Positions 1 through 64,000 of a DNA stretch of 64,000 nucleotides are shown here, in pieces. The notes beneath the pieces are model-generated. The model had not been told where the DNA came from. It worked only from the letters and a program-made list of their open reading frames with translations, and ran no database searches. Within the stretch, counting starts at the first letter, position 1; each line of letters begins with the position of its first letter. The position numbers and the translations under genes were made by a program. Origin of the DNA: Tubulanus polymorphus (taxonomy: Eukaryota; Animalia; Nemertea); assembly GCF_964204645.1 (NCBI RefSeq), contig NC_134026.1, positions 15,162,150-15,226,149 of the forward strand. Reading direction: 5' to 3'.

Positions 1-803
1 ACGAAGCGGTTTTCTTTTCTTTTCCGAACGAACAACTGACAGCTAATAATACAGAATGATGGCCATAGGTGTTAACGAACAAGCTAGTACAGTCTCATAG
101 CTCGTTTCGGTTTTATTTTTCGAATGGACCATACTACGATCCTGAATATAATTATCTTTCACACCGTCCATAATATGCGTGACTTCCAGGGATCGCAAGA
201 ACGACGGCACCATATTGAGAATCACTCTCCAGAACGATTCAGCAGCGGTATAACGGAACAAGCGACCGAACGCTCGACAATCTGCACGAACAGCGAATTG
301 GGCGAAGTCCGAACAACGGCATTCAGATCCAGGATACGGACGATCGCGCTAAGTTGAGGTCACGTAAAGCGAATCCGGCGACTGCAAGTATATGTGAAGA
401 TGGCGACGGCTACGGTCTCACGACGATCTCGAAACAGTACAGTTCATTCCCGATGAGTTCGACTCTGGCCGGAACGAAAGTGACATGGAACAACCCAAAC
501 AAAACTAAGCAATCAAACCCAAAACACTCCCCATGGTTTTGCAGATAAAGATAGCATAGCAATAATATATGAGATTTTCAGTAAATAGATAAGGTACAAT
601 TCACTCCCAATGCTAAACCAAAAGATCCCGATAAATGATAATTATGCAACGATATACGATATAACATACGTTATATAGTTCCAAATGAACGTAATATCTT
701 TTATAAATAATAAAGGAATTTGCAATTTATGACTATAGAACCAAACGAACATAGCAACACGACTACATTCCAAATACGAATAATTTCATAAAATTTCCAA
801 AAC

Positions 804-3425
804 TTAAGGCTGATAAAGTGACAAGTCCGGATAAAGACCTGACCTCCCACCTGGTCTCCCAGCTAAACTAGATGCATCAATATTTCGAATCATGTCTTGA
901 GAATATTGAATCTCATGAGGTATACCTTTATCTTCACTGATCGACAAAGGAACCAAAAGATCGTGATGTTTAACATATATCCGTAAAGTAAATGATGAGC
1001 TCATAATCAATCTTCCAATTCGCCTATATAGAGAAGGCTTGACCGGAATTTTATCCGGAAAATCAATAGCAATTCCATCATACTGAATTTTACAAGGTGT
1101 AACCCAATCAAGATTGATAAATAATTTAAAGAAATGAGAATTACAATGTAGCTTACGTAAAGCAGGGGATCCAAGTAAGGAAATACTGCCCGCACAGGCA
1201 TTAAGATCAATTAATGGAAGTAAGATACATTCATTCCAATCCGAAATCTCTAAAAGTAGTTGTGATTTACAACGTTGAACCATATTACGCCTGCCCCTTA
1301 GAAAGGTAAATAGGTATTTAATATCATAACACAGGAAATGCAACGCACAGTAGATAATAGCCAGAAGAACTATCGTGTCAACTAGAAAATTGGAATCGTC
1401 GTCAATTAGCGATTGAGCAACCCGCGAAGACTGTTCTAAAAATGAAATAGTCCGATTAGACTGTATAACCGTTGCCCCAGCAAGTGGTGCTGCATGAGCT
1501 GCACCCAAGGCTGCAACCGGAAAAATACCCCCTGGATTATACCGTATCATGAAGAAAATATAAACTGACATAGCAAGCGCCGCTATGCTCAGAATAGTAG
1601 GAACCGATATAATGCCTATAGACGATGGAGATGAAAATATATGTCGCAAATTATCTTTAGCTAGTTCATTCTTTAACGCGTCGGCCTTTGAGGCGAACAA
1701 ATCTACATTAGACTTATGCGTTGAAGCCAATTTCTTAAGATCCGTTGAAAATTTAGCGTCCTTTGATGCTACCAAATCCCATGATTCTTTATTCAGTTTT
1801 AAGGGTGGAACCTCAACCATGGGCGCTTTCGATAACTCATTCCCCCTTATCTTTCTCAAATCTGCAGCATTAGAGAACAACGAATGCAGCACAGGTAAAT
1901 TTACTACATGCAAAACAGTTTTATCCTCCTTTCCAATATGACAACCTGTGAGTTTATAAGGGATCCGAAAAGATGACGCAATTATAGAGCAAAAACAAGG
2001 GATTGTCATTACGCACAACCTGCAACCATTGATAGACTTAACCTGTCGGTCAGAACAATGCATAGTCCAAACTTCGTCAGCAGATGACAGTAAATAACGC
2101 CCATCCGCTAATTCATAACTACCTTCAAACAGTAACGCTTCCTCATATCTAATGTCACACAATTTCATTATAGCCTCAGGTTGGTCCCAAAATAGCGCTG
2201 ACGCACACGTTAATTTATGACGGGAATTGAGAGATTTAGTTGTACTACACACTTTAAGGTCTCTACCGTTGCAGGAAAGTAAAAAATCACTATCGAATTC
2301 GGTATAATATTCGTTATCACTTGTAACGGCGATATACTGAGGTAAACCAAAAATTTGAGTCGTATTAGCACTAGTGGCATTCGACGGTACAGGTAATGTA
2401 TCAATATGATAAACATCCATAAAACCAGCCAAACTATGGATGGGAATGGCGATCGTTATATATAAATACGTTTCAGTCTGCGTGAACGTGATATCCCGCA
2501 TTTGATAATAAAAACTAGGCTGACTATGCGTAACCTTAAAACTAGGATAATGATCGCTGAGAATATCCTGTACATTATTAATTACTTTATTGATCTGTTC
2601 AGGACCCACGAGAGAAATAGGCAAAAAGCCATCCAATAATAACTGAGTTGCCTGTAGAAAATTCTCCGACTGGCCAACTACTACCCCAAAACGGTATTGG
2701 TAGTCAACCAAGTTCCTCATTAAAATGGACAAAGCCGAAACTGTGACATTTAAACGATCCAATTTATGAAATATTTCCTTCCGAGAATTTCGGTACTCTA
2801 CAGTCAAAATATTATAAGAATCGGCAAACCTCTTAATTGTTTCATGATTCTCTTTAATGGCCACCATAGCATTATCAAGCCTTTCGTTAGTTGTGTTCAT
2901 GAATGAATGAAGCAACTTGCCGTCTTGTACAACCTGATCAGCCAAGGCTGTTACCCCTGACTCCACTTTGAGGACATGTAACCTAAGTGCGTCCACGTCC
3001 TCTTCAGTAGCCGTGCCAAATAGCGATTTCGCAAAATTCCCTACAAAGTTTAATAAAGCTCTTTTCCCACGACCACTTGCCCTAACAGGAATCAAAGATT
3101 TAACGGTATTCATATTAGCGTTAAGCCGTATTCGTGTTTCTTTAATTTGAGAATTTAATCGCTCAATAATCGTATTTAACATCCCACAACCGTTATACGG
3201 GTGAAAATGATAATGTATAGGGCATGATAGAGGGGTTATAATATCTAGGTCAAATTTAGGCCAGGGAATACAGAAGGTATGCCTATACTTGGAAACACCA
3301 TTAAGAATATTTGTGAACTTATTGAAGACAATTCCCCAATTCAACATAACAACTGAATTCGCCGAAGTGTCAACCGGTTCCAACGTCGTCATGTAAACAG
3401 CCAGTAATAAAATGTAAAGCCTCAT
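804..3425 (-). CDS. env: Envelope glycoprotein, baculovirus-F/errantivirus class I fusion type, with an extra C-terminal membrane module (873 aa)
   Basis: Signal peptide MRLYILLLAV; furin site RGKR (3071-3060) followed by an F-type fusion peptide ALLNFVGNFAKSLFGTATEEDV; heptad region; Cys-rich ectodomain; TM IGIISVPTILSIAALAMSVYIFFMI. The ORF is uninterrupted. Confidence 0.9.
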   Translation of the reverse strand: MRLYILLLAVYMTTLEPVDTSANSVVMLNWGIVFNKFTNILNGVSKYRHTFCIPWPKFDLDIITPLSCPIHYHFHPYNGCGMLNTIIERLNSQIKETRIRLNANMNTVKSLIPVRASGRGKRALLNFVGNFAKSLFGTATEEDVDALRLHVLKVESGVTALADQVVQDGKLLHSFMNTTNERLDNAMVAIKENHETIKRFADSYNILTVEYRNSRKEIFHKLDRLNVTVSALSILMRNLVDYQYRFGVVVGQSENFLQATQLLLDGFLPISLVGPEQINKVINNVQDILSDHYPSFKVTHSQPSFYYQMRDITFTQTETYLYITIAIPIHSLAGFMDVYHIDTLPVPSNATSANTTQIFGLPQYIAVTSDNEYYTEFDSDFLLSCNGRDLKVCSTTKSLNSRHKLTCASALFWDQPEAIMKLCDIRYEEALLFEGSYELADGRYLLSSADEVWTMHCSDRQVKSINGCRLCVMTIPCFCSIIASSFRIPYKLTGCHIGKEDKTVLHVVNLPVLHSLFSNAADLRKIRGNELSKAPMVEVPPLKLNKESWDLVASKDAKFSTDLKKLASTHKSNVDLFASKADALKNELAKDNLRHIFSSPSSIGIISVPTILSIAALAMSVYIFFMIRYNPGGIFPVAALGAAHAAPLAGATVIQSNRTISFLEQSSRVAQSLIDDDSNFLVDTIVLLAIIYCALHFLCYDIKYLFTFLRGRRNMVQRCKSQLLLEISDWNECILLPLIDLNACAGSISLLGSPALRKLHCNSHFFKLFINLDWVTPCKIQYDGIAIDFPDKIPVKPSLYRRIGRLIMSSSFTLRIYVKHHDLLVPLSISEDKGIPHEIQYSQDMIRNIDASSLAGRPGGRSGLYPDLSLYQP

Positions 3426-3460
3426 GGTAGTATCCTAAAAGAGAACGAAATATAGTTACT
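3426..3460 (-). promoter_or_regulatory. Splice acceptor and Kozak context for a subgenomic env mRNA
   Basis: Minus strand reads gtaactatatttcgttctcttttAG|gatactaccATG: branch-like site, polypyrimidine tract, and AG 9 nt before the env ATG. Confidence 0.7.
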
Positions 3461-3477
3461 ACATTCCGTGAACCAAC

Positions 3478-4401
3478 TTATTCCTTTAGTTCCTTCGTTT
3501 TAAAATAGTTCTCAATTAAACTCGGGTTTAATATATTTTCCTCAGGTTCGAAAGTAGACTCGCCTTTCGTATAACCCTCCCACCATATCTTAAAATGGCG
3601 TTTACCATTGATAACTTTATCACCTAAAATCTCTTTAACTATAAAAATGTCATCTGGAATATCAACTAACTCATCTTCCTGATTTGCTAAATCCGATCTT
3701 AAAGGTTCGCCAAAACAAGCGTCTTGATCTCCTATTGGAAGATCGTCCCTGTGAACAAACTTCTTCAACCTATCTGCTGCTATAGGACTTTTCATATATT
3801 TACCAGTTTTAACACATTTGACTCTAAATGTAGAGGGACCTATTGACTTTACAATCTGGAACGGTCCACGATAACGCTTTTGTAACTTCCTAGTCAACCC
3901 TTTCTTAAAATTTGGAAAGAAAACCCAACAGTGGTCCCTAACTTCAAAGTTGACCGGGGTAGCATGTTTATCGCTGATCTTTTTGAATGCAGCTTGTGCC
4001 GTAAGGATCGCACCTTTAGCTATCTTGTAAACATACCGTAATTTATCTTGGGCCAGTCTGACATGTGTGTTTATCTTTAGAGGATTATACATAGGTTCCA
4101 GTAATGCACTATCTAGCGGCGTGTTCGGATGCCTTAAAAACATTAAGTAAAATGGACTATAATTCGATATTGACTTCATTGGACTAGTATTATACGCAAA
4201 GACTGCAGCGCGCAAGTAAGTGGTCCAATCGGTTTGATTATCAGAAATCATCATAGATAATAAGGATTTAATTGACTTGTTCGTAACTTCACAGAGACCA
4301 TTGCATTTAGGATTGAATGAAGCAGTCTTCTTATGTGTAATATTCGAGAATTTAAGTATTTCCTCCACAATCTCACTTAAGAAATTACTTCCGCGATCAC
4401 T
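3478..4401 (-). pseudogene. pol: Integrase C-terminal half with GPF motif and chromodomain (truncated pol)
   Basis: SDRGSNF...NPKCNGLCE (second D and the E of DDE), FAYNTS, SPFYLMF, RYRGPF, then a chromodomain (FIVKEILGDKVINGKRHFKIWWEGY...STFEPEENI). Confidence 0.92.
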
Positions 4402-4600
4402 TAATTTTTTATTCAAATCTATTCAAAATATAAAGTATTCTCTTTTTGAAAAGATATATTAGAATTCTAATAAAATCAAAATTAAAATAATGGCTAGTTA
4501 ATGATATGTAATTTTTAATACTTTCTATTTAAATAAGGATTCAATACCTCACTACTTTTGTCTATCTATTAGGAGCAGTTACTATTACTGTCCAGATAAG

Positions 4601-5156
4601 TCATTTCGGGTTCTCGATATTAATTTCCTCAACGTATTGTTCATTATTTGGATCATTGTTCCATAATTCAACAAATTTCTTTGCTTTATCTAACTGATCT
4701 AAATATAACTGTAAATCTAGTTTATTTCCTTGACTAATATTTTCTACTTTTTCTAAAGGTCTTAGATTCTTCCAATTCCAAATTAGCTTTTTATTGTAAT
4801 CATCATCCATATTAAATTTAGATACAGGCAAAACGTGATCAATATGAAAATAATTACCATAATTATTAATATTCATTTTATCATCGAATTGATATATAAT
4901 CCATGATTTTAAGAATTCATCTGAACAATCCAATAAATTTGTTAGTGTTTCTGAGTGATTATCTTTACTGAAAAATTTTGATACTTTAGATCTTAAACAT
5001 TTTCTCATTTTAAAATTAAAATCTGTTTTATACCTTATAACTTTTATCATCTTTAGAATTCTTATCTTTATTATATTCTGTTAGTGTCTTATATATTTTA
5101 CACTTAGAACATTTCTTATGCGCAATATTTATGGTTTGTGTCAGTTTACTTTCCAT
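4601..5156 (-). pseudogene. Giant-virus (NCLDV)-type HNH endonuclease, frameshifted or internally deleted
   Basis: ATG at 5156 gives MESK...KKCSKCKIYKTLTEYNKDKNSKDDK (zinc-ribbon N-terminus), then a frame change into ORF 5050-4601 with NYGNYFHIDHVLPVSKF...WNWKNLRPLEKVENISQGNK. Intronless and very AT-rich. Confidence 0.7.
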
Positions 5157-5380
5157 TTATATGCAAATGTTTTATTAAAATTGATAAACATGTAATAATC
5201 CTTTTAACAATCTCATTCTCTTTCTCTTCATCCCTTTTAAATTTTAAGTATTAAGTTAAGTTAAGTTAAGTTCATCTAAATTGGTTACTGAATGATTGAT
5301 TACACGTATCACATTTATATATTTCTGTTTCATTCTTTAATTCATCTAATTTAGTTTCTAATATATCATCTTTTTTTTTA

Positions 5381-5922
5381 CTATTACTATTACTATTACT
5401 ACCACTACCTCTACCTCTACCTCTACCTCTACCTCTACCTCTACCTCTACCTCTACCTCTACCTCTACCTCTACCTCTACCTCTACCTCTACCTCTACCT
5501 CTACCTCTACCTCTACCTCTACCTCTACCGCTACCGCTACCGCTACCGCTACCGCTACCGCTACCGCTACCGCTACCGCTACCGCTACCGCTACCGCTAC
5601 CGCTACCGCTACCGCTACCGCTACCGCTACCGCTACCGCTACCGCTACCGCTACCGCTACCGCTACCGCTACCGCTACCGCTACCGCTACCGCTACCGCT
5701 ACCGCTACCGCTACCGCTACCGCTACCGCTACCGCTACCGCTACCGCTACCGCTACCGCTACCGCTACCGCTACCGCTACCGCTACCGCTACCGCTACCG
5801 CTACCGCTACCGCTACCGCTACCGCTACCGCTACCGCTACCGCTACCGCTACCGCTACCGCTACCGCTACCGCTACCGCTACCGCTACCGCTACCGCTAC
5901 CGCTACCGCTGCCGCTACCGCT
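5381..5922. repeat. Compound hexamer microsatellite (CTATTA)n-(CTACCT)n-(CTACCG)n, reading poly(SG)/poly(RG) on the minus strand
   Basis: Directly visible near-perfect tandem arrays. Confidence 0.98.
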
Positions 5923-7197
5923 ATTGAATAAAACATATTCGTTATTGTTCTTATTTACACTTTCATTTTTTCTCAAAAAATGAAGTTGTTGGATAATCTA
6001 CAGTGATCGTGTTTGACGCTTCAAAAATTCGTCATGGAATTTTAATAAAACTACTTTTGATTGATTTTCTGATCTAATCTGGACAGGAAATGTATCAGCC
6101 TAGTGCTAAACGTGGTATCTATAAAAGAATTTGAAATAAACGATTTAATCTAGGGTTGCTTGGTCCTGCAATGACCAGTCAAACGTCTCACAATGACCAT
6201 TTTGAAACGGCTGTTTAGACTGTTATTACTGCTTTTCCGCTTCAACTTTATGAATATATGCGTTCTCGAACGGTCCTAGACCAGATATAAACACACTTTA
6301 GTTGTTGCCAGGCCCCATGGGGTAAAGCACCGGTCACCTAAAAATTGAATATTTTCTATCGATTTATCTTTAAAATTCAGCTACTATCTCGTGCATTTTT
6401 ATTCCCAATCATCGCACATATGCAGAAAGCAACGATTTAGCATGAAATGGTTACAGATAGTGAGGGGATATTATTTTCTATTCCTTGTTGAAAGATCGTT
6501 TTTCAGTCTTTTTGGCCAAATTGAAATATGCACCGTACAGTAGCGCCACTGCTCCCATCGAACGGTCTCCACACTTTCACGTCAGTAGGCCTACCGCCGT
6601 AATATTCTGCAGAATTAATTCTTACTCTTGTTGAATCGAGCTTTTTGGCTGGTGGGTATGAAATGCTTTTCAAAGTTTAATAGGCCTAATGCCTGCCCCT
6701 TTAAGCTTGAGGTCTATGATTTTGCCTGAAAGGTTCATGAGACAATCTGACGCCAAGTATTAGTCAGTGTTGTATTCACGACGACGACGTATTCACTCAT
6801 CATTATCAATATCATCATCACAATGACAATCAATTCAATGCGTTGATGTTTATAATGTTGTAGGCCTATTCAATCGCGACTGATCCAACGACAATCCAAC
6901 AAAGAATAAGCCTACTACAAAACATGAATAGGCTGCTACTAAACAATGCTGCATTGTTAACTCAGCGTTATTAAATTCCGACCTTTTATTTTCAACACAA
7001 AATGAATTTTGTAGGGTGCCCTTACTAGGCCTAGAGGAGTAGAGGCCACAAAATTGACACTTATAGTGTCTATTTCAACTTTAGAGCATATCAAGTGACC
7101 TAGCTCAGTCAGTTTGTTGATGGTACATACCATGATTTGAAAGTTTAACTAAAGTTGAAATGGACATTAGGCCTAGGCCTAATCCTAATCACAAGGC

Positions 7198-7504
7198 CAC
7201 AGGAGTTTGGCGATGGCCTCGAATTTTGCTTCCAGGTTGTTGATAACCTCGCGAGACTGGCGCTAAATTTAAACTGCAAATAAATTCAAAATATCACAGA
7301 AATACCTTGTGTTGATAATGTTTATTTATCTGCTAGGCCTAGGCCTATATAAATTCTGATAAACAATTGTGTTAAGGATCAGTATCAGATGGTCATGACA
7401 CTTTTAAGGCTGTGATATTTTGAATTTATTCGTGGCTGGCGCCAGTCTCGCGAGATTATCAACAACCTAGAAGTAAAAGACAAGCCCATGACCAAACCCC
7501 TGTG
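7198..7504. mobile_element. MITE-like palindromic element (~307 bp)
   Basis: Left arm cacaggagtttgg...ggttgttgataacctcgcgagactggcgc...aataaattcaaaatatcacag is inverted at ctgtgatattttgaatttatt...gcgccagtctcgcgagattatcaacaacc...ccaaacccctgtg. Confidence 0.75.
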
Positions 7505-7808
7505 CACTAGGTTTACCAGATAGGCCAAGGCCTTATTTGGAATTAAGAGGGCACACAATAAAAATGTTAGTTTTTTATCAGTCAGGAATTTTAGAAATGT
7601 TCAGGCGGAATGTTTTTATTTTCTATTTTTGACAATCACGAATAAATGATGTTTCAATTGATTGTCCGCATGCTGCACCTAAATTTTCAACCACCAATCT
7701 TCACAAATTTCAAATAGGCCTACAGCGAGGTTATTTGGTTAAATTTAGGCCTACCAAGGCCCTATTGACATTTTTGAATTCAAACCTCTAATAGAAGATC
7801 GATTCCTG

Positions 7809-9838
7809 TGTAGCGGAAATTCGTTTCACTTCGTTCTGTTCTTTTTATTTTCCAGCTGCAGAGTCCTCCCCAGCTCAGTCTAAAATTCATATTAAATTCC
7901 TATTAAAAGTTTGTATGATGTAAAATAAAACCTTATAATGTATTTGTAACTCTGAGACAAGAATGTTTAATGCTTTGGACTTCGGTCTGGTGGATTAGAA
8001 ACTATTTTTATTTCTATCTTAATGAAATATTGTATGATTTAATCTGAATTCAAAAACTGTACCTAAAGACCTTTTCTATGTGTTCGGGTCACTCCCGGTT
8101 TGTATTTTTCGAGTTAATGTGCCTAAATCGATGTTCCCGTGCTTAAATCGATATTTTTATGCTGTGCTCTGTGCCCGAGATGGCGCCACTATACGGTTCT
8201 TAATTATATTGTGTGCTCGGGGTGCTTTGTTTTAACCAATTAGATGGGGTTACGTCATAATCTGGGCTCTATAAAAGGCAAAAATGTGCTTTATTAATTA
8301 GTCTCGGTGCACATTCTTAGGTGTGTATTACTAAGATTTTGAACTATGGGGGGAGGGATTAATCTAATTTTCTTAGTAAGTCATACTTAGCACTGATTCT
8401 CTTTAAGTATTTCTTGGTCCTTATTCTCAAAGTTGTTTTTCTTCCAAGATGTTTTCGGAAAACAATCTTTCAGGGTTCAAGGAGGTTTTCTCCTTCGAAT
8501 TATTCCCCGAAAGTATTCTTCTTTCCGATTTCCTCTCTTGGTTTTTCCCTCAACTTTTGAGTTTTCGGAGTAGTGACCATCTCTTACATAAACATAATAG
8601 GAAGAATGATTAAATAAATACTTAACTGGAACTATGATTAAATATAGCGAAAATTCTTATCTTTATTAAGAGCACTTAGAGTTACATCTTCTTTAGCGTA
8701 AAACGAGCGCAGGGTTTAAAAGTAACTATTGTTGAGTCGTAATGTTAGAATATCTGAAATCTTTATTCCTAATACTATTGAATTCTGGTGCGATTCGTGC
8801 ACTTGTATTAAGGGCAATATGCCCTTGTTAATCTCCTCCTTTGGTGGCCGGTTGGCCATCTTATCTACCTTAAATGTTGTAAATAAGAGATAACCTATAT
8901 ATATTGTTGTTATATATGTATATATTGTTCATTGTTCGAATATTTCCAAGAAATAATAAATAGTATTCAAGAGAATATTATCATATACATAAAATTCTAA
9001 ATCTTTGCCTTTTTCCCTAAACTATTTTTGTGGTGTCGGATTTACTATCAATTGAGGAAAGGATTTTCTTGTGCATTTTTGGGATTCTGTGACACCATAA
9101 AATATTCTTGAAGAATCTTGTGGGTTGGAGAGTTTAGGGCATCATGTAAGTCTTCAAAAAGGGGAAGCATTGAGGGCACCCTCTAGTGGGAGAGGCCAAA
9201 AATTGGTGAATGCTCCTCGTTTTATTTAGTTGGTATCTATTATTCTTTTTGAAGCTAAACGCCTGATCAGGTCGGCTGTGGAGGCCGGAAATACTTGTAG
9301 CGCTGGACGCAGTCCTGTATTTCCTCCTCAGTCGGAGAGAAAGCTAGGGGATTTTTATTTTATTTGACTCATTCATGATTCTTCTATTAATTCTTTTGGT
9401 CACAGTTTTTCATACATGCACACGCCTTTTTCATGGGTGATTTGTGAGGACATTCAGTCACCCGTGTTACCATTATGACTTATCACTGAGAATTAGGACT
9501 CCTTTAAGTATTCTCACTCACCAGAGGAAGACTTGACATATTTTTGCGCGTTAAATCTCATGGAGGAAAACAAGAGAATTTTCCCCTTCTAGCTTCTCTA
9601 CCTCCCAGATGCTAGTGACATGAGCGAACCCTAGAAGCGACGCCTATATGCAACTTTTTCCTTAAATGTATAGGATTATAGAAAGAGAGAGAGAGAATTA
9701 CCTGTATTCCCTCTTGGTCGAGGAAATTCCGAGAGTTGAGACCTTAGACTTGACATTATGAATTTTAACGGAAACGGAAGTAGATTTTTGTAGTCACTTG
9801 CCAGAGCACGCTACCCCGAATCCCGGTATTCCGCTTCA
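7809..9838 (+). repeat. 5' LTR (2030 bp)
   Basis: Direct repeat of 16153-18168. By eye it differs by about 5 substitutions, one 2-bp indel and one short replacement. Confidence 0.98.
8236..8276 (+). promoter_or_regulatory. Putative LTR Pol II promoter (CCAAT, CRE-like TTACGTCA, TATAAAA)
   Basis: CCAAT 8236-8240, TTACGTCA 8250-8257 and TATAAAA 8270-8276, in canonical order. Also present in the 3' LTR. Confidence 0.6.
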
Positions 9839-9840
9839 AA

Positions 9841-9859
9841 TGGTGGCAGCGGTGGGATT
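9841..9859 (+). promoter_or_regulatory. Primer binding site complementary to tRNA-Leu 3' end
   Basis: TGGTGGCAGCGGTGGGATT lies 2 nt after the LTR and is the reverse complement of AATCCCACCGCTGCCA-CCA of metazoan tRNA-Leu(AAG/TAG). Confidence 0.9.
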
Positions 9860-10138
9860 TTCTTCGATATAAGCACATACGTGCATTATTACTATTTTTT
9901 TTTATCGATACGTTGTAGAGGTTTAGCCTCCCTTGGTGAGTGAGTCTCCGTAGAGTAATATAATCCGACACCCTCCCTTTTCTCTTATCATTTGAACTAC
10001 ATTAAACTATAACGGTTAGGTCAGGAAGTTTAGTTAGGTAGAAACCACAGCAGAGTTTGTTTATCGTTTTTCCGTGATAAAACTTTCTTTCATTCTTTTC
10101 ATAGCGTATTTGTATGTGAGTCTTTCGTGTGAATAAGA

Positions 10139-11110
10139 ATGAGTCGTCCGGCTACCCGCTCCATAACTAGATCTCTTGATAGAAGTAGAAGTGCTGAAGA
10201 TATTCGCCATTTAGCCGAAGCCAGGGATGAACCGGGTATACAGAGTCTGTCTAGGGGTGACGGACCTCGTGTTAATTCCTCGGCGATGGATGTAGTATGT
10301 CCAAATGTTTCCTCCGAGGCCTACAATTATAAAATGAAACCTGAAAGTTATAATGGTGATACTAGCTGGTCTGATTACCGGTTAAGTTTTGAGACCGTTT
10401 CTCGTATTAACTCGTGGCCTGATCATGCAAAAGCCGATTATCTTTTTGCTTCACTTCGGGGTGCAGCTAGACAGTTGGTCTGTGCAAAACTTTCCTCAGG
10501 TGAAGCACTTAATTACTTTGAGATGTGCAAAGTTCTTGAATCAAGGTTCGGCAAAGGTGCCCATTCTCAGACCTATTTGGCTGAGCTCAAGAATCGCCGC
10601 CGTAAAAGACATGAATCCTTGAGAGAGTTGGGTCAATCTATTCTTGTTTCATGTGCACTTGCGTACCCAGATTTTCCGGGGGACCAACGCGAACAGATGG
10701 CGCATATGCATTTTATTGAAGCTTTAGAGGATAAGGAAATGAGATTAAAACTGTGGCAAACCAACTACCAAAGCTTGGACGAGCTTATTAGTTTCGCTCT
10801 ACGAATAGAGGGTATTCAGCTTATGGAAAATGAGCGGGAGGATAGATCCAATATTCCTCTTTATCAGGTTCGCTCTTCCGAGGCTGCTAGAAATGAGATT
10901 ACGCGCCTGCGTCAGGATTTTGAGAGGCTTAACGCTAATATCAGTAAAGTCGTGTCGCAACAAAATGACTATCCTGAGTACAGGTTCAAGCAGTGTTATC
11001 GATGTTTAAGATATGGCCATTTAGCGCACCATTGTAGGAACCCCCCTTCTTCTCATCCTCATAGAGAGAGTTTAAACGAGAAGCGGCTGGTCCAACAGGG
11101 GAAAGATTAG
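10139..11110 (+). CDS. gag: Gag (capsid plus CCHC zinc knuckle), 323 aa
   Basis: KPESYNGDTSWSDY...L.G.A capsid motif and zinc knuckle CYRCLRYGHLAHHC. Confidence 0.95.
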   Translation: MSRPATRSITRSLDRSRSAEDIRHLAEARDEPGIQSLSRGDGPRVNSSAMDVVCPNVSSEAYNYKMKPESYNGDTSWSDYRLSFETVSRINSWPDHAKADYLFASLRGAARQLVCAKLSSGEALNYFEMCKVLESRFGKGAHSQTYLAELKNRRRKRHESLRELGQSILVSCALAYPDFPGDQREQMAHMHFIEALEDKEMRLKLWQTNYQSLDELISFALRIEGIQLMENEREDRSNIPLYQVRSSEAARNEITRLRQDFERLNANISKVVSQQNDYPEYRFKQCYRCLRYGHLAHHCRNPPSSHPHRESLNEKRLVQQGKD

Positions 11111-11130
11111 CTGACTTTGGTGTGTCCCCT
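11071..11130 (+). promoter_or_regulatory. -1 ribosomal frameshift signal (U UUA AAC plus predicted pseudoknot)
   Basis: Heptamer TTTAAAC 11071-11077 is in X XXY YYZ register of gag. The -1 frame is open from there into pol. Stem cggctggtc/gattagctg has a loop agggga that can pair with tcccct. Confidence 0.8.
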
Positions 11131-14100
11131 TCAAAAGTAGTTCCTTCGGTTAAATCGGATATCAACTTACCTAGTTCCATGTATATTCCTGCCTCGATTT
11201 GGGGAGTTCAGGTCAAATACCTTGTAGATACTGGAGCTCACGTAACTATTCTTAGCCGTCATGTCTATTCTAAACTTAGAGACAAAATTAAACTATGTAA
11301 TTCTAGTGTAAATTTAAGAGCAGCTGATAATCTTCCAATCAAGGTTTTAGGATCTGCCGTCATACCTATAGGTTTATTCGACTCCAGTATCACCTGGGAA
11401 GTCGTCGTGGCGGACATCAAAGATGACGCCATTCTCGGAATGGATTTCTTGTCAGCATATGACTGTCATCTTCACCCTAGGCATCAGACAATCACGTGCC
11501 AGGGTCATCAGATCAGTGTTGAAAATTCTCCTTCTAATCCTGTGTTAGTAAGAAGTAAAGATAAAATCAAGGTTCCCCCTCTAACGGAGGTAATCATTCC
11601 TTGTTATAAGAGAGGTTCTCATTCATTGGCCAAATGGGCTATTGTTGAATCTAATCATAATTGGAAATTAGGTATTGATCTTTGTGTAGCTCGGAGCATA
11701 ATTGATACTGATTGTGAAGCGATCCCCGTCAGGGTGGTCAATTTAAGTGATTCTTCACGTATCATTTATCAGAATTCCCCTCTCGCTATCCTCTCAGGAG
11801 TAAGAGCTGTATGGTCTGAATCCGATTCAGTGTCTAAGGTAGAAAGTACTTACCCGGAGAGTCTCAAGGATAAAAATCAAGCGGAGCCCGATCACCTCAA
11901 AGATCTTATAAAACGTAGTTGCGAAGGGTTGGATCCGATACAGTCCAATCAAGTTAAGAAACTGATTTTGAAATACTCCGATGTATTCGCTAAATCTGAC
12001 TTGGATTTGGGAGAAGCCATGGGGGTTGAACACACTATTGACACGGGACATCTTCCGCCTATTAAACAGAAAGTTCGGCGGGTCCCTCAGGCTAAGCAAC
12101 CTGAATTGAATTCATTATTAGGTAAAATGCAACAATCTAACGTGATTGAAAAGAGCAATTCTGGCTGGAATTCCAGTATCGTACTAGTCACCAAGCCAGA
12201 CGGTTCGCTCCGATTGGTTAATGATTTCCGAGATTTAAACCAACACACGGTTGCCGATGCCTATCCATTACCTAGAATAGACGATACTATCCGATCTATG
12301 TCGGGTGCTGTTTTCTTTTGTCAAGCCGACCTACAGAGCGGCTATTGGCAAGTTAAATTATCAGAGAATGACCGTGGGAAGACTGCATTTGCTACCCCTC
12401 ATGGGTTTTATCAATATCGTAAACTACCTATGGGATTGAAAAATTCTGCCGCTACTTTTGAGAGACTTATGGAAAGAGTTCTCGAGGGTCTTTTGAATGA
12501 CATTGTTTTAGTTTATTTAGATGACATCATTGTTTATGGGCGTGATTTTGAGACCATGTTGACTAACCTTGAGAAAGTTTTTATTCGTCTTCGTTCAGCT
12601 AATTTGAAACTCAAGCCCAAAAAGTGTAATTTCTTCCGTCGTAGAGTTCAATTCCTTGGTCATGTTGTTTCTGACAAAGGTGTCTCCTGTTCGGAAGAGA
12701 AAATCAAAGCTATTAAAGATTGGGTTAGACCCTCTACTCAAACCGAGACTAGACAATTCCTCGGTTTGGCTAGCTATTATAGGGCATTTTGTCCTAATTT
12801 TGCTTCCATAGCTAAGCCACTTCATTCCTTGACTGAGAAGTACAAGGTGTTCCTGTGGACTGAGGAGTGTGAGACTTCTTTCCTTAAACTTAAGGAGATG
12901 TTAATAACAGCGCCGGTACTAGCTTTTCCTGACCCTAAGCTTCCGTATATTCTGGACACGGATGCCAGTGGCTGGGGTATAGGTGGCGTTTTGTCTCAAC
13001 TGGACGAATCCGGTCGTGAGTGAGTCATTTTCTATGGCAGTAGAACCTTGAGTAAAACTGAGAGAAACTATTGTGTTACGCGTCGAGAGTTACTAGCTGT
13101 GGTCGTTTTTGTGAAATTCTTCCGATATTATCTGGAAGGTCATAAGTTCACGGTCCGCACCGATCACTCCTCCCTCCGCTGGATGATGAACTTCAAAGAA
13201 CCCGACGGGCAAACTGCCCGATGGCTGTCTCTCCTTTCGAGTTTCGAATTCGATATCGTACACCGTGAAGGGCGTAAGCACACTAACTGTGACGCTCTTT
13301 CTCGCACTAATTGTCCGCAGTGCCAGCGTATGGAAAGTAAATGCTCCGGTAGTAACGAGAAGCCAATCAAACTCAAAGATCTCAGGGTCAATGCAATTTC
13401 TCCTGATACACTTCCTGAGGCTGAGTCCCATGTGGCTAAATTTCTTCCCTCTGATGAGTGGGAGCCACAAAATTTGGCTCAAGCACAGCGTGCCGACCCT
13501 GAGTTTGGATGGATCTTTGATTACATTTATAGTGACTCTCGTCCGGCCTGGTCCGAGATTTCTGCTCTTAGTCCTGCAGCCAAGTTCTATTGGGCTCTGT
13601 GGAATTCCATCACAGTAATTGATGGTGTTTTGCATATAACTAAGAAGAGAGAGGGATTCCCTGACTCTGTACTTACTCTTTTACCTCTCCAATATAGAAA
13701 AAGTGTGTTCGAAAATATTCATTCCTCTGTAACATCCGCACATTTAGGTATTCGAAAGACTACATTCAGTATGCACCGACGTTTCTTCTGGCATTCTATT
13801 TTGTCAGACATTAAATCTTTCTGTCGTTGCTGTGAAGATTGTCAAGCTAGAAAGTCGTTATCTGAAAAGAGGCCCAAAGCAAAACTGATGTTATACAATG
13901 TAGGTGCTCCTCTTGAGAGAGTAGGAATCGATATCTTAGGTCCGTTACCTGAGTCCAGATCTGGTAATAGCTATATTGTGGTGGTTTGTGACTATTTCAC
14001 AAAGTGGGCGGAAGCCTACCCTATTCCCAATCAAGAAGCCGAAACAGTGGCTGAGCAGCTTGTTACGAATTTCATTAGTCGATTTGGTGTCCCTAGATCC

Positions 14101-14895
14101 TTGCATTCGGATCGCGGACAAAACTTTCTTTCCAAGTTGATGACAGAGTTATGTGCCATTTTACACATTCGCAAGACCAACACTACTCCTTATAGACCCT
14201 CTTCTAATGGTCTCGTCGAGAGATTTAACAAGACGCTAGCTCAGAGTTTGAGAACTCGTGTGAATGAGAAACAGGATGACTGGGATGAGCACTTACATTT
14301 CATTACTATGGCTTTTCGAGCTACAGTACATGATGTGACCGGATTCTCACCCAATTTTCTCATGTTCGGACGTGAAGTCGATATGCCGGTGGACCTTATA
14401 TCTGGCCGTCCAGCGAACCAGGTGGCTTTTCCGTTTACTCAGTATGTAGCTGAAATGAAGCGCGAGATAGAATCTGCATTTGAGATTGTCCGAATTAATA
14501 TAGGAAAGAGAGGAAAGAGAAATAAACGGAACTACGACTTACTTAGATCTGGGGGGAAATACAGTGTCGGGGATCAGGTATGGCTATTCCGTCCTGCTGT
14601 AGCGGTCGGCTGTAGTAGAAAGCTTTCGTCTTTCTGGAAGGGTCCATTCCCCGTCATCGAAGTAATTAATGACGTGGTATACAGGCTGTCGGTTCAGGGA
14701 AAGTCCGTAACAGCTCATTTTGATCGTCTCAAGCCGTATCATGCTGGTAACGTTTGTCCTCCTGAAATTAGAGACAAGAAAATGAGTGAAAGTAATTTTA
14801 GAAATTCTGACTTAACCCAGTCGGTGTATGATTCGTCAGATCCAGTTGTAACACGTTCGGGACGTCACATTAAGCGACCATCTCGATACAGTTGA
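11071..14895 (+). pseudogene. pol: Pol polyprotein (protease, RT, RNase H, integrase) with a single in-frame TGA at 13021-13023
   Basis: LVDTGA, YLDD, TDAS, H-H-C-C, DILGP/SDRG/ERFN and KGPF motifs. ORFs 11122-13023 and 13048-14895 share a frame. GAG TGA GTC sits where E-R-V is expected, consistent with CGA>TGA. Confidence 0.95.
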
Positions 14896-15199
14896 GATCT
14901 CTTTGTTGTTGTCTGTAAGGGTTAACCTTAGCGTTCCTAAGGGCCTGTTGGGTGCAGTGATAACTTGTACTAATCATTGAATATGTATACATAGTAGTAA
15001 TTAATCTTAAAAATTTTTCTGCTGTGGGTTTCTTATCTTTCTTGCGGTAATCTCGTGAGATGTAACTCGTTTATAGAGATGTATTCCTTCCTCCTTCTCT
15101 TGGAGGGGGTTTAAAACTATTCTCCACCCTTTTTCTGGCTAGGATGCCACCTTATATACTCACTGACAAGTGGGTTCAATTCGGGTGAAGTTACTTAAG

Positions 15200-15200
<1 letters not shown>

Positions 15201-15237
<37 letters not shown>
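15201..15237. repeat. (TA)n microsatellite just upstream of the ORF3 acceptor
   Basis: Visible TA run. Confidence 0.95.
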
Positions 15238-15240
<3 letters not shown>

Positions 15241-15276
15241 CTTTGTTTTCTCTTTTTCTATACATTTTCAGTGAAT

Positions 15277-16086
15277 ATGGACGCCCAGGACAAGTGGACG
15301 TGTCACGACTGCGGTCTTAGGCTTAGTAACACGTACAGGAAGTCGCGCCACCAGGTGTCTTGCACCTGGAAGCTTTTCGGTCGCAAAACGTATCCGGCCG
15401 GCACGGTATTTTCATGCCTTATGTGTGGATTTAGTAATCCGAAAGTGGCGAGGGTAATAACTCACATATCAAAATCGCATCGCGACCGCGTAAGAAGGAA
15501 CGGCAATACTTATGTCGGTTTGATTCGTTCGTGTGTGCCGGAGGGAGTGCCTCGGACGGTTTTCCCGGGCCTCCCTACCGCTAGTTTTGTGTCCGACGTC
15601 GGACTGGATGAGACTGGAGAATCATCGGTGTCGGAACTCCCGAAGAAGTTCCCGTTTTTTTCGTTACCGCCGCCGCCTCCTCCGCCGCCGTATTCACCGC
15701 CTCCGCCGCCTAGTTCGCCGCCTCCGCCTATCGAAACGCCTACATTGTTCGATTGTTTGAACATTCCGCTTCCAGGACAACCTGCGCTGTGCAGTTTTGA
15801 TGTATCGACGGAAATCATTCTTGACGGCATTGAGGAACCTGCAAACTCATCCTTACTCATGCGAACATCTACACCCGTACCAGCTGAAGACGCGGTTCCC
15901 GTGGAGATCAACCCTGCAGTACTTTCCGAACCTTCGTGCGCTGTCGGTAATTCTCCGGTCTCCAAGCAATGTGGCGCTGTTCGGCATGTTCACGATTTTC
16001 GCGGACACCACCTCGAGATATCGGTCCCGGTTGGAGTCCCGATTAACTGCCCGTTGTGTCTTCACCTGGTCAAATCTTTTGAATAA
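15277..16086 (+). CDS. Accessory ORF3 of the Gypsy element: two zinc-finger-like motifs, polyproline with PPPY, C-terminal HxH/CxxC motif
   Basis: Acceptor ctttgttttctctttttctatacattttcAG (ending 15271) precedes ATG 15277. Motifs CHDC-x12-H-x3-C, CLMC-x12-H-x4-H, PPPPPPPPYSPPPPP and HVH...CPLC. Stop lies 66 bp before the 3' LTR. Confidence 0.75.
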   Translation: MDAQDKWTCHDCGLRLSNTYRKSRHQVSCTWKLFGRKTYPAGTVFSCLMCGFSNPKVARVITHISKSHRDRVRRNGNTYVGLIRSCVPEGVPRTVFPGLPTASFVSDVGLDETGESSVSELPKKFPFFSLPPPPPPPPYSPPPPPSSPPPPIETPTLFDCLNIPLPGQPALCSFDVSTEIILDGIEEPANSSLLMRTSTPVPAEDAVPVEINPAVLSEPSCAVGNSPVSKQCGAVRHVHDFRGHHLEISVPVGVPINCPLCLHLVKSFE

Positions 16087-16134
16087 CCTTATATATATAC
16101 TTTACCTTTGTCGCCTTTTCTGAGCGGGTCGCTC

Positions 16135-16152
16135 AGGGCTGGTGGGGGGCTT
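16135..16152 (+). promoter_or_regulatory. Polypurine-tract-like plus-strand primer site
   Basis: G-rich agggctggtggggggc immediately before the 3' LTR TG. Confidence 0.65.
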
Positions 16153-18168
16153 TGTAGCGGAAATTCGTTTCACTTCGTTCTGTTCTTTTTATTTTCCAGC
16201 TGCAGAGTCCTCCCCAGCTCAGTCTAAAATTCATATTAAATTCCTATTAAAAGTTTGTATGATGTAAAATAAAACCTTATAATGTATTTGTAACTCTGAG
16301 ACAAGAATGTTTAATGCTTTGGACTTCGGTCTGGTGGATTAGAAACTATTTTTATTTCTATCTTAATGAAATATTGTATGATTTAATCTGAATTCAAAAA
16401 CTGTACCTAAAGACCTTTTCTATGTGTTCGGGTCACTCCCGGTTTGTATTTTTCGAGTTAATGTGCCTAAATCGATGTTCCCGTGCTTAAATCGATATTT
16501 TTATGCTGTGCTCTGTGCCCGAGATGGCGCCACTATACGGCTCTTAATTATATTGTGTGCTCGGGGTGCTTTGTTTTAACCAATTAGATGGGGTTACGTC
16601 ATAATCTGGGCTCTATAAAAGGCAAAAATGTGCTTTATTAATTAGTCTCGGTGCACATTCTTAGGTGTGTATTACTAAGATTTTGAACTATGGGGGGAGG
16701 GATTAATCTAATTTTCTTAGTAAGTCATACTTAGCACTGATTCTCTTTAAGTATTTCTTGGTCCTTATTCTCAAAGTTGTTTTTCTTCCAAGATGTTTTC
16801 GGAAAACAATCTTTCAGGGTTCAAGGAGGTTTTCTCCTTCGAATTATTCCCCGAAAGTATTCTTCTTTCCGATTTCCTCTCTTGGTTTTTCCCTCAACTT
16901 TTGAGTTTTCGGAGTAGTGACCATCTCTTACATAAACATAATAGGAAGAATGATTAAATAAATACTTAACTGGAACTATGATTAAATATAGCGAAAATTC
17001 TTATCTTTATTAAGAGCACTTAGAGTTACATCTTCTTTAGCGTAAAACGAGCGCAGGGTTTAAGTAACTATTGTTGAGTCGTAATTTTAGAATATCTGAA
17101 ATCTTTATTCCTAATACTATTGAATTCTGGTGCGATTCGTGCACTTGTATTAAGGGCAATATGCCCTTGTTAATCTCCTCCTTTGGTGGCCGGTTGGCCA
17201 TCTTATCTACCTTAAATGTTGTAAATAAGAGATAACCTCGAGGTTGTGTATATATTGTTCATTGTTCGAATATTTCCAAGAAATAATAAATAGTATTCAA
17301 GAGAATATTATCATATACATAAAATTCTAAATCTTTGCCTTTTTCCCTAAACTATTTTTGTGGTGTCGGATTTACTATCAATTGAGGAAAGGATTTTCTT
17401 GTGCATTTTTGGGATTCTGTGACACCATAAAATATTCTTGAAGAATCTTGTGGGTTGGAGAGTTTAGGGCATCATGTAAGTCTTCAAAAAGGGGAAGCAT
17501 TGAGGGCACCCTCTAGTGGGAGAGGCCAAAAATTGGTGAATGCTCCTCGTTTTATTTAGTTGGTATCTATTATTCTTTTTGAAGCTAAACGCCTGATCAG
17601 GTCGGCTGTGGAGGCCGGAAATACTTGTAGCGCTGGACGCAGTCCTGTATTTCCTCCTCAGTCGGAGAGAAAGCTAGGGGATTTTTATTTTATTTGACTC
17701 ATTCATGATTCTTCTATTAATTCTTTTGGTCACAGTTTTTCATACATGCACACGCCTTTTTCATGGGTGATTTGTGAGGACATTCAGTCACCCGTGTTAC
17801 CATTATGACTTATCACTGAGAATTAGGACTCCTTTAAGTATTCTCACTCACCAGAGGAAGACTTGACATATTTTTGCGCGTTAAATCTCATGGAGGAAAA
17901 CAAGAGAATTTTCCCCTTCTAGCTTCTCTACCTCCCAGATGCTAGTGACGTGAGCGAACCCTAGAAGCGACGCCTATATGCAACTTTTTCCTTAAATGTA
18001 TAGGATTATAGAAAGAGAGAGAGAGAGTTACCTGTATTCCCTCTTGGTCGAGGAAATTCCGAGAGTTGAGACCTTAGACTTGACATTATGAGTTTTAACG
18101 GAAACGGAAGTAGATTTTTGTAGTCACTTGCCAGAGCACGCTACCCCGAATCCCGGTATTCCGCTTCA
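16153..18168 (+). repeat. 3' LTR (2016 bp)
   Basis: Direct repeat of 7809-9838, followed by TSD CCTG. Confidence 0.98.
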
Positions 18169-18179
18169 CCTGAATGACA

Positions 18180-19196
18180 TTTTTAGCCCACTCGGGACTT
18201 AGGCCTACTGCGTTCACTTTTCGTCTTTGTCCGTTCGTCCGTCCGTAGACAGAATTCAGTTATTTTGGGAAGTTTTGAAGACGCTTACAGCGATGGATCT
18301 TCTTGAGCTTTAGTTTATACATGAATCTACCCTATATACATCTTCTGCCTAAAAACTGGCTCGATCAGAATCAAGATGGCCGACTGGCAGCCATTGTTGT
18401 TCGCCAAAATTAGCACTTTTTACACATTTTGAAGTTTTCAAGGGAAATTTTGAAAACGTTTAAACAATTATCTTGATCTTTCAAATATGCCTATGTTTGT
18501 TGTCCCCTATGATGCAACAGTAGGCCTATAAGAGAGATTGGGTCGATCGGACCCAAGATGACCGTCGTGTGTCCTGAATTTCGAGACGGAATAGCTCATG
18601 ACATGTTGTATGATTGTGATTGAGTTTCAAGGTTATTGGTTTTTGTATATGGTCACCAGGGGGCGTTGAATAGCCGAATAACTTAGTATCTTCCTTTTAT
18701 ATTGGTATCTAGACATATTTTGTAACCACAATGAATTGTAAAATTGTAGCTTGTGGCATTTGCTATGATTGTGGTGAGTTTCAAGGTCATTAGTTTTTCT
18801 GTATGGTCACTTGGGGGCGTTGAATATCCGAATAACTAACTATTTTCATATTCTATTGGTACCCAGGCATATTTTGTAACCACAATGAATTGCAAAATTG
18901 TAGCTTGTGACATTTTCTATGATTGTGGTGAGTTTCAAGGCCGTTAGTTTTTCTGTATGGTCACCAAGGGGCGTTGAATATCCGAATAACTAACTATTTT
19001 CATATTCTACTGGTACCCAGGCATATTTTGTAACCACAATCAATTGCAAAATTGTAGCTCATGACATGTTTGATGATTGAGGTGAGTTGTAAGGTGATTG
19101 CTTTCTTAATAGGGGGCGTTGAATATTGAAAATTTCTGTTTGGTGAGCATTTCAAACCACTTCCCAAGTGGGCATGGTGTCCCTGGACCCCTAGTT
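18180..19196 (+). mobile_element. Non-autonomous Helentron-type element (HINE/DINE-like), family 1, with ~154-bp internal tandem repeats
   Basis: 5' TTTTAGCCCAC, (GTCC)n microsatellite, repeat units at 18651/18805/18959, and 3' ccacttcccaagtgggc...ggacccCTAGTT. T-runs on both sides. Confidence 0.8.
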
Positions 19197-19244
19197 GGAG
19201 TTTAAATAAGGCCAGAAATCGGGGTTGGTGTTTATGAGAAACTA

Positions 19245-19712
19245 ATTTTTAGCCCACTTAGGACTTTTGTCGCAGCGGGCTATTGCGTTCACTTTTCGTC
19301 CGTCGTCCGTCTGTTCGTCCGTCCGCCTGGCCGTCCGTCAACTTTTGCTTCAATTTGTTACTAGTACCACAGTTCTTCTCTGATCTTGATGGAAATTGGT
19401 CTGAAGATACTATGGGTCAAGCACTAAAAAGTTATAGAGCCGTTTTTCCCAATTTAATCACTAGGGGGCACTGAACAGGTGGCGCATGTAAAATCTTTAT
19501 ATTGCTTCTTGTCCTACAATTATGATCCAATCTTGACGAAACTTGGTATATAGATACTATGGGTCAAAGGCTAAAACGTTATAGAGCCATTTTCCCAATT
19601 TAATCTCTAGGGGGCGCTGAACAGGTGGCGTAAAATCTTTATATTGCTACTTGTCCTACAATTTGCAAATAATGCAATCTTGACGAAACTGGGTATATAG
19701 ATACTATGGGCC
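19245..19712 (+). mobile_element. Truncated family-1-related HINE with a different (~147-bp) internal repeat
   Basis: Same 5' end (tttttagcccacttaggact...gcgggctattgcgttcacttttcgtccgtc). gatactatggg recurs at 19406, 19553 and 19700. Confidence 0.7.
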
Positions 19713-20062
19713 TACAGGCTTGACTGATTTTCTCTTAACTTTGTTTAGTTAGGGGTGGAACGAAGATGTGCCCTATTGTGTTTGATTTCTGTAGGTCATC
19801 CAAATGGCTGCCCCAGCCATATTCCTAGAGCGTAATTTCACCGGTCACCATTTTGGGTTTCGACAAAATAATGAAATATCTAAATACCAGTAAAGAAAAA
19901 TTTATTGAGCTAAATAAACATCTTTGTTTCTACCACAAACCAAAGCGGCTATCAAGAATAATCTTACCAACTGCTAATTTTGTTACTTGCAAAATATTGA
20001 GTCAACCTTCTTGATTTGAACGTTCCAGTTAACCAGTTCGCTAACTTTTTTCACGTTCTGAT

Positions 20063-20670
20063 GTTTTATTTTATTTTATTTTATTTATCGTATCATTTCA
20101 CACAAAAATGTAGAAAGATACACACAAGTTTACAGGATAGAGAAATTGGAAAAAAAGAAGAAAAAAAAAGATAACCAAAAATATTACAAAATAACATAAT
20201 CGTTTTAAAATCAGTACAAGAAGACAAAAAATGTTTTACCAAAAAAGATTTACACTTTTATATCAGACATAAATATTCAATTATATCATCAATGTTGCTG
20301 TCATTTGATTCATATCTTAGGTCAAGGAAATCTCGAATATGTGTGGCAGATTATGAGACATCATAATCATCATTTAAAATCAACGAGGATATAATATTTC
20401 TATTCAGGTTAAATTCATAGCAAATATGAGTAAGAGTATTTCCTGTCGGGGAATTACTGCCAGAAATTAAAATTTTACTGAGGATTTGAAGTACAGTATT
20501 ATTACTTTCACACATGCTTATAAAAAACTTAATGAATCTATTGAATAGCTGTAATTGAATTGGGAGATCATCACAAATACCATGCAAAAGATTGGAGTGA
20601 GTGCGGTAGGGCAAGTTAAAAAGTTTGCGAACAAATTTTCTCCAAGTGATAAAAAACATAGGCCTATTTA
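20063..20670 (-). mobile_element. 5'-truncated non-LTR retrotransposon (LINE) 3' end
   Basis: ORF fragment TWRKFVRKLFNLPYRTHSNLL...QLFNRFIKFF resembles a post-RT LINE C-terminus. It is followed by a 3' UTR and an (AAAAT)n tail. Confidence 0.65.
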
Positions 20671-21328
20671 CATCGGCTTGTTTCAAAAAATTTTATATTG
20701 ATGTTTTGAAATAGGCTTAATTTCAAATATTTCATAATTAGATAAAAATGCAAATTAAGGCGCAATGGTTTAATTGATAACTGGTGTAACTTTATTTTTC
20801 AGTTGGAAACAGATTTTATAAGAGGCAACGTAAGTTCTTTTATCTTGAATTGAAATTCACTTGGATGTTATATGTAGGCGTTTTAGAATGGAAGGGAACA
20901 GGAAGAAAATAAAAATAAAATTCCTTTTATTATTTGAGTATTTTCCACATAAAACCTGCAGAAAAAGAATTTTTAAAAATTGTGATGAATTTTATTCAAA
21001 TGATGGGAGAAATTTAAAAAGAACTAACATTTTTTTTGCTTATCATGAGATTAGAAAATTAAGATGAACATAACTTTTGCCAGTTACTGGGTTGAAAATC
21101 AAGATGAGCACACAAATTGGGGGTGTTTTAAAGTTTGAAAACACGTACGGAGGACTAAAACATGTTTTTCTAAATTTGATGATTTTTGCAGAATTCCAGG
21201 AGCTGGATTCGTTCTATTAGTAAAATAAAAAGCCCTTAGAATGTGATTAATTTACAAAGATTTTGCATGTTTTGAAAAATACTGAACTGACCTGATTATA
21301 ACTTTACTGATAATACTACATATCTCAG

Positions 21329-24214
21329 GGCTTGCTAGCAGAAAATTCAAGATAACCGCAAGCTATCTCGCTTCAATGAATGATATGGCAACAGCAATTA
21401 TCATTGATCCGTATCTCAGATTAACAACCCACAAAATGTGCAATTCGTAAGTATAAATATTTTCATAAACTGAGTATCTTTTGTTTCTACTACAGATGTC
21501 GAGTACAAACTAACAGATTTGTATATCAATGTACATTTATGGCTCTTCATCTTTATTAGAAAATCTTTAACAGAGCAGGAAGCAGTTTTAGCTGGTAATG
21601 CGATTCACAGTTTTGTTCGTGTTGGAGATTATGATGCTTGTTATGAAACATTTGTAAATTTTGAAGTGGTCAACGCATTCCTTAAAACAAAAACCTGTGA
21701 TGAAGTTGAAGCTTTCAAGGATCACGTAAGGGTTTATGTATACCTAACGTTCGAATCGACCATATTCAGGGCTTCAAAATGGCATTTTTTATTTTTGCAT
21801 AGGATATATACATTTTAGAAGTTTGAGATAAAAGACCCAAAAAATCTGTTTATAATGAATTAATTTTCTGGTGACATTCCAAAAAGAATAATACAATGTA
21901 CCACATATTACGAACCAGAGATCCATTAACATTTTGACTAAGAATACGTACATAGACCTACATGATGAATTGATAGGCTCACGATGTATATGGATTGTAG
22001 TTTTCTATTTGTATATTTTAAATATTGCATTTACATTCCTATTCAATACTTGTTTACTTGCATTGTTTATTGAATTGTTTGTTCAGATGTTTCGTTATAT
22101 GAATATCTTCAATGAAGTATCTGGATTTACCATTGAAAAATGTAATCATTATTCAAAGGATGAGCATATGGGAGCTCATATTACTTCGACAAAGTATTGG
22201 TAAGTTGGCTACTATTTTAAAAGGTTTATGAAGAGGTTTCGGGTTTAGATCTCATTTTTTTTGTATAGAATGCTAACCATATGCGTCTATAGTATTTTCA
22301 TGAAAAAGATCACGATAAAAGCCCGTAGCTACGGGTTGCTTGTGATAGCGCGCTGAAATCAATGACGTCATTCTGAGAGCGCTTCTCTTGCAGCACACTC
22401 TGAGGCATTTTACATGTAATAGAATGTTCATTTTGTTGATTTGGCATATCTCAAAAACCTTTTCATGATCCTTTTAAGTTATGATTTCTTAAAAACTCTT
22501 CTTAATTTCACCAAGGAAATATGCTAGATTCTTTTAAAAAGCTTTTTGTTCCCTGCCCGGCGTTTAACTGATATTTTAGAGTATGATTTCCTCTGGGGAG
22601 AGGATGTACCGTAATTTTGGGTAATTGTACCTGATTTTGGGTTTCTAGGGTCGCATTTCAAGGTCTCCTCAACATTCTTCATAGCATTATTATTCCATTT
22701 CCCAATTGACCCAATTTCCATGCACTCCCTTTACTATAGTAAGGTTAACCCTGGGTACACTAATCATTTTTGGATACCCAAGGTCAGGGTATTCAGGAGT
22801 CATTTCCTACTGCTATCGTGGGGGACAAGATATGTAGTATCAAATTGCCGTTTTCGATGCCTTATAAAACGTGACCATTATGAAACCTAAACAATGTTAA
22901 CTATTCAGCGTTTTACAAACGACAACCGTAAATCGATGTGCAAAACGTCACAGGTTTATGTGTACACATACAAGCTTTGGTTATAGATTATAGACAAAGA
23001 TGTAGAATGTCTTCCTGTGATTATATAATGAGCTCTATTTGAATGTCGAAATATTATATTGCATTGAATATCATGAGAAGACGTATTGTAAAAGTAATGG
23101 ATGTATGATTATATCAGAAGCGGCAGGCGTAAATAGAAGTGATAAGTAATTCGGATTAGTTGGTCAAAATGGCGGATGTATACACGATGTGGAAGTCTGA
23201 TATAAAAGTAAGGGCCTGACATGGGGATGCTGGTGGAATGACGAAGCTATCTACGATCTGTGTAGGGCCGGCGTGAATTTTATCGTGGCTACAAGGGGTC
23301 TATATAAAAATTTGTAAACATATAATTTCAATATTCAAATGGTTTAGAAAATATGTTTGATATTAGGAATGTGCAGGTTTCAGGAGAACGATCCCAATTA
23401 GCAATTTATAATAGCATAGCTGTCGTATACGGCTCCACGTCCTCTGATGGCATAAAAACATTAAACCACTATTTACAATCGAAGACCTGTATCACCTACC
23501 CAATCGCCAAATCTTATAATCCCCCAAATTTCTTAAAAACTTCGGTTTCAAATTTGCAATCCCACATTAGCTTATCCCCAAAATTCTACATTTTTCGCAG
23601 ACATCAAATAATTTGTTAAAATTAATTTTCTTGTTTGTCTTTCGTTAAGGTCAAAAAATGATAAAATTAGGCCACTTGCATCACTAAATGTTGATATTGA
23701 TCCAGACGAAGAGGAAACACTGCTGAAACCGGGCATCAATGACTTCAGCATTGTTTATTCGTGTAGAAAGAAGGTATCTCAACTATGGCTGGGACCAGCA
23801 TCATTCGTAAACCATGACTGCAATCCTAACTGCAAAGTAAGTACAGTATATATCTTTGACACACTCTCATATCTTCATTTTTAAAATAGTTAATTTATGC
23901 ACAGTGTCTTATTTTTCCATTTGTCATTCAGTATTTTAAGGATGAATCTGATAGTACTTGTGTTGAAGTTATCACTACCATTGTACCGGGTGAGGAGATA
24001 ACGTGTTATTATGGAGAGGATTTCTTTGGAAAAAATAACTGCGACTGTGAGTGTGTCACTTGTGAAAGGTGAGTAGTTTTGGTGCCTTATTTATGATTAT
24101 TAGTTATTAATTTCAATTGACATCTTACATCATTTGATCACGATTTTTTTTGTTCCAGTAAGCAAAATGGTGCATTTTCTCAACGATCTTCCTCAACAAA
24201 AGACCAAAATCACG
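21329..24214 (+). CDS. Suv4-20: Divergent Suv4-20/KMT5B-C-like H4K20 methyltransferase SET domain. Exons 21329-21446, 21560-21725, 22087-22199, 23650-23836, 23932-24068, 24159-24214; start exon not found and downstream exons disrupted
   Basis: GT-AG exons splice in phase with no stop: [20 protein letters not shown]...[24 protein letters not shown]...KYW/SKNDKI...[34 protein letters not shown]...[34 protein letters not shown]. This is colinear with recalled SUV420H1 sequence. Confidence 0.9.
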
Positions 24215-24968
24215 GTACATATCTAAAAGAATTGTGTTAAAGGATTTTCAAATGAAATAATTTCCTGTATTCAACTAATGCCTTAATATTTGACTCAAAC
24301 CATTTATTTTAGATCTCCTGCTTTTAGCCCACCTGGGACTCATGTCCCATCGGGCTATTTGTGTTCACTTTTCAGAATCAAGATGGCCGACTGGCGGCCA
24401 TTGTTATTCGACAGAATCAGCACTTTTTACATCAGCATTTTTGAAGTTTTCAAGGAAAATTTTAAAAACGCTTAGATCAGTTATCTTCATATCTCATATT
24501 TATTTTTATCCTCCAAGGCCCATCAGTATCAGAAAAATTGGGTCGATCGGACTCAAGACTGCCACCCAGTGACCTTTTTTGTGCCCAAAAAGATCAATTT
24601 TGGCCTGAATTCTGAGACCTGTAGCTTCCTAATGCTTTGCCATTTTTCATTGATATTCGTGATCGGCATTCTTTGGAGAGGGATCATTAGCAGATCAGAC
24701 GGGTTTTGTGATCACGCAATTGGCGGCAATCTTAGTGTCATCAGTCCTCATTCATAGGTGGAAAAAGGTTTTTTGAGGAAAATGTCAACTGGTTTTAATT
24801 TATAGTCTTGATATTTGATTATTATTAGCACTGTCATAGGATACAACTCCTCACATGGAATTGGATCAGCCAAATTTTTGTTCTTGCCACCAGGGGGAGA
24901 TTAATATTGAAATATAGCTGCAAAGCAGCGATAACGGGTTTTCTGCACAGTCTTAGAATCCTGTTCAA

Positions 24969-25205
24969 CGGTGGATTTTGACGAAGCATTTGATAAGGCA
25001 CAACATCAGCCATTACTTAACAGGCTATTAGGAAACAGTTTCAATGATAGGTTGCGCAAATGGCTCAGCAGTTATCTCTGAACGAAAACTTGTAGCTGAT
25101 ATCAACGGAACGCCTCATCTTGGAATAAGTCGGTCAAACTAGTGGAGTCACGCAAGGTAGTATCCTAAGTTGTCTTCTGTTTATTGTCCTGGCAAATGGC
25201 ATACA
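24969..25205 (+). pseudogene. Decayed CR1/L2-type reverse transcriptase fragment captured in the family-2 HINE (second copy at ~45735-45975, minus strand)
   Basis: VDFDEAFDKAQHQPLLNRL...WLSSYL...ING...SGVTQGSILSCLLFIVLAN, with frameshifts, matches the DFxKAFD...SGVPQGSxLGPLLF RT motifs. Confidence 0.8.
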
Positions 25206-26246
25206 CAGTAATCCAACATATACCAGACCGAGTAAATTTCCAAATCGACCTTAACACGCTGTTCGACCAAAAAACTTAATGTTCCAACAAGAAAATCTTG
25301 TTCGAATGAAAATAATTCTGTTTGATCGAACAATACGCTTTTTGCTTGAACCAAAAATTTTCTTCATTCTGACAAAAAATGTGTTCGAATAAAAAGCTAT
25401 GTTATTGTTGAAATGAAAAAAAATTTGGTTGAGCGAAAACAATTTTTTTCGAACGAATGTTTGAATGAAAACAATTCTGTTCGATTGAACGAAATACTTA
25501 ATACTTTCGGTTCGGAGAAAAAACTTTTTTCAATATACTTGTTCGAACGAAAAACTTAATGTTCTGACAAGAAAATTCTGAATCTGTTCAAATTAAAACG
25601 ATTCTGTTCAATTGAATGATTGTTCGAACGAAAAACCTTTCGTTTGGACAGAAAAAAGTTTGTTCAACTTTGTTCTAACGATTTTTTCAAATTGGTTCAA
25701 TTGTATAGAATATTATTGGTTCGAACGAAATAAATTTTGTTCCGACGAAAGAATTTTCAAGCGAAAGGTCTTTTGAACGAAAAAAAGATATTTCTGGTAC
25801 TCCGCAGTAACTTAAAGCCAGACGTAGGTTGTTCTTGTGACACGATGCGATCCTCGCGTTGCATCGCAAGTTTCGATGCAAGTCACTTGCAATACGATTG
25901 TGTGCGACTAGTTTCTGCCAGTCGCAAGAGCGCGTCGGTTGGTTGTGACAGTCGTGTCGCGTCGCAGAAAGTAGAACACGTACGACTCCATGTGACTGGC
26001 GTTGTTGAAAGATGAGGACTGAGTTTCAAGTCGTCAAAACATCACGATATGTCGACATATTCATGTCGAATTGATGCGATATATCGACATAAATATGGCG
26101 ACTTGTCGAGTTGGAACGCAACAAGTCGAGGCCCTTTATCGCTTCCGTAGATCTTTCATTAAGTAGGATCACTTGAATGATCGCTTTAATATCACTTTTA
26201 AAAAAAAGGGATCTGCCAAAATGACCTTAATATTCGACACTATATC

Positions 26247-26660
26247 TACGGAAGCGATAAGGGGCCTCGAGATGACGCGTTCCAACTCGACAAGTCGCCA
26301 TATTATTGTCGACTTGACGCGATATATCGCGTCAAGTCGACATGAATGTCGATATATCGTGACGTTTTGACGACATATTTCGTTTTCTCAACCATTTTCC
26401 TCGCGACAAGTCGACATATTCATGACGACTTGAAACTCAGTCGTCATATTACTGGCGTCCTCATCTTACATTTAGACATGTCTTCAAATGACGGCTTGTC
26501 CCGTGGAAAATGAGCAAATAAGCGAAATTTGTCGTGAAAACGTCACGATATGTAGACATATTCATGTGGACTTGACACGATATATCGCGATATATCGACA
26601 TAAATATGGCGACTTGTCGAGTTTGAACGCGACAACTCGAGGCCCTTTATCGCTTCCGTA
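26247..26660. mobile_element. MITE (414 bp) with TIR TACGGAAGCGATAA(G/A)GGGCCTC and 7-bp TSD CTATATC; partial second copy at 26015-26149
   Basis: Long inverted arms. ctatatc occurs at 26240-26246 and 26661-26667. The element is absent from the other family-2 HINE copy. Confidence 0.85.
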
Positions 26661-26749
26661 CTATATCAGATTAATCGACTTAAATAGGCGAAAGCATAAG
26701 TCTTTATTACGTTATTAATTGGCCTAATTATTCAAAAGCTAATAATGTA

Positions 26750-29090
26750 GGCGACAAAACCAAAAAAATTAATTGTCGCGGGCGATAAAACCAAAATAAT
26801 CAATTGTCGCGGGCGATAAAACCAAAATAATCAATTGTCGCTGGCGATAAAACCAAAATATTCAACTGTCGCGGGCGACAAAACCAAAAAAATGAATTGT
26901 CGCGGGGGATAAATCCAAAATAATGAATTGTCGCGGGCGACAAATCCAAAATCATGAATTGTCGCGGGTGACAAAAACAAAATATTCAATTGTCGCAGGC
27001 GACAAAACCAAACTAATGAATTGTCGCGGGCGATAAAACCAAAATAATGAATTGTCGCAGGCGATAAAACCAAAATATTGAAGTGTCGCAGGCAATAAAA
27101 CCAAATTAATGAATTGTCGCGGGCGATAAAACCAAAATAATGAATTGTCGCCGGCGATAAAACCAAAATATTGAATTGTCGTGGGCGACAAAACCAAAAT
27201 ATTGTTTTGTCGCGGGTGACAAAACCAAATTAATGAATCGTCGAGGGCGATAAAACCAAAATAATGAATTGTCGCGGGCGATAAAACCAAAATAATGAAT
27301 TGTCGCTGGCGATAAAACCAAAATATTGAATTGTCGCGGGCGACAAATCCAAAATCATGAATTGTCGCAGGCGACAAAAACAAAATATTCAATTGTCGCG
27401 GGCGACAAAACCAAACTAATGAATTGTCGCGGGCGATAAAACCAAAATAATGAATTGTCGCAGGCGATAAAACCAAAATATTGAAGTGTCGCAGGCGATA
27501 AAACCGCGACAAAAAGAAAAAAAATTGTCGCGGGCGATAAAACCAAAATAATGAATTGTCGCGGGCGATAAAACCAAAATATTGAATTGTCGTGGGCGAC
27601 AAAACCAAAATATTGTTTTGTCGCGGGTGACAAAACCAAATTAATGAATTGTCGCGGGCGATAAAACCAAAATAATCAATTGTCGCGGGCGATAAAACCA
27701 AAATAATGAATTGTCGCTGGCGATAAAACCAAAATATTGAATTGTCGCGGGCGACAAATCCAAAATCATGAATTGTCGCGGGCGACAAAAACAAAATATT
27801 CAATTGTCGCGGGCGACAAAACCAAACTAATGAATTGTCGCGGGCGATAAAACCAAAATAATGAATTGTCGCAGGCGATAAAACCAAAATATTGAAGTGT
27901 CGCAGGCGATAAAACCGCGACAAAAAGAAAAAAAAATTGTCGCGGGCGATAAAACAAAAATCTTGAATTGTCGCTATTGTCGCGTGCGACAAAACCAAAA
28001 TAATGAATTGTCGCGGGCGATAAAACCAAAATAATGAATTGTCGCGGGCGATAAAACCAAAATATTGAATTGTCGAGGGCGACAAAACCAAAATATTGTT
28101 TTGTCGTGGGTGATAAAACCAAATTTATGAATTGTCCCGGGCGATAAAACCAAAATAATGAATTGTCGCTGGCGATAAAACCAAAATATTGAATTGTCGC
28201 GGGCGACAAATCCAAAATCATGAATTGTCGCGGGCGACAAAAACAAAATATTCAATTGTCGCGGGCGACAAAACCAAACTAATGAATTGTCGCTGGCAAT
28301 AAAACCAAAATAATGAATTGTCGCAGGCAATAAAACCAAAATAATGAATTGTCGCAGGCGATAAAACCAAAATATTGAAGTGTCGCAGGCGATAAAACCG
28401 CGACAAAAAGAAAAAAAAATTGTCGCGGGCGATTAAACCAAAATAATGAATTGTCGCGGGCGATAAAACCAAATATTGAATTGTCGTGGGCGACAAATCC
28501 AAAAAATGAATTGTCGCGGGCGATAAAACCAAAATCTTGAATTGTCGCTATTGTCGCGTGCGACAAAACCAAAATAATGAATTGTCGCGGGCGATAAAAC
28601 CAAAATAATGAATTGTCGCGGGCGATAAAACCAAAATATTGAATTGTCGAGGGCGACAAAACCAAAATATTGTTTTGTCGTGGGTGATAAAACCAAATTA
28701 ATGAATTGTCCCGGGCGATTAAAAACAAAATAATGAATTGTCGTGGGCGACAAAACCAAAATATTGTTTTGTCGCGGGTGACAAAACCAAATTAATGAAT
28801 TGTCGCGGGCGATAAAACCAAAATAATGAATTGTCGCGGGCGATAAAACCAAAATAATAAATTGTCGCTGGCGATAAAACCAAAATATTGAATTGTCGTG
28901 GGCGACAAATCCAAAAGATGAATTGTCGCGGCAGAAAAACCAAAATCTTGAATTGTCGCGGGTGACAAAACCAAATTAATGAATTGTCGCGGGCGATGAA
29001 ACCAAAATAATGAATTGTCGCGGGCGATAAAACCAAAATAATGAATTGTCGCGGGCGACTAAAACCAAAATTATTGATTTGTCGCGTTAT
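26750..29090. repeat. 31-bp minisatellite AATTGTCGCGGGCGA(T/C)AAAACCAAAATAATG with higher-order blocks
   Basis: Visible array. Variant units recur at ~400-450 bp spacing (e.g. ~26937, ~27340, ~27751, ~28203). Confidence 0.97.
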
Positions 29091-31470
29091 TTTAGTTTTG
29101 TCGTTTTGTCATAATGTCGCCCTCATTTGCATATACGTGTTTTTTTTACGCATGGCCCTTATCAGCCACCATACTAAAGCCTTAAGGTCGCGTATCGAGT
29201 TTTACGGTAAAACTCGATAAACACTTCAAGCGACACAGCGAACGATCTCCTTTCCCCCACAGCGAAAGCTTAACCTAGTAGAGGCTACTAGCCTATGTAG
29301 GCCTATGTATATGCGTAGGCCTAACATCCGGACAGATTGGTCTTAGGCCTATTGAATTTAACAACTCACCTAAATATCTTTTTTTTAAATAATTAATTTT
29401 GTTTTGAAGTTCAATCCAATGAGTCCGTTAATAAACGCAACAATTGTACTGTGTTTGTTTGATACAGTAAAGCTCAGTACCGGTAGGCCTTAAGCCGCGT
29501 CAAACTCGATAAACACTTCAAGCGACACAGCGAACGATCCCTTTCCCCACAGCGAACGCTTACTCCGAATGTCAAGTGTGAGTCCAGCATACGGAAAGGA
29601 TTGTGTTATATACTTGTATTTAGTAAATACCTTGTGGATTTGACAATGATCGGTATGTACTGTAGGAAATAGGCCTATAGAGTATTGATAAATGGTTGAA
29701 GCCCGCGGCCGAATAAAGTAATATATTCTTTTATTTTGATACCTCGTCGACATAACAGCTTTTCTCCGCCATATCTCTTCGGCCTGTTTAGTTTAGGCCT
29801 ACGATTCCCCGGTACACTAAAGATTTATCTTAGTAAATACACGGTTAATTCGGTAAAGAAAAATTGGTATTGTTAAACGAACTCCTTGAAACCCGCAGCC
29901 AAATCACTGGTAGTAATAAATTAATTTGTCCTCGATTTGATTCTCATGATGAGGAGAAACTCGCAGCTCATCCCCGGAACGTCGATGTAGTAACACACGT
30001 CGATTCGTCGATGTTTACGGCTCGACAGTGCTTTTAAAATCTAAAGTAGTAAATTTCCAGTGTATCGGTAATATGATTTGATGAGGAAAATGGGCTATTG
30101 TAAAAATCACTGTTTGAAGACCGCGACTGAATTTGAAGTCTGCACCAATAAATTAGTTCATTTATACTTGAATTGATAATCGAAGTGACAGTCGGCCTGC
30201 GGGTTGATTTCGGGATGATGACTCGAAAAACATGTCGCCCCATTGAATGGGGCTAAATTTTCGATGTTTACGGCCCGACAGCGCTTTCGTAACGATGATT
30301 CGTGAAAAAACACGCGGGCTATTTGTAGATCTCAGTAAGCTGAACGATATTATATGGATTGTATATGAAACAGCGGTAAGGTAACAAAGCCTATGTTCTT
30401 TTGGTAAAAATAGTGTGGAAGAAAATAATAATAATAATAATCACGCGGATATCAATAGGGTTTTCTGTGAAATAACAGAAAACCCTAATTATGTATAATT
30501 TGAATATATTTATATTTTATAACAACAATCACTTGCAAAATTGTAGCTCATGACATGCTCTATGATTGTGCTGAATTAATGTTATTGGTTATTGTATATG
30601 GTCACCAGGGGGCGTTGATTGGGTTAATTACTTATTATTTCAATATTACATCGGTACCTAAGGCATATTTTGTTACCACAATCAATTGCAAAATTGTAGC
30701 TCATGACATGTTCTATACATTTGGTTTCAGGGTCATTGGTTTTTTATAGTCACCAGAGGTCGTTGAATAGCCGAATAACTTAGTGTTTCCTTATTACATT
30801 GGTATCGATACATATTTTGTTACCGCAATCAATTGCACAATTGTAGCTCATTGTGTTTGGTTTCTGTATGTGTTCACCAGGGGGTTAATATTGAAAATGT
30901 CAGATTGTTGTGCATTTCAAATCACTTCCAAGTGGGTATGGTATCCCTAGACCCCTAGTTCTCATTTATTGATACCTATCAATTGTTCTGTTTTATTCAA
31001 ATCTTAGTATCAACTTTGGAAAACGATAGACAAAAGCTAAAGGTAAAATCTTTAAGTCAATTGCTTTATAATAATGTTTTATCCCATCACCTCAACTGTC
31101 TAGGATTCCTATACATTAATTCTATGTTACTAGCCTTCTGTAAAGAATTTCTGATGCATTTACAAATTATCCAAACGTATTTTCTTTAAAAATTCAGTAC
31201 TGTATCAATTCCAATAAAGGTGCTTTTATACATAAAGCGCCCCTAGGAAATTTCAGTTTAAAAACTTACTGAAAAGGTGTCTCAGAAAATGAAAATTGTT
31301 TAACTTATTAAATGTGAAATGTGAATATCAATTATTTAGAAGAGTGAGGATAATGGAATGTTACATCGAAACCAACAAAATGATGTGCTTGATGGTGGTG
31401 GTGAAGATGGTCGTGCTGGCTGGTGGTGATGATGGTCCTGGTGTTGATTTTGGTTGTAGAGATGGGTGTG

Positions 31471-31740
31471 ATGATGGAGATGTTGGTAATGGTAATGATG
31501 GAGATGTTGGTAATGGTAATGATGGAGATGTTGGTAATGGTGATGATGGAGATGTTGGTAATGGTGATGATGGAGATGTCGGTAATGGTGATGATGGAGA
31601 TGTTGGTAATGGTAATGATGGAGATGTTGGTAATGGTGATGATGGAGATGTCGGTTATGGTAATGATGGAGATGTTGGTAATGGTAATGATGGAGATGTT
31701 GGTAATGGTGATGATGGAGATGTTGGTAATGGTGATGATG
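31471..31740 (+). repeat. 24-bp minisatellite reading (DGDVGNG[D/N])n, possibly within a decayed exon ~31340-31793
   Basis: About 11 copies of gatggagatgttggtaatggt(g/a)at, with ttAG upstream and aag|GTGAAT downstream. Confidence 0.85.
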
Positions 31741-34119
31741 ATGTTAGTTCAACGGATAAGATTGACTTCGTTTGTAAAATGAGTATCGAAAAGGTGAATT
31801 GACATTTACGTATCATAGTTGACAAAAAAAATGTGAAAAAATGGGAGCTTATTAAGCAAAAGTTAATACAGTAGGAGATTATACAGTAAAACCTCTATAG
31901 TGAATGCCTGTGGGACCGAGCATTAATTGTTTATCATTGTATTTTTGTATCCCGAGGGCCAATTGTCAACATATGAAAAGTTTTGTCAATCGGACACCAC
32001 AAGATGGCCATCCTAGGTCATTTTTTGGCCTGAATTCTGAGGACCTGTAACTTCCTAATGGATTTCCATTTTTCTTTGAAATTCATGGTGGGTAAACTTC
32101 TGAGAGGGATCTTGAACATATCAGAGAGTTTATAATGCAATCAGTAGCGATCTTAACTTCCCATAGTGATCCCTAGTTTAATTTCATGTCTCTTAATGTC
32201 ATCTTTTTAATCTGACAATGAAATTTTGTCTCCAGCATTGCGTTTAGATTTTGCAATATGGGCAATTTCTATGTTGCTCTTTTCAATATAAGTATCCAAT
32301 TTCAATGTGAATTTTAAGCGACTTTGTTTTAGTTTGTTCAAATTTCAGAAAATTCCAGTTTTCAAGGTTCCCCAGAAAATGAAAAATGTTTAATTCTTAA
32401 AATGTGAATGATAATGAGATTCTATCCATTATTTAGATCTTACATATTATGGATAAGAAGAAAGATTGATGGTATATTGGCAAGATGACATTAAGCAAAA
32501 TTCTTTGCGCTTTTAGGAAATGAACAAAAATTTCTCTTCCAGCACAAATGTGTTAGTTGAACTTCCATGATTTGAAATTGGGCTGATGCTATGTTTATTT
32601 AAGGAGCATTTATTTTCAGCCCAGATGGCCGTCCTATTGCCTATTGCGCCCTTAAATGTCATTCTGACCTGAATTTCTGTTCCTTAGCTTATTAATTAAC
32701 AGCGTGCCATTGGTTAAAACTGACTAATCTTACATATTATGGATAAGAAGAAAGATTGATGGTATATTGGCAAGATGACAAAAAAATTAAGAGCTCAAAA
32801 ATAGTTGCATAATTTATTTTACAGAAATTGATGGCACGACTGATGTTGAGGATGTCACAGCGAAGAAATATAAATCCCCTATTTTGGAGGTTGATTTCCG
32901 AGAATTCCGTTATGACAATAATTCACTCCTAGAAAAGGGTACGAATTCATTGAATATTCGCTCAATAAGTTAGATAGTAACCAAAACGTAATAAATATCT
33001 TCTAGATGTTCCTGTGTATGCATCTATTTTTCCCACAAATCTAGAATCGATACATCAGTCCACATATCTTAGAATGAACAATGACTATGAACATCGATGA
33101 AAAATCCATTACGGACAGATGACAAGTTAGTTGTCAGCCAAAGTTAGAAGTCTTTTAGCACAATTATTTCCTCGTTTAGGAAGTGAACAAATATTTCTAT
33201 CAACACAAATGTCATCCTTTACATTAGAGTATAATGCCTAATTTGAAATTGGGCTGATCCTGTGGTTGAACCCTAGCTTATTTTGGGAGCATTCTTTTTC
33301 AGCCTAGTTGACCATCCTATGAGCCTGCCTTTTGTGCCCATTAGTCATTTTGGCCTGAATTTCAAGACCTGTAGTTTGTTTTTATTAAAATACTTTGGAT
33401 TTACTTTAGGAACGGATCAGATATCAGAGAGTCTCAATTCTCAATCAAATTCTCAATTCTCAGAACGGATCAGGTTTTTTGTACATTCATTTTTTATGCA
33501 AGTGCAGCCATCTCATCCATAACGAGAGAAATCCCACAATAAATAATTATTTATTGTGGAATTTCTCTCGTTATACTTCATACACGGATATTGTGTATTT
33601 TCTCGTCTCATCATCTCATCCATAGTCTTCATGCATGTGAAAAAGTGTTGTAGTCTTGAAATATGGTGATTGTTGAGCACTGTCATGTCATAGGAAACAT
33701 CTCCTTACGTGGATTTGGGGTAACCCAGTTTTTTGTTGTTGCCATGAAGGAAGCTTATTATTGAATTATATACAATTTTTCATTCATATTGTTGCCTACA
33801 TTCATTTTGTCACCACATTCAATTGTAATTTTGTATAGGTCATGACATCCAGTATAACTGTGGTGATTTTCATGATCATCGATTTATAAATGTGTTCAAT
33901 GGATATCTAGTATTGAAAGTGTCGGATTGTCTAGTATTCAAGAATTTTATTTAATTTTACTATCAACACACAGAAACAAGTTGGTTGAATTACCAATATA
34001 ATCTTAATGATCCTGACAAATTTCAGATCGAAAAAACCAAAGCTGTAGATCAGGAAATCAACCTCGTAATCGCACTGATAAGCAATTTGAAAATCTCAAT
34101 CAAACTTGCTTTAAAAGTA

Positions 34120-34910
34120 AAAGATGCGTCAAAGAAGTCTGTCCCATTAGTAACATCAGGGTGGCTAAAATACCCCGTCATTTAAGAACTGTACATGGAT
34201 TGCCAGATGTAAAAGCAAAAAACTGGAGGTTTGTAGAAATAAAAAACCTGGTTCCTTGTAACTTACAGGATTTGGTAGTTCCATATGTACCAGATGTACT
34301 AGCACGTCCACTCCGATGCAGTACTGGCAATCTTTTGTCATCACATCCCTACTGTCTTAAAACATTTGGCAGACGATGCTTCCAATCTATTGCCTCAACT
34401 TTGTGGAACTCTTTGGATTCAGAGATTCAGCAAATTGATGATCTGAACACATTTGAAACTTTCCAGAAAAGCATATGGACTTTAGCAGTTTTTCACTACC
34501 GTTAAAGCACTGGTGAACATTATTTTTGAATGAAACAGGCGCTGTATAAATGTATATATTATTATTATTATTATTGTTATATAAATTCATATCCTACCAA
34601 AGGTGTACCGGGTATTCTCGTGATTAGAAAACTTTGTTGGTGATTTACCTACCTAACTGAACTAGCGTGAAATGAAAAGCAACAATTATTGCACAGGATA
34701 TTTGGTTAAGATTTACTTAAAAAAATACAAATCATATTTATGCAAACACTGTTGTAAACCTATATTTAAATTCAATCTTCCAGGGAGTATTTTAAGATTG
34801 GTAGAAAAGTAAGATCGGACAGTAAAAATGTAAAGAAAAGGCCCAGGAAGAAATGTGATATTTGTAGTGTGGTAGTATTTAGGTTGGACAGGCATGTGTG
34901 TTCTGGTAGG
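34120..34910 (+). pseudogene. Decayed CxxC...RH zinc-finger-like coding segments downstream of the SET exons
   Basis: VCPISNIRVAKIPRHLRTVHGL (~34136-34205), YLCKHCCKP (~34735) and KRPRKKCDICSVVVFRLDRHVCS|GT (~34835-34905), separated by stops and an L2 insertion. Confidence 0.5.
34247..34580 (+). mobile_element. L2/CR1-group LINE 3' end fragment
   Basis: PYVP..RPLRCS..LL...KTFGRRCF..IASTLWNSL..EIQ C-terminal motif, then a short UTR ending gcgctgtataaat and an (ATT)n tail. Confidence 0.8.
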
Positions 34911-35392
34911 TTTTTATCTTTTTCAATACTTCTGTTTTGCTAGGATTCTTGTTTCACACAAATTAATGTTTGGCGAGTGAGGTGTACAAAGATATTGAAA
35001 TCTACATGTTAAAATGTCGATGATATTATGTTTGAGTTTAAATATTGGTTTTGAGAAAGATAGTCCATTCCGAAAACAATTTCTGGTAATAATTTGAGAA
35101 CTGCCATGGTTTTCAATTCCGATGAAACATTTTTTCCACAGAGAAGTTTCATCTAGAGATATATCTAATGTTACACATTATCATGAAACATAGTTCTATA
35201 ATGCATTGCACTTTTATTTTTCATTTTATTCCTTATCAAAACAAGTCAAAATTCGCCCCGTTCAAATGAGCAAAGCGGTTACTTGTGAAACAGTTATCAA
35301 TTGAATCAATGTGAATTTTAAAATATTATGTTTTAGGCGAAAAAAATCATGAAAATCTTAGTCAGAAGGAAGAACAGAAAGAACCACAACAG

Positions 35393-36730
35393 CATGTTCT
35401 GGATTTTTGTTTTGTTCTCTAAAAGATGGATGCCCGCCAAGTCCTGCAATGACCATGCATGTTTCCGTTATGAGCACTTGTAATGACGACTGTAAATGTT
35501 TTTACTAAGTGTATAGAATTCGAATTGAAATATATTGCCACTATTGGTCAGTATGTTGTATTGACTTCTTTTCAATTAGAATTCTATACATAATTACAAC
35601 ATTTTTTCCAGTGGTCATTACAGGACGTAAGTGGTCATAGCAGGACCTCAGTGCTCATTGCACGGCTTAGTGGGCATCCATATTTTAGAGAATAAAAATC
35701 AAACAAATCCAGTTCCAAAATTAAGTTTTAATGATGAATTTCAGGTCAGTTCAGTAGGTAGCATTTGACTAGTTGTACATGTTCTTTTGAATAATTTTTA
35801 AATTTCAAGTATATCAAAATATCGGTGAATCTTTCGTTGTTCGGTATTTTGATATACAAGTGTTGGGGATATAAGTATCAAAGATCTATATGATTCCTCT
35901 AGTAATCATTATAATGTTTCTCAGTTAACCTCGCCTTCCTCGGACATTTTTGACCTTTTGCTTTTAACTTGGACAAAATTTGGATTTACTTGGATTTAGT
36001 AGTTATCAAAATACTGGAAAGGTTTACATGAAAGATGTTCGATGAAGATATTTGAAAGATGTTCGATAAAGCATTTTCTGAATATCAAATTACTGGAAAG
36101 GTTTTTATGAAAGACGTTCCCAAGAAGGTTCAAGGAAACGGCAAATTAAAATCAATTGTAGAAAAGCAGAACAAATCTGCTGGTAATAAACGCTATGGAT
36201 TCGAGAAGTTGTAAATTATAGGTTTACAAAAAGCAAATTTTCCAAAAAGTAACATATTGCGTATGTTAAATAATTCACTGACTTGAAAATATGATGTTCT
36301 GGATTTTTGTTTTGTTCTCTAAAAGATGGATGCCCGCCAAGTCCTGCAATGACCACTGAGGTCCAGCAATGACCATGTATGTTTTCGTTATGAGCACTTG
36401 TAATGACGACTGTAAATGTTTTTACTAAGTGTATAGAATTCGAATTGAAATATATTGCCACTATTGGTCAGTATGTTGTATTGACTTCTTTTCAATTAGA
36501 ATTCTATACATGATTACAACATTTTTTTCCAGTGGTCATTACAGGACGTAAGTGGTCATAGCAGGACCTCAGTGCTCATTGCACGACTTAGTGGGCATCC
36601 ATATTTTAGAGAATAAAAATCAAACAAATCCAGTTCCAAAATTAAGTTTTAATGATTAATTCCAGATCAGTTCAGTAGGTAGCATTTGACTAGTTGTACA
36701 TGTTTTTTTAAATAATTTTTAGATTTCAAG
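35393..36730 (+). repeat. Direct duplication of ~420 bp (35393-35809 and 36294-36730) containing a palindromic MITE-like element
   Basis: Near-identical blocks with internal IR ggatttttgttttgttctctaaaagatggatgccc / gggcatccatattttagagaataaaaatcaaacaaatcc. Confidence 0.9.
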
Positions 36731-37904
36731 CTCAAAAAATCTAACTAACCATGCTTAAAGAGGCCTAACGGTCCTCTTTTTTCCTGGTTGGGCTAGGTTT
36801 TATTGATATTGCAATAAATGGAGGCATTACAATTTTTGTGCATAAAAAGTAGAAATAGATTTCTTGGTCTAAATTCAGACAGTGTATAAATTGTTGATAC
36901 GTTTGTAAGTCATTGACCTGATAATGACTGTTTAGATTTGTGACAAACTGCTAATAAATCGTATCACTTCATTAACATAATTGTTCTGTTTTGATTTGCC
37001 TTTTTCATATTTGGTCGTGTAGATATTCATGTCGCTATAGGTTCCGTGGATAGGCTATAGGCCTCTGAACATCACTGATTTATCTACCATGAAGCCTTAC
37101 TTCATTTCGCTTCTAATTATGGCAGATTTAGTCGAATTTACTGTAGTTAGTTTTACAGCCTATCTAACAAAAGGTATATCGAATTTCAACCTTCTGCTGT
37201 GACCTTCCACGCGTACGTACTTTGTTGCCATTAAAATTACGAATGGCAGAATTGGAAAGTGAGGCCAGTGGAAATCAGAGCTTTCCTTTAACGCCATGGG
37301 CCATCAATGAAGCTAATCTAAATCTAAAAAATAGCTCATTTGAAATATAATGTCATACCTTCTATCCCGAATGAACAACAGATTATTACTAATGAAACCC
37401 ACCAAGGATGATTGTTTGTTAGTTTCGTAAACTTTTTTTGTGGGAAAAGCTGTATAATCACAATATCTTAGTCAAATCATGGACGTACTTAACTAGATAA
37501 TCGTGAGAACGATTCACCGTTTACGTTGAATTTGATCGGTGAAACACAATCCAAAATATCTGTACCATAGTGTCCATCTGTTTAAAAATTGGCCTCAATG
37601 CTCACAACCTGTTGAGGACCTACATAACGACAACTGAGGAATTGCAATGACCAAATTTACCGGGACAATATAAAAATGATCAGGGGTAGGTACGGGTTTA
37701 GCGATTTTAGGTTGAAACTGGTTGGAGTCTGCATTGTCTTATGAATATGCCTTAGACTATCTTTTAAATTCTAATGCCTACAGGTCTGGGAGGTTGTAAG
37801 ACCATCGGGGCTATATAGAGATTCTTGCGATGTGTTAGGAGGTACTCAGGCTAAGGGACGCATAAAGGTAATCAGACATTTAGACTGATGCTCATTTTTA
37901 CAGA

Positions 37905-38160
37905 TCCATCTAAGTCCACTAAGTCCTGCAATGCCCACTACGTTCTGCAATGACCACTGAGGTCCTGCAATATCTAATACGTTCTACAATTACCAATTAA
38001 GTCCTGTAATGACCACTGAAGTCCTACAATGACCACTGAAGTCCCGCAATGACCACTGACGTCCCGCAATGACCGTTGTGGTCATTACAGGACGCACATA
38101 TGGGGACACGGTCAAACAGTTTGGTCATTTGGGGACCCAACAGTGGTCATTCGGAGACTT
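37905..38160. repeat. ~20-bp tandem array GTCCTGCAATGACCACTGAA with inverted copies
   Basis: About 8 direct units followed by inverted gtggtcattacaggac units. The same motif occurs at 35441, 36341 and 6163. Confidence 0.85.
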
Positions 38161-38162
38161 CG

Positions 38163-38175
38163 GTTATTATTATTA

Positions 38176-38231
<56 letters not shown>

Positions 38232-41200
38232 ATTATTATTATTATTATTATTATTATTTTCTTTTTCACACTGGATCTTACTGAAAGGATATAAACAACT
38301 GCAATTTACTTTCACTGTTGATGAAACCATTCTGGATCACAAGTACTACGCTGCATTGACAAATACCGTATGTAACATTAATTAGAATTGCACTGTTTAC
38401 TCACTGTGAGCCTCTAAACATCGAAATTTAAGCCCGATTCAAACAGTATCCATATACGTATATGTATTGTATACGTGTCTTATGCCCACAGTGCCTCCTA
38501 AGTACGTGTGTTTGTGTGTCTATCCTAAAATGCATTGATAGAACTGTGTTGTTCTAGATCTGTAGTAAAGACGTAAGCAGTAGTGATATTTTTATCTGTT
38601 CTACAAGTCGATTGTTTTGCCGTTGAATTAGGACATTGCTCGACTGAACGCAACTGAGGAATTTTTAATAGCCTTGTTTGTGTGTGTGCCGTATACAAGT
38701 TAGATAGCATATATAGCTTCGAATTCGGCAACACTAGTTAGTGAGCATCATATATAGGCTTTAATACTTCGAATTCGGCTAGTAACAAGAATATTGCTCA
38801 ACGGATTTACTTGAAACTTACGTGAGATGTACGGAACACATGTACCTTGAGGTGAGTCTAATGGCTCTTTGATTGGGGACCCAGTTCACACACCAGGGGG
38901 CGTTTTACTTTTGCAAATTCTGACATCGAAAAGTTACTGTGTGAGAAAAATTTTTGTCTTTGAGTTTTCAGCTTCGGCCGGGCACGAAAGTTGTTCATGA
39001 CAGCCCGGAGGCTAAAAAAGTCAGTGGCACGCCCTATCTGCGATTAACCGTTTGGGCTCGACGGGCTCGAAAATGGGCCCCCAAATACAAGAGATTTTTG
39101 CTCCTAGGTCCTTAACCGTTGGAGATAGAATTGTAGTTGCACCGAGTGATCAGTAGCCCTTGACAAGACGCTTGTATTGATGTATGGTATAACTATGTAA
39201 CTCATATGGTTCTCCAGTAGCGCCACCTATAAGACGCTGGAAAACACATTTTCATCTATATCGACTAAGGGTACTAATGGATTTCTTTAAAAATTGATAC
39301 ACATGTACCTGGTTACTAAACGAATCGAACCCCTTATATGACTAGTTCCCATTTTAACCACTAGGGGGCGTAAATTTTGAAAAATCGATTTCAGAATCCA
39401 TTTTTCGCATTGAATGCGGTCTGTTTATTATGAAAATCACAAAACTTGGTATAAGTACAAAGACATGTGTAATATGCCATCCTGCATAATTAGTTCATAC
39501 AACTGCCACCAGGGGACCTTGAAAATGATTTTTGCTCCTAGGTCCTTAACCGTTTGCGATAGAATCGAGGTTGCAATGTGCGCGTAGTAGCCCTTGTGGG
39601 TCAACATATCCATGTCATAAGTTGACCCCTAGGTGGCGCTCCTTTAAAAAGGGGAACGTTATGAACTGCTTTCGGTGAAATGTTCCCTTACAAAAAATTC
39701 ACACATGTTATATGTGTGAATAACACACATTACATGTGTGAAAGGTGTGAAAGACACAGAAAACACATGTGATTCCAGCTATCACATGTGTGATCTGTGT
39801 TGTGGAGCATATCACATGTGTGAATAACACATGATCACATGTGTGATTCTGAAATACATGTGTGATTGAGAAATACATGTGTGATTCACACATGTGATTG
39901 GCTCAACAACACAGATCACATGTGTAACCGCTAGGATCACACGTGTCATTAGAATAACACATGTGATTAACATCAGTTATTCCAATCTACAACACAGTGT
40001 GAATATTTCGGATATGAACCATTCCCATGTTGGTTCCAAATTCTGAACATCTGCATTTTAGTCATAGAATCCATGTTGGAATAAGAATATTTCCATAACT
40101 GTACTCGTTATTTCAACATTTTCAACACATGGTTAGATTTTATCTAACACTGACACCCCTACTGTGCAAAAACCAAGAACCAATGTCCACGGACTAGTGA
40201 GTTTGTATTTTCATTCGGCTAAATAAATAAAATAAGGTTATGATATGTTTTTACATTCGCTGTTGAGTTCTAAAAAAATATTAATATTCAAAAACGACTT
40301 TTAAAAAATTAGCAGGTATTTACGGGATTCGAACCGTTGACGACGGCTAGCAAAGGACTTGGAATGAGCATGCAGGCACGCACGGCGCCATTTGCAATTA
40401 TTTCGAGGATAGTCGCTGCTGTTTTTAATCAATTTTGATGGTTAATTTCTTAGTTCGAAAAGTCTGGTGTTTGAATCCAAGCTCAAAAGCAAGTATTATT
40501 GTGTTTCGTCAAATATTCATAGTCGATGATGTTAATTGAATGTACTGTAATCGGTAAAATCAGTGGCGTGTACCAATCAATCAATTAAATCAAATTCATC
40601 CAAACTTTATTTCATGGACATGATTGATGCATTACAAATATTTCATGATTGATGCATGCAAAGTACAACATGTCCATGCCTAACAAGTAGGCCTAGATTA
40701 CACCATGAACTATTTTTAAATCACGATATGTCCAGGAATAAGACACTCGTTTGCATACTAATACTATATTTTATAATTCCTAAACTGAATGCTCAGCCGG
40801 TATTGAACAGTATTTGCCAATTCTTTCTACATTGGAATGAATCATTTACAAATTAAAATGGAATTTTCCGTTATTAATCTAGGGAGTCAGTACATTTCCT
40901 CGAGTAGTAATTTATCTACACGGAGAATGAAACGTATACTTTCAGCCGGAACAAATTACTGAAAAAGAGGTTTTGAGTCCTGTTATGGTAAGTGTTGATT
41001 GAAAAAATTTATAAGCTAGTGTTACAATAGCGCCGTTTTTCGTCTGGTTTCACTTATCATAATAATGTAACTTTGGCTTTTTTCATCAGATGATTGATAT
41101 TAGGGATATTGATTTATTGATTTATTGTTTGGAATTGTGTGTAGTATTTAAATGTTTTATAATTTTGTCTCATTCCAGATCATGTTCTGAATTGTAGATT

Positions 41201-41848
41201 GGGGGTTACCGCGGCCCAAATTAGAAAGAAGATTGGACAAATGCTGAAACAGTATAAATTGACGAAGTAAATCTGTAAATATTTGAAAATAAAATTCCCA
41301 TTAACATGTAAGCTTACACAAGTGAGTTATTACATTTGGTTGGTAATTTTGAAACTTCATTTTGTTTTGCCAATATGCAGATCTCCTTTCAGGCAATGAG
41401 TTTTTAGGAAATTGTGAAGTATGGATGAAACATCATGTCCAATGAAGGAAGTGGTCAAATTTTGACCATTATGAATGTGTACTTATACTTCTTCTTGAAT
41501 ACAGTCGTGTGGAGCTGGAACAATGAGGATGACTGCAGATCACATGCGTTATAAATCACACATAACTGTGTTATATGACATGTGTGATTTACATTCAGGG
41601 CTGTATCACACGTGTGATTCACATGTGTAAAAATGGGACAAAATCACATGTGTGATTTAGAAAATCACACGTGTGATTCACATACAGAATCACATGTGTG
41701 ATAATGTCCCATTTTTACACATGTGAATCACACGTGTTTTTAAAAAAAATCACATGTGTAATTTTTTTGTAAGGGTTTGCACGCACCCTTGTACGACATT
41801 GTATCCAGCAAGGCAGAAACCCGTTATCGCTGCTTTGCAGCTATATTT
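38163..41848 (+). mobile_element. Family-2-related HINE, 5' end missing, starting at an (ATT)n microsatellite and ending head-to-tail with the next HINE
   Basis: (ATT)n followed by ttttc..cacact as in family 2. The 3' terminus is gcagaaacccgttatcgctgctttgcagctatattt at ~41815-41848. Confidence 0.6.
39685..41775. mobile_element. Non-autonomous EnSpm/CACTA-like TIR element (CCC...GGG ends, possible 2-bp TT TSD, CACATGTG subterminal arrays)
   Basis: TIR cccttacaaaaaattcacacatg / catgtgtaatttttttgtaaggg. Dense CACA(T/C)GTG repeats at 39700-39970 and 41540-41760. Confidence 0.75.
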
Positions 41849-44800
41849 AGGGTTTTCTGTTATTTCACAGAAAACCCTATTGATATCCGTGTGATTATTA
41901 GGGTTTTCTGTTATTTCACAGAAAACCCTATTGATATCCGCGTGATTATTATTAGGGTTTTCTGTTATTTCACAGAAAACCCTATTGATATCCGCGTGAT
42001 TATTATTAGGGTTTTCTGTTATTTCACAGAAAACCCTATTGATATCCGCGTGATTATTATTATTATTATTTTCTTCCACACTATTTTTACCAAAAGAACA
42101 TGGGCTTTGTTACCTTACCGCTGTTTCATATACAATCCATATAATATCGTTCAGCTCACTGAGATCTACAAATAGCCCGCGTGTTTTTTCACGAATCGTC
42201 GTTACAAAAGCGCTGTCGGGCTGTAAACATCGAAAATTTAGCCCCGTTCAATGGGGCGACATGTTTTTCGAGTCGTCATCCCGAAATCAACCCGCAGGCC
42301 GACTGTCACTTCGATTATCAATTCAAGTATAAATGAACTAATTTATTGCCGCAGACTTCACATTCAGTCGCGGTCTTCAAACAGTGATTTTAACAATAGC
42401 CCATTTTCCTCATCAAATCATATTACCGATACACTGGAAATTTACTACTTTAGATTTTAAAAGCACTGTCGAGCCGTAAACATCGACGAATCGACGTGTG
42501 TTACTACATCGACGTTCCGGGGATGAGCTGCGAGTTTCTCCTCATCATGAGAATCAAATCGAGGACAAATTAATTTATTACTACCAGTGATTTGGCTGCG
42601 GGTTTCAAGGAGTTCGTTTAACAATACCAATTTTTCTTTACCGAATTAACCGTGTATTTACTAAGATAAATCTTTAGTGTACCGGGGAATCGTAGGCCTA
42701 AACTAAACAGGCCGAAGAGATATGGCGGAGAAAAGCTGTTATGTCGACGAGGTATCAAAATAAAAGAATATATTACTTTATTCGGCCGCGGGCTTCAACC
42801 ATTTATCAATACTCTATAGGCCTATTTCCTACAGTACATACCGATCATTGTCAAATCCACAAGGTATTTACTAAATACAAGTATATAACACAATCCTTTC
42901 CGTATGCTGGACTCACACTTGACATTCGGAGTAAGCGTTCGCTGTGGGGGAAAGGGATCGTTCGCTGTGTCGCTTGAAGTGTTTATCGAGTTTGACGCGG
43001 CTTTAGGCCTACCGGTACTGAGCTTTACTCAAACAAACAAACAAACACAGTATAATTGTTGCGTTTATTAACGGACTCATTGGATTGAACTTCAAAACAA
43101 AATTTACGATATTTAGGTGGGTTGTTATTCAATAGGCCTACGACCAATCTGTCCGGATGTTTTAGGCCTACGCATATACATAGGCCTACATAGGCTAGTA
43201 GCCTCTACTAGGTTAAGCGTTGGCTGTGGGGGAAAGGAGATCGTTCGCTGTGTCGCTTGAAGTGTTTATCGAGTTTTACGCGACCTTAAGGCTTTAGTAT
43301 GGTGGCTGATAAGATAAAAAAAACACGAATATGCAAATGAGGGCGACATTACGACAAAACGACAAAACTAAAATAACGCGAGAAAACAATGATTTTGATT
43401 TTGTCGCCCGCGACAATTCATTATTTTGGTTTTGTCACACGCGACAATTCAATATTTTGGTTTTATCGCCCGCGACAATTCATTATTTTGGTTTTGTCGC
43501 CCGCGAAAATTCAATATTTTGGTTTTGTCGCCCTCGACAATTCAATATTTTGGTTTTATCGCCAGCGACAATTCATTATTTTGGTTTTGTCGCCTGCGAC
43601 AATTCTTCTTTTTGGTTTTGTCGCCCGCGACAATTCATTATTTTGGTTTTATATTTTGTTTTTGTCGCCCGCGACAATTCAATATTTTGGTTTTATCGCC
43701 CGCGACAATTCAATATTTTGGTTTTATCGCCCGCGACAATTCACCATTTTGGTTTTGTCGCCCGCGACAATTCACCATTTTGGTTTTGTCGCCCGCAACA
43801 ATTCATTATTTTGGTTTTGTCACCCGCGACAATTCATTATTTTGGTTTTATCGCCCGCGACAATTCATTATTTTGGTTTTATCGCCCGCGACAATTCTTC
43901 TTTTTGGTTTTGTCGCCCGCGACAATTCATTATTTTGGTTTTATATTTTGTTTTAGTCGCCCGCGACAATTCATTATCTTAATTTAATCGCCCGCAACAA
44001 TTCAATATTTTGGTTTTATCGCCCGCGATAATTCATTATTTTGGTTTTATCGCCGGCGACAATTCATTATTTTGGTTTTGTCACCCGAGACAATTCATCA
44101 TTTTGGTTTTATCGCCCGCGACAATTCACCATTTTGGTTTTGTCGCCTGGACAATTCACCATTTTGGTTCTATCGCCCGCGACAATTCATTATTTTGGTT
44201 TTGTCGCCCCCACAATTCTTTTTTTGGTTTTGTCGCCCGCGGCAATTCATTAGTTTGGTTTTGTCGCCCGCGACAATTCATTATTTTGGTTTTATCGCCC
44301 GCGACAATTCATTATTTTGGTTTTATCACCCGTGACAATTCATTCGTTTGGTTTTGTCGCACGCGACAATTCATTATTTTGGTTTTATCGCCCGCAACAA
44401 TTTTTTTTTTGTCGCGGTTTTATCGCCTGCGACAATTCAATATTTTGGTTTTATCGCCAGCGACAATTCATTATTTTGGTTTTATCGCCTGCGACAATTC
44501 ATTATTTTGGTTTTATCGCCCGCGACAATTTTTTTTGTCGCGGTTTTATCGCCTGCGACAATTCAATATTTTGGTTTTGTCACCTGCGACAATTCAATAT
44601 TTTGGTTTTATCGCCAGCGACAATTCATTATTTTGGTTTTATCGCCTGCGACAATTCATTATTTTGGTTTTGTCGCACGCGACAATTCATTATTTTGGTT
44701 TCATCGCCCGCGACAATTTTTTTTTTGTCGCGGTTTTATCGCCTGCGACAATTCTATATTTTGGTTTTATCGCCAGCGACAATTCATTATTTTGGTTTTA

Positions 44801-46030
44801 TCGCCCGCGACAATTCATTATTTTGGTTTTATCGCCCGTGACAATTCATTATTTTGGTTTTATCGCCCGCGACAATTCATTAATTTGGTTTTGTCGCCCG
44901 CGACAATTCAATATTTTGGTTTTGTCGCCCGCGACAAAACAAGTATATTGTGTCGCCACCACTCATCGACCTACGCTCCCTTGCGACGGGTTGCGACTTT
45001 CAGCAACGCCAGTCACAAGGAGTCGCACGTGTTCAACTTTCTGCAACGCGACAATCGTATTGCAACTGACTTGCACCGAAACTTGTCACAAGGCCGACCT
45101 ACGTCCGGCGATAAGTTACTGCGGAGCCCCAGAAATATCCTTTTTTTTCGTTCAAAAGACCTTTCGCTTGAAAATTCTTTCGTCGGAACAAAATTTATTT
45201 CGCTCTAACCAATAATATTCTGTTCGATTGAACCAATTTGAAAAAATCGTTAGAATAAAGTTGAACAAACTTTTTTTGTCCAAACGAAATGTTTTTCGTT
45301 CGAACAATCGTTCGATCGAACAGAATCGTTTTAATTTGAACAAAATTTTCTTGTAAGAACATTAAGTTTTTCATTCAAACAAGTATATTGTAAAGAGTTT
45401 TTTTTCCGAACCAAAAGTATTAAGTATTTCGTTCAATCAAACAGAATTGTTTTCATTCAAACATTCGTTCGAAAAAATTGTTTTCGCTCAACCAAATATT
45501 TTTGACGGGACAAAAAGTTTTTCATTTCAACAATAACATAGCTTTTCATTCGAACACATTTTTAATAAGAATGAAGTAAGTTATGGCTCAAACAAAAAGC
45601 GTATTGTTCGATCAAACTGAATTGTTTTCACTTGAACAAGATTTTCTTGTCGGAACATTAAGTTTTTTGGTCGAAGAGCGTGTTAAGTTCGTTTTTTGGA
45701 AATTTACTCGGTCTGGTATATTTTGGATTACTGTGTATGTCATTTGTCAGGACATTAAACACAAGACGACTTAGGATACTACGTTGCGTGACTCCACTAG
45801 TTAGACCGACTTATTCCATGATGAGGCGTTCGGTTGATTTCGGCTACAAGTTTTCGTTCAGAGATAACTGCTGAGCCATTTGGGAGACCTATCATTGATA
45901 CTGTTTCCTAATAGCCTGTTTAGTTAATGGCTGATGTTGTGCCTTATCAAATGCTTTGTCGAAATCCACCGTTGAACAGGATTCTAAGACCGTGCAGAAA
46001 ACCCGTTATCGCTGCTTTGCAGCTATATTT
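41847..46030 (+). mobile_element. Family-2 HINE (forward copy) with its 5' terminus repeated four times
   Basis: ttagggttttctgttatttcacagaaaaccctattgatatccg occurs four times (41847-42050), then a body that matches 24910-30489 in reverse, then the 3' hairpin gctgctttgcagc. Confidence 0.85.
43397..44938. repeat. 31-bp minisatellite (reverse complement of the 26750-29090 array)
   Basis: Units ttttggtttt(a/g)tcgcccgcgacaattcatta. Confidence 0.97.
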
Positions 46031-46219
46031 TCAATTTATTTTCTTAATGTGTTCTAGTTTTATTATGCCTTGCTTTTTTAGATTTATCTATATTAATTTT
46101 ACATGTTGAACAGTAGTACTTCTTATTTGCTTCCATTTTAATACAAATTTTTTAAATTAAAATTGATTTTAGAAGTTGTTCATATATAAAATATTCATTT
46201 ATATGAATATTATTAGAGC

Positions 46220-46365
46220 AATTGGTAATGTCTTGTTTCAAGTCAAAGGTTGAGGGGGCGAGTGAGTAGAAAAATGAAAATAAATTCGAGCGTGCGAGAA
46301 TTTATTTTCATTTTTTTATGAGCTCGACCTCTCGACCTTTGGCTTGAAACAAGACATTACCAATT
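46220..46365. mobile_element. Short MITE (146 bp)
   Basis: IR aattggtaatgtcttgtttcaagtcaaagg / cctttggcttgaaacaagacattaccaatt. Confidence 0.75.
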
Positions 46366-46368
46366 ACT

Positions 46369-49300
46369 GCTGTATCCTTAATTCCTGTAATGGAGGACGC
46401 AATCTTGTTGCGGCAAACAGTACAAATAGCTAGAAAAAGCAACAATAGTCCATTGGCAAACTTAAAGCAAGCGTAAATTGGTTGTTTAGGTTTTTCGAAG
46501 GGGAGAATGTTTGGGAAAATTAATGTTTAATCATCATTGAGATATAGTTGAGCTGTACACAAGGAATTAGTTTGTAGTCCGATATCCGTGATTACCTCTG
46601 GCGTGGAGAGATACAATCTAAAACCAACCGTAGAGTCAAATATTTTACTACAATTTTTCATGATCAATAAAAAGATTAATAGACATTCCACTCCATTTTA
46701 AACTCATTTATCTTTACACAAACTCCAACTTGTTGAACATTTCAAAATCGCGTGGCTTGAATTATTACGATAACTAAAATTAGGGACCACGATACTTGCT
46801 CATCTACACTGGCTACCAACAGAGGATTGAATTTGAGTGTTTGATGTTGTAACAATACCATACTAAATTATGGATTCAGTTGCTACTTTTTGATTGAACA
46901 TTTATATCACATATTGGGCATCATTTTTACCAGTATATATGGAATAACCTATCCATATGTCAATTTTATATAATCTGACTTTTGAGATTCAATTAATGCA
47001 TTCATATGCGGTCGTAGCATTCAATAGCCATCACAGACTGGCTCTTTATTATTTCCTTAGCGATACCTTTGGCGGACGATCCCACGCGTTTCTTGCTCCT
47101 GCCCTAGAATTCTCAATATTCGTCATGGACCCCGATTTGAATTTTAATTCAAAAGACTCCTAAAATACACCAGTTTACTCGATTACTCTGAAGCGCCTTT
47201 GAACAAGAATCAGTGAAATTTGGGCTTTATCAGTTTTATTCATCATTCGAACCCACGAATCTCGTATCCTATGAATGGAGACCCATCCTCGTAAGAGAAT
47301 GAATAGGCTCTGTTGCGTTCATATCATTTATGATATCAATGAGGCTACGTTTCATCTTTAATTGTGATTTCAATTAAAGATGACACGATGCCTCATATCA
47401 TTATGTTATATTTTTTAAAGTGGGTGAGAATATATTCTTATGTTTTTATTTCTCTGAATGATGCTATTTAAGAGTTCAATTATTTCAGTCTACCAAACAC
47501 AGGATTATTCTGTATGTTCCGTGACCTGTCCTTCCATAACTTGCATTTTAGGTATTTTTCGTGGATGACTGAAAGCTGCTGTCCCTTTCTAGTAATTTGA
47601 TGATATCTGTCTAAATTTAAATTTTGAAAAGGGATCAGGCATATCTCCTTGTTTGACTAAGTATGAACTCAACTTTATGAGACACTCCCTTAAAAGGCGC
47701 CGAAGTAAAATCATGTGTCGAGTGGAGATCATATTGTATCAGAATTACTTCAAAATCGGAGAAAATTGAATATTTTGAAAATAATGAATTTATGTTTAAA
47801 TCCGTTACAACTGGAGCAATTTTCATAAAAAAATATCTATGGAATCAGCGAAATGTAATTAAGAAGAATACTATGTTTAACATGTTATCAATGACATTTG
47901 AAGAAAGTTTTCTGAATTCGTCAACTGTGAAACTAGTGTCAACCAGATGTGTTCCCATTATACAACCGACCGCGAGCCGAGTCGATGTGAGATGTGTCAT
48001 GATCGCAGTTCTGACATTTTGAATATATTGTGATATTTGAAATTATTAACTTATAGTTGGAATTATTAACTTCATTTCAATTGAATTATAATTTTGATAT
48101 TAAAAGCACCTTTTGGAATTAATATCATTGATATCAACAGTTAAGTAATAGTACTATGGATGCAACCCTTCTTATTATCCTCACATGTAAATTTCAAATG
48201 AACTGCTGTGTCCAAGTACCGTTGACCTGTTGATATCAGTACAGTTAAGCAAACAACCGGACATAGTCCAGTAATTAAAACATCCCAGGGGTTTGAAGGG
48301 ATGCCAAATTCTGAGCTGCAGAATCATGATATCATTCCTAAGGTTTCCTCCACTAAAATGACTAGTTTAAATCACGTGACCCCTGGTCCTGTGACATTTA
48401 GGTATAGAATACCCCTGAGTTTAACTTGCGGGGTTGGTTGGTTAAGATTGGACTTTGAACATACCAAAGCCAAAACTTTCAGGTCTAAAAATTCTTCTAC
48501 TGGTAGTCTGGATAAATAACAGTACGAACAAAATTGCGATATAAAAAATTGTTGGAATTGATTTGACTCTCTTATAATTAACTCATATATATCTTTGCGT
48601 GTGACGATTGACTACACCTATGAAATAAACTAACGTGATGTACCGAAGAACTTCGCTATTCAGGTTTTTTCGTGTTCTCGATTCCGGATCTTAAGATCTT
48701 ACAAGTTCATACATTGTGTGTTGACACCGTGCATCATCACAGATGTGGCCTACACTGAATATCGCAAGTGCTACCGCCGGTTTTTAGGTGCCTCTGAATT
48801 TAAAAAAACTGAACAATTGCCATTTGGAAAGGGCCTAGTTAGAGAAAATACTAGATGTGTATATCGTGTGATACATGCTCCATATTTCATGTGCGTTTGG
48901 AATTTAACCTTGTTTATAACGAAACACACATGTTTTATGCTATTTTAGATTAAAAAAGAGCCAATGATAGTGTTTTATGAGACCCTCAAATAACGTCAAC
49001 TTGAAATATTAACGAAACATTTTTTTGACGGAAATATCGTTACCATCGAATTTTCAAACTTGAAGGAATGGTTTAATGCCTTGGTGACCACTGGTCTAGT
49101 ACGCGGTTTTCTGAAACAAAAGTGGCCAAGTCGTAAGAACAACTATTGTAACAAATGATTTCAAATATTAGTTTGCCCAATGCGTTTAATGATTTAATTA
49201 ATTGGAATCGCGCTGATTGGTTGAAAGACGGATGTTAGTCATCGTGTGATATAATAGTTTTTTTTAAGCATTGATTAACCATAGATTTTAATCTTATCAT

Positions 49301-52300
49301 ATCTTATTTGTAGGCGCTTCCCGCAAACATTTTCTATTCGTTGAGTTTTCAAACGCAGTACTGTTCAGATGATTCAAGCTTCGAGTCAAGTAGTAAAAAA
49401 GTTTATGTATTAGCATTACTATGCAGTGAAAATAACGAACTGCGGCAAGTGAGGTGCTGTGATCCAGATGTGTAACCCATTTATGGGTAATAAATTTCCA
49501 TCATGTCGACGCTATTCACAACCAGTGGCAAAACATACTGCTGGTCTCTAGAATTATCAATACGACGACAAGCACTTTCGAATTCCGACCACGATATTCG
49601 AGAAGTTTCACTTGGGCAGTGGTGGAAAGTGATGGTCAATTTATGAATTTTCAATGGCGAATCCTTTCTGGTTTTACACCAAATGCGGTACCGGTATATC
49701 GTTCTTATATTCGAGAAGTTCAAATTGGTCAGTGGTGGTCAGTGATGGTCAATTTATGAATTTTCAATGGCGAATCTTTTCTAGTTTCACACAAAATGCG
49801 GTACCGGTATATCGTTCTTATATTCGAGAAGTTTAAATTGGTCAGTGGTGGTCAGTGATGGTCAATTTATGAATTTTCAATGGCGAATCCTTTCTAGTTT
49901 CATACCAAACGCGGTACCGGTATATCTTTCTCACATTTGAGAAATTTAAATTGGTCATTGGTGGTCAGTGATGGCCAATTCATGAATTTTTAATGGCGAA
50001 TCATTTCTAGTTTGACACCATAACGCGGTAGGCCTACGGTATATCTTTCTCATATTCGAGAAGTATGAATTGGTCAGTGGTGGTCAGTGATGGTCAATTT
50101 ATTAATTCTCAATATTTATGGCGAATCCTTTCTAGTTTGACATCATAACGCGGTATATCGTTCTCATATTCGAGAAGTTTGAATTGGTCAGTGGTGGTCA
50201 GTGATGGTCAGTTTATCGAATTTGCAATGATATTCCTTAGTAGTTTGAAAAGAAACATGACTTGAAAAACCGAAATTCGAAGTCAAGTGTTTGAGACTCG
50301 GGGATATCTCAATTGGTCAGTTTCTGACCATCGTGGTGTCACCATTGTGGTCTATAGCTCAAATGAAACATGTGGAACCGATGAAAGGGGCCCTAAAAGC
50401 GTAAGTCATTTCCTGAGTGATGTGATCCAAAAATGCCCTAGGCCTAACTGGAAAAGGCAGTCTCTCAATTGGACAACACCAAATCGGACAGGACAATTAA
50501 AATTTGGGAAGGCCACACGCTTTCTAGAAGCCCACGCGGTACACTTTTAGCGTATTATTATGAAATCTTTTTTTAAACCACCATGTACGATATGAAGTAA
50601 TAAGCATCGTTCATTATGAGAATGCCGGTTTGCTAGCGTATCTATTTAACACCCGTATTGCTCGGGTTAGTTTTACTATCAACGGGTGGCGCTGTATGTA
50701 AATTTCACATAAATCAACGACTTTCGGCTATTAGCGGTACTTAAGACCACTTGAAAACATCATAGTCAATTACGGTAGTAGTGAACATAAAAAGATACAG
50801 TACAAACATACAGTACGGTGTACAGTTAAGGACATGATTCCATAGGACCCATACCAGAGACATTTTGTTCAGATAAGGACTATTAGTTAAACACTAATCT
50901 TCATTTTCAGCAATTAACGATCTGGTGAATTAATTAGTGATTCGGTCTTTCGGTGGTTCGAGATAAAATGCCCGCAAAATAAGAACCTAACGAACCAGGG
51001 CTGACCACAAATTGCCCAACAGATAAATTTTCGAAACGACACAATCCAATCATGTTTGGTAACAAATGTGGCGTGGACCATGGTCTTTTAACTGACCAAT
51101 GCATGACCAGTACTGACCAAATAGTAAATTATTTGTTTGCAAACAATTAAGTTGTTTGGTGTCAAATATGATGTGGGCATTAATCTAAAAATTGTTTAGC
51201 TGACCAATGCTTGACCAGTACTGACCAGTTACCAGTGCTAGCCAGAACCCCCATAAGTAATTTATATGTTTAGTGAATCCTTCGTTGGTACTACTAGCTC
51301 TTACATTTAAATTTGTCGCTTGAAAAAGTCTTGTCCGATTTTTGTTGTAGGTAGCGAGCTAACTTTGAAATTCCGCTAAAATGCATAAGATTTTTACGTA
51401 GGGTTTTGAACGAACAACGTTTCCATTTGTAATTGTAACGTGCGCATTTGAGCCTGTAACGTGCACATTTCACTCGCGTGAACGTGCGTATCGGTACCAA
51501 CATGCGAGACTTGTCAAACTTTTACGATCAAGACTTTTAAACTGAACAAAGAAGATATCATATCATATTATATATACATGAATAGATGGAATGATAATGT
51601 AGTAGTTTTAAATGTTTCGTAGCTGCTGTCCACTGACCACAGATCAAAGCTAATTGCCTGATATGAAATATATTTTTGTTATAGAGATGTAGTAGATCAG
51701 TGAGAATTCAAACTTATGGTTAATTTTGAGTGATCACAATGCTAACCTATAGAGAAAGCTGTAAGTCCTAAGAAAATATGCATTAAGTATAACATATCTT
51801 TCAATATAATGATGAAGTATTCAACTAGCCATCACAACAATAGTTTGACTTATCTTATTGAAAAAACCGGAGTGTTAATGGGAAAACCTTGAATTCGAAA
51901 CAATTCCACACTCAATCGTTTACTTTGAAAACACAATTTTCATTTTGTGGACATGTATTTTTTTCTGCACCAAAAGCATGAAGTATATTATCTTTGCTTG
52001 TAAAAATTTGAAATTTTGGGGAAGATTTTTGGCCTCGTTAACCTGTGAACACGTCCTTCGTTTATTTTCTAAGACCGACCCTTGAAATAATGCTGAGAGT
52101 TCCGAGGATAATTTTGGTAGGATGTAAACCTAGGCTGCTTCGTATCCGTGGAGGGTTGCTAATACACAATAATCATAAGTACCATGAGATTCGATAGAAT
52201 ATCGTTTTTCAATCATACGTACACGAATCCGCGATATAAAGATAAATAATATGTTCATATACTTTTTACGTCTTATACTGTATATTTCTTTAGTAGTATA

Positions 52301-55300
52301 AATAAAGAGTGGATCAGCAGGCCACCTGAGACCATTCCACGATCTAAGGTCAGTTGCCAAAAGTTAGTAAGTTTACCAGTGGATAGTTAACATTTATAAT
52401 GACAATTAAATTTTCATTGCTAAAATAACTTTGTACTTGTTGACTCAAAAGCAGAGAATTGAAAATACGATAATACGATACGAAAACTCAGTGTACAAAT
52501 TCAAAAAGATTATCTCTAGTGAGAGATCGAACGTTGTGTCGTAATTTTCTAATGATAAAACATGGTTTGAAATTTGAAATGTGTACATAGTTGATCTTTT
52601 TCAATGTATTTAGTCATGTATCATATTGGATGATGGTTAATTTAAACTATCTTTTGAGAAACGGGTCCCAGAGCTGTATCCTTTACTCCTGTAATAGAGG
52701 ATGCAATCTATTTGCGACAAACAGCTAGTGCAAATAGCTAGAAAAGGTAACAATAGTGCATTGGCAAACTTAGAGCAAGCGTACATTGGTTGTTTAGGTT
52801 TTTCGAAGGGGAGAATTTGTGGGAAAATTAATCATTACTGAGATATATCCGTGGCGAGCTTTTCCAGGGATTTAAAAAGTTGAGCTGTACACAAGGAATT
52901 TTGTGTAGTCCAATATCCGTGATTACCTCTGGCGTGGAGAGATACAATCTAAAACCAACCCTAGAGTCAAATATTTTACCACAATTTTTTATGATCAATA
53001 AAAAGATTGAGTAATAGACATTCAAACAGTATTATCTAAATTCCACTCCATTTTAAACTCATTCATCTCTTCACAAACCCCAACTTGTTGAACAGTCCAC
53101 ATTAAAATTAGGGACCACTATTCTTGCTCATCTACACTGGCTACCAATCTAACAAAGGATTAAATTTGAGTGTTTGATGTTATAACAATATCAGACTGAA
53201 GTATGGATTCGGTTTCTACTTTTAATTGAACATTTATATCACATATAGGGCATCATTTTTACCAGTATATATTGAATAACCTATCCATATATCATCTTCA
53301 ATTTTATAAAATCTGACTTTTGAAATGTCATTCAATCAATGCATTCACATGCGGTCGTCGCTTTCAATAGCCACCACGGACTGGCTCCTTATTATTTCTT
53401 TGGTGATACCATTGGCAGACGATCCCACACGTTTCTTGCTCCAGCCCTAGAATGCTCAATATTCGTCATGAACCCCGATTTGAGTTTAAATTCAAAATAC
53501 TCCTAAAACACACCTGTTAACTAGATTACTCTAAAACACCTTTATGTGCAAGAATCAGTGAAATTGGCGCTTTATCAGTTGTATTCATCATTCGTACCCA
53601 CGAATCTCGTATCGTATCCTATTAATGTGGAGACCCATCCTCGTAAAGAGAATGAATAGGCTCTGTTGCGTTCATATCATTTGATATGAGGCTACGTGTC
53701 ATCTTCAATTGAAATCACGTTGTTTTTTTAAAGGGTGGGCGAGAATATATTCTTATGTTTTTGTTTCTCTGAATGTTGCTACGTATTTAAGAGTTCAATA
53801 ATTTCAGTCTACCAAACAAAGGATTTTCCGTATGTTTCGTGACATGTTTTTCCATAACCCTAGGAGAGCATTTTAGGTATTTTTTTGCGGATGACCGAAA
53901 GCTGCTGTCCCTTTCTAGTAATTTGATGATATCCGTCGAAATCTAAATTCTAAAAAGGAGTCAGGCATATCTTCTTTATTGACTAAATATGAACTCAACA
54001 ACAAGTGACACTCCCTTCAAAGGCGCCGAAGTAAAATCATGTGTCGAGTGGAGATGATATTGTGTCAGAATTTCTTCAAAATCGGAGAAAATTGAACATT
54101 TTAAAAATAATCATTTTACATTTATGTTTAAATCCGTTATAACTGGAGCAATTTTCATGAAAAAAATATCTATGGAATCAGCGAAATGTAATTAAGAGGA
54201 ATACTATGTTTAAAAAGTTATCAAAGACATTTGAAAAAAGTTTTCTGAATTCGTCAACTGTTAAACTAGTAACAACCAGATGTGTTCCCATTAAACCACC
54301 GACCGCGAGCCGAGTCGATGTGAGATGTGCCCTACACTGAAAATCTCAAGTGCTATACAACCGGTTTTTTAGGTGCCTCTGAATGTCGGCCGTTAAAAAA
54401 CTGAACAATTCCCATTTGGAAAGGGCCTACGTAGTTAGAGAAAATTCAAGATGTGTATATCGTATGAGATACAGGCTCCATATTTCATGTGCGTTTGGAA
54501 TTTAACCTTGTTTATAACGAAACACGCATGTATTTATGCTATTTTAGATTTAAAAAGAGCGCACGAAAGTGTTTCATGAGACCCGCAAATAACGTCAAGT
54601 TATTTATGCATTTTTGATTTATATGAATAAATTTCGCTTCGAAATCTTAAAATTTCTCAGGTGGATTATTCAATAAATTCACAACAGTCCATTATGGATT
54701 AGTTTGACGCCAATCGTTCTTTTAAAGATCTTTCTTTCTCGAAGAAAGATTTTCTTAAAAACTTTGATTATGGCGAATCTTTTATGTGTCCGATAGTTAA
54801 ACCTTCGGGTATTATACTAGAACACAAATTTTTAAAGATATTCATAACATACTGAAGGATATCACAGGTTATACCCGAACATATGCAGTTGGATAGATCT
54901 TTTTGTTTCGACTCGCATGCGACAGTAAAAACGGTACTTGAGATAATAAGTGAACTTCATCATTGATATTTTCACTAATCTACTTGAATTCCAAAAAAGA
55001 ACTGACAATGAAAAAGGGTTACAGACTGATATCGCTCCAAATTTCAATTCCTATGAACACTTTTAATATAAAGAAAACTATTAACGAAACAGTTTTTAGA
55101 GGCGAAGAATCCGCGTTACCATCGAATTTTCAAAACTTGAAGGAATGGTTAATGCCTCGGTGACCACTGGTCTAGTACGCGGTTTTCTGAAATGAAAGTG
55201 GCCAAGTCTAAAGAACAACTATTGTATCACATGATTTCAAATATTAGGAACTCAATGCGTTTAATGATTTAATTAATTGGTATCGCGCAGATTGGTTGAA

Positions 55301-56296
55301 AGACGGGTGTTAGTCACCTTGTGATTTAATTGTTTTTCATGCATCGATTAATTAATCTTATTATAACTTATTTGTAGGCGCATCCCGCAAACATTTTCTA
55401 TTCGTTGAGTTTTCAAACGCGGTACTGTTCAGATGATTCGAGTCAAGTAGTAAAAAAGTTTATGTATTAGCATTACTATGCAGTGAAAATAACGCACTGC
55501 GGCAAGTGAGGTGCTGTGATCCAGATGTGTAACCCATTTATGGGTAATAAATTTCCATCATGTCAACGCCATTCAAAAACAGTAGCAAAACTTTCTGCTG
55601 GTTTCTAGAAATAGCAATACGACGACAAGCACTTTCGAATTCGACCACGATATTTGAGAAGTTTCACTGGTGGTCAGAGATGGTCAATTTATGAATTTTA
55701 ATGGCGAATCCTTTCTAGTTTCACACCAAAAGCGGTACCGGTATATCGTTCTTTCAAGAAGTTTCAATTGGTCAGTGGTGGTCAGTGATGGTCAATTTAT
55801 GAATTTTCAGTGGCGAATCCTTTTTAGTTTGACACCATAACGCGGTATATCGTTTTCATATTCGAGAAGTTTGAATTGGTCATTGGTGGTCAGTGATGGT
55901 CAGTGATGAATTTGCAATGATGATTCCTTAGTGGTTTGAAAACAAACATTACATGATAAATTTACGAAATTCGAAGTCAAGTGGTCAGACTCGGGGATAT
56001 CTCAATTGGTCAGTTACTGACCATCATGGTGTCACCATTGTGGTCTAAGCTCAAATGAAACATGTGGAACCGACGAAGGGGCCCAAAAGCGTTAAGTCAT
56101 TTCCTGGAGTGACGTGATCCAAAAACGCCCTAACTGGAAAAGGCAGTCTCTCAATTGGATGAAACCAAATCGGACAGGACAATTAAAATTTGGGAAGGCC
56201 ACAGGTAGTGGTCTTTCTACGAAGCCCACGCGGTGAGCGTATTATTATGAAATCTTTTTTTAAACCACCATGTACCACGAAGTAATAAGCATCGTT
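46369..56296 (+). repeat. Diverged direct duplication of ~4 kb (46369-50611 and 52672-56296)
   Basis: Colinear match from gctgtatcctt to gaagtaataagcatcgtt. Copy-specific extra segments at ~47997-48745 and ~54600-55080. Confidence 0.92.
49595..50230 (+). repeat. ~115-bp tandem repeat (5-6 units; about 3 units in the duplicate at 55650-55915)
   Basis: Recurring aattggtcagtggtggtcagtgatggtcaatttatgaattttcaatggcgaatc. Confidence 0.9.
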
Positions 56297-56614
56297 GTAA
56301 GCACTTGAAACAGCCATTAACCACTTGAAACTGTCAGATCAAACATCATACCGCATCCCCGCAAAGAGGGGTGGTTCAGCAAACCGGAGTTTTCATTAGC
56401 CTCTCTAGACTACCCCGCCAGTACGGGTAGCCGAGCAAACCGGAAAACTCATAATGTTGTAAGCACTTGAAACACCCATTAACCACTTAAAACTGTCAGA
56501 TCAAACATCATACCGCATCCCCGCAAAGATGTGTAGTTCAGCAAACCGGAGTTTTCATTGGCCTCTCTAGACTACCCCGCCAGTACGGGTAGCCGAGCAA
56601 ACCGGAAAACTCAT
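56296..56614. repeat. Head-to-tail dimer of a 161-bp unit with GC hairpins
   Basis: ttgtaagcacttgaaac...gcaaaccggaaaactcata occurs at 56296 and 56457. Confidence 0.9.
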
Positions 56615-57145
56615 AGTGTACGCTACAACCTCTCGGCAATCCGTCGCTCAAGGACGAATATCCAAAAAGTTTGTACTGTATACCCTGAGCAGTAGGATTT
56701 TGTTACTGTCGTTTAATAGCTGGTTGATTAAAACGCGCTCGGGTTCGGGTCAGAGAGAGAGAGAGAGTAAAAGAAAAAAAAACTTCCTAGTTTTGCTTGT
56801 CGGTGTTGTTATGTGTAGAATCAGTGAGACTGAGTAAGGAAGAATAATATTGCAGGTAATGTGTGGAAAATGGCATTGGCCTTCGTCTAAAAGACAAAGA
56901 AGCACGCCGCTATTGCACTTCGTTCCGACGTTCGTACCGCTCCTGTAAAAATAAAATTTGGCGCTATTTTATTGCACTTTCGTACCCCCCCCCCTCCACC
57001 AGTCCACAGGGGCTCGTCACGATAGCTGGGGGTCCAAAATCAAAGATTTGACCCAGTATCCTAGGTACCACCTATAAAAAAGAAAAGGGAGCTAACATTT
57101 TGACATACTAGAATTGACCTCATTTCAATTGCTCATAACTTTGGT

Positions 57146-57546
57146 GTCATCCTTATTACCGAGATGGCGTATTTTACCGAGATCAACCGAGATGAAATTA
57201 AATATAACATATATATTTATTCCTTATCGTTTTTAACACTTGTAATCATGTTATATCAGTAATAAATACCTTCTGAAGTCATATTTTACATATTTTTGAC
57301 TTCAAATACCTTAACACGGTTAGCAATAAAATTTCATTGAATTTGATTGATCGACGATCTCATCTCGGTAAAGTTAAAAGTTATTTTTCTAGAAAAATAT
57401 CCGACGAAATATGTAAAATATGACTCCAGCAGGCATTTATTACTGATATAATATGATTTCAATTGTAAAAATCGATAAGGAATAAATGAATGTGTTATAT
57501 TTAATTTCATCTCGGTAAAATACGCCATCTAGGTAATAAGGATGAC
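57146..57546. mobile_element. Foldback MITE (~400 bp)
   Basis: gtcatccttattaccgagatggcgtattttaccgagat / atctcggtaaaatacgccatctaggtaataaggatgac; the arms extend more than 130 bp. Confidence 0.8.
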
Positions 57547-58786
57547 CGAAAACTTCGTTTCGTAACCCATCGACCGATTCGCACGAAATTGGTTTCGTTT
57601 CATTCCTAAGAGGTTACTTTTTCGTTTGAGACCTTCTGCCACAAGATCGGATAAGAGACACCTGAGAAATCACGACTCAAACCCCAAAAAAACGAGTCAA
57701 AATAGCCAAAGCCGGAATTACTAGGACGTCTTGGAGTTGTCGATTTCCGACGAAAAACGATGAGTTGATGCGGTTCCCGGACGTAAATCATCAGATATCA
57801 TACATCGCTGGAAAGCTTATGAACTGACCTTATTGAAAAACGCGTTTATTTAATAACCGTTCTAATACCGGCGACTGGCGAGCTGATAATCCAGATCGAT
57901 CCGGCTGCCAACCCTCCCGAATTATTCGGAACCCTCCCGATTTGCGTGAAGAAATTCCGACGATACGATCGGGTATACAAAATTCCGATTTTTTTTTTTT
58001 CCTTTTTCGGCCATGTCCGATTTTCCACCCGCCAGCGCGTTGTAACACAATATGATGACTTGGTAGAACAGAATTGAAAAGGTGGGGAATTTATATGCAC
58101 GCGGGCGGTGGATGATTGTGTCGCTATATATACTGTGTACGTGGTCGGGCGATAAACAGCGCTTACTAGCGCGCGTGTGTGTGTATGAGAGTAGCTGTGT
58201 TATTGATTTTATCTACGCATGGCACACGATTGTTTCGTTGTAGGAGAGCAGCTTCTTAATTCGTTACAAGAATCAAAATAAAGTTCATTCGTTTTAAAAT
58301 ACGTTGTTTTAAATCATTCTTGTGAAAATATTATTACATGTGGCAAAATGTGATCGTTATTGTCAAATTGCTCCGCATCGTTTCGGAGAAGAATCGGTTT
58401 ACTGCGGTAATTAGCTCGTTTTCGCAGCGCGATGAGCATTCGAAGATCCGGGTTAGATTCAACGTGTGGACTCGTTATTTGTGGTTGAAATGTTTCGGTA
58501 AGCAATTGCTTTGTTAGTTTGAACCTTAATGTTGTCACTCTTGTATTAGTTTGATTTAAAAAGATAATTTAAGATGCTTTTGAGCAGTGCATCTCAAAGT
58601 AAACTTTTAGTTCGCATATTTGGCAGATGACAGCACCATCGAGTTGCATGTAGATTTAGAGACTTTTTACTGTTTGTATCTTTCAGTTTCATACGTGGAG
58701 TCTCTCTGGGACAGTATCGTGGAATTAATGCCGGAAATTGATATATTCGCTTATTGCCATTTTCATGTCGTTTCTTCGTGAAACAG

Positions 58787-61700
58787 AAATGGATTTATTT
58801 ACTGCCACTGAAACAAGATCTTAAGTCGAAGACGAAGAACCTTTTCCCTCCGATGTTGGTGATGACACCGATGACGATCGTGAGCCTCCTCAAAAAATAA
58901 ACCAAAGAAAATGAATCTAGTAAAACAAAGCAGAGGTTTAAGAACGAATATTCTCAGAAATATTCTTTTATTAAACCTAGTTCGCTAGGCCGTTATTACG
59001 CATACTGTGATAGATGTGGTTCGCATATCAGCATATCGCATGGTGGCCTTAATGATATTGAAAAAAAACATTTTTCCACAACTAAACACAAGTCAGCAGC
59101 TAATGTGGAAAAAATCACAAAGTTTTTTAGTACTTCCCAGGAGAAAGAAAGTTTGATCAAGGCCGAGACATTATTCACAGTCTTTGTGGTTATGAACAGT
59201 TTACCTCTCGCAGTTTCCGATAAGGCTGGGCAGCTATTCAGAGATATGTTCCCTGGCCATCCGAATGCTACGAATTATAAATGCGGTCGCACCAAAACAA
59301 CTCATATTGTGAATGTGGTTGCAACTGATATCGTGTCATCTACTGTATCGAGATTGAAATCATCTCCCTTTGTTCTTGGTGTAGATGGTTCTACGTACAA
59401 ACAAGAGACATATTATCCAATCGTTGTGAGATTTGTGGATGAACAGTTAGAAACAAAAGTGGACCTGTTAGCTAACCCAATATGGAATCAGTCGCACACA
59501 GGAGAGGCAATATTTAATATAATCAAAGCAGAATTAGAAGTGAACGCTATACCATGGGAGAATCTACTTTCGCTTGTGTGTGATAACACAAATAGCAATG
59601 TTGGAAGACACAAGGGTGTAATAAAATATGTTAGAGATCACCAAAAAGAGGTACACCTCGCAGGATGCATTAATCATTTGCTCCATTTAGCATTGAAGAA
59701 AGGCCTGAATACAGCCATTAAGGTAACTAAGATTTTACTTTTGATTTCATTTACAATATGTAGTAATTTCACCATTTTCTTATTTTCATCAACTCAGATA
59801 GGATAGCCTTATTCGTTCAGCTTACACGTGCTGCTTTATGGTTTACACATAATCAAATGACATAAACTCAATAAAGTTAAAGTTCTAGAAACTTGTAGTT
59901 GCTATTCTGCTGTACCATTGTTATACTTTCAACGTTTGAAATCGGTGCGCATATCTTTTGTTTACAGCCTTTATTTGACTTCGATGCCCTATTACGCCAG
60001 CTGCATTGGTATGTAACCAAAACGAGTAAAAGATCTGCAAGTTTTCAAGCCATCCAGAAGGAATGCAGCCTGCCAGATCATACGATACTGAAGCATGTGG
60101 CTACAGGCTGGCTGATTATGGGCCCAGCCCTTAGCAGGATGCTGGAACAATGGGAAGCGCTGAGGAGATATTTTGCGAAAGAGATAGGCCATGATACTGA
60201 TGGAGATGATGATCAAGAGTTCCTCGACGATTTTGATTATGGCCCTGTCACCGCAGGGGCGATAAAAACTAAATTACACAAGTTTTTCCAGAGACACACA
60301 TCAAAACTATACACTGCATTTCTGATTAAAGCAATCTCGGTAAGCATTATATCACCAAGTCATAACCCTAAATAATAAGGATTATAAACTTTTTTGTGTT
60401 TTATAAGATTTTATTTCATAAGCTCTTATGATTTCTTTTTTAGCCCACTTAGGACTTTAGTCCCAGCGGGCTATTGCGTTCACTTTTCGTCCGTCCGTTC
60501 GTCTGTCCGTAGACGGAATCCAGTTATTTTGGGAAGTTTTGAAGACGCTTCAAGGTAATGTCTTGATATTTGGGTTACACATGTATCTACCCTAGACACA
60601 TCTTCAGCCCAAAAACTGGCCCTGTCAGAATCAAGATGGCAGACTGGCAGCCATTGTTGTTCACCAAAATCAGCACTTTTTACACATTTTTGAACTTTTT
60701 GAGGGAAATTTTGAAGACGCTTCGATCAATTACCTTGATCTTTCGGATATACGTGAATCCCCCCTCCCCCCAGGGCCCATCAACATAACAAAAATTGGGT
60801 CGGTCGGACTCAAGATGGCCGTCCTATGACCTTTTTAGTGCCCAAAAATGTTAATTTTGACCCAAATTCTGAGTCCTGTAGCTTCCTACTGGTTTGCCAT
60901 TTCTCATTACAATTTGTGATGGGTATTCTTTGGAAAGGGATGTTTTATACCTGAGAAAGGTATTTTTCATCAGCCAATTATGACGCAATTGGCGGCCATC
61001 TTGGTGTCACCAGTACTCATTCGTAAGTTGGAAAAAGTTTTTCCACATTATATTGATACCTAAGCGTATTTTGCTACCACAATCAATTAGAAAGTTGTAG
61101 CTCATAACGTGGTCTATGATTGTGGTGAGTTTCAAGGTAATTGGATTTCGTATATGGCCACCAGGGGGCGTTAAATAATACAATATCTTAGCATTTCTTT
61201 ATTATATTCGTATCAATGCATATTTTGTAACCACAATCAATTGGAAAGTTGTAGCTCATGACATCATCTATGATTGTTGCGAGTTTTAAGGACATAAGTT
61301 TTTCTATATGGTCACCAGGGGGCGTTGAATAATAGAATAACTTAGTATTTCCTTATTATATTGGTACCTAGGCATATTTTGTTACCATGATCAATTGCAA
61401 AGTTGTAGTTCGTGACATATTCTATGATTGTGGTGAGTTTCGAGGTCATTGGGTTTTGAATATGGTCACCAGGGGGCGTTGAATAGTAGAACGACTTAGT
61501 ATTTCCATATTAAATTGGTAACAAGGCATATTTTGTCATCACAATCAATTACAAAATCGTAGCTGCTGACATGTTCTATGATTTTGGTGAGTTTCAAGGT
61601 CATTGGATTCTGTATATGGTCACCAGGGGGCGTTGAATATTGAAATTGTTAGATTGTTGAGCAGTTGAAACCACTTCCCAAGTGGGTATGGTGTCCCTGG

Positions 61701-62841
61701 ACCCCTAGTTTACAGATGTTTGAGAGCACAAATGGATACCTTGAAACTGAAAGTGCATTGGTTCACAAAGTGAAACGAATTTTGGAGCGACTTATGTACA
61801 GACTACTTCTCTGTATATGCAAGCCAGCAGCATTTAACCAGGGTTGTACACATTACTCAATCGATTTCACCTCAAGGTGTTTTTCATCCATCCAGTGTCA
61901 TTGTAATTCCTTTGTAAGTGAATAAATTTTTTTCACTGGAGTAGATTCTTTTACATAAAGAAATGTAGTGAGTTTCATTTGCATTACACTACTTCTTCTG
62001 CTGTTAACTATTATTAATGCTGTCTGATGTAACTTTTATTCAGCTCCTTGCATATGTATTTATGATAATTTTCTTTACCCCTAGGTATAATATAAAAGAC
62101 AAAAAAGACCTGTTCATAGGGGATGAGGCTCGGAAATTGGTGGACACAGTCACTGACGAAACCAAGAAGAAATTCTATCAGGATGTTGTGAAGTTTTATT
62201 CAGCTGCCTGCACCTACCTGAAGGAGAAGGTGAATCCAAAAGACCAGCCTCTTTGGAGTCATGCTGAGGTAATATTCATTGAATTTGAGAACTCAAAAGG
62301 GTATTTATTCTTCCGTAATTGTATTGTTTCATAGACTAATCAACTTTTGTGTAACGATTGATAATCAAATTTTTGTAGGTAGCTGATCCACTGATGCGTA
62401 AGGTTAGATCGTTCCAGTCAGTGATATACTTCATGGACAGATTCCCTGTAATTCTCGGAGATAGCATTGATGATTTTCCATCTGGTTTCCATCATCCACC
62501 AGCAAGGGTCGATGAAAAATCAAAAAGTGACTGTTGAAACACAATGGAAAATCATACATAAGATGTTGGATGATGCTGGGTCGATACGTTTCAGACTGCT
62601 GCCAAGGGTGATGTGTCATATATTGCTTGTACCAGTCAGAAATGCTGGCTGCGAAAGAATTTTTAGTTTCGTAAGGAAGAACCATACGGATTCAAGAGCA
62701 GCTTTGGGTCAGAAGACCTTGCAGTCACTGATGGTTATGAAAACATCCACACAATGCAAAGACTTTCGACCATCCTCAGATTTGCTTAAGAAAGTGAAAA
62801 GTGCGACATATAATGCTTCGAATAATATTGATACAAACTAG
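58787..62841 (+). pseudogene. hAT transposase with BED-like finger. Exons ~58787-59722, 59968-60339, 61716-61876, 62085-62268, 62379-62841
   Basis: AYCDRC...HGG..DIEKKH..TTKH, CGRTK, LGVDGST, CDNT, GCINH, TGW (for TRW) and NAGCERIFS. GT-AG junctions are in phase. There is a stop/frameshift near 58822-58900 and a frameshift in the last exon. Confidence 0.9.
60436..61710 (+). mobile_element. Complete family-1 HINE in intron 2 of the hAT transposase
   Basis: ttttttagcccacttaggac...(GTCC)n...four ~154-bp repeats (61156, 61309, 61464, 61618)...ccacttcccaagtggg...ggacccCTAGTT. Confidence 0.85.
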
Positions 62842-64000
62842 ATAATCTGAATGGTGACTCATGTCTATAATGACTGACTCTAGTCTCTGAAAAAAATGTG
62901 AAAATCTCAAATTAGTAGAGTTATCAGTATTCTGGAGTTGAATCTAAATTAGATTTCAATAATAATAGTTGATTTGAATATTTTTTTATTTTAGCAAGAT
63001 GAAAACAGTTAAGAGTTGAAATTTGACCCATGACTGTAGTTGTATTTAAGTTAGGCAATATATGTACAGTATGCCAGGACAGTATTTCCATTTTAAGGGT
63101 TTATATTGCAATCTGTCTCATGACAGCTGTATAGTGTTATGTAATTCGTTTGACAATTTATGCCAGTTTTATGTTCTTATTTTTTAGTCTATTTCAATTT
63201 TTGATAAACACTTGATTTTTATCTTTCATAAAATAATAAAGAAAAAATATATTCTGTAGAATTTGCTGTTTTTTTATTTTGCTAATAGATAATTCCATCT
63301 TTCATAAAATAATAAAGAAAAAATACATTCTGCAGAACTTGCTTATTTTTTATTTTGCTGCTAGATAATTCCATATTTTCATATCCAGCTTTCATATATT
63401 ACACGTGAAGGTATTCCTAAATGAAAGCAAAGTATTCCTACTGGGAAAAGTCACAATTTCTTCGGTTTCGATATATTCCTATTGAAACCTTCAATATTCC
63501 TAATTAATCTGCCATTCATCCCTAAATGGAATTTTGAAAGGTTGGCAGCCCTGCTGGTGAGGATGTAATTATTTCACACATCCGCCATAGGTATTGATTC
63601 ATTTTAATACCCGGTGATTGTTTTGATTGACATTGAAGTGTAAGCGAACATTCACTTACACGAGGCCTCCACCTGTGCGCGCAGAGTGCTACACGACATA
63701 CAAGCTCGTACAGTACACTACTCAAGGTGATGCTGTAACGTGTGTGCGTTTGACATGAAAATAGGCTGAATAATCGTAGCAGAAGATGAGCGCTGTGTTT
63801 TTCTGTTTGATAGAATTTGTAATAAATTGTAATTTCGTGTGAGCTGAAAATATTAAGCAGCAAACTAAAAGTATAGGTTGAGGTCTGAATATTGTAGTCG
63901 TAAATTCCAGGTTTTAAAACGATCTAATAACCGATTTCTTCTGTACCGGTATTTTAACTGCCGCGGCCAACATTGGAAGAGGTTTCCATGACCCAATATT

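Follow-up and report, generated by a model that had tools for sequence, protein, structure and literature searches.

How is an envelope gene to be read when its single frame runs on for 246 aa beyond the transmembrane segment anchoring the fusion protein? The question is raised by an env ORF near one end of the window, the stretch of 64,000 nucleotides of the Tubulanus polymorphus genome analysed here, which has ~37% GC, is rich in repeats and is eukaryotic in look. Our preferred answer, to which we assign a probability of about 0.6, is that one frame joins an F-type fusogen, what is likely an internal signal peptide, another membrane anchor, a predicted cytosolic, matrix-like domain and a likely ALIX-binding LYPDL motif, and that the product is cleaved and drives budding. 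The sequence anatomy of this gene and the conservation of its layout throughout the family are observed directly; the features are listed in the table below.

Table. Features of the env-carrying element in the window (nucleotide positions of the window; aa, residues of the env product)
Feature	Position	Strand	Content or basis
env ORF	804..3425	-	873 aa: F-type fusogen, putative internal signal, TM2, matrix-like domain and tail
Predicted N-terminal signal peptide, aa 1-~22	3360..3425	-	hydrophobic aa 3-15
Furin-type site RGKR (aa 119-122) and fusion peptide (aa 123-~140)	3006..3071	-	sequence
TM1, F anchor, aa 603-627	1545..1619	-	hydropathy
Short basic loop and internal signal-peptide-like segment ending AHA/A, aa 628-645	1491..1544	-	-3/-1 site conservation
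Predicted luminal spacer, aa 646-679, with sequon NRT (aa 657-659, 1449-1457)	1389..1490	-	sequence
TM2, aa 680-698	1332..1388	-	Kyte-Doolittle 2.31
Predicted beta-sandwich domain on the cytosolic side, similar to matrix proteins of Mononegavirales, aa 714-833, core ~718-826	927..1286	-	
LYPDL, putative ALIX-binding late domain, aa 864-868 in variable tail aa 834-873	822..836	-	sequence
Gypsy pol C-terminal part: integrase C-terminus, SH3, chromodomain (3499-3645)	3478..4405	-	Pfam
3' non-coding region	1..803	-	purine run 10-25, possible polypurine tract

The ORF immediately 5' of env (3478-4254, minus strand) matches the Pfam families Chromo (E 5.7e-9), SH3_Tf2-1 and Integrase_p58_C, and 53 nt separate this end of pol, with its integrase C-terminus, SH3 domain and chromodomain, from the start of env. 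The copy is broken at 4405 and lacks RT and gag; other copies run on with different sequence, and reads and contigs mapped to the element have loose ends at this point. The sequence that breaks it, 4406-5950, is high-copy, and an HNH_4-like ORF (4601-5050, minus strand, Pfam E 0.007) adjoins a long hexamer microsatellite. No 3' LTR of the env element was found inside the 64-kb window. Raw reads of a second study cover the element at a depth of 28-87, multi-copy up to position 1, against 1.9-6.9 in a nearby region (10 lowest of 30 bins), which indicates roughly 10-15 related copies. Small deletions in the env tail occur in a minority of these raw reads, so that some copies must have decayed. 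Contigs of three other runs, which represent two samples of one study that is possibly the source of the window itself, span 730-1719, 473-1702 and 589-1694, differing from the window by 2-3 substitutions and by no gap. Since they run gap-free from TM1 to the tail, the env architecture is not an assembly artefact.

The remainder of the window includes a second Gypsy element, without env (7806-18168, plus strand), whose ~2.0-kb LTRs are 98.9% identical. It has gag (10139-11110), pol as two ORFs (11179-13023 and 13183-14895) and, 5' of the 3' LTR, a further frame (15199-16086) that combines zinc-finger-like Cys/His patterns with a stretch rich in proline. Two frames, 58901-60375 and 62452-62841, resemble by eye fragments of a hAT-type transposase. 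A 31-bp satellite forms two arrays in opposite orientation (26638-29100 and 43300-45060), and a 954-bp inverted repeat pair (29539-30492 and 42002-42955) is 99% complementary.

The ectodomain of the env product is of a familiar kind. Residues 85-427 match Pfam Baculo_F (E 5.7e-11), and the env profile retrieves from the PDB the "fusion protein" entries 9w4d (E 4e-16) and 9w4c (E 1e-14). The pattern KR-x-LL-x-F-x-G...LFGTAT is invariant in all six sequences of the furin site and fusion peptide alignment, and TM1 was found in each of the 17 sequences that cover it. Two marks of an errantivirus are present, an env directly 3' of Gypsy pol and an F-type ectodomain with signal peptide, furin site, fusion peptide and TM; judged on these, the element fits an F-type errantivirus (env-carrying Ty3/Gypsy) of the "ancient" kind.

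What follows TM1 is shared with many relatives. A full-length protein search returned five and a profile search one more, and a word-indexed search with the tail region alone returned none. The same tail is present in four of these six (P0002-P0005; the source of P0002 is the scallop Argopecten irradians) and absent in two. A metagenome scan gave 17 loci, comprising 12 with the domain, one short-tailed F-Env (L015) and four that stop short of the tail; one GTDB contig also carries the domain. HMMER with aa 642-873 added four proteins (E 4e-9 to 9e-4), whose best stretches stop before the late motif, while a search of viral contigs gave no match. With near-duplicates (L007, L009, L011 and cluster-mates of P0002 and P0005) excluded from the counts, 19 domain sequences remain. 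The 14 that were tabulated share 9-46% pairwise identity with each other and 9-22% with the present copy. Wherever DNA context exists env lies 3' of Gypsy pol, and L004 and L008 preserve the complete gag-pol-env order. The short-tailed F-Envs P0006, P0007 and L015 show no match to the domain profile. On these sequence comparisons the extended Env tail is a trait of the element family.

Several of these relatives call for comment in their own right. Gene models mis-annotate P0002, P0008 and P0005: the scallop models join gag to env, and the P0005 model lacks the internal-signal and spacer stretch that its cluster-mates P0012 and P0015 retain. Locus L010 (3657-6617) encodes a 987-aa Env whose TM2 and domain are the same but whose N-terminal part is longer; its tail of 68 aa contains Cys and lacks LYPxL. 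The env-carrying Gypsy element on the GTDB contig (L018, 1-9314) comes from a genome labelled Sedimenticola and is most likely host DNA within that bin.

A sequence-only reading of the locus had proposed that the post-TM1 part releases a second membrane protein. Its placement of the ORF, TM1, RYNP (aa 628-631), the second hydrophobic stretch with an A-x-A site (GGIFPVAALGAAHA, aa 632-645), NRT, TM2, RGRR (aa 710-713) and LYPDL was correct throughout. In the 17 covering sequences the order after TM1 is a pair of basic residues, a short run of hydrophobic ones and then a polar stretch, and a small-residue -3/-1 site lies exactly 20 residues past the anchor in 14, the remaining three having it at 19 (this copy), 21 and 22. 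The best -3/-1 position in 5000 shuffles had a mean of 6.3 and a maximum of 11, a comparison in which the anchors were picked by eye on the alignment and the sequences, being related, are not independent. The proposed internal cleavage site is thus conserved in position among homologues. The signal-peptidase pattern (basic n-, hydrophobic h- and polar c-region, small -3/-1) is present by the rule-based scoring used for topology and cleavage. In this copy the h-region is weak: the second hydrophobic stretch, with a best 11-mer Kyte-Doolittle value of 1.83, is the weakest element and too polar for a full TM. A transmembrane segment, short loop and signal in series also separate the envelope proteins in flavivirus and hepacivirus polyproteins.

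The spacer measures 30-46 aa (anchor+15 to TM2) in all 16 sequences with both anchors, seven of which have a sequon, and its LPSF-like motif is conserved. Net charge is zero or negative before TM2 and +1 to +5 after it in 19/19 sequences. Such a positive-inside pattern corresponds to a luminal spacer and a cytosolic C-terminus, and the charge bias agrees with the cytosolic side assigned to the C-terminal domain by the sequence-only reading.

That reading had also described a domain of ~150 aa with a budding or matrix function. A folded domain is indeed predicted, although it is smaller, ~110-120 aa (aa ~718-826), and the rest is a variable tail of ~40 aa. The suggested function receives independent support from structure searches, in which the best whole-domain matches are viral matrix proteins, several of them independent, with middling scores; the Mononegavirales matrix matches span 93-100 of the 120 aa. 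The domain likely shares the matrix fold of negative-strand RNA viruses, as far as predicted structures can tell. Single-sequence folding gave a pLDDT of 36.6. Pfam searches with the tail alignment placed this copy in no family and gave scattered single-member matches elsewhere; the best, bCoV_NS8 (E 0.0016), involved one member of ten and was dismissed as chance. The tail profile matched no PDB sequence at E <= 10, one ESM Atlas query yielded no usable match, and every stretch of the tail alignment was too variable for a pattern scan. A coronavirus M/ORF3a-like fold, considered for the three-TM-plus-beta layout, was absent among the matches listed in the structure searches. An sORF2/FAST-like identity was dropped, those proteins being described in PMC11952523 as small separate ORFs that are often myristoylated. 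As it lies outside all Pfam families, the domain constitutes a new family and deserves annotation whatever its function.

The late motif was named before any homologue had been examined. Chance expectation in the tail of this copy is 0.06 for YPxL and 0.008 for LYPxL, so that the motif is weak in a single protein and is lifted above chance by its conservation in homologues. Of 18 other tails, six carry LYPxL (P0004, P0019, P0021, L001, L008 and L014; that of L001 is an identical LYPDL), seven LYPx[L/I] and eight LYP, against means of 0.07, 0.11 and 0.61 and maxima of 2, 3 and 5 in 5000 shuffles. The expected conservation of YPxL therefore holds far above chance (YPx[L/I] in 7/18), though for a minority of sequences. 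The consensus recurs in a predicted cytosolic, poorly conserved segment, near the C-terminus and past a linker that otherwise cannot be aligned. It is optional: among the 11 homologues without LYPx[L/I], four have <=7 aa past the domain, six have 13-68 aa there but no LYP, and the last has LYP but lacks the closing L/I. LYP carriers are scattered over the domain tree (19 rows) and the ectodomain tree (14 rows), both poorly resolved. In five Gags of related elements (the gag portion of a fused gene model supplies the fifth) the region before the capsid is short and of low complexity and lacks Gly2; one of the five contains YPxL and none PTAP or PPxY.

These features can be assembled into a mechanism. 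Signal peptidase would cut co-translationally after AHA, giving F and a type I membrane protein of ~228 aa in a 1:1 ratio. F would be held by TM1 plus the signal helix, nearly without a cytosolic tail. Beneath the F spikes the matrix-like domain may line and bend the inner membrane and capture the Gag capsid, the pre-capsid region of Gag looking unstructured and lacking a Gly2 myristoylation site. In lineages that have it, LYPx[L/I] would bring in ALIX and ESCRT-III to carry out scission, for which the other lineages would take a different route.

Other readings accept some of this and differ at particular steps. Env might stay uncleaved, as a three-pass membrane protein of the same topology and fold with the matrix-like domain as a covalent cytosolic tail. 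The cleavage score is rule-based, and the conserved spacer and LPSF-like motif could be structural; even so, a -3/-1 site at fixed distance in 14/17 divergent sequences suits a cleaved signal better, as does an h-region that is not long or hydrophobic enough to form a stable TM, and we hold an uncleaved Env to be quite improbable. A different topology would follow if the second hydrophobic stretch did not cross the membrane, since TM2 would then run in-to-out and the domain would lie in the lumen or outside the cell and act as an accessory, for instance in receptor binding. The weak h-region of this copy, several cysteines and a mild excess of sequons within the domain (21 observed against 13.8 +/- 3.4 expected) point that way. 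The sequon positions vary, however, and eight of 19 domains, including this one, have no sequon; the uniform charge bias across TM2 and a terminal LYPxL that would be of no use in the lumen further reduce this topology to a very slim chance.

The function of the second protein is a separate matter. The domain could be a beta-sandwich adaptor with no relation to matrix proteins, with the second protein assisting F in trafficking or as a chaperone subunit and LYPxL sending that protein to endosomes rather than driving budding, either by ALIX-dependent sorting into multivesicular bodies or as an adaptor signal of the YxxΦ kind. We consider this unlikely: several independent matrix proteins lead the whole-domain structural matches, and all seven LYPx[L/I] carriers keep the L before and the P after Y, both of which are dispensable in a YxxΦ signal. 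Finally, the break at 4405 and the tail deletions in minority reads could hint at chance read-through or an assembly fusion in one decayed copy, to which we give practically no credence: the three contigs cross the junction and the identical in-frame layout recurs across many divergent elements.

The preferred reading, a cleaved Env that drives budding, concerns an architecture that is real, conserved and apparently undescribed, within a known class of elements. No description of a retroelement Env with a second TM, a matrix-like domain or YPxL was found in a literature search that reached few subscription journals; passages of PMC11952523, PMC12440569, PMC8220671 and bioRxiv 2024.12.15.628590 and 2024.11.25.625296 hold nothing on an Env of this kind. 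For most env-carrying Gypsy elements the mechanism of transmission is still described as elusive (PMC13524379). If true, our reading would supply a concrete budding machine for those outside insects, and matrix and late-domain function would shift from gag to env. A reverse-transcribing element would then hold a fold so far solved from Mononegavirales only.

A wider proposal, to which we give slightly less than even odds, is that a widespread invertebrate Gypsy clade and negative-strand RNA viruses share a fusogen-plus-matrix cassette: a class-I F together with a membrane-anchored homologue of Borna M/VP40 equipped with an ESCRT late domain. Long Aliusviridae glycoproteins would conceal the same cassette. 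On this view the elements would have a retroviral core yet bud by means of a matrix of mononegavirus type, and part of the history of the M fold, so far unrecognised, would lie in an F polyprotein that passed between Ortervirales and Monjiviricetes and from which signal peptidase released it. If true, the main reading also bears on the origin of F-type env, which may have been captured along with, or out of, a cassette of negative-strand RNA viruses instead of coming from baculoviruses, and it predicts a hidden matrix protein in Aliusviridae glycoproteins.

Among the closest known systems are the ancient F-type errantiviruses described by Chary and Hayashi (eLife 2026, PMC13524379), which share with the present element the pol-env order, the furin site and fusion peptide of the F-type ectodomain, the chromodomain after integrase and the presence of multiple copies in the host. 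Their chromodomain clade is reported from Cnidaria, Mollusca and Annelida. That analysis covers the part of Env lying between signal peptide and TM, the ectodomain; the terms matrix, budding, ESCRT, tail, polyprotein, endodomain, cytoplasmic and late domain do not occur in the main text, which does not describe the second TM, the domain or LYPxL either. The Env-F of Drosophila errantiviruses and baculovirus F have in common with this Env the Baculo_F match, signal peptide, furin site, fusion peptide and TM; Drosophila Env-F is described with one TM and a cytoplasmic tail (PMC12992720).

Among Mononegavirales matrix proteins, Borna M, filovirus VP40 and paramyxo- and pneumovirus M resemble the predicted domain over its whole length. 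Borna M is likewise a single domain, and VP40 and rhabdovirus M similarly have a late motif adjoining the domain. These, however, are soluble peripheral-membrane proteins encoded by a separate gene, whereas the domain described here is in frame with env and behind a TM in 19/19 sequences, and we therefore class it as working like a matrix rather than as a member of the matrix proteins. A structurally similar domain also appears in the glycoproteins of Aliusviridae (Jingchuvirales), class-I fusogens mostly longer than 1100 aa (PMC12583693): a BFVD structure search gave seven rows (probability 0.90-0.99, TMq 0.43-0.54, E 0.03-0.17). Aliusviridae are negative-strand RNA viruses, unlike the element, and each row names the matching glycoprotein rather than a place within it, so that an F-plus-matrix layout there is only a suggestion. 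These rows suggest an unannotated matrix protein within the G ORF of the long glycoproteins, a part absent from the Viro3D description of them as long class-I fusogens (PMC12583693). Carboviruses have the gene order G-M (PMC5834213), which offers a suggestion of how an F/G-M cassette might originate.

The EIAV p9 motif YPDL, which binds ALIX, and LYPXnL of HIV-1 p6 are the same motif as that proposed here, but they lie in Gag, whereas the putative motif of the element ends env (PMC8402826). Foamy virus Env may be likened to that of the element in having a second stable membrane subunit, a Gag without membrane-targeting signals and Env-released subviral particles (PMC7828637). Its leader peptide differs in being N-terminal, type II and furin-cleaved, and the same source places the late domain in Gag and describes no matrix-type fold. 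By analogy, foamy viruses are a functional precedent for Env-dependent budding, achieved by a different part of the protein.

Follow-up and report, generated by a model that had tools for sequence, protein, structure and literature searches.

An intact zinc-finger gene behind pol in a nemertean Gypsy element represents a clade-wide, modular class of accessory genes

What does an intact open reading frame do in a Gypsy retrotransposon when it occupies the place of env and yet resembles no envelope protein? The question is raised by a 64-kb stretch of the Tubulanus polymorphus genome (contig NC_134026.1, positions 15,162,150 to 15,226,149 of the forward strand), referred to here in its entirety as the window, whose own numbering is used for all coordinates. 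An earlier note, made from the sequence alone, had singled out a putative accessory gene, here ORF3, with zinc fingers and a PPxY motif, and had proposed that it encodes a regulator or a ubiquitin-ligase adaptor. We analyzed the host element, the coding capacity and conservation of ORF3, its likely mode of expression and its relatives in other Gypsy elements.

The host element and its third gene

The plus strand of the window contains a complete Gypsy LTR retrotransposon at 7809-18168. Its paired TG...CA LTRs, 2030 bp (7809-9838) and 2016 bp (16153-18168) in length and 98.9% alike, are bordered by an identical 4-bp target-site duplication (7805-7808 and 18169-18172). Immediately 3' of the 5' LTR lies a primer-binding site (9841-9859), which we take to be tRNA-Leu-like, and a G-rich run ahead of the 3' LTR forms the polypurine tract (16135-16149). 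The gene order given by Pfam is likewise that of Ty3/Gypsy elements, gag being followed by protease, reverse transcriptase (RT), RNase H and integrase. The gag gene (10139-11110) contains a CCHC knuckle, with weak matches to PNMA, zf-CCHC_3 and Retrotrans_gag, and a slippery heptamer (11071-11077) leading into the frame of pol (11065-14895). A single in-frame stop in pol (13021-13023) puts full-length Pol beyond this copy alone. The two LTRs differ by five substitutions outside one indel block, which indicates a young insertion, plus a 2-nt indel. Named RT relatives with 45-57% identity include those of scallop, amphioxus, spider, pseudoscorpion, frogs and fish.

Between the pol stop (14895) and the 3' LTR (16153) lies ORF3, a frame of 269 aa on the plus strand (15277-16086; ATG at 15277, stop at 16084-16086). 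No frame of this length arose in 2000 shuffles of the pol-LTR interval (0/2000; longest shuffled frame, 196 aa). The feature had been placed from 15238 onward, directly behind a (TA)n run (15201-15237) in the non-coding spacer (14896-15271), but the reading frame itself opens only at 15277.

The N-terminus of ORF3 is polar and basic in composition (16 K/R within residues 1-90) and carries two fingers. Finger 1 is C2HC-like (C9, C12, H25, C29; 15301-15363), aligns with finger 1 of a profile built from relatives and, judged by its pattern, probably binds zinc. Finger 2 is of C2H2 type (C47, C50, H63, H68; 15415-15480; Pfam PF23225) and continues into a basic patch; against the Pfam zf-C2H2_ZNF462 models it reached E 2.5e-5, under the curated cut-off. 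A polyproline tract follows (15667-15729; 18 prolines in 30 residues), in which Tyr139 forms both PPPY (15682-15693, residues 136-139) and YSP. Next comes an acidic Ser/Thr/Pro-rich linker (15751-15951; residues 159-225, 10 D/E vs 1 K/R), which is likely disordered on the basis of its composition and of an AlphaFold pLDDT of about 26-34 in a poor model. The protein ends in a Cys/His cluster of the form HxH...HH...CxxCxH (15970-16065; C232, H237, H239, H244, H245, C258, C261, H263), which has no Pfam match, belongs to no known family and is found in 0/21 relatives. The AlphaFold models were of poor quality (pLDDT 40.0 and 34.5), a fold search returned nothing at E<=0.001, and neither was given weight. 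With no Baculo_F match and a maximum 19-residue hydropathy of 1.37, that is, no transmembrane (TM) stretch, ORF3 does not have the make-up of an envelope protein (fusion glycoprotein, signal peptide, TM anchor). The protein features listed in the earlier note, from the finger pair through PPPY and the acidic linker to the terminal HxH...CxxC motif (C232-H263), are thus all present, and its reading of ORF3 as a non-env gene holds.

A high CpG content had also been remarked on. In ORF3 the observed/expected ratio reaches 1.33, or 1.25 once the proline tract is removed, whereas LTR stretches give 0.75-0.76 and gag and pol 0.78-0.91; no 807-nt window of gag-pol comes as high (maximum 1.07). Because CpG is also higher in ORF3 than in pol in 12/15 relatives, this richness is a trait of the class.

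ORF3 is under purifying selection. Variants were taken from unphased contigs that represent three DNA runs and several levels of divergence, all from two samples within a single study, and each variant was classed singly against the window codon. Among the 40 of 117 differences listed for 14850-16200, 34 fall inside ORF3; 26 of these are synonymous, eight non-synonymous and none a stop, and 24 affect third positions. The resulting pN/pS for the 34 listed variants is 0.10-0.13 (P 3e-10 to 3e-8), and in the remaining two forward frames the same variants would give eight and two synonymous changes. A 15-nt insertion near 15952 leaves the frame intact, the flanking spacers accept indels of 1-2 nt among copies, and one contig has a frame-breaking net 8-nt deletion in ORF3. 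Codons 3-178 hold 32 of the 34 listed variants, with just two beyond codon 178, so the C-terminal third is barely sampled. Disruption in most copies with dN/dS near 1, the outcome that was to count against an accessory gene, is not what these variants display.

The window holds several other features. A second Gypsy element on the minus strand (804-4422) retains a chromodomain integrase remnant, lacks its 5' part and carries an intact 873-aa F-type env of errantivirus type (Baculo_F E 5e-11) behind its own acceptor-like AG. The env element seems to be interrupted by a very AT-rich insert (4601-5400, minus strand), presumably DNA of DNA-virus or Polinton type, which contains a broken HNH-endonuclease-like frame (Pfam HNH_4 E 0.008) and adjoins a 12-bp tandem array. 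Broken hAT-type transposase pieces lie at 58901-60375 and 62452-62841 (Dimer_Tnp_hAT E 2.5e-6 for the latter). Two 31-bp satellite arrays in inverted orientation (26638-30492 and 42002-45215) carry a 954-nt inverted repeat, 99% complementary and 11.5 kb apart.

Signals for expression of ORF3

ORF3 is likely made from a spliced subgenomic RNA, as judged from the signals around it. A pyrimidine tract and a CAG ending at 15271 (AG 15270-15271) precede its ATG by 5 nt. When the 401 AGs in the internal region are ranked by a crude score of our own making, this acceptor, which the earlier note had called strong, is tied for 4th-5th place. In the 5' LTR the core promoter is predicted at 8270-8303, where a TATA box (8270) is followed at 30-nt spacing by an initiator-like motif with its A at 8300. 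Among six candidate donors, only the one cut after 8320 (8318-8326; nine of 11 U1 matches) would yield an ATG-free ORF3 leader, 26 nt long, whereas the unspliced leader contains 22 upstream ATGs. A second acceptor-like site (10080-10104), top-tied among the 401 AGs, ends 34 nt 5' of the gag ATG; its presence before gag (10080-10138) suggests that the message for gag-pol may be spliced as well, with most of the 2-kb LTR leader removed. On this arrangement gag-pol and ORF3 would each have a spliced message of their own, and the genome would be the RNA that retains the intron. None of the 13 DNA joints listed leads into 15272.

Acceptors in this position recur among relatives. A strong acceptor lies <=30 nt from the ORF3 ATG in 10/17 relatives with an in-frame ATG, compared with 4.3 for pol ATGs (P<0.001) and 4.8 for non-coding ATGs (P 0.005), where both score and threshold are author-made and related rows are not independent. 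Two further relatives have no ORF3 ATG, yet an acceptor stands ahead of the finger.

An internal promoter arising from the (TA)n run, for which Tor elements offer a precedent (PMC4402516, seen in part), was considered and is not favoured, as the 5' leader would be only about 7 nt. Two related elements, L068 and L071, have a TATA box about 35 nt 5' of the ORF3 ATG and no good acceptor, L071 adding a CCAAT box; in this sub-branch transcription of ORF3 may start from a promoter inside the element.

No words common to U3 and the ORF3 spacer were found beyond chance, and the repeated 9-mers of U3 were equalled in 59% of shuffles. U3 positions 8124-8265 contain a duplicated 9-mer, a repeat not beyond chance, and sites that we take to resemble YY1 and CRE motifs; a palindrome in the leader (9905-9912) is presumably DRE-like.

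Related third genes across a Gypsy clade

Similarity searches with ORF3 itself gave little. Among 413 candidates with lengths of 147-471 aa none qualified as a homologue at E<=0.01, and the PDB gave no sequence match. Residues 1-112 returned 11 matches from 1.84 billion representatives, all generic or spurious, the five examined being multi-finger proteins or repeats. Integrase-based grouping, by comparison, placed the window element in a 4-row clade with L001, L003 and L004 (= L013) at a support of 96/94, and each of these three has a Cys/His-finger ORF 3' of pol. ORF3 of L004 used as query found one relative, and BLASTP between it and the window ORF3 gave E 0.53.

A wider sample came from G001 (L012-L122), a GTDB species-representative MAG labelled bacterial that holds 108 integrase matches from animal Gypsy elements and is heavily host-contaminated. 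We examined 80 contigs of this assembly, assigning ORF3 labels ourselves by pattern search and by eye. A finger ORF3 with a low-complexity tail is present in 19 contigs, and in part in one more; 11 contigs carry a TatD ORF3 and three an SGNH-like one; two have an F-type env, seven have nothing in >=1.5 kb, and 37 are too short or unfinished to judge. A Pfam check gave C2H2-type matches for 11/19 finger ORF3s, TatD for 11/11 and a weak GDSL match for 1/3 SGNH-like ORF3s. A finger-like motif lies upstream in 9/11 TatD elements.

In the integrase tree, for which 49 rows were kept after 34 unlabelled rows of 83 had been dropped, the window element falls within a 36-row clade (SH-aLRT 90; key branch not starred). 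The ORF3s of this clade comprise 23 finger, 11 TatD and one SGNH-like, with one element having none, while finger ORF3s occur in 0/13 rows outside it. The finger label requires three changes on the tree, vs 16.3 when shuffled, and the 23 finger rows correspond to 18 clusters at 65% integrase identity. Eleven contigs from other assemblies added three finger ORF3s, one TatD and one SGNH-like, the nearest row being of the same type each time. The finger-ORF3 class is defined here, on a tree without reference sequences of the named clades MolGy, CsRN1 and Cigr-1.

The window fingers align collinearly with the relatives' profile at 5.8 and 5.7 bits, under several host zinc-finger proteins. At these scores the finger likeness is no more than generic, so class membership rests on position, architecture and tree. 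ORF3 has the build of the class: it is a sense ORF behind pol whose ATG closely follows an acceptor, with a pair of fingers at the N-terminus and a tail of low complexity. It is thus one of a clade-wide, modular class of accessory genes of Gypsy elements, a class that the earlier note had missed, and position and tree make common ancestry of the finger pair likely. Across the clade the pair looks like a targeting module with exchangeable tails (acidic/Pro/Ser, Arg-Ser, BTB or TatD).

Several variants were observed among these elements. The branch whose ORF3 closes with a complete TatD nuclease domain (L069, L072, L075, L079, L080, L081, L088, L089, L091, L092, L094, L140) mostly has a finger-like motif ahead. 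A C-terminal BTB (KCTD-like) domain is joined to the finger ORF3 in L070 (7326-9089) and L139, from two assemblies. Long Arg-Ser tails like those of SR splicing factors occur on the finger ORF3s of L053, L060 and L067, and the SGNH/GDSL-like ORF3s (L057, L063, L095, L142) are scattered over separate places in the tree. Outside the ORF3 position, L002 carries an ankyrin-repeat ORF behind env (8336-9640), the fourth gene of that Gypsy element, and L009 has gag, pol and an F-type env in a single 2387-aa frame (948-8108) on a circular contig.

Possible functions and known systems

Our preferred explanation, held tentatively, is that ORF3 is a conserved nuclear protein that raises transcription of its own element. 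A splice, most likely from the donor just 3' of the LTR start site, would generate the subgenomic ORF3 RNA; the protein, predicted to be nuclear, would bind the element's own LTR, the likely target of its two fingers, and its tail, acidic and rich in proline, would bring in co-activators of the host and thereby presumably increase transcription. The combination of a basic finger pair with a tail of this kind is typical of transcription activators, and this build, together with the absence of a hydrophobic segment, was counted in favour of LTR activation. On the other side, no candidate ORF3 site stood out beyond chance when U3 was compared with the ORF3 spacer, the one precedent that has been tested, CERV, works through RNA export, and the Arg-Ser tails of three relatives point to RNA processing. 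The two atypical fingers may bind RNA or protein instead of DNA. Of the regulator reading offered earlier, a selected accessory gene with a regulator build stands, but the ligase-adaptor part finds no support.

The main rival, possible though less probable than LTR activation, is an RNA-level role similar to that of CERV or Rev, in which fingers and basic patch bind the unspliced RNA of the element, either to help it out of the nucleus or to shift the balance between splicing and termination. Given the 22 upstream ATGs in the leader and the acceptor-like sites before gag and ORF3, the packaged genome would be intron-retaining and would need help with nuclear export; the Arg-Ser tails of L053, L060 and L067 and the YxP-rich tails, which are like the RNA polymerase II CTD repeat, also favour such a role, as does the precedent of CERV, which comes from a spliced RNA, carries a Cys finger and is indispensable for export (PMC10309623, seen in part). 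However, no CERV-like match was found in searches of Pfam, the 413 candidates, the 1.84 billion representatives and the PDB, the window tail is acidic and proline-rich rather than Arg-Ser, and no clear leucine-rich export signal is visible by eye. It is improbable, in our estimate, that ORF3 activates nothing directly and serves as a self-limiting repressor, or as a decoy that draws off silencing factors of the host, of the zinc-finger or piRNA kind. The architecture would suit these roles equally well, and the sister branch that joins fingers to a TatD nuclease fold (9/11 with the finger-like motif upstream) suggests host conflict; yet Pfam returned no known repressor domain or motif, and acidic tails activate more often.

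PPxY motifs bind WW domains, as found in NEDD4 ligases and YAP, and ORF3 might accordingly be an adaptor that recruits such partners for budding or for degradation of a host restriction factor. The PPPY does sit in a disordered context, and the clade includes a branch (L070, L139) with a BTB domain, which is a ligase-adaptor fold; those two ORF3s would be better ligase-adaptor candidates than the window gene. Shuffling, however, creates a PPxY in 34% of cases when the tract alone is permuted and in 7.8% when the whole protein is, and among related finger ORF3s the motif occurs in 1/21 vs 0.96 expected. These chance-level frequencies in tract and relatives do not support the WW-domain or ligase-adaptor reading of the earlier note. 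The element moreover has no env and ORF3 no membrane anchor. It had further been pointed out that the third ORFs of both LTR elements, taken to be spliced, carry a late-domain-like motif. The motifs exist, the neighbouring env ending near YPDL, but both lie within chance, some late motif appearing in 22% of env shuffles, and splicing is a prediction for both. The PPPY of ORF3 is most likely incidental, and we regard an adaptor function as very unlikely. Least credible of all, and largely refuted already, is a functionless captured fragment or chance frame: the lack of a close homologue among the 413 candidates or 1.84 billion representatives would agree with it, and the high CpG could mark recent foreign DNA, but pN/pS is about 0.1, chance produced no ORF this long in 2000 shuffles, slot and build recur across the clade, and CpG is higher in ORF3 than in pol in 12/15 relatives too.

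The tails of the relatives furnish one further lead. In an unbiased screen of 17 tails, YxP was the top of 1028 patterns (20 observed vs 7.8 expected; family-wise P 0.018), and YxP followed by S or T occurred 10 times vs 1.7 expected; the YxP ratios in five control sets were 0.35-1.1. Among four outside ORF3s held out from the screen, L125, L143 and L001 have no YxP and L139 has one without S/T at +3, and in the window tract a YxP arises in 59% of shuffles. The enrichment is thus a lead that was not repeated in the four outside sequences. YxP-rich tails resemble the CTD repeat of RNA polymerase II. A bolder and decidedly doubtful extension would make this large, old invertebrate Gypsy clade one of "complex" retrotransposons, each with a spliced two-finger module and swappable effectors (activation-like tail, Arg-Ser, BTB, TatD); in the finger-only branch, YxP(S/T) repeats would mimic the CTD, so that host factors for termination and processing are captured or led astray on the transcript of the element itself, an anti-termination in the manner of Tat. 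Yeast CTD mimics of the NIM type have their tyrosine motif in a disordered region, after an acidic stretch that they need (PMC7110113, seen in part), whereas most of the relatives' YxP motifs, and that of the window, have no such stretch.

In the literature searched, C2H2 or TatD ORF3s of animal Gypsy elements are not described; Repbase, supplements and subscription journals lay outside its scope, and the class may be annotated there. The available portions of the main texts of mollusc and annelid surveys (PMC6238403, PMC8556966) contain neither "ORF" nor "zinc", and those of PMC8220671, PMC13228809, PMC12440569, PMC2774666 and PMC6338049 hold no relevant ORF3 description. Self-encoded regulators are usually seen as a mark of complex retroviruses, and the tested case that this literature yielded for animal Gypsy elements is CERV. 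If ORF3 regulates its element, then a large clade of env-less invertebrate retrotransposons would govern its own expression, and many small TatD and "uncharacterised zinc-finger" genes annotated in invertebrates would be cargo of such elements. Within the clade, one targeting module comes with a natural series of swapped effectors, in which the role of ORF3 is directly testable.

Foamy virus Tas/Bel1 and HIV Tat and Rev are regulators encoded between pol or env and the 3' LTR and made from subgenomic RNA. In contrast to these, ORF3 belongs to an env-less invertebrate Gypsy element, no homology to them was found, and its regulator activity is predicted. The roles of HIV Tat and Rev are described in PMC7264820 (seen in part), which also covers the plant Tat/Ogre/Retand elements; there, too, the interval from pol to the 3' LTR holds additional conserved ORFs for which an accessory role has been proposed, but the lineage is a plant one, and its ORFs are often antisense and contain other domain types. 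With errantivirus-type env, ORF3 has in common its slot and an acceptor just 5' of the ATG (PMC13524379, seen in part), and it differs in having no Baculo_F match or TM segment and in being one third the size. The Juno and Vesta LTR elements of bdelloid rotifers have family-specific, exchangeable ORF3s at the env position (GDSL, DEDDy exonuclease, coiled-coil and transmembrane types), the GDSL/SGNH hydrolases recurring in three contigs here; "zinc" does not occur in the available portion of the main text (PMC5408684). The spliced, nuclear accessory protein CERV of the Caenorhabditis elegans Gypsy element Cer1 is, like ORF3, a non-env protein with a cysteine finger from the slot behind pol, and it regulates its own element, being needed for RNA export. 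In CERV the N-terminal half is in common with Gag exons, the finger is a putative C4 one within a folded domain, and the protein assembles into nuclear rods (PMC10309623, seen in part), whereas ORF3 has its own ATG behind an acceptor, a C2HC and C2H2 pair and a disordered tail. Non-env ORF3s are thus already known from CERV and the rotifer elements, and the finger class is a further variant, to which the single copy described here adds a new type of tail and data on selection, its mechanism remaining a proposal.

What the first reader, a model, noticed from the sequence alone, without database searches (positions are those of the whole stretch)
21329..37900. Divergent Suv4-20 SET domain followed by transposon-type zinc fingers: possible chromatin-writer-carrying mobile element
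Seen: six clean SET exons that are much more diverged than expected for the normally conserved single-copy gene. Decayed same-strand segments follow: an acidic repeat exon, CPI...PRHLRTVH and RPRKKCDIC...RLDRH fingers, and fragments such as PWIGY...STMKPYFISL (~37045-37090) and VKHNPKYLYHSVHL/AHNLLRTYI (~37540-37630). From recollection, such fingers and fragments resemble the large zinc-finger/tyrosine-recombinase (Crypton-like) proteins of marine invertebrates, which often carry a PR-Set7-like SET. Inference: a mobile element captured the H4K20me2/3 writer with its introns. The recombinase assignment is weak because I could not read the catalytic residues.
Basis: partly seen in the sequence, partly recalled or inferred. 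Interest (0 to 1): 0.75.

Follow-up and report, generated by a model that had tools for sequence, protein, structure and literature searches.

The report
Altered Suv4-20 joined to transposon fingers
A strongly diverged but unbroken copy of a histone-marking enzyme gene (Suv4-20) lies just upstream of exons for a transposon-type zinc-finger pair, and is likely the remnant of a jumping gene that captured the enzyme and then lost its DNA-cutting part, with changed active-site residues that would stop it from writing its usual histone mark.

Summary
Six clean, collinear Suv4-20 exons are real (21329-24214) and only 40-44% identical to ordinary orthologues. The two finger exons are real too. They match the finger pair that opens an animal family of zinc-finger/tyrosine-recombinase proteins, and they join the SET exons in one stop-free frame. 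Subtracting one split repeat leaves about 0.5 kb between the SET exons and the acidic segment.

No termini were found. The SET exons are single-copy at 80% or more identity in one contig set. A MITE breaks the tail.

The SET has Tyr at the Phe281 switch (a change that nearly abolished SUV420H1 activity) and has lost Ser283, Arg286 and Arg357, so it is probably not a standard H4K20me2/3 writer. A multi-copy grouper family has the same Tyr.

Best reading (0.5): a recombinase-less relic of a transposon that captured Suv4-20. Mobility is inferred, not shown. Unchecked scan notes report recombinase-SET fusions elsewhere in this genome and a recombinase-SUV4-20 fusion in another genome.

The parts
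20803..20829 (+). Candidate upstream micro-exon (phase 1 to 1, fits exon 1). No start codon located; in-frame Met at 21377 is an alternative start
   Evidence: splice scores 4.0/3.9 on a rough matrix of my own; no homology; inferred
21329..21446 (+). Suv4-20 exon 1 (N-terminal helical region)
21560..21725 (+). Suv4-20 exon 2
   Evidence: profile E 1.3e-9
22087..22199 (+). Suv4-20 exon 3
23650..23836 (+). Suv4-20 exon 4: SET core; keeps S251, S255, R257, K258, W264 and the NH motif; M253V, I271V (human numbering)
23932..24068 (+). Suv4-20 exon 5: begins with Tyr at the Phe281 switch; S283K, G285E, R286S; keeps Y307 and the post-SET cysteines
24159..24240 (+). Exon 6: weak phase-1 donors at 24215 and 24236; unspliced it runs through a remnant of the acidic-patch motif (R352K) and stops at 24238-24240, before R357
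24322..30960 (+). One dispersed repeat with a 154-bp array, split in two by a 5.6-kb insert (24906 to about 30511) that carries a 31-bp satellite; not part of the gene
   Evidence: the two halves align to adjoining parts (60438-61042, 61040-61710) of an unsplit copy
31340..31793 (+). Asp/Gly-rich low-complexity segment (24-bp unit x11.4), likely a frameshifted linker exon; donor at 31794
   Evidence: inclusion in the transcript not shown
32825..32938 (+). Linker exon, phase 1 to 1, stop-free
   Evidence: best-scoring candidate exon
34027..34228 (+). Finger 1 exon; second Cys replaced by Ser
   Evidence: (24.4 bits, E 3e-6)
34784..34905 (+). Finger 2 exon (C-x2-C...H-x-C)
   Evidence: joined pair collinear with P0041 (pairwise E 4.5e-9)
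35337..35744 (+). Former coding exon split by a 314-bp MITE (35399-35712, CTGGATTT ends, TT on both sides); first stop now at 35420; donor at 35745
   Evidence: without the MITE the exon is 92 nt, stop-free, phase 1 to 0
36056..36211 (+). Decayed segment weakly like the C-terminal helical module of the finger/recombinase family
   Evidence: 6 of 200 and 9 of 300 shuffles reach the score; not found in the window-wide scan; weak
36294..36741 (+). Second copy of the MITE plus flanking exon end; here with a stop and no donor
   Evidence: 12 substitutions and 3 indels in 424 aligned nt
37041..37173 (+).
37536..37647 (+).
41163..41293 (+). Candidate last exon, weakly Myb/SANT-like; stop 41268-41270, AATAAA at 41288
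   Evidence: Pfam Myb_DNA-bind_4 E 0.034 in a batch of 71 (about 2 such hits expected by chance); 2 of 200 shuffles on the family helical module; weak

Best explanation
Six intact exons of a strongly diverged Suv4-20 methyltransferase lie upstream of exons for a transposon-type zinc-finger pair, and they likely form one spliced gene that is likely the recombinase-less remnant of a tyrosine-recombinase DNA transposon which had captured the host enzyme with its introns. How the parent likely worked (all inferred): one protein read SET, acidic linker, finger pair, core-binding and recombinase domains, helical tail. The fingers held the element's own DNA, the recombinase excised and re-inserted it, and the tethered SET methylated a lysine at that spot. 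Because fingers would do the targeting, the nucleosome contacts of the host enzyme (R286, S283 loop, R357) were free to go. Tyr at the switch position would turn the me1-to-me2 enzyme into either a monomethylase or a catalytically weak chromatin binder, and I cannot separate these. In this copy no recombinase is detectable, a MITE cuts the frame 27 codons after finger 2, and finger 1 has lost a zinc ligand. It cannot move by itself, and would at most make a SET-plus-fingers protein of about 430 residues. Shown: exons, frames, residues, finger family, insertions, absence of a recombinase signal. Inferred: splicing from SET to fingers, former mobility, enzyme activity.
For: Stop-free 404-codon frame across nine exons, SET to finger 2. 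Only 487 nt between exon 6 and the acidic segment once the split repeat is removed. The finger pair belongs to a family with core-binding and integrase-like domains (weak Pfam PF00589 hits in 5 of 14), with R-K-R-H-Y in 54, 56, 47, 51 and 51 of 58 aligned members and clusters of up to 582 members. Weak matches to that family's C-terminal helical module lie downstream in the expected order. Long branch (2.4-2.5 against a median 0.3 in the 16-row tree). A second diverged Suv4-20 family, at 90% or more identity on three different grouper chromosome-size records, also has Tyr at the switch in 4 of 5 sequences read. No host gene among the long ORFs of the window; those tested were transposon genes.
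Against: No core-binding or recombinase signal: best scores 7.8 and 3.9 bits against 6.4 and 7.5 in the reversed control, and both best hits lie far outside the locus. Only 311 nt separate the donor at 35745 from the helical-like segment, so a deletion must be assumed. No termini or flanking microsatellites seen. SET exons at single-copy depth (29-35, like the unique flank) with one contig each at 80% likeness. 0 of 126 family proteins carry a Suv4-20 SET and 0 of 51 Suv4-20-like proteins carry the finger. The exon 6 donors are weak and the unspliced frame ends in a normal stop, so a SET-only gene fits as well. I chose the downstream exons partly because they are open, which inflates the phase argument. 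The window copy and the grouper family are not shown to be one clade (not joined in the free tree; AU p 0.14). My profiles cover one recombinase family only.
Confidence: 0.5

Rival explanations
1. Chance neighbours: a SET-only Suv4-20 duplicate, ending at the stop at 24238, landed in a repeat-rich region next to an unrelated relic of a finger/recombinase element.
For: Exon 6 donors are weak, and read-through follows the orthologue's tail motif in register before stopping. Short SET-only forms exist in the grouper family (257-265 aa). No SET in 126 family proteins. The region is full of transposon debris.
Against: Same strand, 487 nt corrected gap, compatible phases over three junctions. The acidic segment sits where a linker would. 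Loss of nucleosome contacts is easier to explain if another domain does the targeting (inference).
Confidence: 0.22
2. Domestication in progress: the SET-plus-fingers frame is a young host gene kept by selection after the tail broke, like SETMAR (SET joined to a transposon DNA-binding domain; recalled).
For: All six SET exons and their splice sites are intact while the tail is broken. Under neutral decay at the rate of the post-MITE duplication, six exons stay clean in 8% of simulations and nine in 1.4%. Present in both samples laid.
Against: With substitutions only the figure is 48%, and 28% at half the rates; the rate rests on 12 substitutions and 3 indels. Of 3 listed coding differences between run X1 and the window, 2 change the residue (21616, 22179), and coding sites are no less variable than introns (3 in 777 against about 6 in 1970). 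Finger 1 lacks a Cys.
Confidence: 0.2
3. This is the animal's only, fast-evolving Suv4-20 orthologue, and the fingers are irrelevant.
For: Single copy at 80% likeness. Intron-bearing, with the intron after the NCK motif also seen in other orthologues (P0002, P0132, L001). Two other animal sequences are as diverged (P0013, P0014). One annelid has lost the gene altogether (PMC12153100, one passage).
Against: F281Y, S283K, R286S and loss of R357 hit residues needed for activity (PMC3874154, PMC10697951). 34 of 39 homologues have Phe there, and the one Tyr is the multi-copy grouper family. The motif around R352 is kept in 33 of 36. An 80% screen cannot see a conserved orthologue at about 45% protein identity.
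Confidence: 0.08

Closest known systems
SUV420H1/H2 (KMT5B/C), Drosophila Suv4-20 (PDB 3s8p, 4au7, 8t9f, 7yrd)
   Same: Whole N-domain, SET and post-SET layout; S251, S255, R257, K258, W264, NH motif, Y307 and zinc cysteines kept.
   Different: 40-44% identity; F281Y, S283K, G285E, R286S, M253V, I271V; R352K and no R357; followed by transposon-type fingers instead of the usual tail.
Animal zinc-finger / core-binding / tyrosine-recombinase proteins (P0041, P0047-P0105; named members from corals, plus finger-only proteins from Polypterus and anchovy)
   Same: Paired finger with the same spacing; weak likeness to the C-terminal helical module.
   Different: No core-binding or recombinase domain here; none of 126 fetched members has a Suv4-20 SET. 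I found no paper that describes this family.
Crypton DNA transposons, including CryptonV (PMC3212892 passages; PMC8869645, one sentence citing Repbase Reports 2012, not held)
   Same: The inferred parent would be an intron-bearing tyrosine-recombinase DNA transposon; some oomycete Cryptons carry an accessory chromatin-related enzyme (C48/Ulp1 peptidase).
   Different: No recombinase, short terminal repeats or microsatellite target seen here; no SET cargo in the passages read.
Grouper 'KMT5C-like' multi-copy family (XP_049449900, XP_049456924, XP_049441444, XP_049895554; P0039)
   Same: Long-branch Suv4-20 copy, Tyr at the switch position in 4 of 5 read, same [11 protein letters not shown] core, altered 283-288 loop.
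   Different: Dispersed near-identical copies; no finger or recombinase in the proteins; shared ancestry neither shown nor rejected (AU p 0.14).
SETMAR/Metnase (recalled, not looked up)
   Same: Host SET exons spliced to a transposon DNA-binding module.
   Different: SETMAR uses a mariner domain and another SET class, and is a fixed, expressed host gene.

Membership tests
Suv4-20/KMT5B-C family (sequence) | N-terminal helical domain plus SET plus post-SET zinc site, best matches to Suv4-20 | tested here: met
Suv4-20/KMT5B-C family (sequence) | Ser161/251 instead of Tyr at the lysine-binding position | tested here: met
Suv4-20 as H4K20me2/3 writer | Phe191/281 methyl pocket | tested here: not met
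   Tyr here; the same change in Suv4-20h1 gave 'a dramatic loss of activity' (PMC3874154 section 13; its Supplementary Fig. S1B not seen)
Suv4-20 as H4K20me2/3 writer | Nucleosome contacts S283, R286, Y349, R352, R357 | tested here: not met
   K, S, T, K and absent (roles from PMC10697951 passages)
Suv4-20 as H4K20me2/3 writer | Measured methyltransferase activity | not testable with these tools
   needs an assay
Zinc-finger/tyrosine-recombinase element family | N-terminal paired finger | tested here: met
   finger 1 lacks one Cys, finger 2 is weak on its own
Zinc-finger/tyrosine-recombinase element family | Core-binding domain and recombinase with R-K-R-H-Y | tested here: not met
   nothing above the reversed or shuffled controls; motif scan negative
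Zinc-finger/tyrosine-recombinase element family | C-terminal helical module(s) | tested here: inconclusive
   p about 0.01-0.03 for two segments among 36 tests
Crypton / CryptonV | Short terminal direct repeats or microsatellite insertion site | tested here: inconclusive
   ends cannot be placed without a second copy; no microsatellite pair brackets the locus
Mobile element (any) | Several dispersed copies in the genome | tested here: not met
   SET exons single at 80% or more identity in run X1; older copies and the finger exons not measured
Giant inverted-repeat (foldback) element enclosing the fingers | Arms 24906-30492 and 42002-46035 are the two ends of one insertion | tested here: not met
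   the repeat that the left arm interrupts resumes at 30512, not after 46035, so the left arm is a self-contained insert
Sole orthologue | Only Suv4-20 locus, syntenic with other animals | not testable with these tools
   no genome held; no host neighbours identified in the window

The most novel reading that the evidence does not exclude
Animal DNA transposons have repeatedly captured Suv4-20 and retuned it the same way: Tyr at the switch, nucleosome contacts dropped, targeting handed to the element's zinc fingers. The result is an element-tethered, non-canonical lysine methyltransferase (for example a de novo H4K20 monomethylase) that sets the chromatin state of its own insertion site. This locus is such a gene, now being kept as a SET-plus-finger host gene after loss of the recombinase.
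Probability: 0.2. Interest if true: 0.8.

Novelty: new variant of a known kind. Interest (0 to 1): 0.45.

Why it matters
Suv4-20 writes a mark linked to silencing of repeats. A transposon carrying its own altered version would be a direct case of a parasite taking over a host chromatin writer. The natural Phe-to-Tyr change, seen here and in a multi-copy fish family, gives a testable pair of enzymes for the question of what sets product specificity in this non-canonical SET family. This copy is weak evidence by itself: it lacks the recombinase, has no close copies, and no transcript is available. Its value is as a pointer to intact relatives. Ten literature searches showed no paper on a transposon-borne Suv4-20; Repbase Reports and most subscription journals are not covered.

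Tried and rejected
No whole genome is held, so the paralogue count and synteny were not done. No RNA holder was listed; this says nothing about expression. Read depth is available only for 20500-24900; the copy number of the acidic and finger exons is unmeasured. The protein atlas gave no result.

Metagenome scan with exon 4: 18 loci; the stronger ones looked like fungal or algal Set9/Suv4-20 genes (my reading), and none has a finger or recombinase hit. Viral contigs: nothing for Suv4-20 or for the finger/recombinase alignment. The representative search with finger exon 1 gave 6 hits; P0040 is a spurious repeat match and P0043 a generic C2H2 array, and both were left out of the profiles. P0041, P0042, P0045 and P0049 were left out of the 58-row alignment.

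A by-eye likeness of 37041-37199 to a Ulp1 or OTU protease start (recalled) got no Pfam or PDB support. The giant-foldback reading was rejected. The family alignment finds only one integrase structure, at E 0.08, so the family's recombinase label rests on weak Pfam hits, source names and the conserved R-K-R-H-Y. The tree cannot place the window copy (long branch; 34 and 16 rows; proteins too short for the alignment left out). Sequence look-ups in earlier findings found no look-alike for exon 4 or P0057 and nothing near this place. No structure or complex prediction was run: single exons are too short to fold usefully.


Full report
1. Setting. No genome is held for the window. The window is AT-rich animal-type DNA crowded with repeats: two LTR elements, a hAT relic, satellites and dispersed repeats. 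The long ORFs I tested were transposon genes; small host exons could have been missed. Earlier scan notes call the organism a ribbon worm; I did not test that.

2. The SET exons. Six exons (21329-21446, 21560-21725, 22087-22199, 23650-23836, 23932-24068, 24159-24214) have AG/GT ends and give 258 codons without a stop. They cover the Suv4-20 N-domain, SET and post-SET in order and hit only SUV420H1/H2 strongly in PDB. Identity to seven orthologues (oyster, insects, springtail, rotifer, one unnamed) is 40-44%, where these share 50-73%. Of 107 near-invariant columns 31 are changed, against 0-7 in eight ordinary orthologues, and 28 and 43 in two long-branch sequences, one from the orthonectid Intoshia. 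The start codon is not located.

3. Active site. Numbering follows human SUV420H1. Kept: S251, S255, R257, K258, W264, the NH motif, Y307 and the zinc cysteines. Changed: F281Y, S283K, G285E, R286S, M253V, I271V. PMC3874154 (passages and section 13 read; supplement not seen) places Phe191/281 at the Phe/Tyr switch and reports a dramatic loss of activity for the Tyr mutant of Suv4-20h1. PMC10697951 (passages) reports that S283L substantially reduces activity, R286A loses 46%, and Y349A, R352A and R357A nearly abolish activity on nucleosomes. Unspliced, exon 6 runs into a remnant of that acidic-patch motif (R352K) and stops at 24238-24240, before R357; 33 of 36 homologues keep the motif. Of 39 homologues 34 have Phe at 281. 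Of the rest, three show V or H where the record appears to read into the intron, one has Leu, and one has Tyr. That Tyr protein belongs to a grouper cluster with copies on three chromosome-size records, Tyr in 4 of 5 read. A clade of the two is neither recovered nor rejected (AU p 0.14).

4. Copy number. Four public contig sets hold the stretch, from two samples of one study, none on record as RNA. In X1 each SET exon is covered by one contig at depth 29-35, like the unique flank, while intronic repeats reach 10^4-10^5. So there is no close family at 80% or more identity. A conserved orthologue or old copies would be invisible at that level. Three coding differences from the window are listed; two change the residue.

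5. The fingers. Exon 34027-34228 found six proteins among 1.84 billion representatives; four carry the same kind of paired finger. Following them gave a family with finger pair, acidic linker, core-binding domain, integrase-like domain and helical tail, with R-K-R-H-Y conserved in 47-56 of 58 aligned rows. Finger 1 of the window scores 24.4 bits against at most 2.4 in a reversed-window control; finger 2 scores 7.6. Joined, the two exons align collinearly with P0041 (pairwise E 4.5e-9). Finger 1 has Ser for its second Cys.

6. No recombinase. Core-binding and recombinase profiles find nothing above control in six frames. Two segments (36056-36211, 41163-41267) weakly resemble the family's C-terminal helical module (6 and 2 of 200 shuffles; 36 tests), and the second has a Myb-like Pfam hit at chance level. 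If they are real, the recombinase has been deleted between finger 2 and the tail. None of 126 family proteins hits the Suv4-20 profile, and none of 51 Suv4-20-like proteins has the finger.

7. Are SET and fingers one gene? The 7-kb gap after exon 6 is almost all one dispersed repeat (24322-30960) split by a 5.6-kb insert. Its halves match adjoining parts of an unsplit copy at 60438-61710, and the corrected gap is 487 nt. This also excludes a giant foldback element around the fingers. Exons 1-6, 32825-32938, 34027-34228 and 34784-34905 read as 404 codons without a stop. The next exon is split by a 314-bp MITE; without it the exon is open and ends at a strong donor, with it the frame stops at 35420. 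Against: the exon 6 donors are weak, the acidic segment does not fit in frame, and the downstream exons were picked partly for being open. Whether selection has kept the SET clean since the tail broke is inconclusive (8-48% chance under neutrality).

8. Mechanism and odds. Best reading (0.5): a recombinase-less derivative of a finger/recombinase DNA transposon that had captured Suv4-20 with introns. In the parent the fingers would tether the SET to the element's DNA, freeing it from nucleosome contacts, and the Tyr switch would change or weaken its product. Rivals: chance neighbours (0.22), a young domesticated SET-finger gene (0.2), the sole orthologue (0.08). Earlier, unchecked notes raised my prior for the first: a recombinase-SET-OTU-Myb element elsewhere in this genome (e1-10637641), a recombinase fused to a shrunken SUV4-20 that lost histone contacts in another genome (e1-9528649), and CACTA transposases with a SUV4-20-type SET (e1-8595887, e1-8595888). 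They are leads, not support.

9. Literature. Crypton anatomy comes from PMC3212892 (passages), CryptonV from one sentence in PMC8869645, finger-bearing nimavirus recombinases from PMC10871703 (passages, section 10), coral polinton recombinases from PMC11131425 (one passage, no SET mentioned), and annelid kmt5b/c content from PMC12153100 (one passage). PMC10055266 was seen only as a listing; its title names non-catalytic roles of SUV420H1. Ten searches showed no description of a transposon-borne Suv4-20. SETMAR is recalled.

10. Verdict. New variant of a known kind; interest 0.45.

Noticed in passing
database proteins P0039, P0106-P0110: A diverged Suv4-20 family in groupers at 90% or more identity on at least three chromosome-size records of one species, with Tyr at the switch residue in 4 of 5 read; it looks like a dispersed, mobile copy family.
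   Followed up: partly
database proteins P0047-P0105: A large animal protein family (finger pair, acidic linker, core-binding domain, recombinase with R-K-R-H-Y, two helical modules) with Pfam hits only below cut-off and clusters of up to 582 members; no describing paper found.
   Followed up: partly
window 24906-30492 and 42002-46035: Two inverted copies of one composite repeat 11.5 kb apart; a 954-nt inner part is 99% identical while the rest is 85-90%. Gene conversion between the arms or a young sub-insert; the pair could invert the finger region.
   Followed up: partly
window about 7809-18168 (+): Young Gypsy-type LTR element by its ORF layout: 2.0-kb LTRs 98.9% identical, CCTG on both sides, and an extra ORF at 15199-16083 with a C2H2 finger (Pfam E 2.5e-5) and a proline-rich stretch.
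   Followed up: no
window 807-4422 (-): End of another LTR element: integrase with chromodomain (E 6.5e-9) followed by an 876-codon open env-like frame (Baculo_F, E 5e-11); chromodomain and envelope together in one element.
   Followed up: no
window 4604-5080 (-) and 5399-5923: HNH-like frame (E 0.008) beside a 525-bp hexamer array that switches from CTACCT to CTACCG.
   Followed up: no
window 58901-62838 (+): Fragmented hAT transposase (dimerisation domain E 2.5e-6) split by the same 154-bp-array repeat family that lies in the SET locus.
   Followed up: no
window 46369-50611 and 52673-56296: Old direct duplication at 82-87% identity with a 113-bp array.
   Followed up: no
window about 34250-34520 (+) and 20060-20700 (-): Pieces that read like LINE reverse-transcriptase 3' ends (recalled likeness, not tested), in the intron after finger 1 and upstream of exon 1.
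   Followed up: no
window 31274-31340 / 32364-32437 and 36004-36040 / 36083-36119: Short internal duplications (76% and 89%) within the decayed linker and tail.
   Followed up: no
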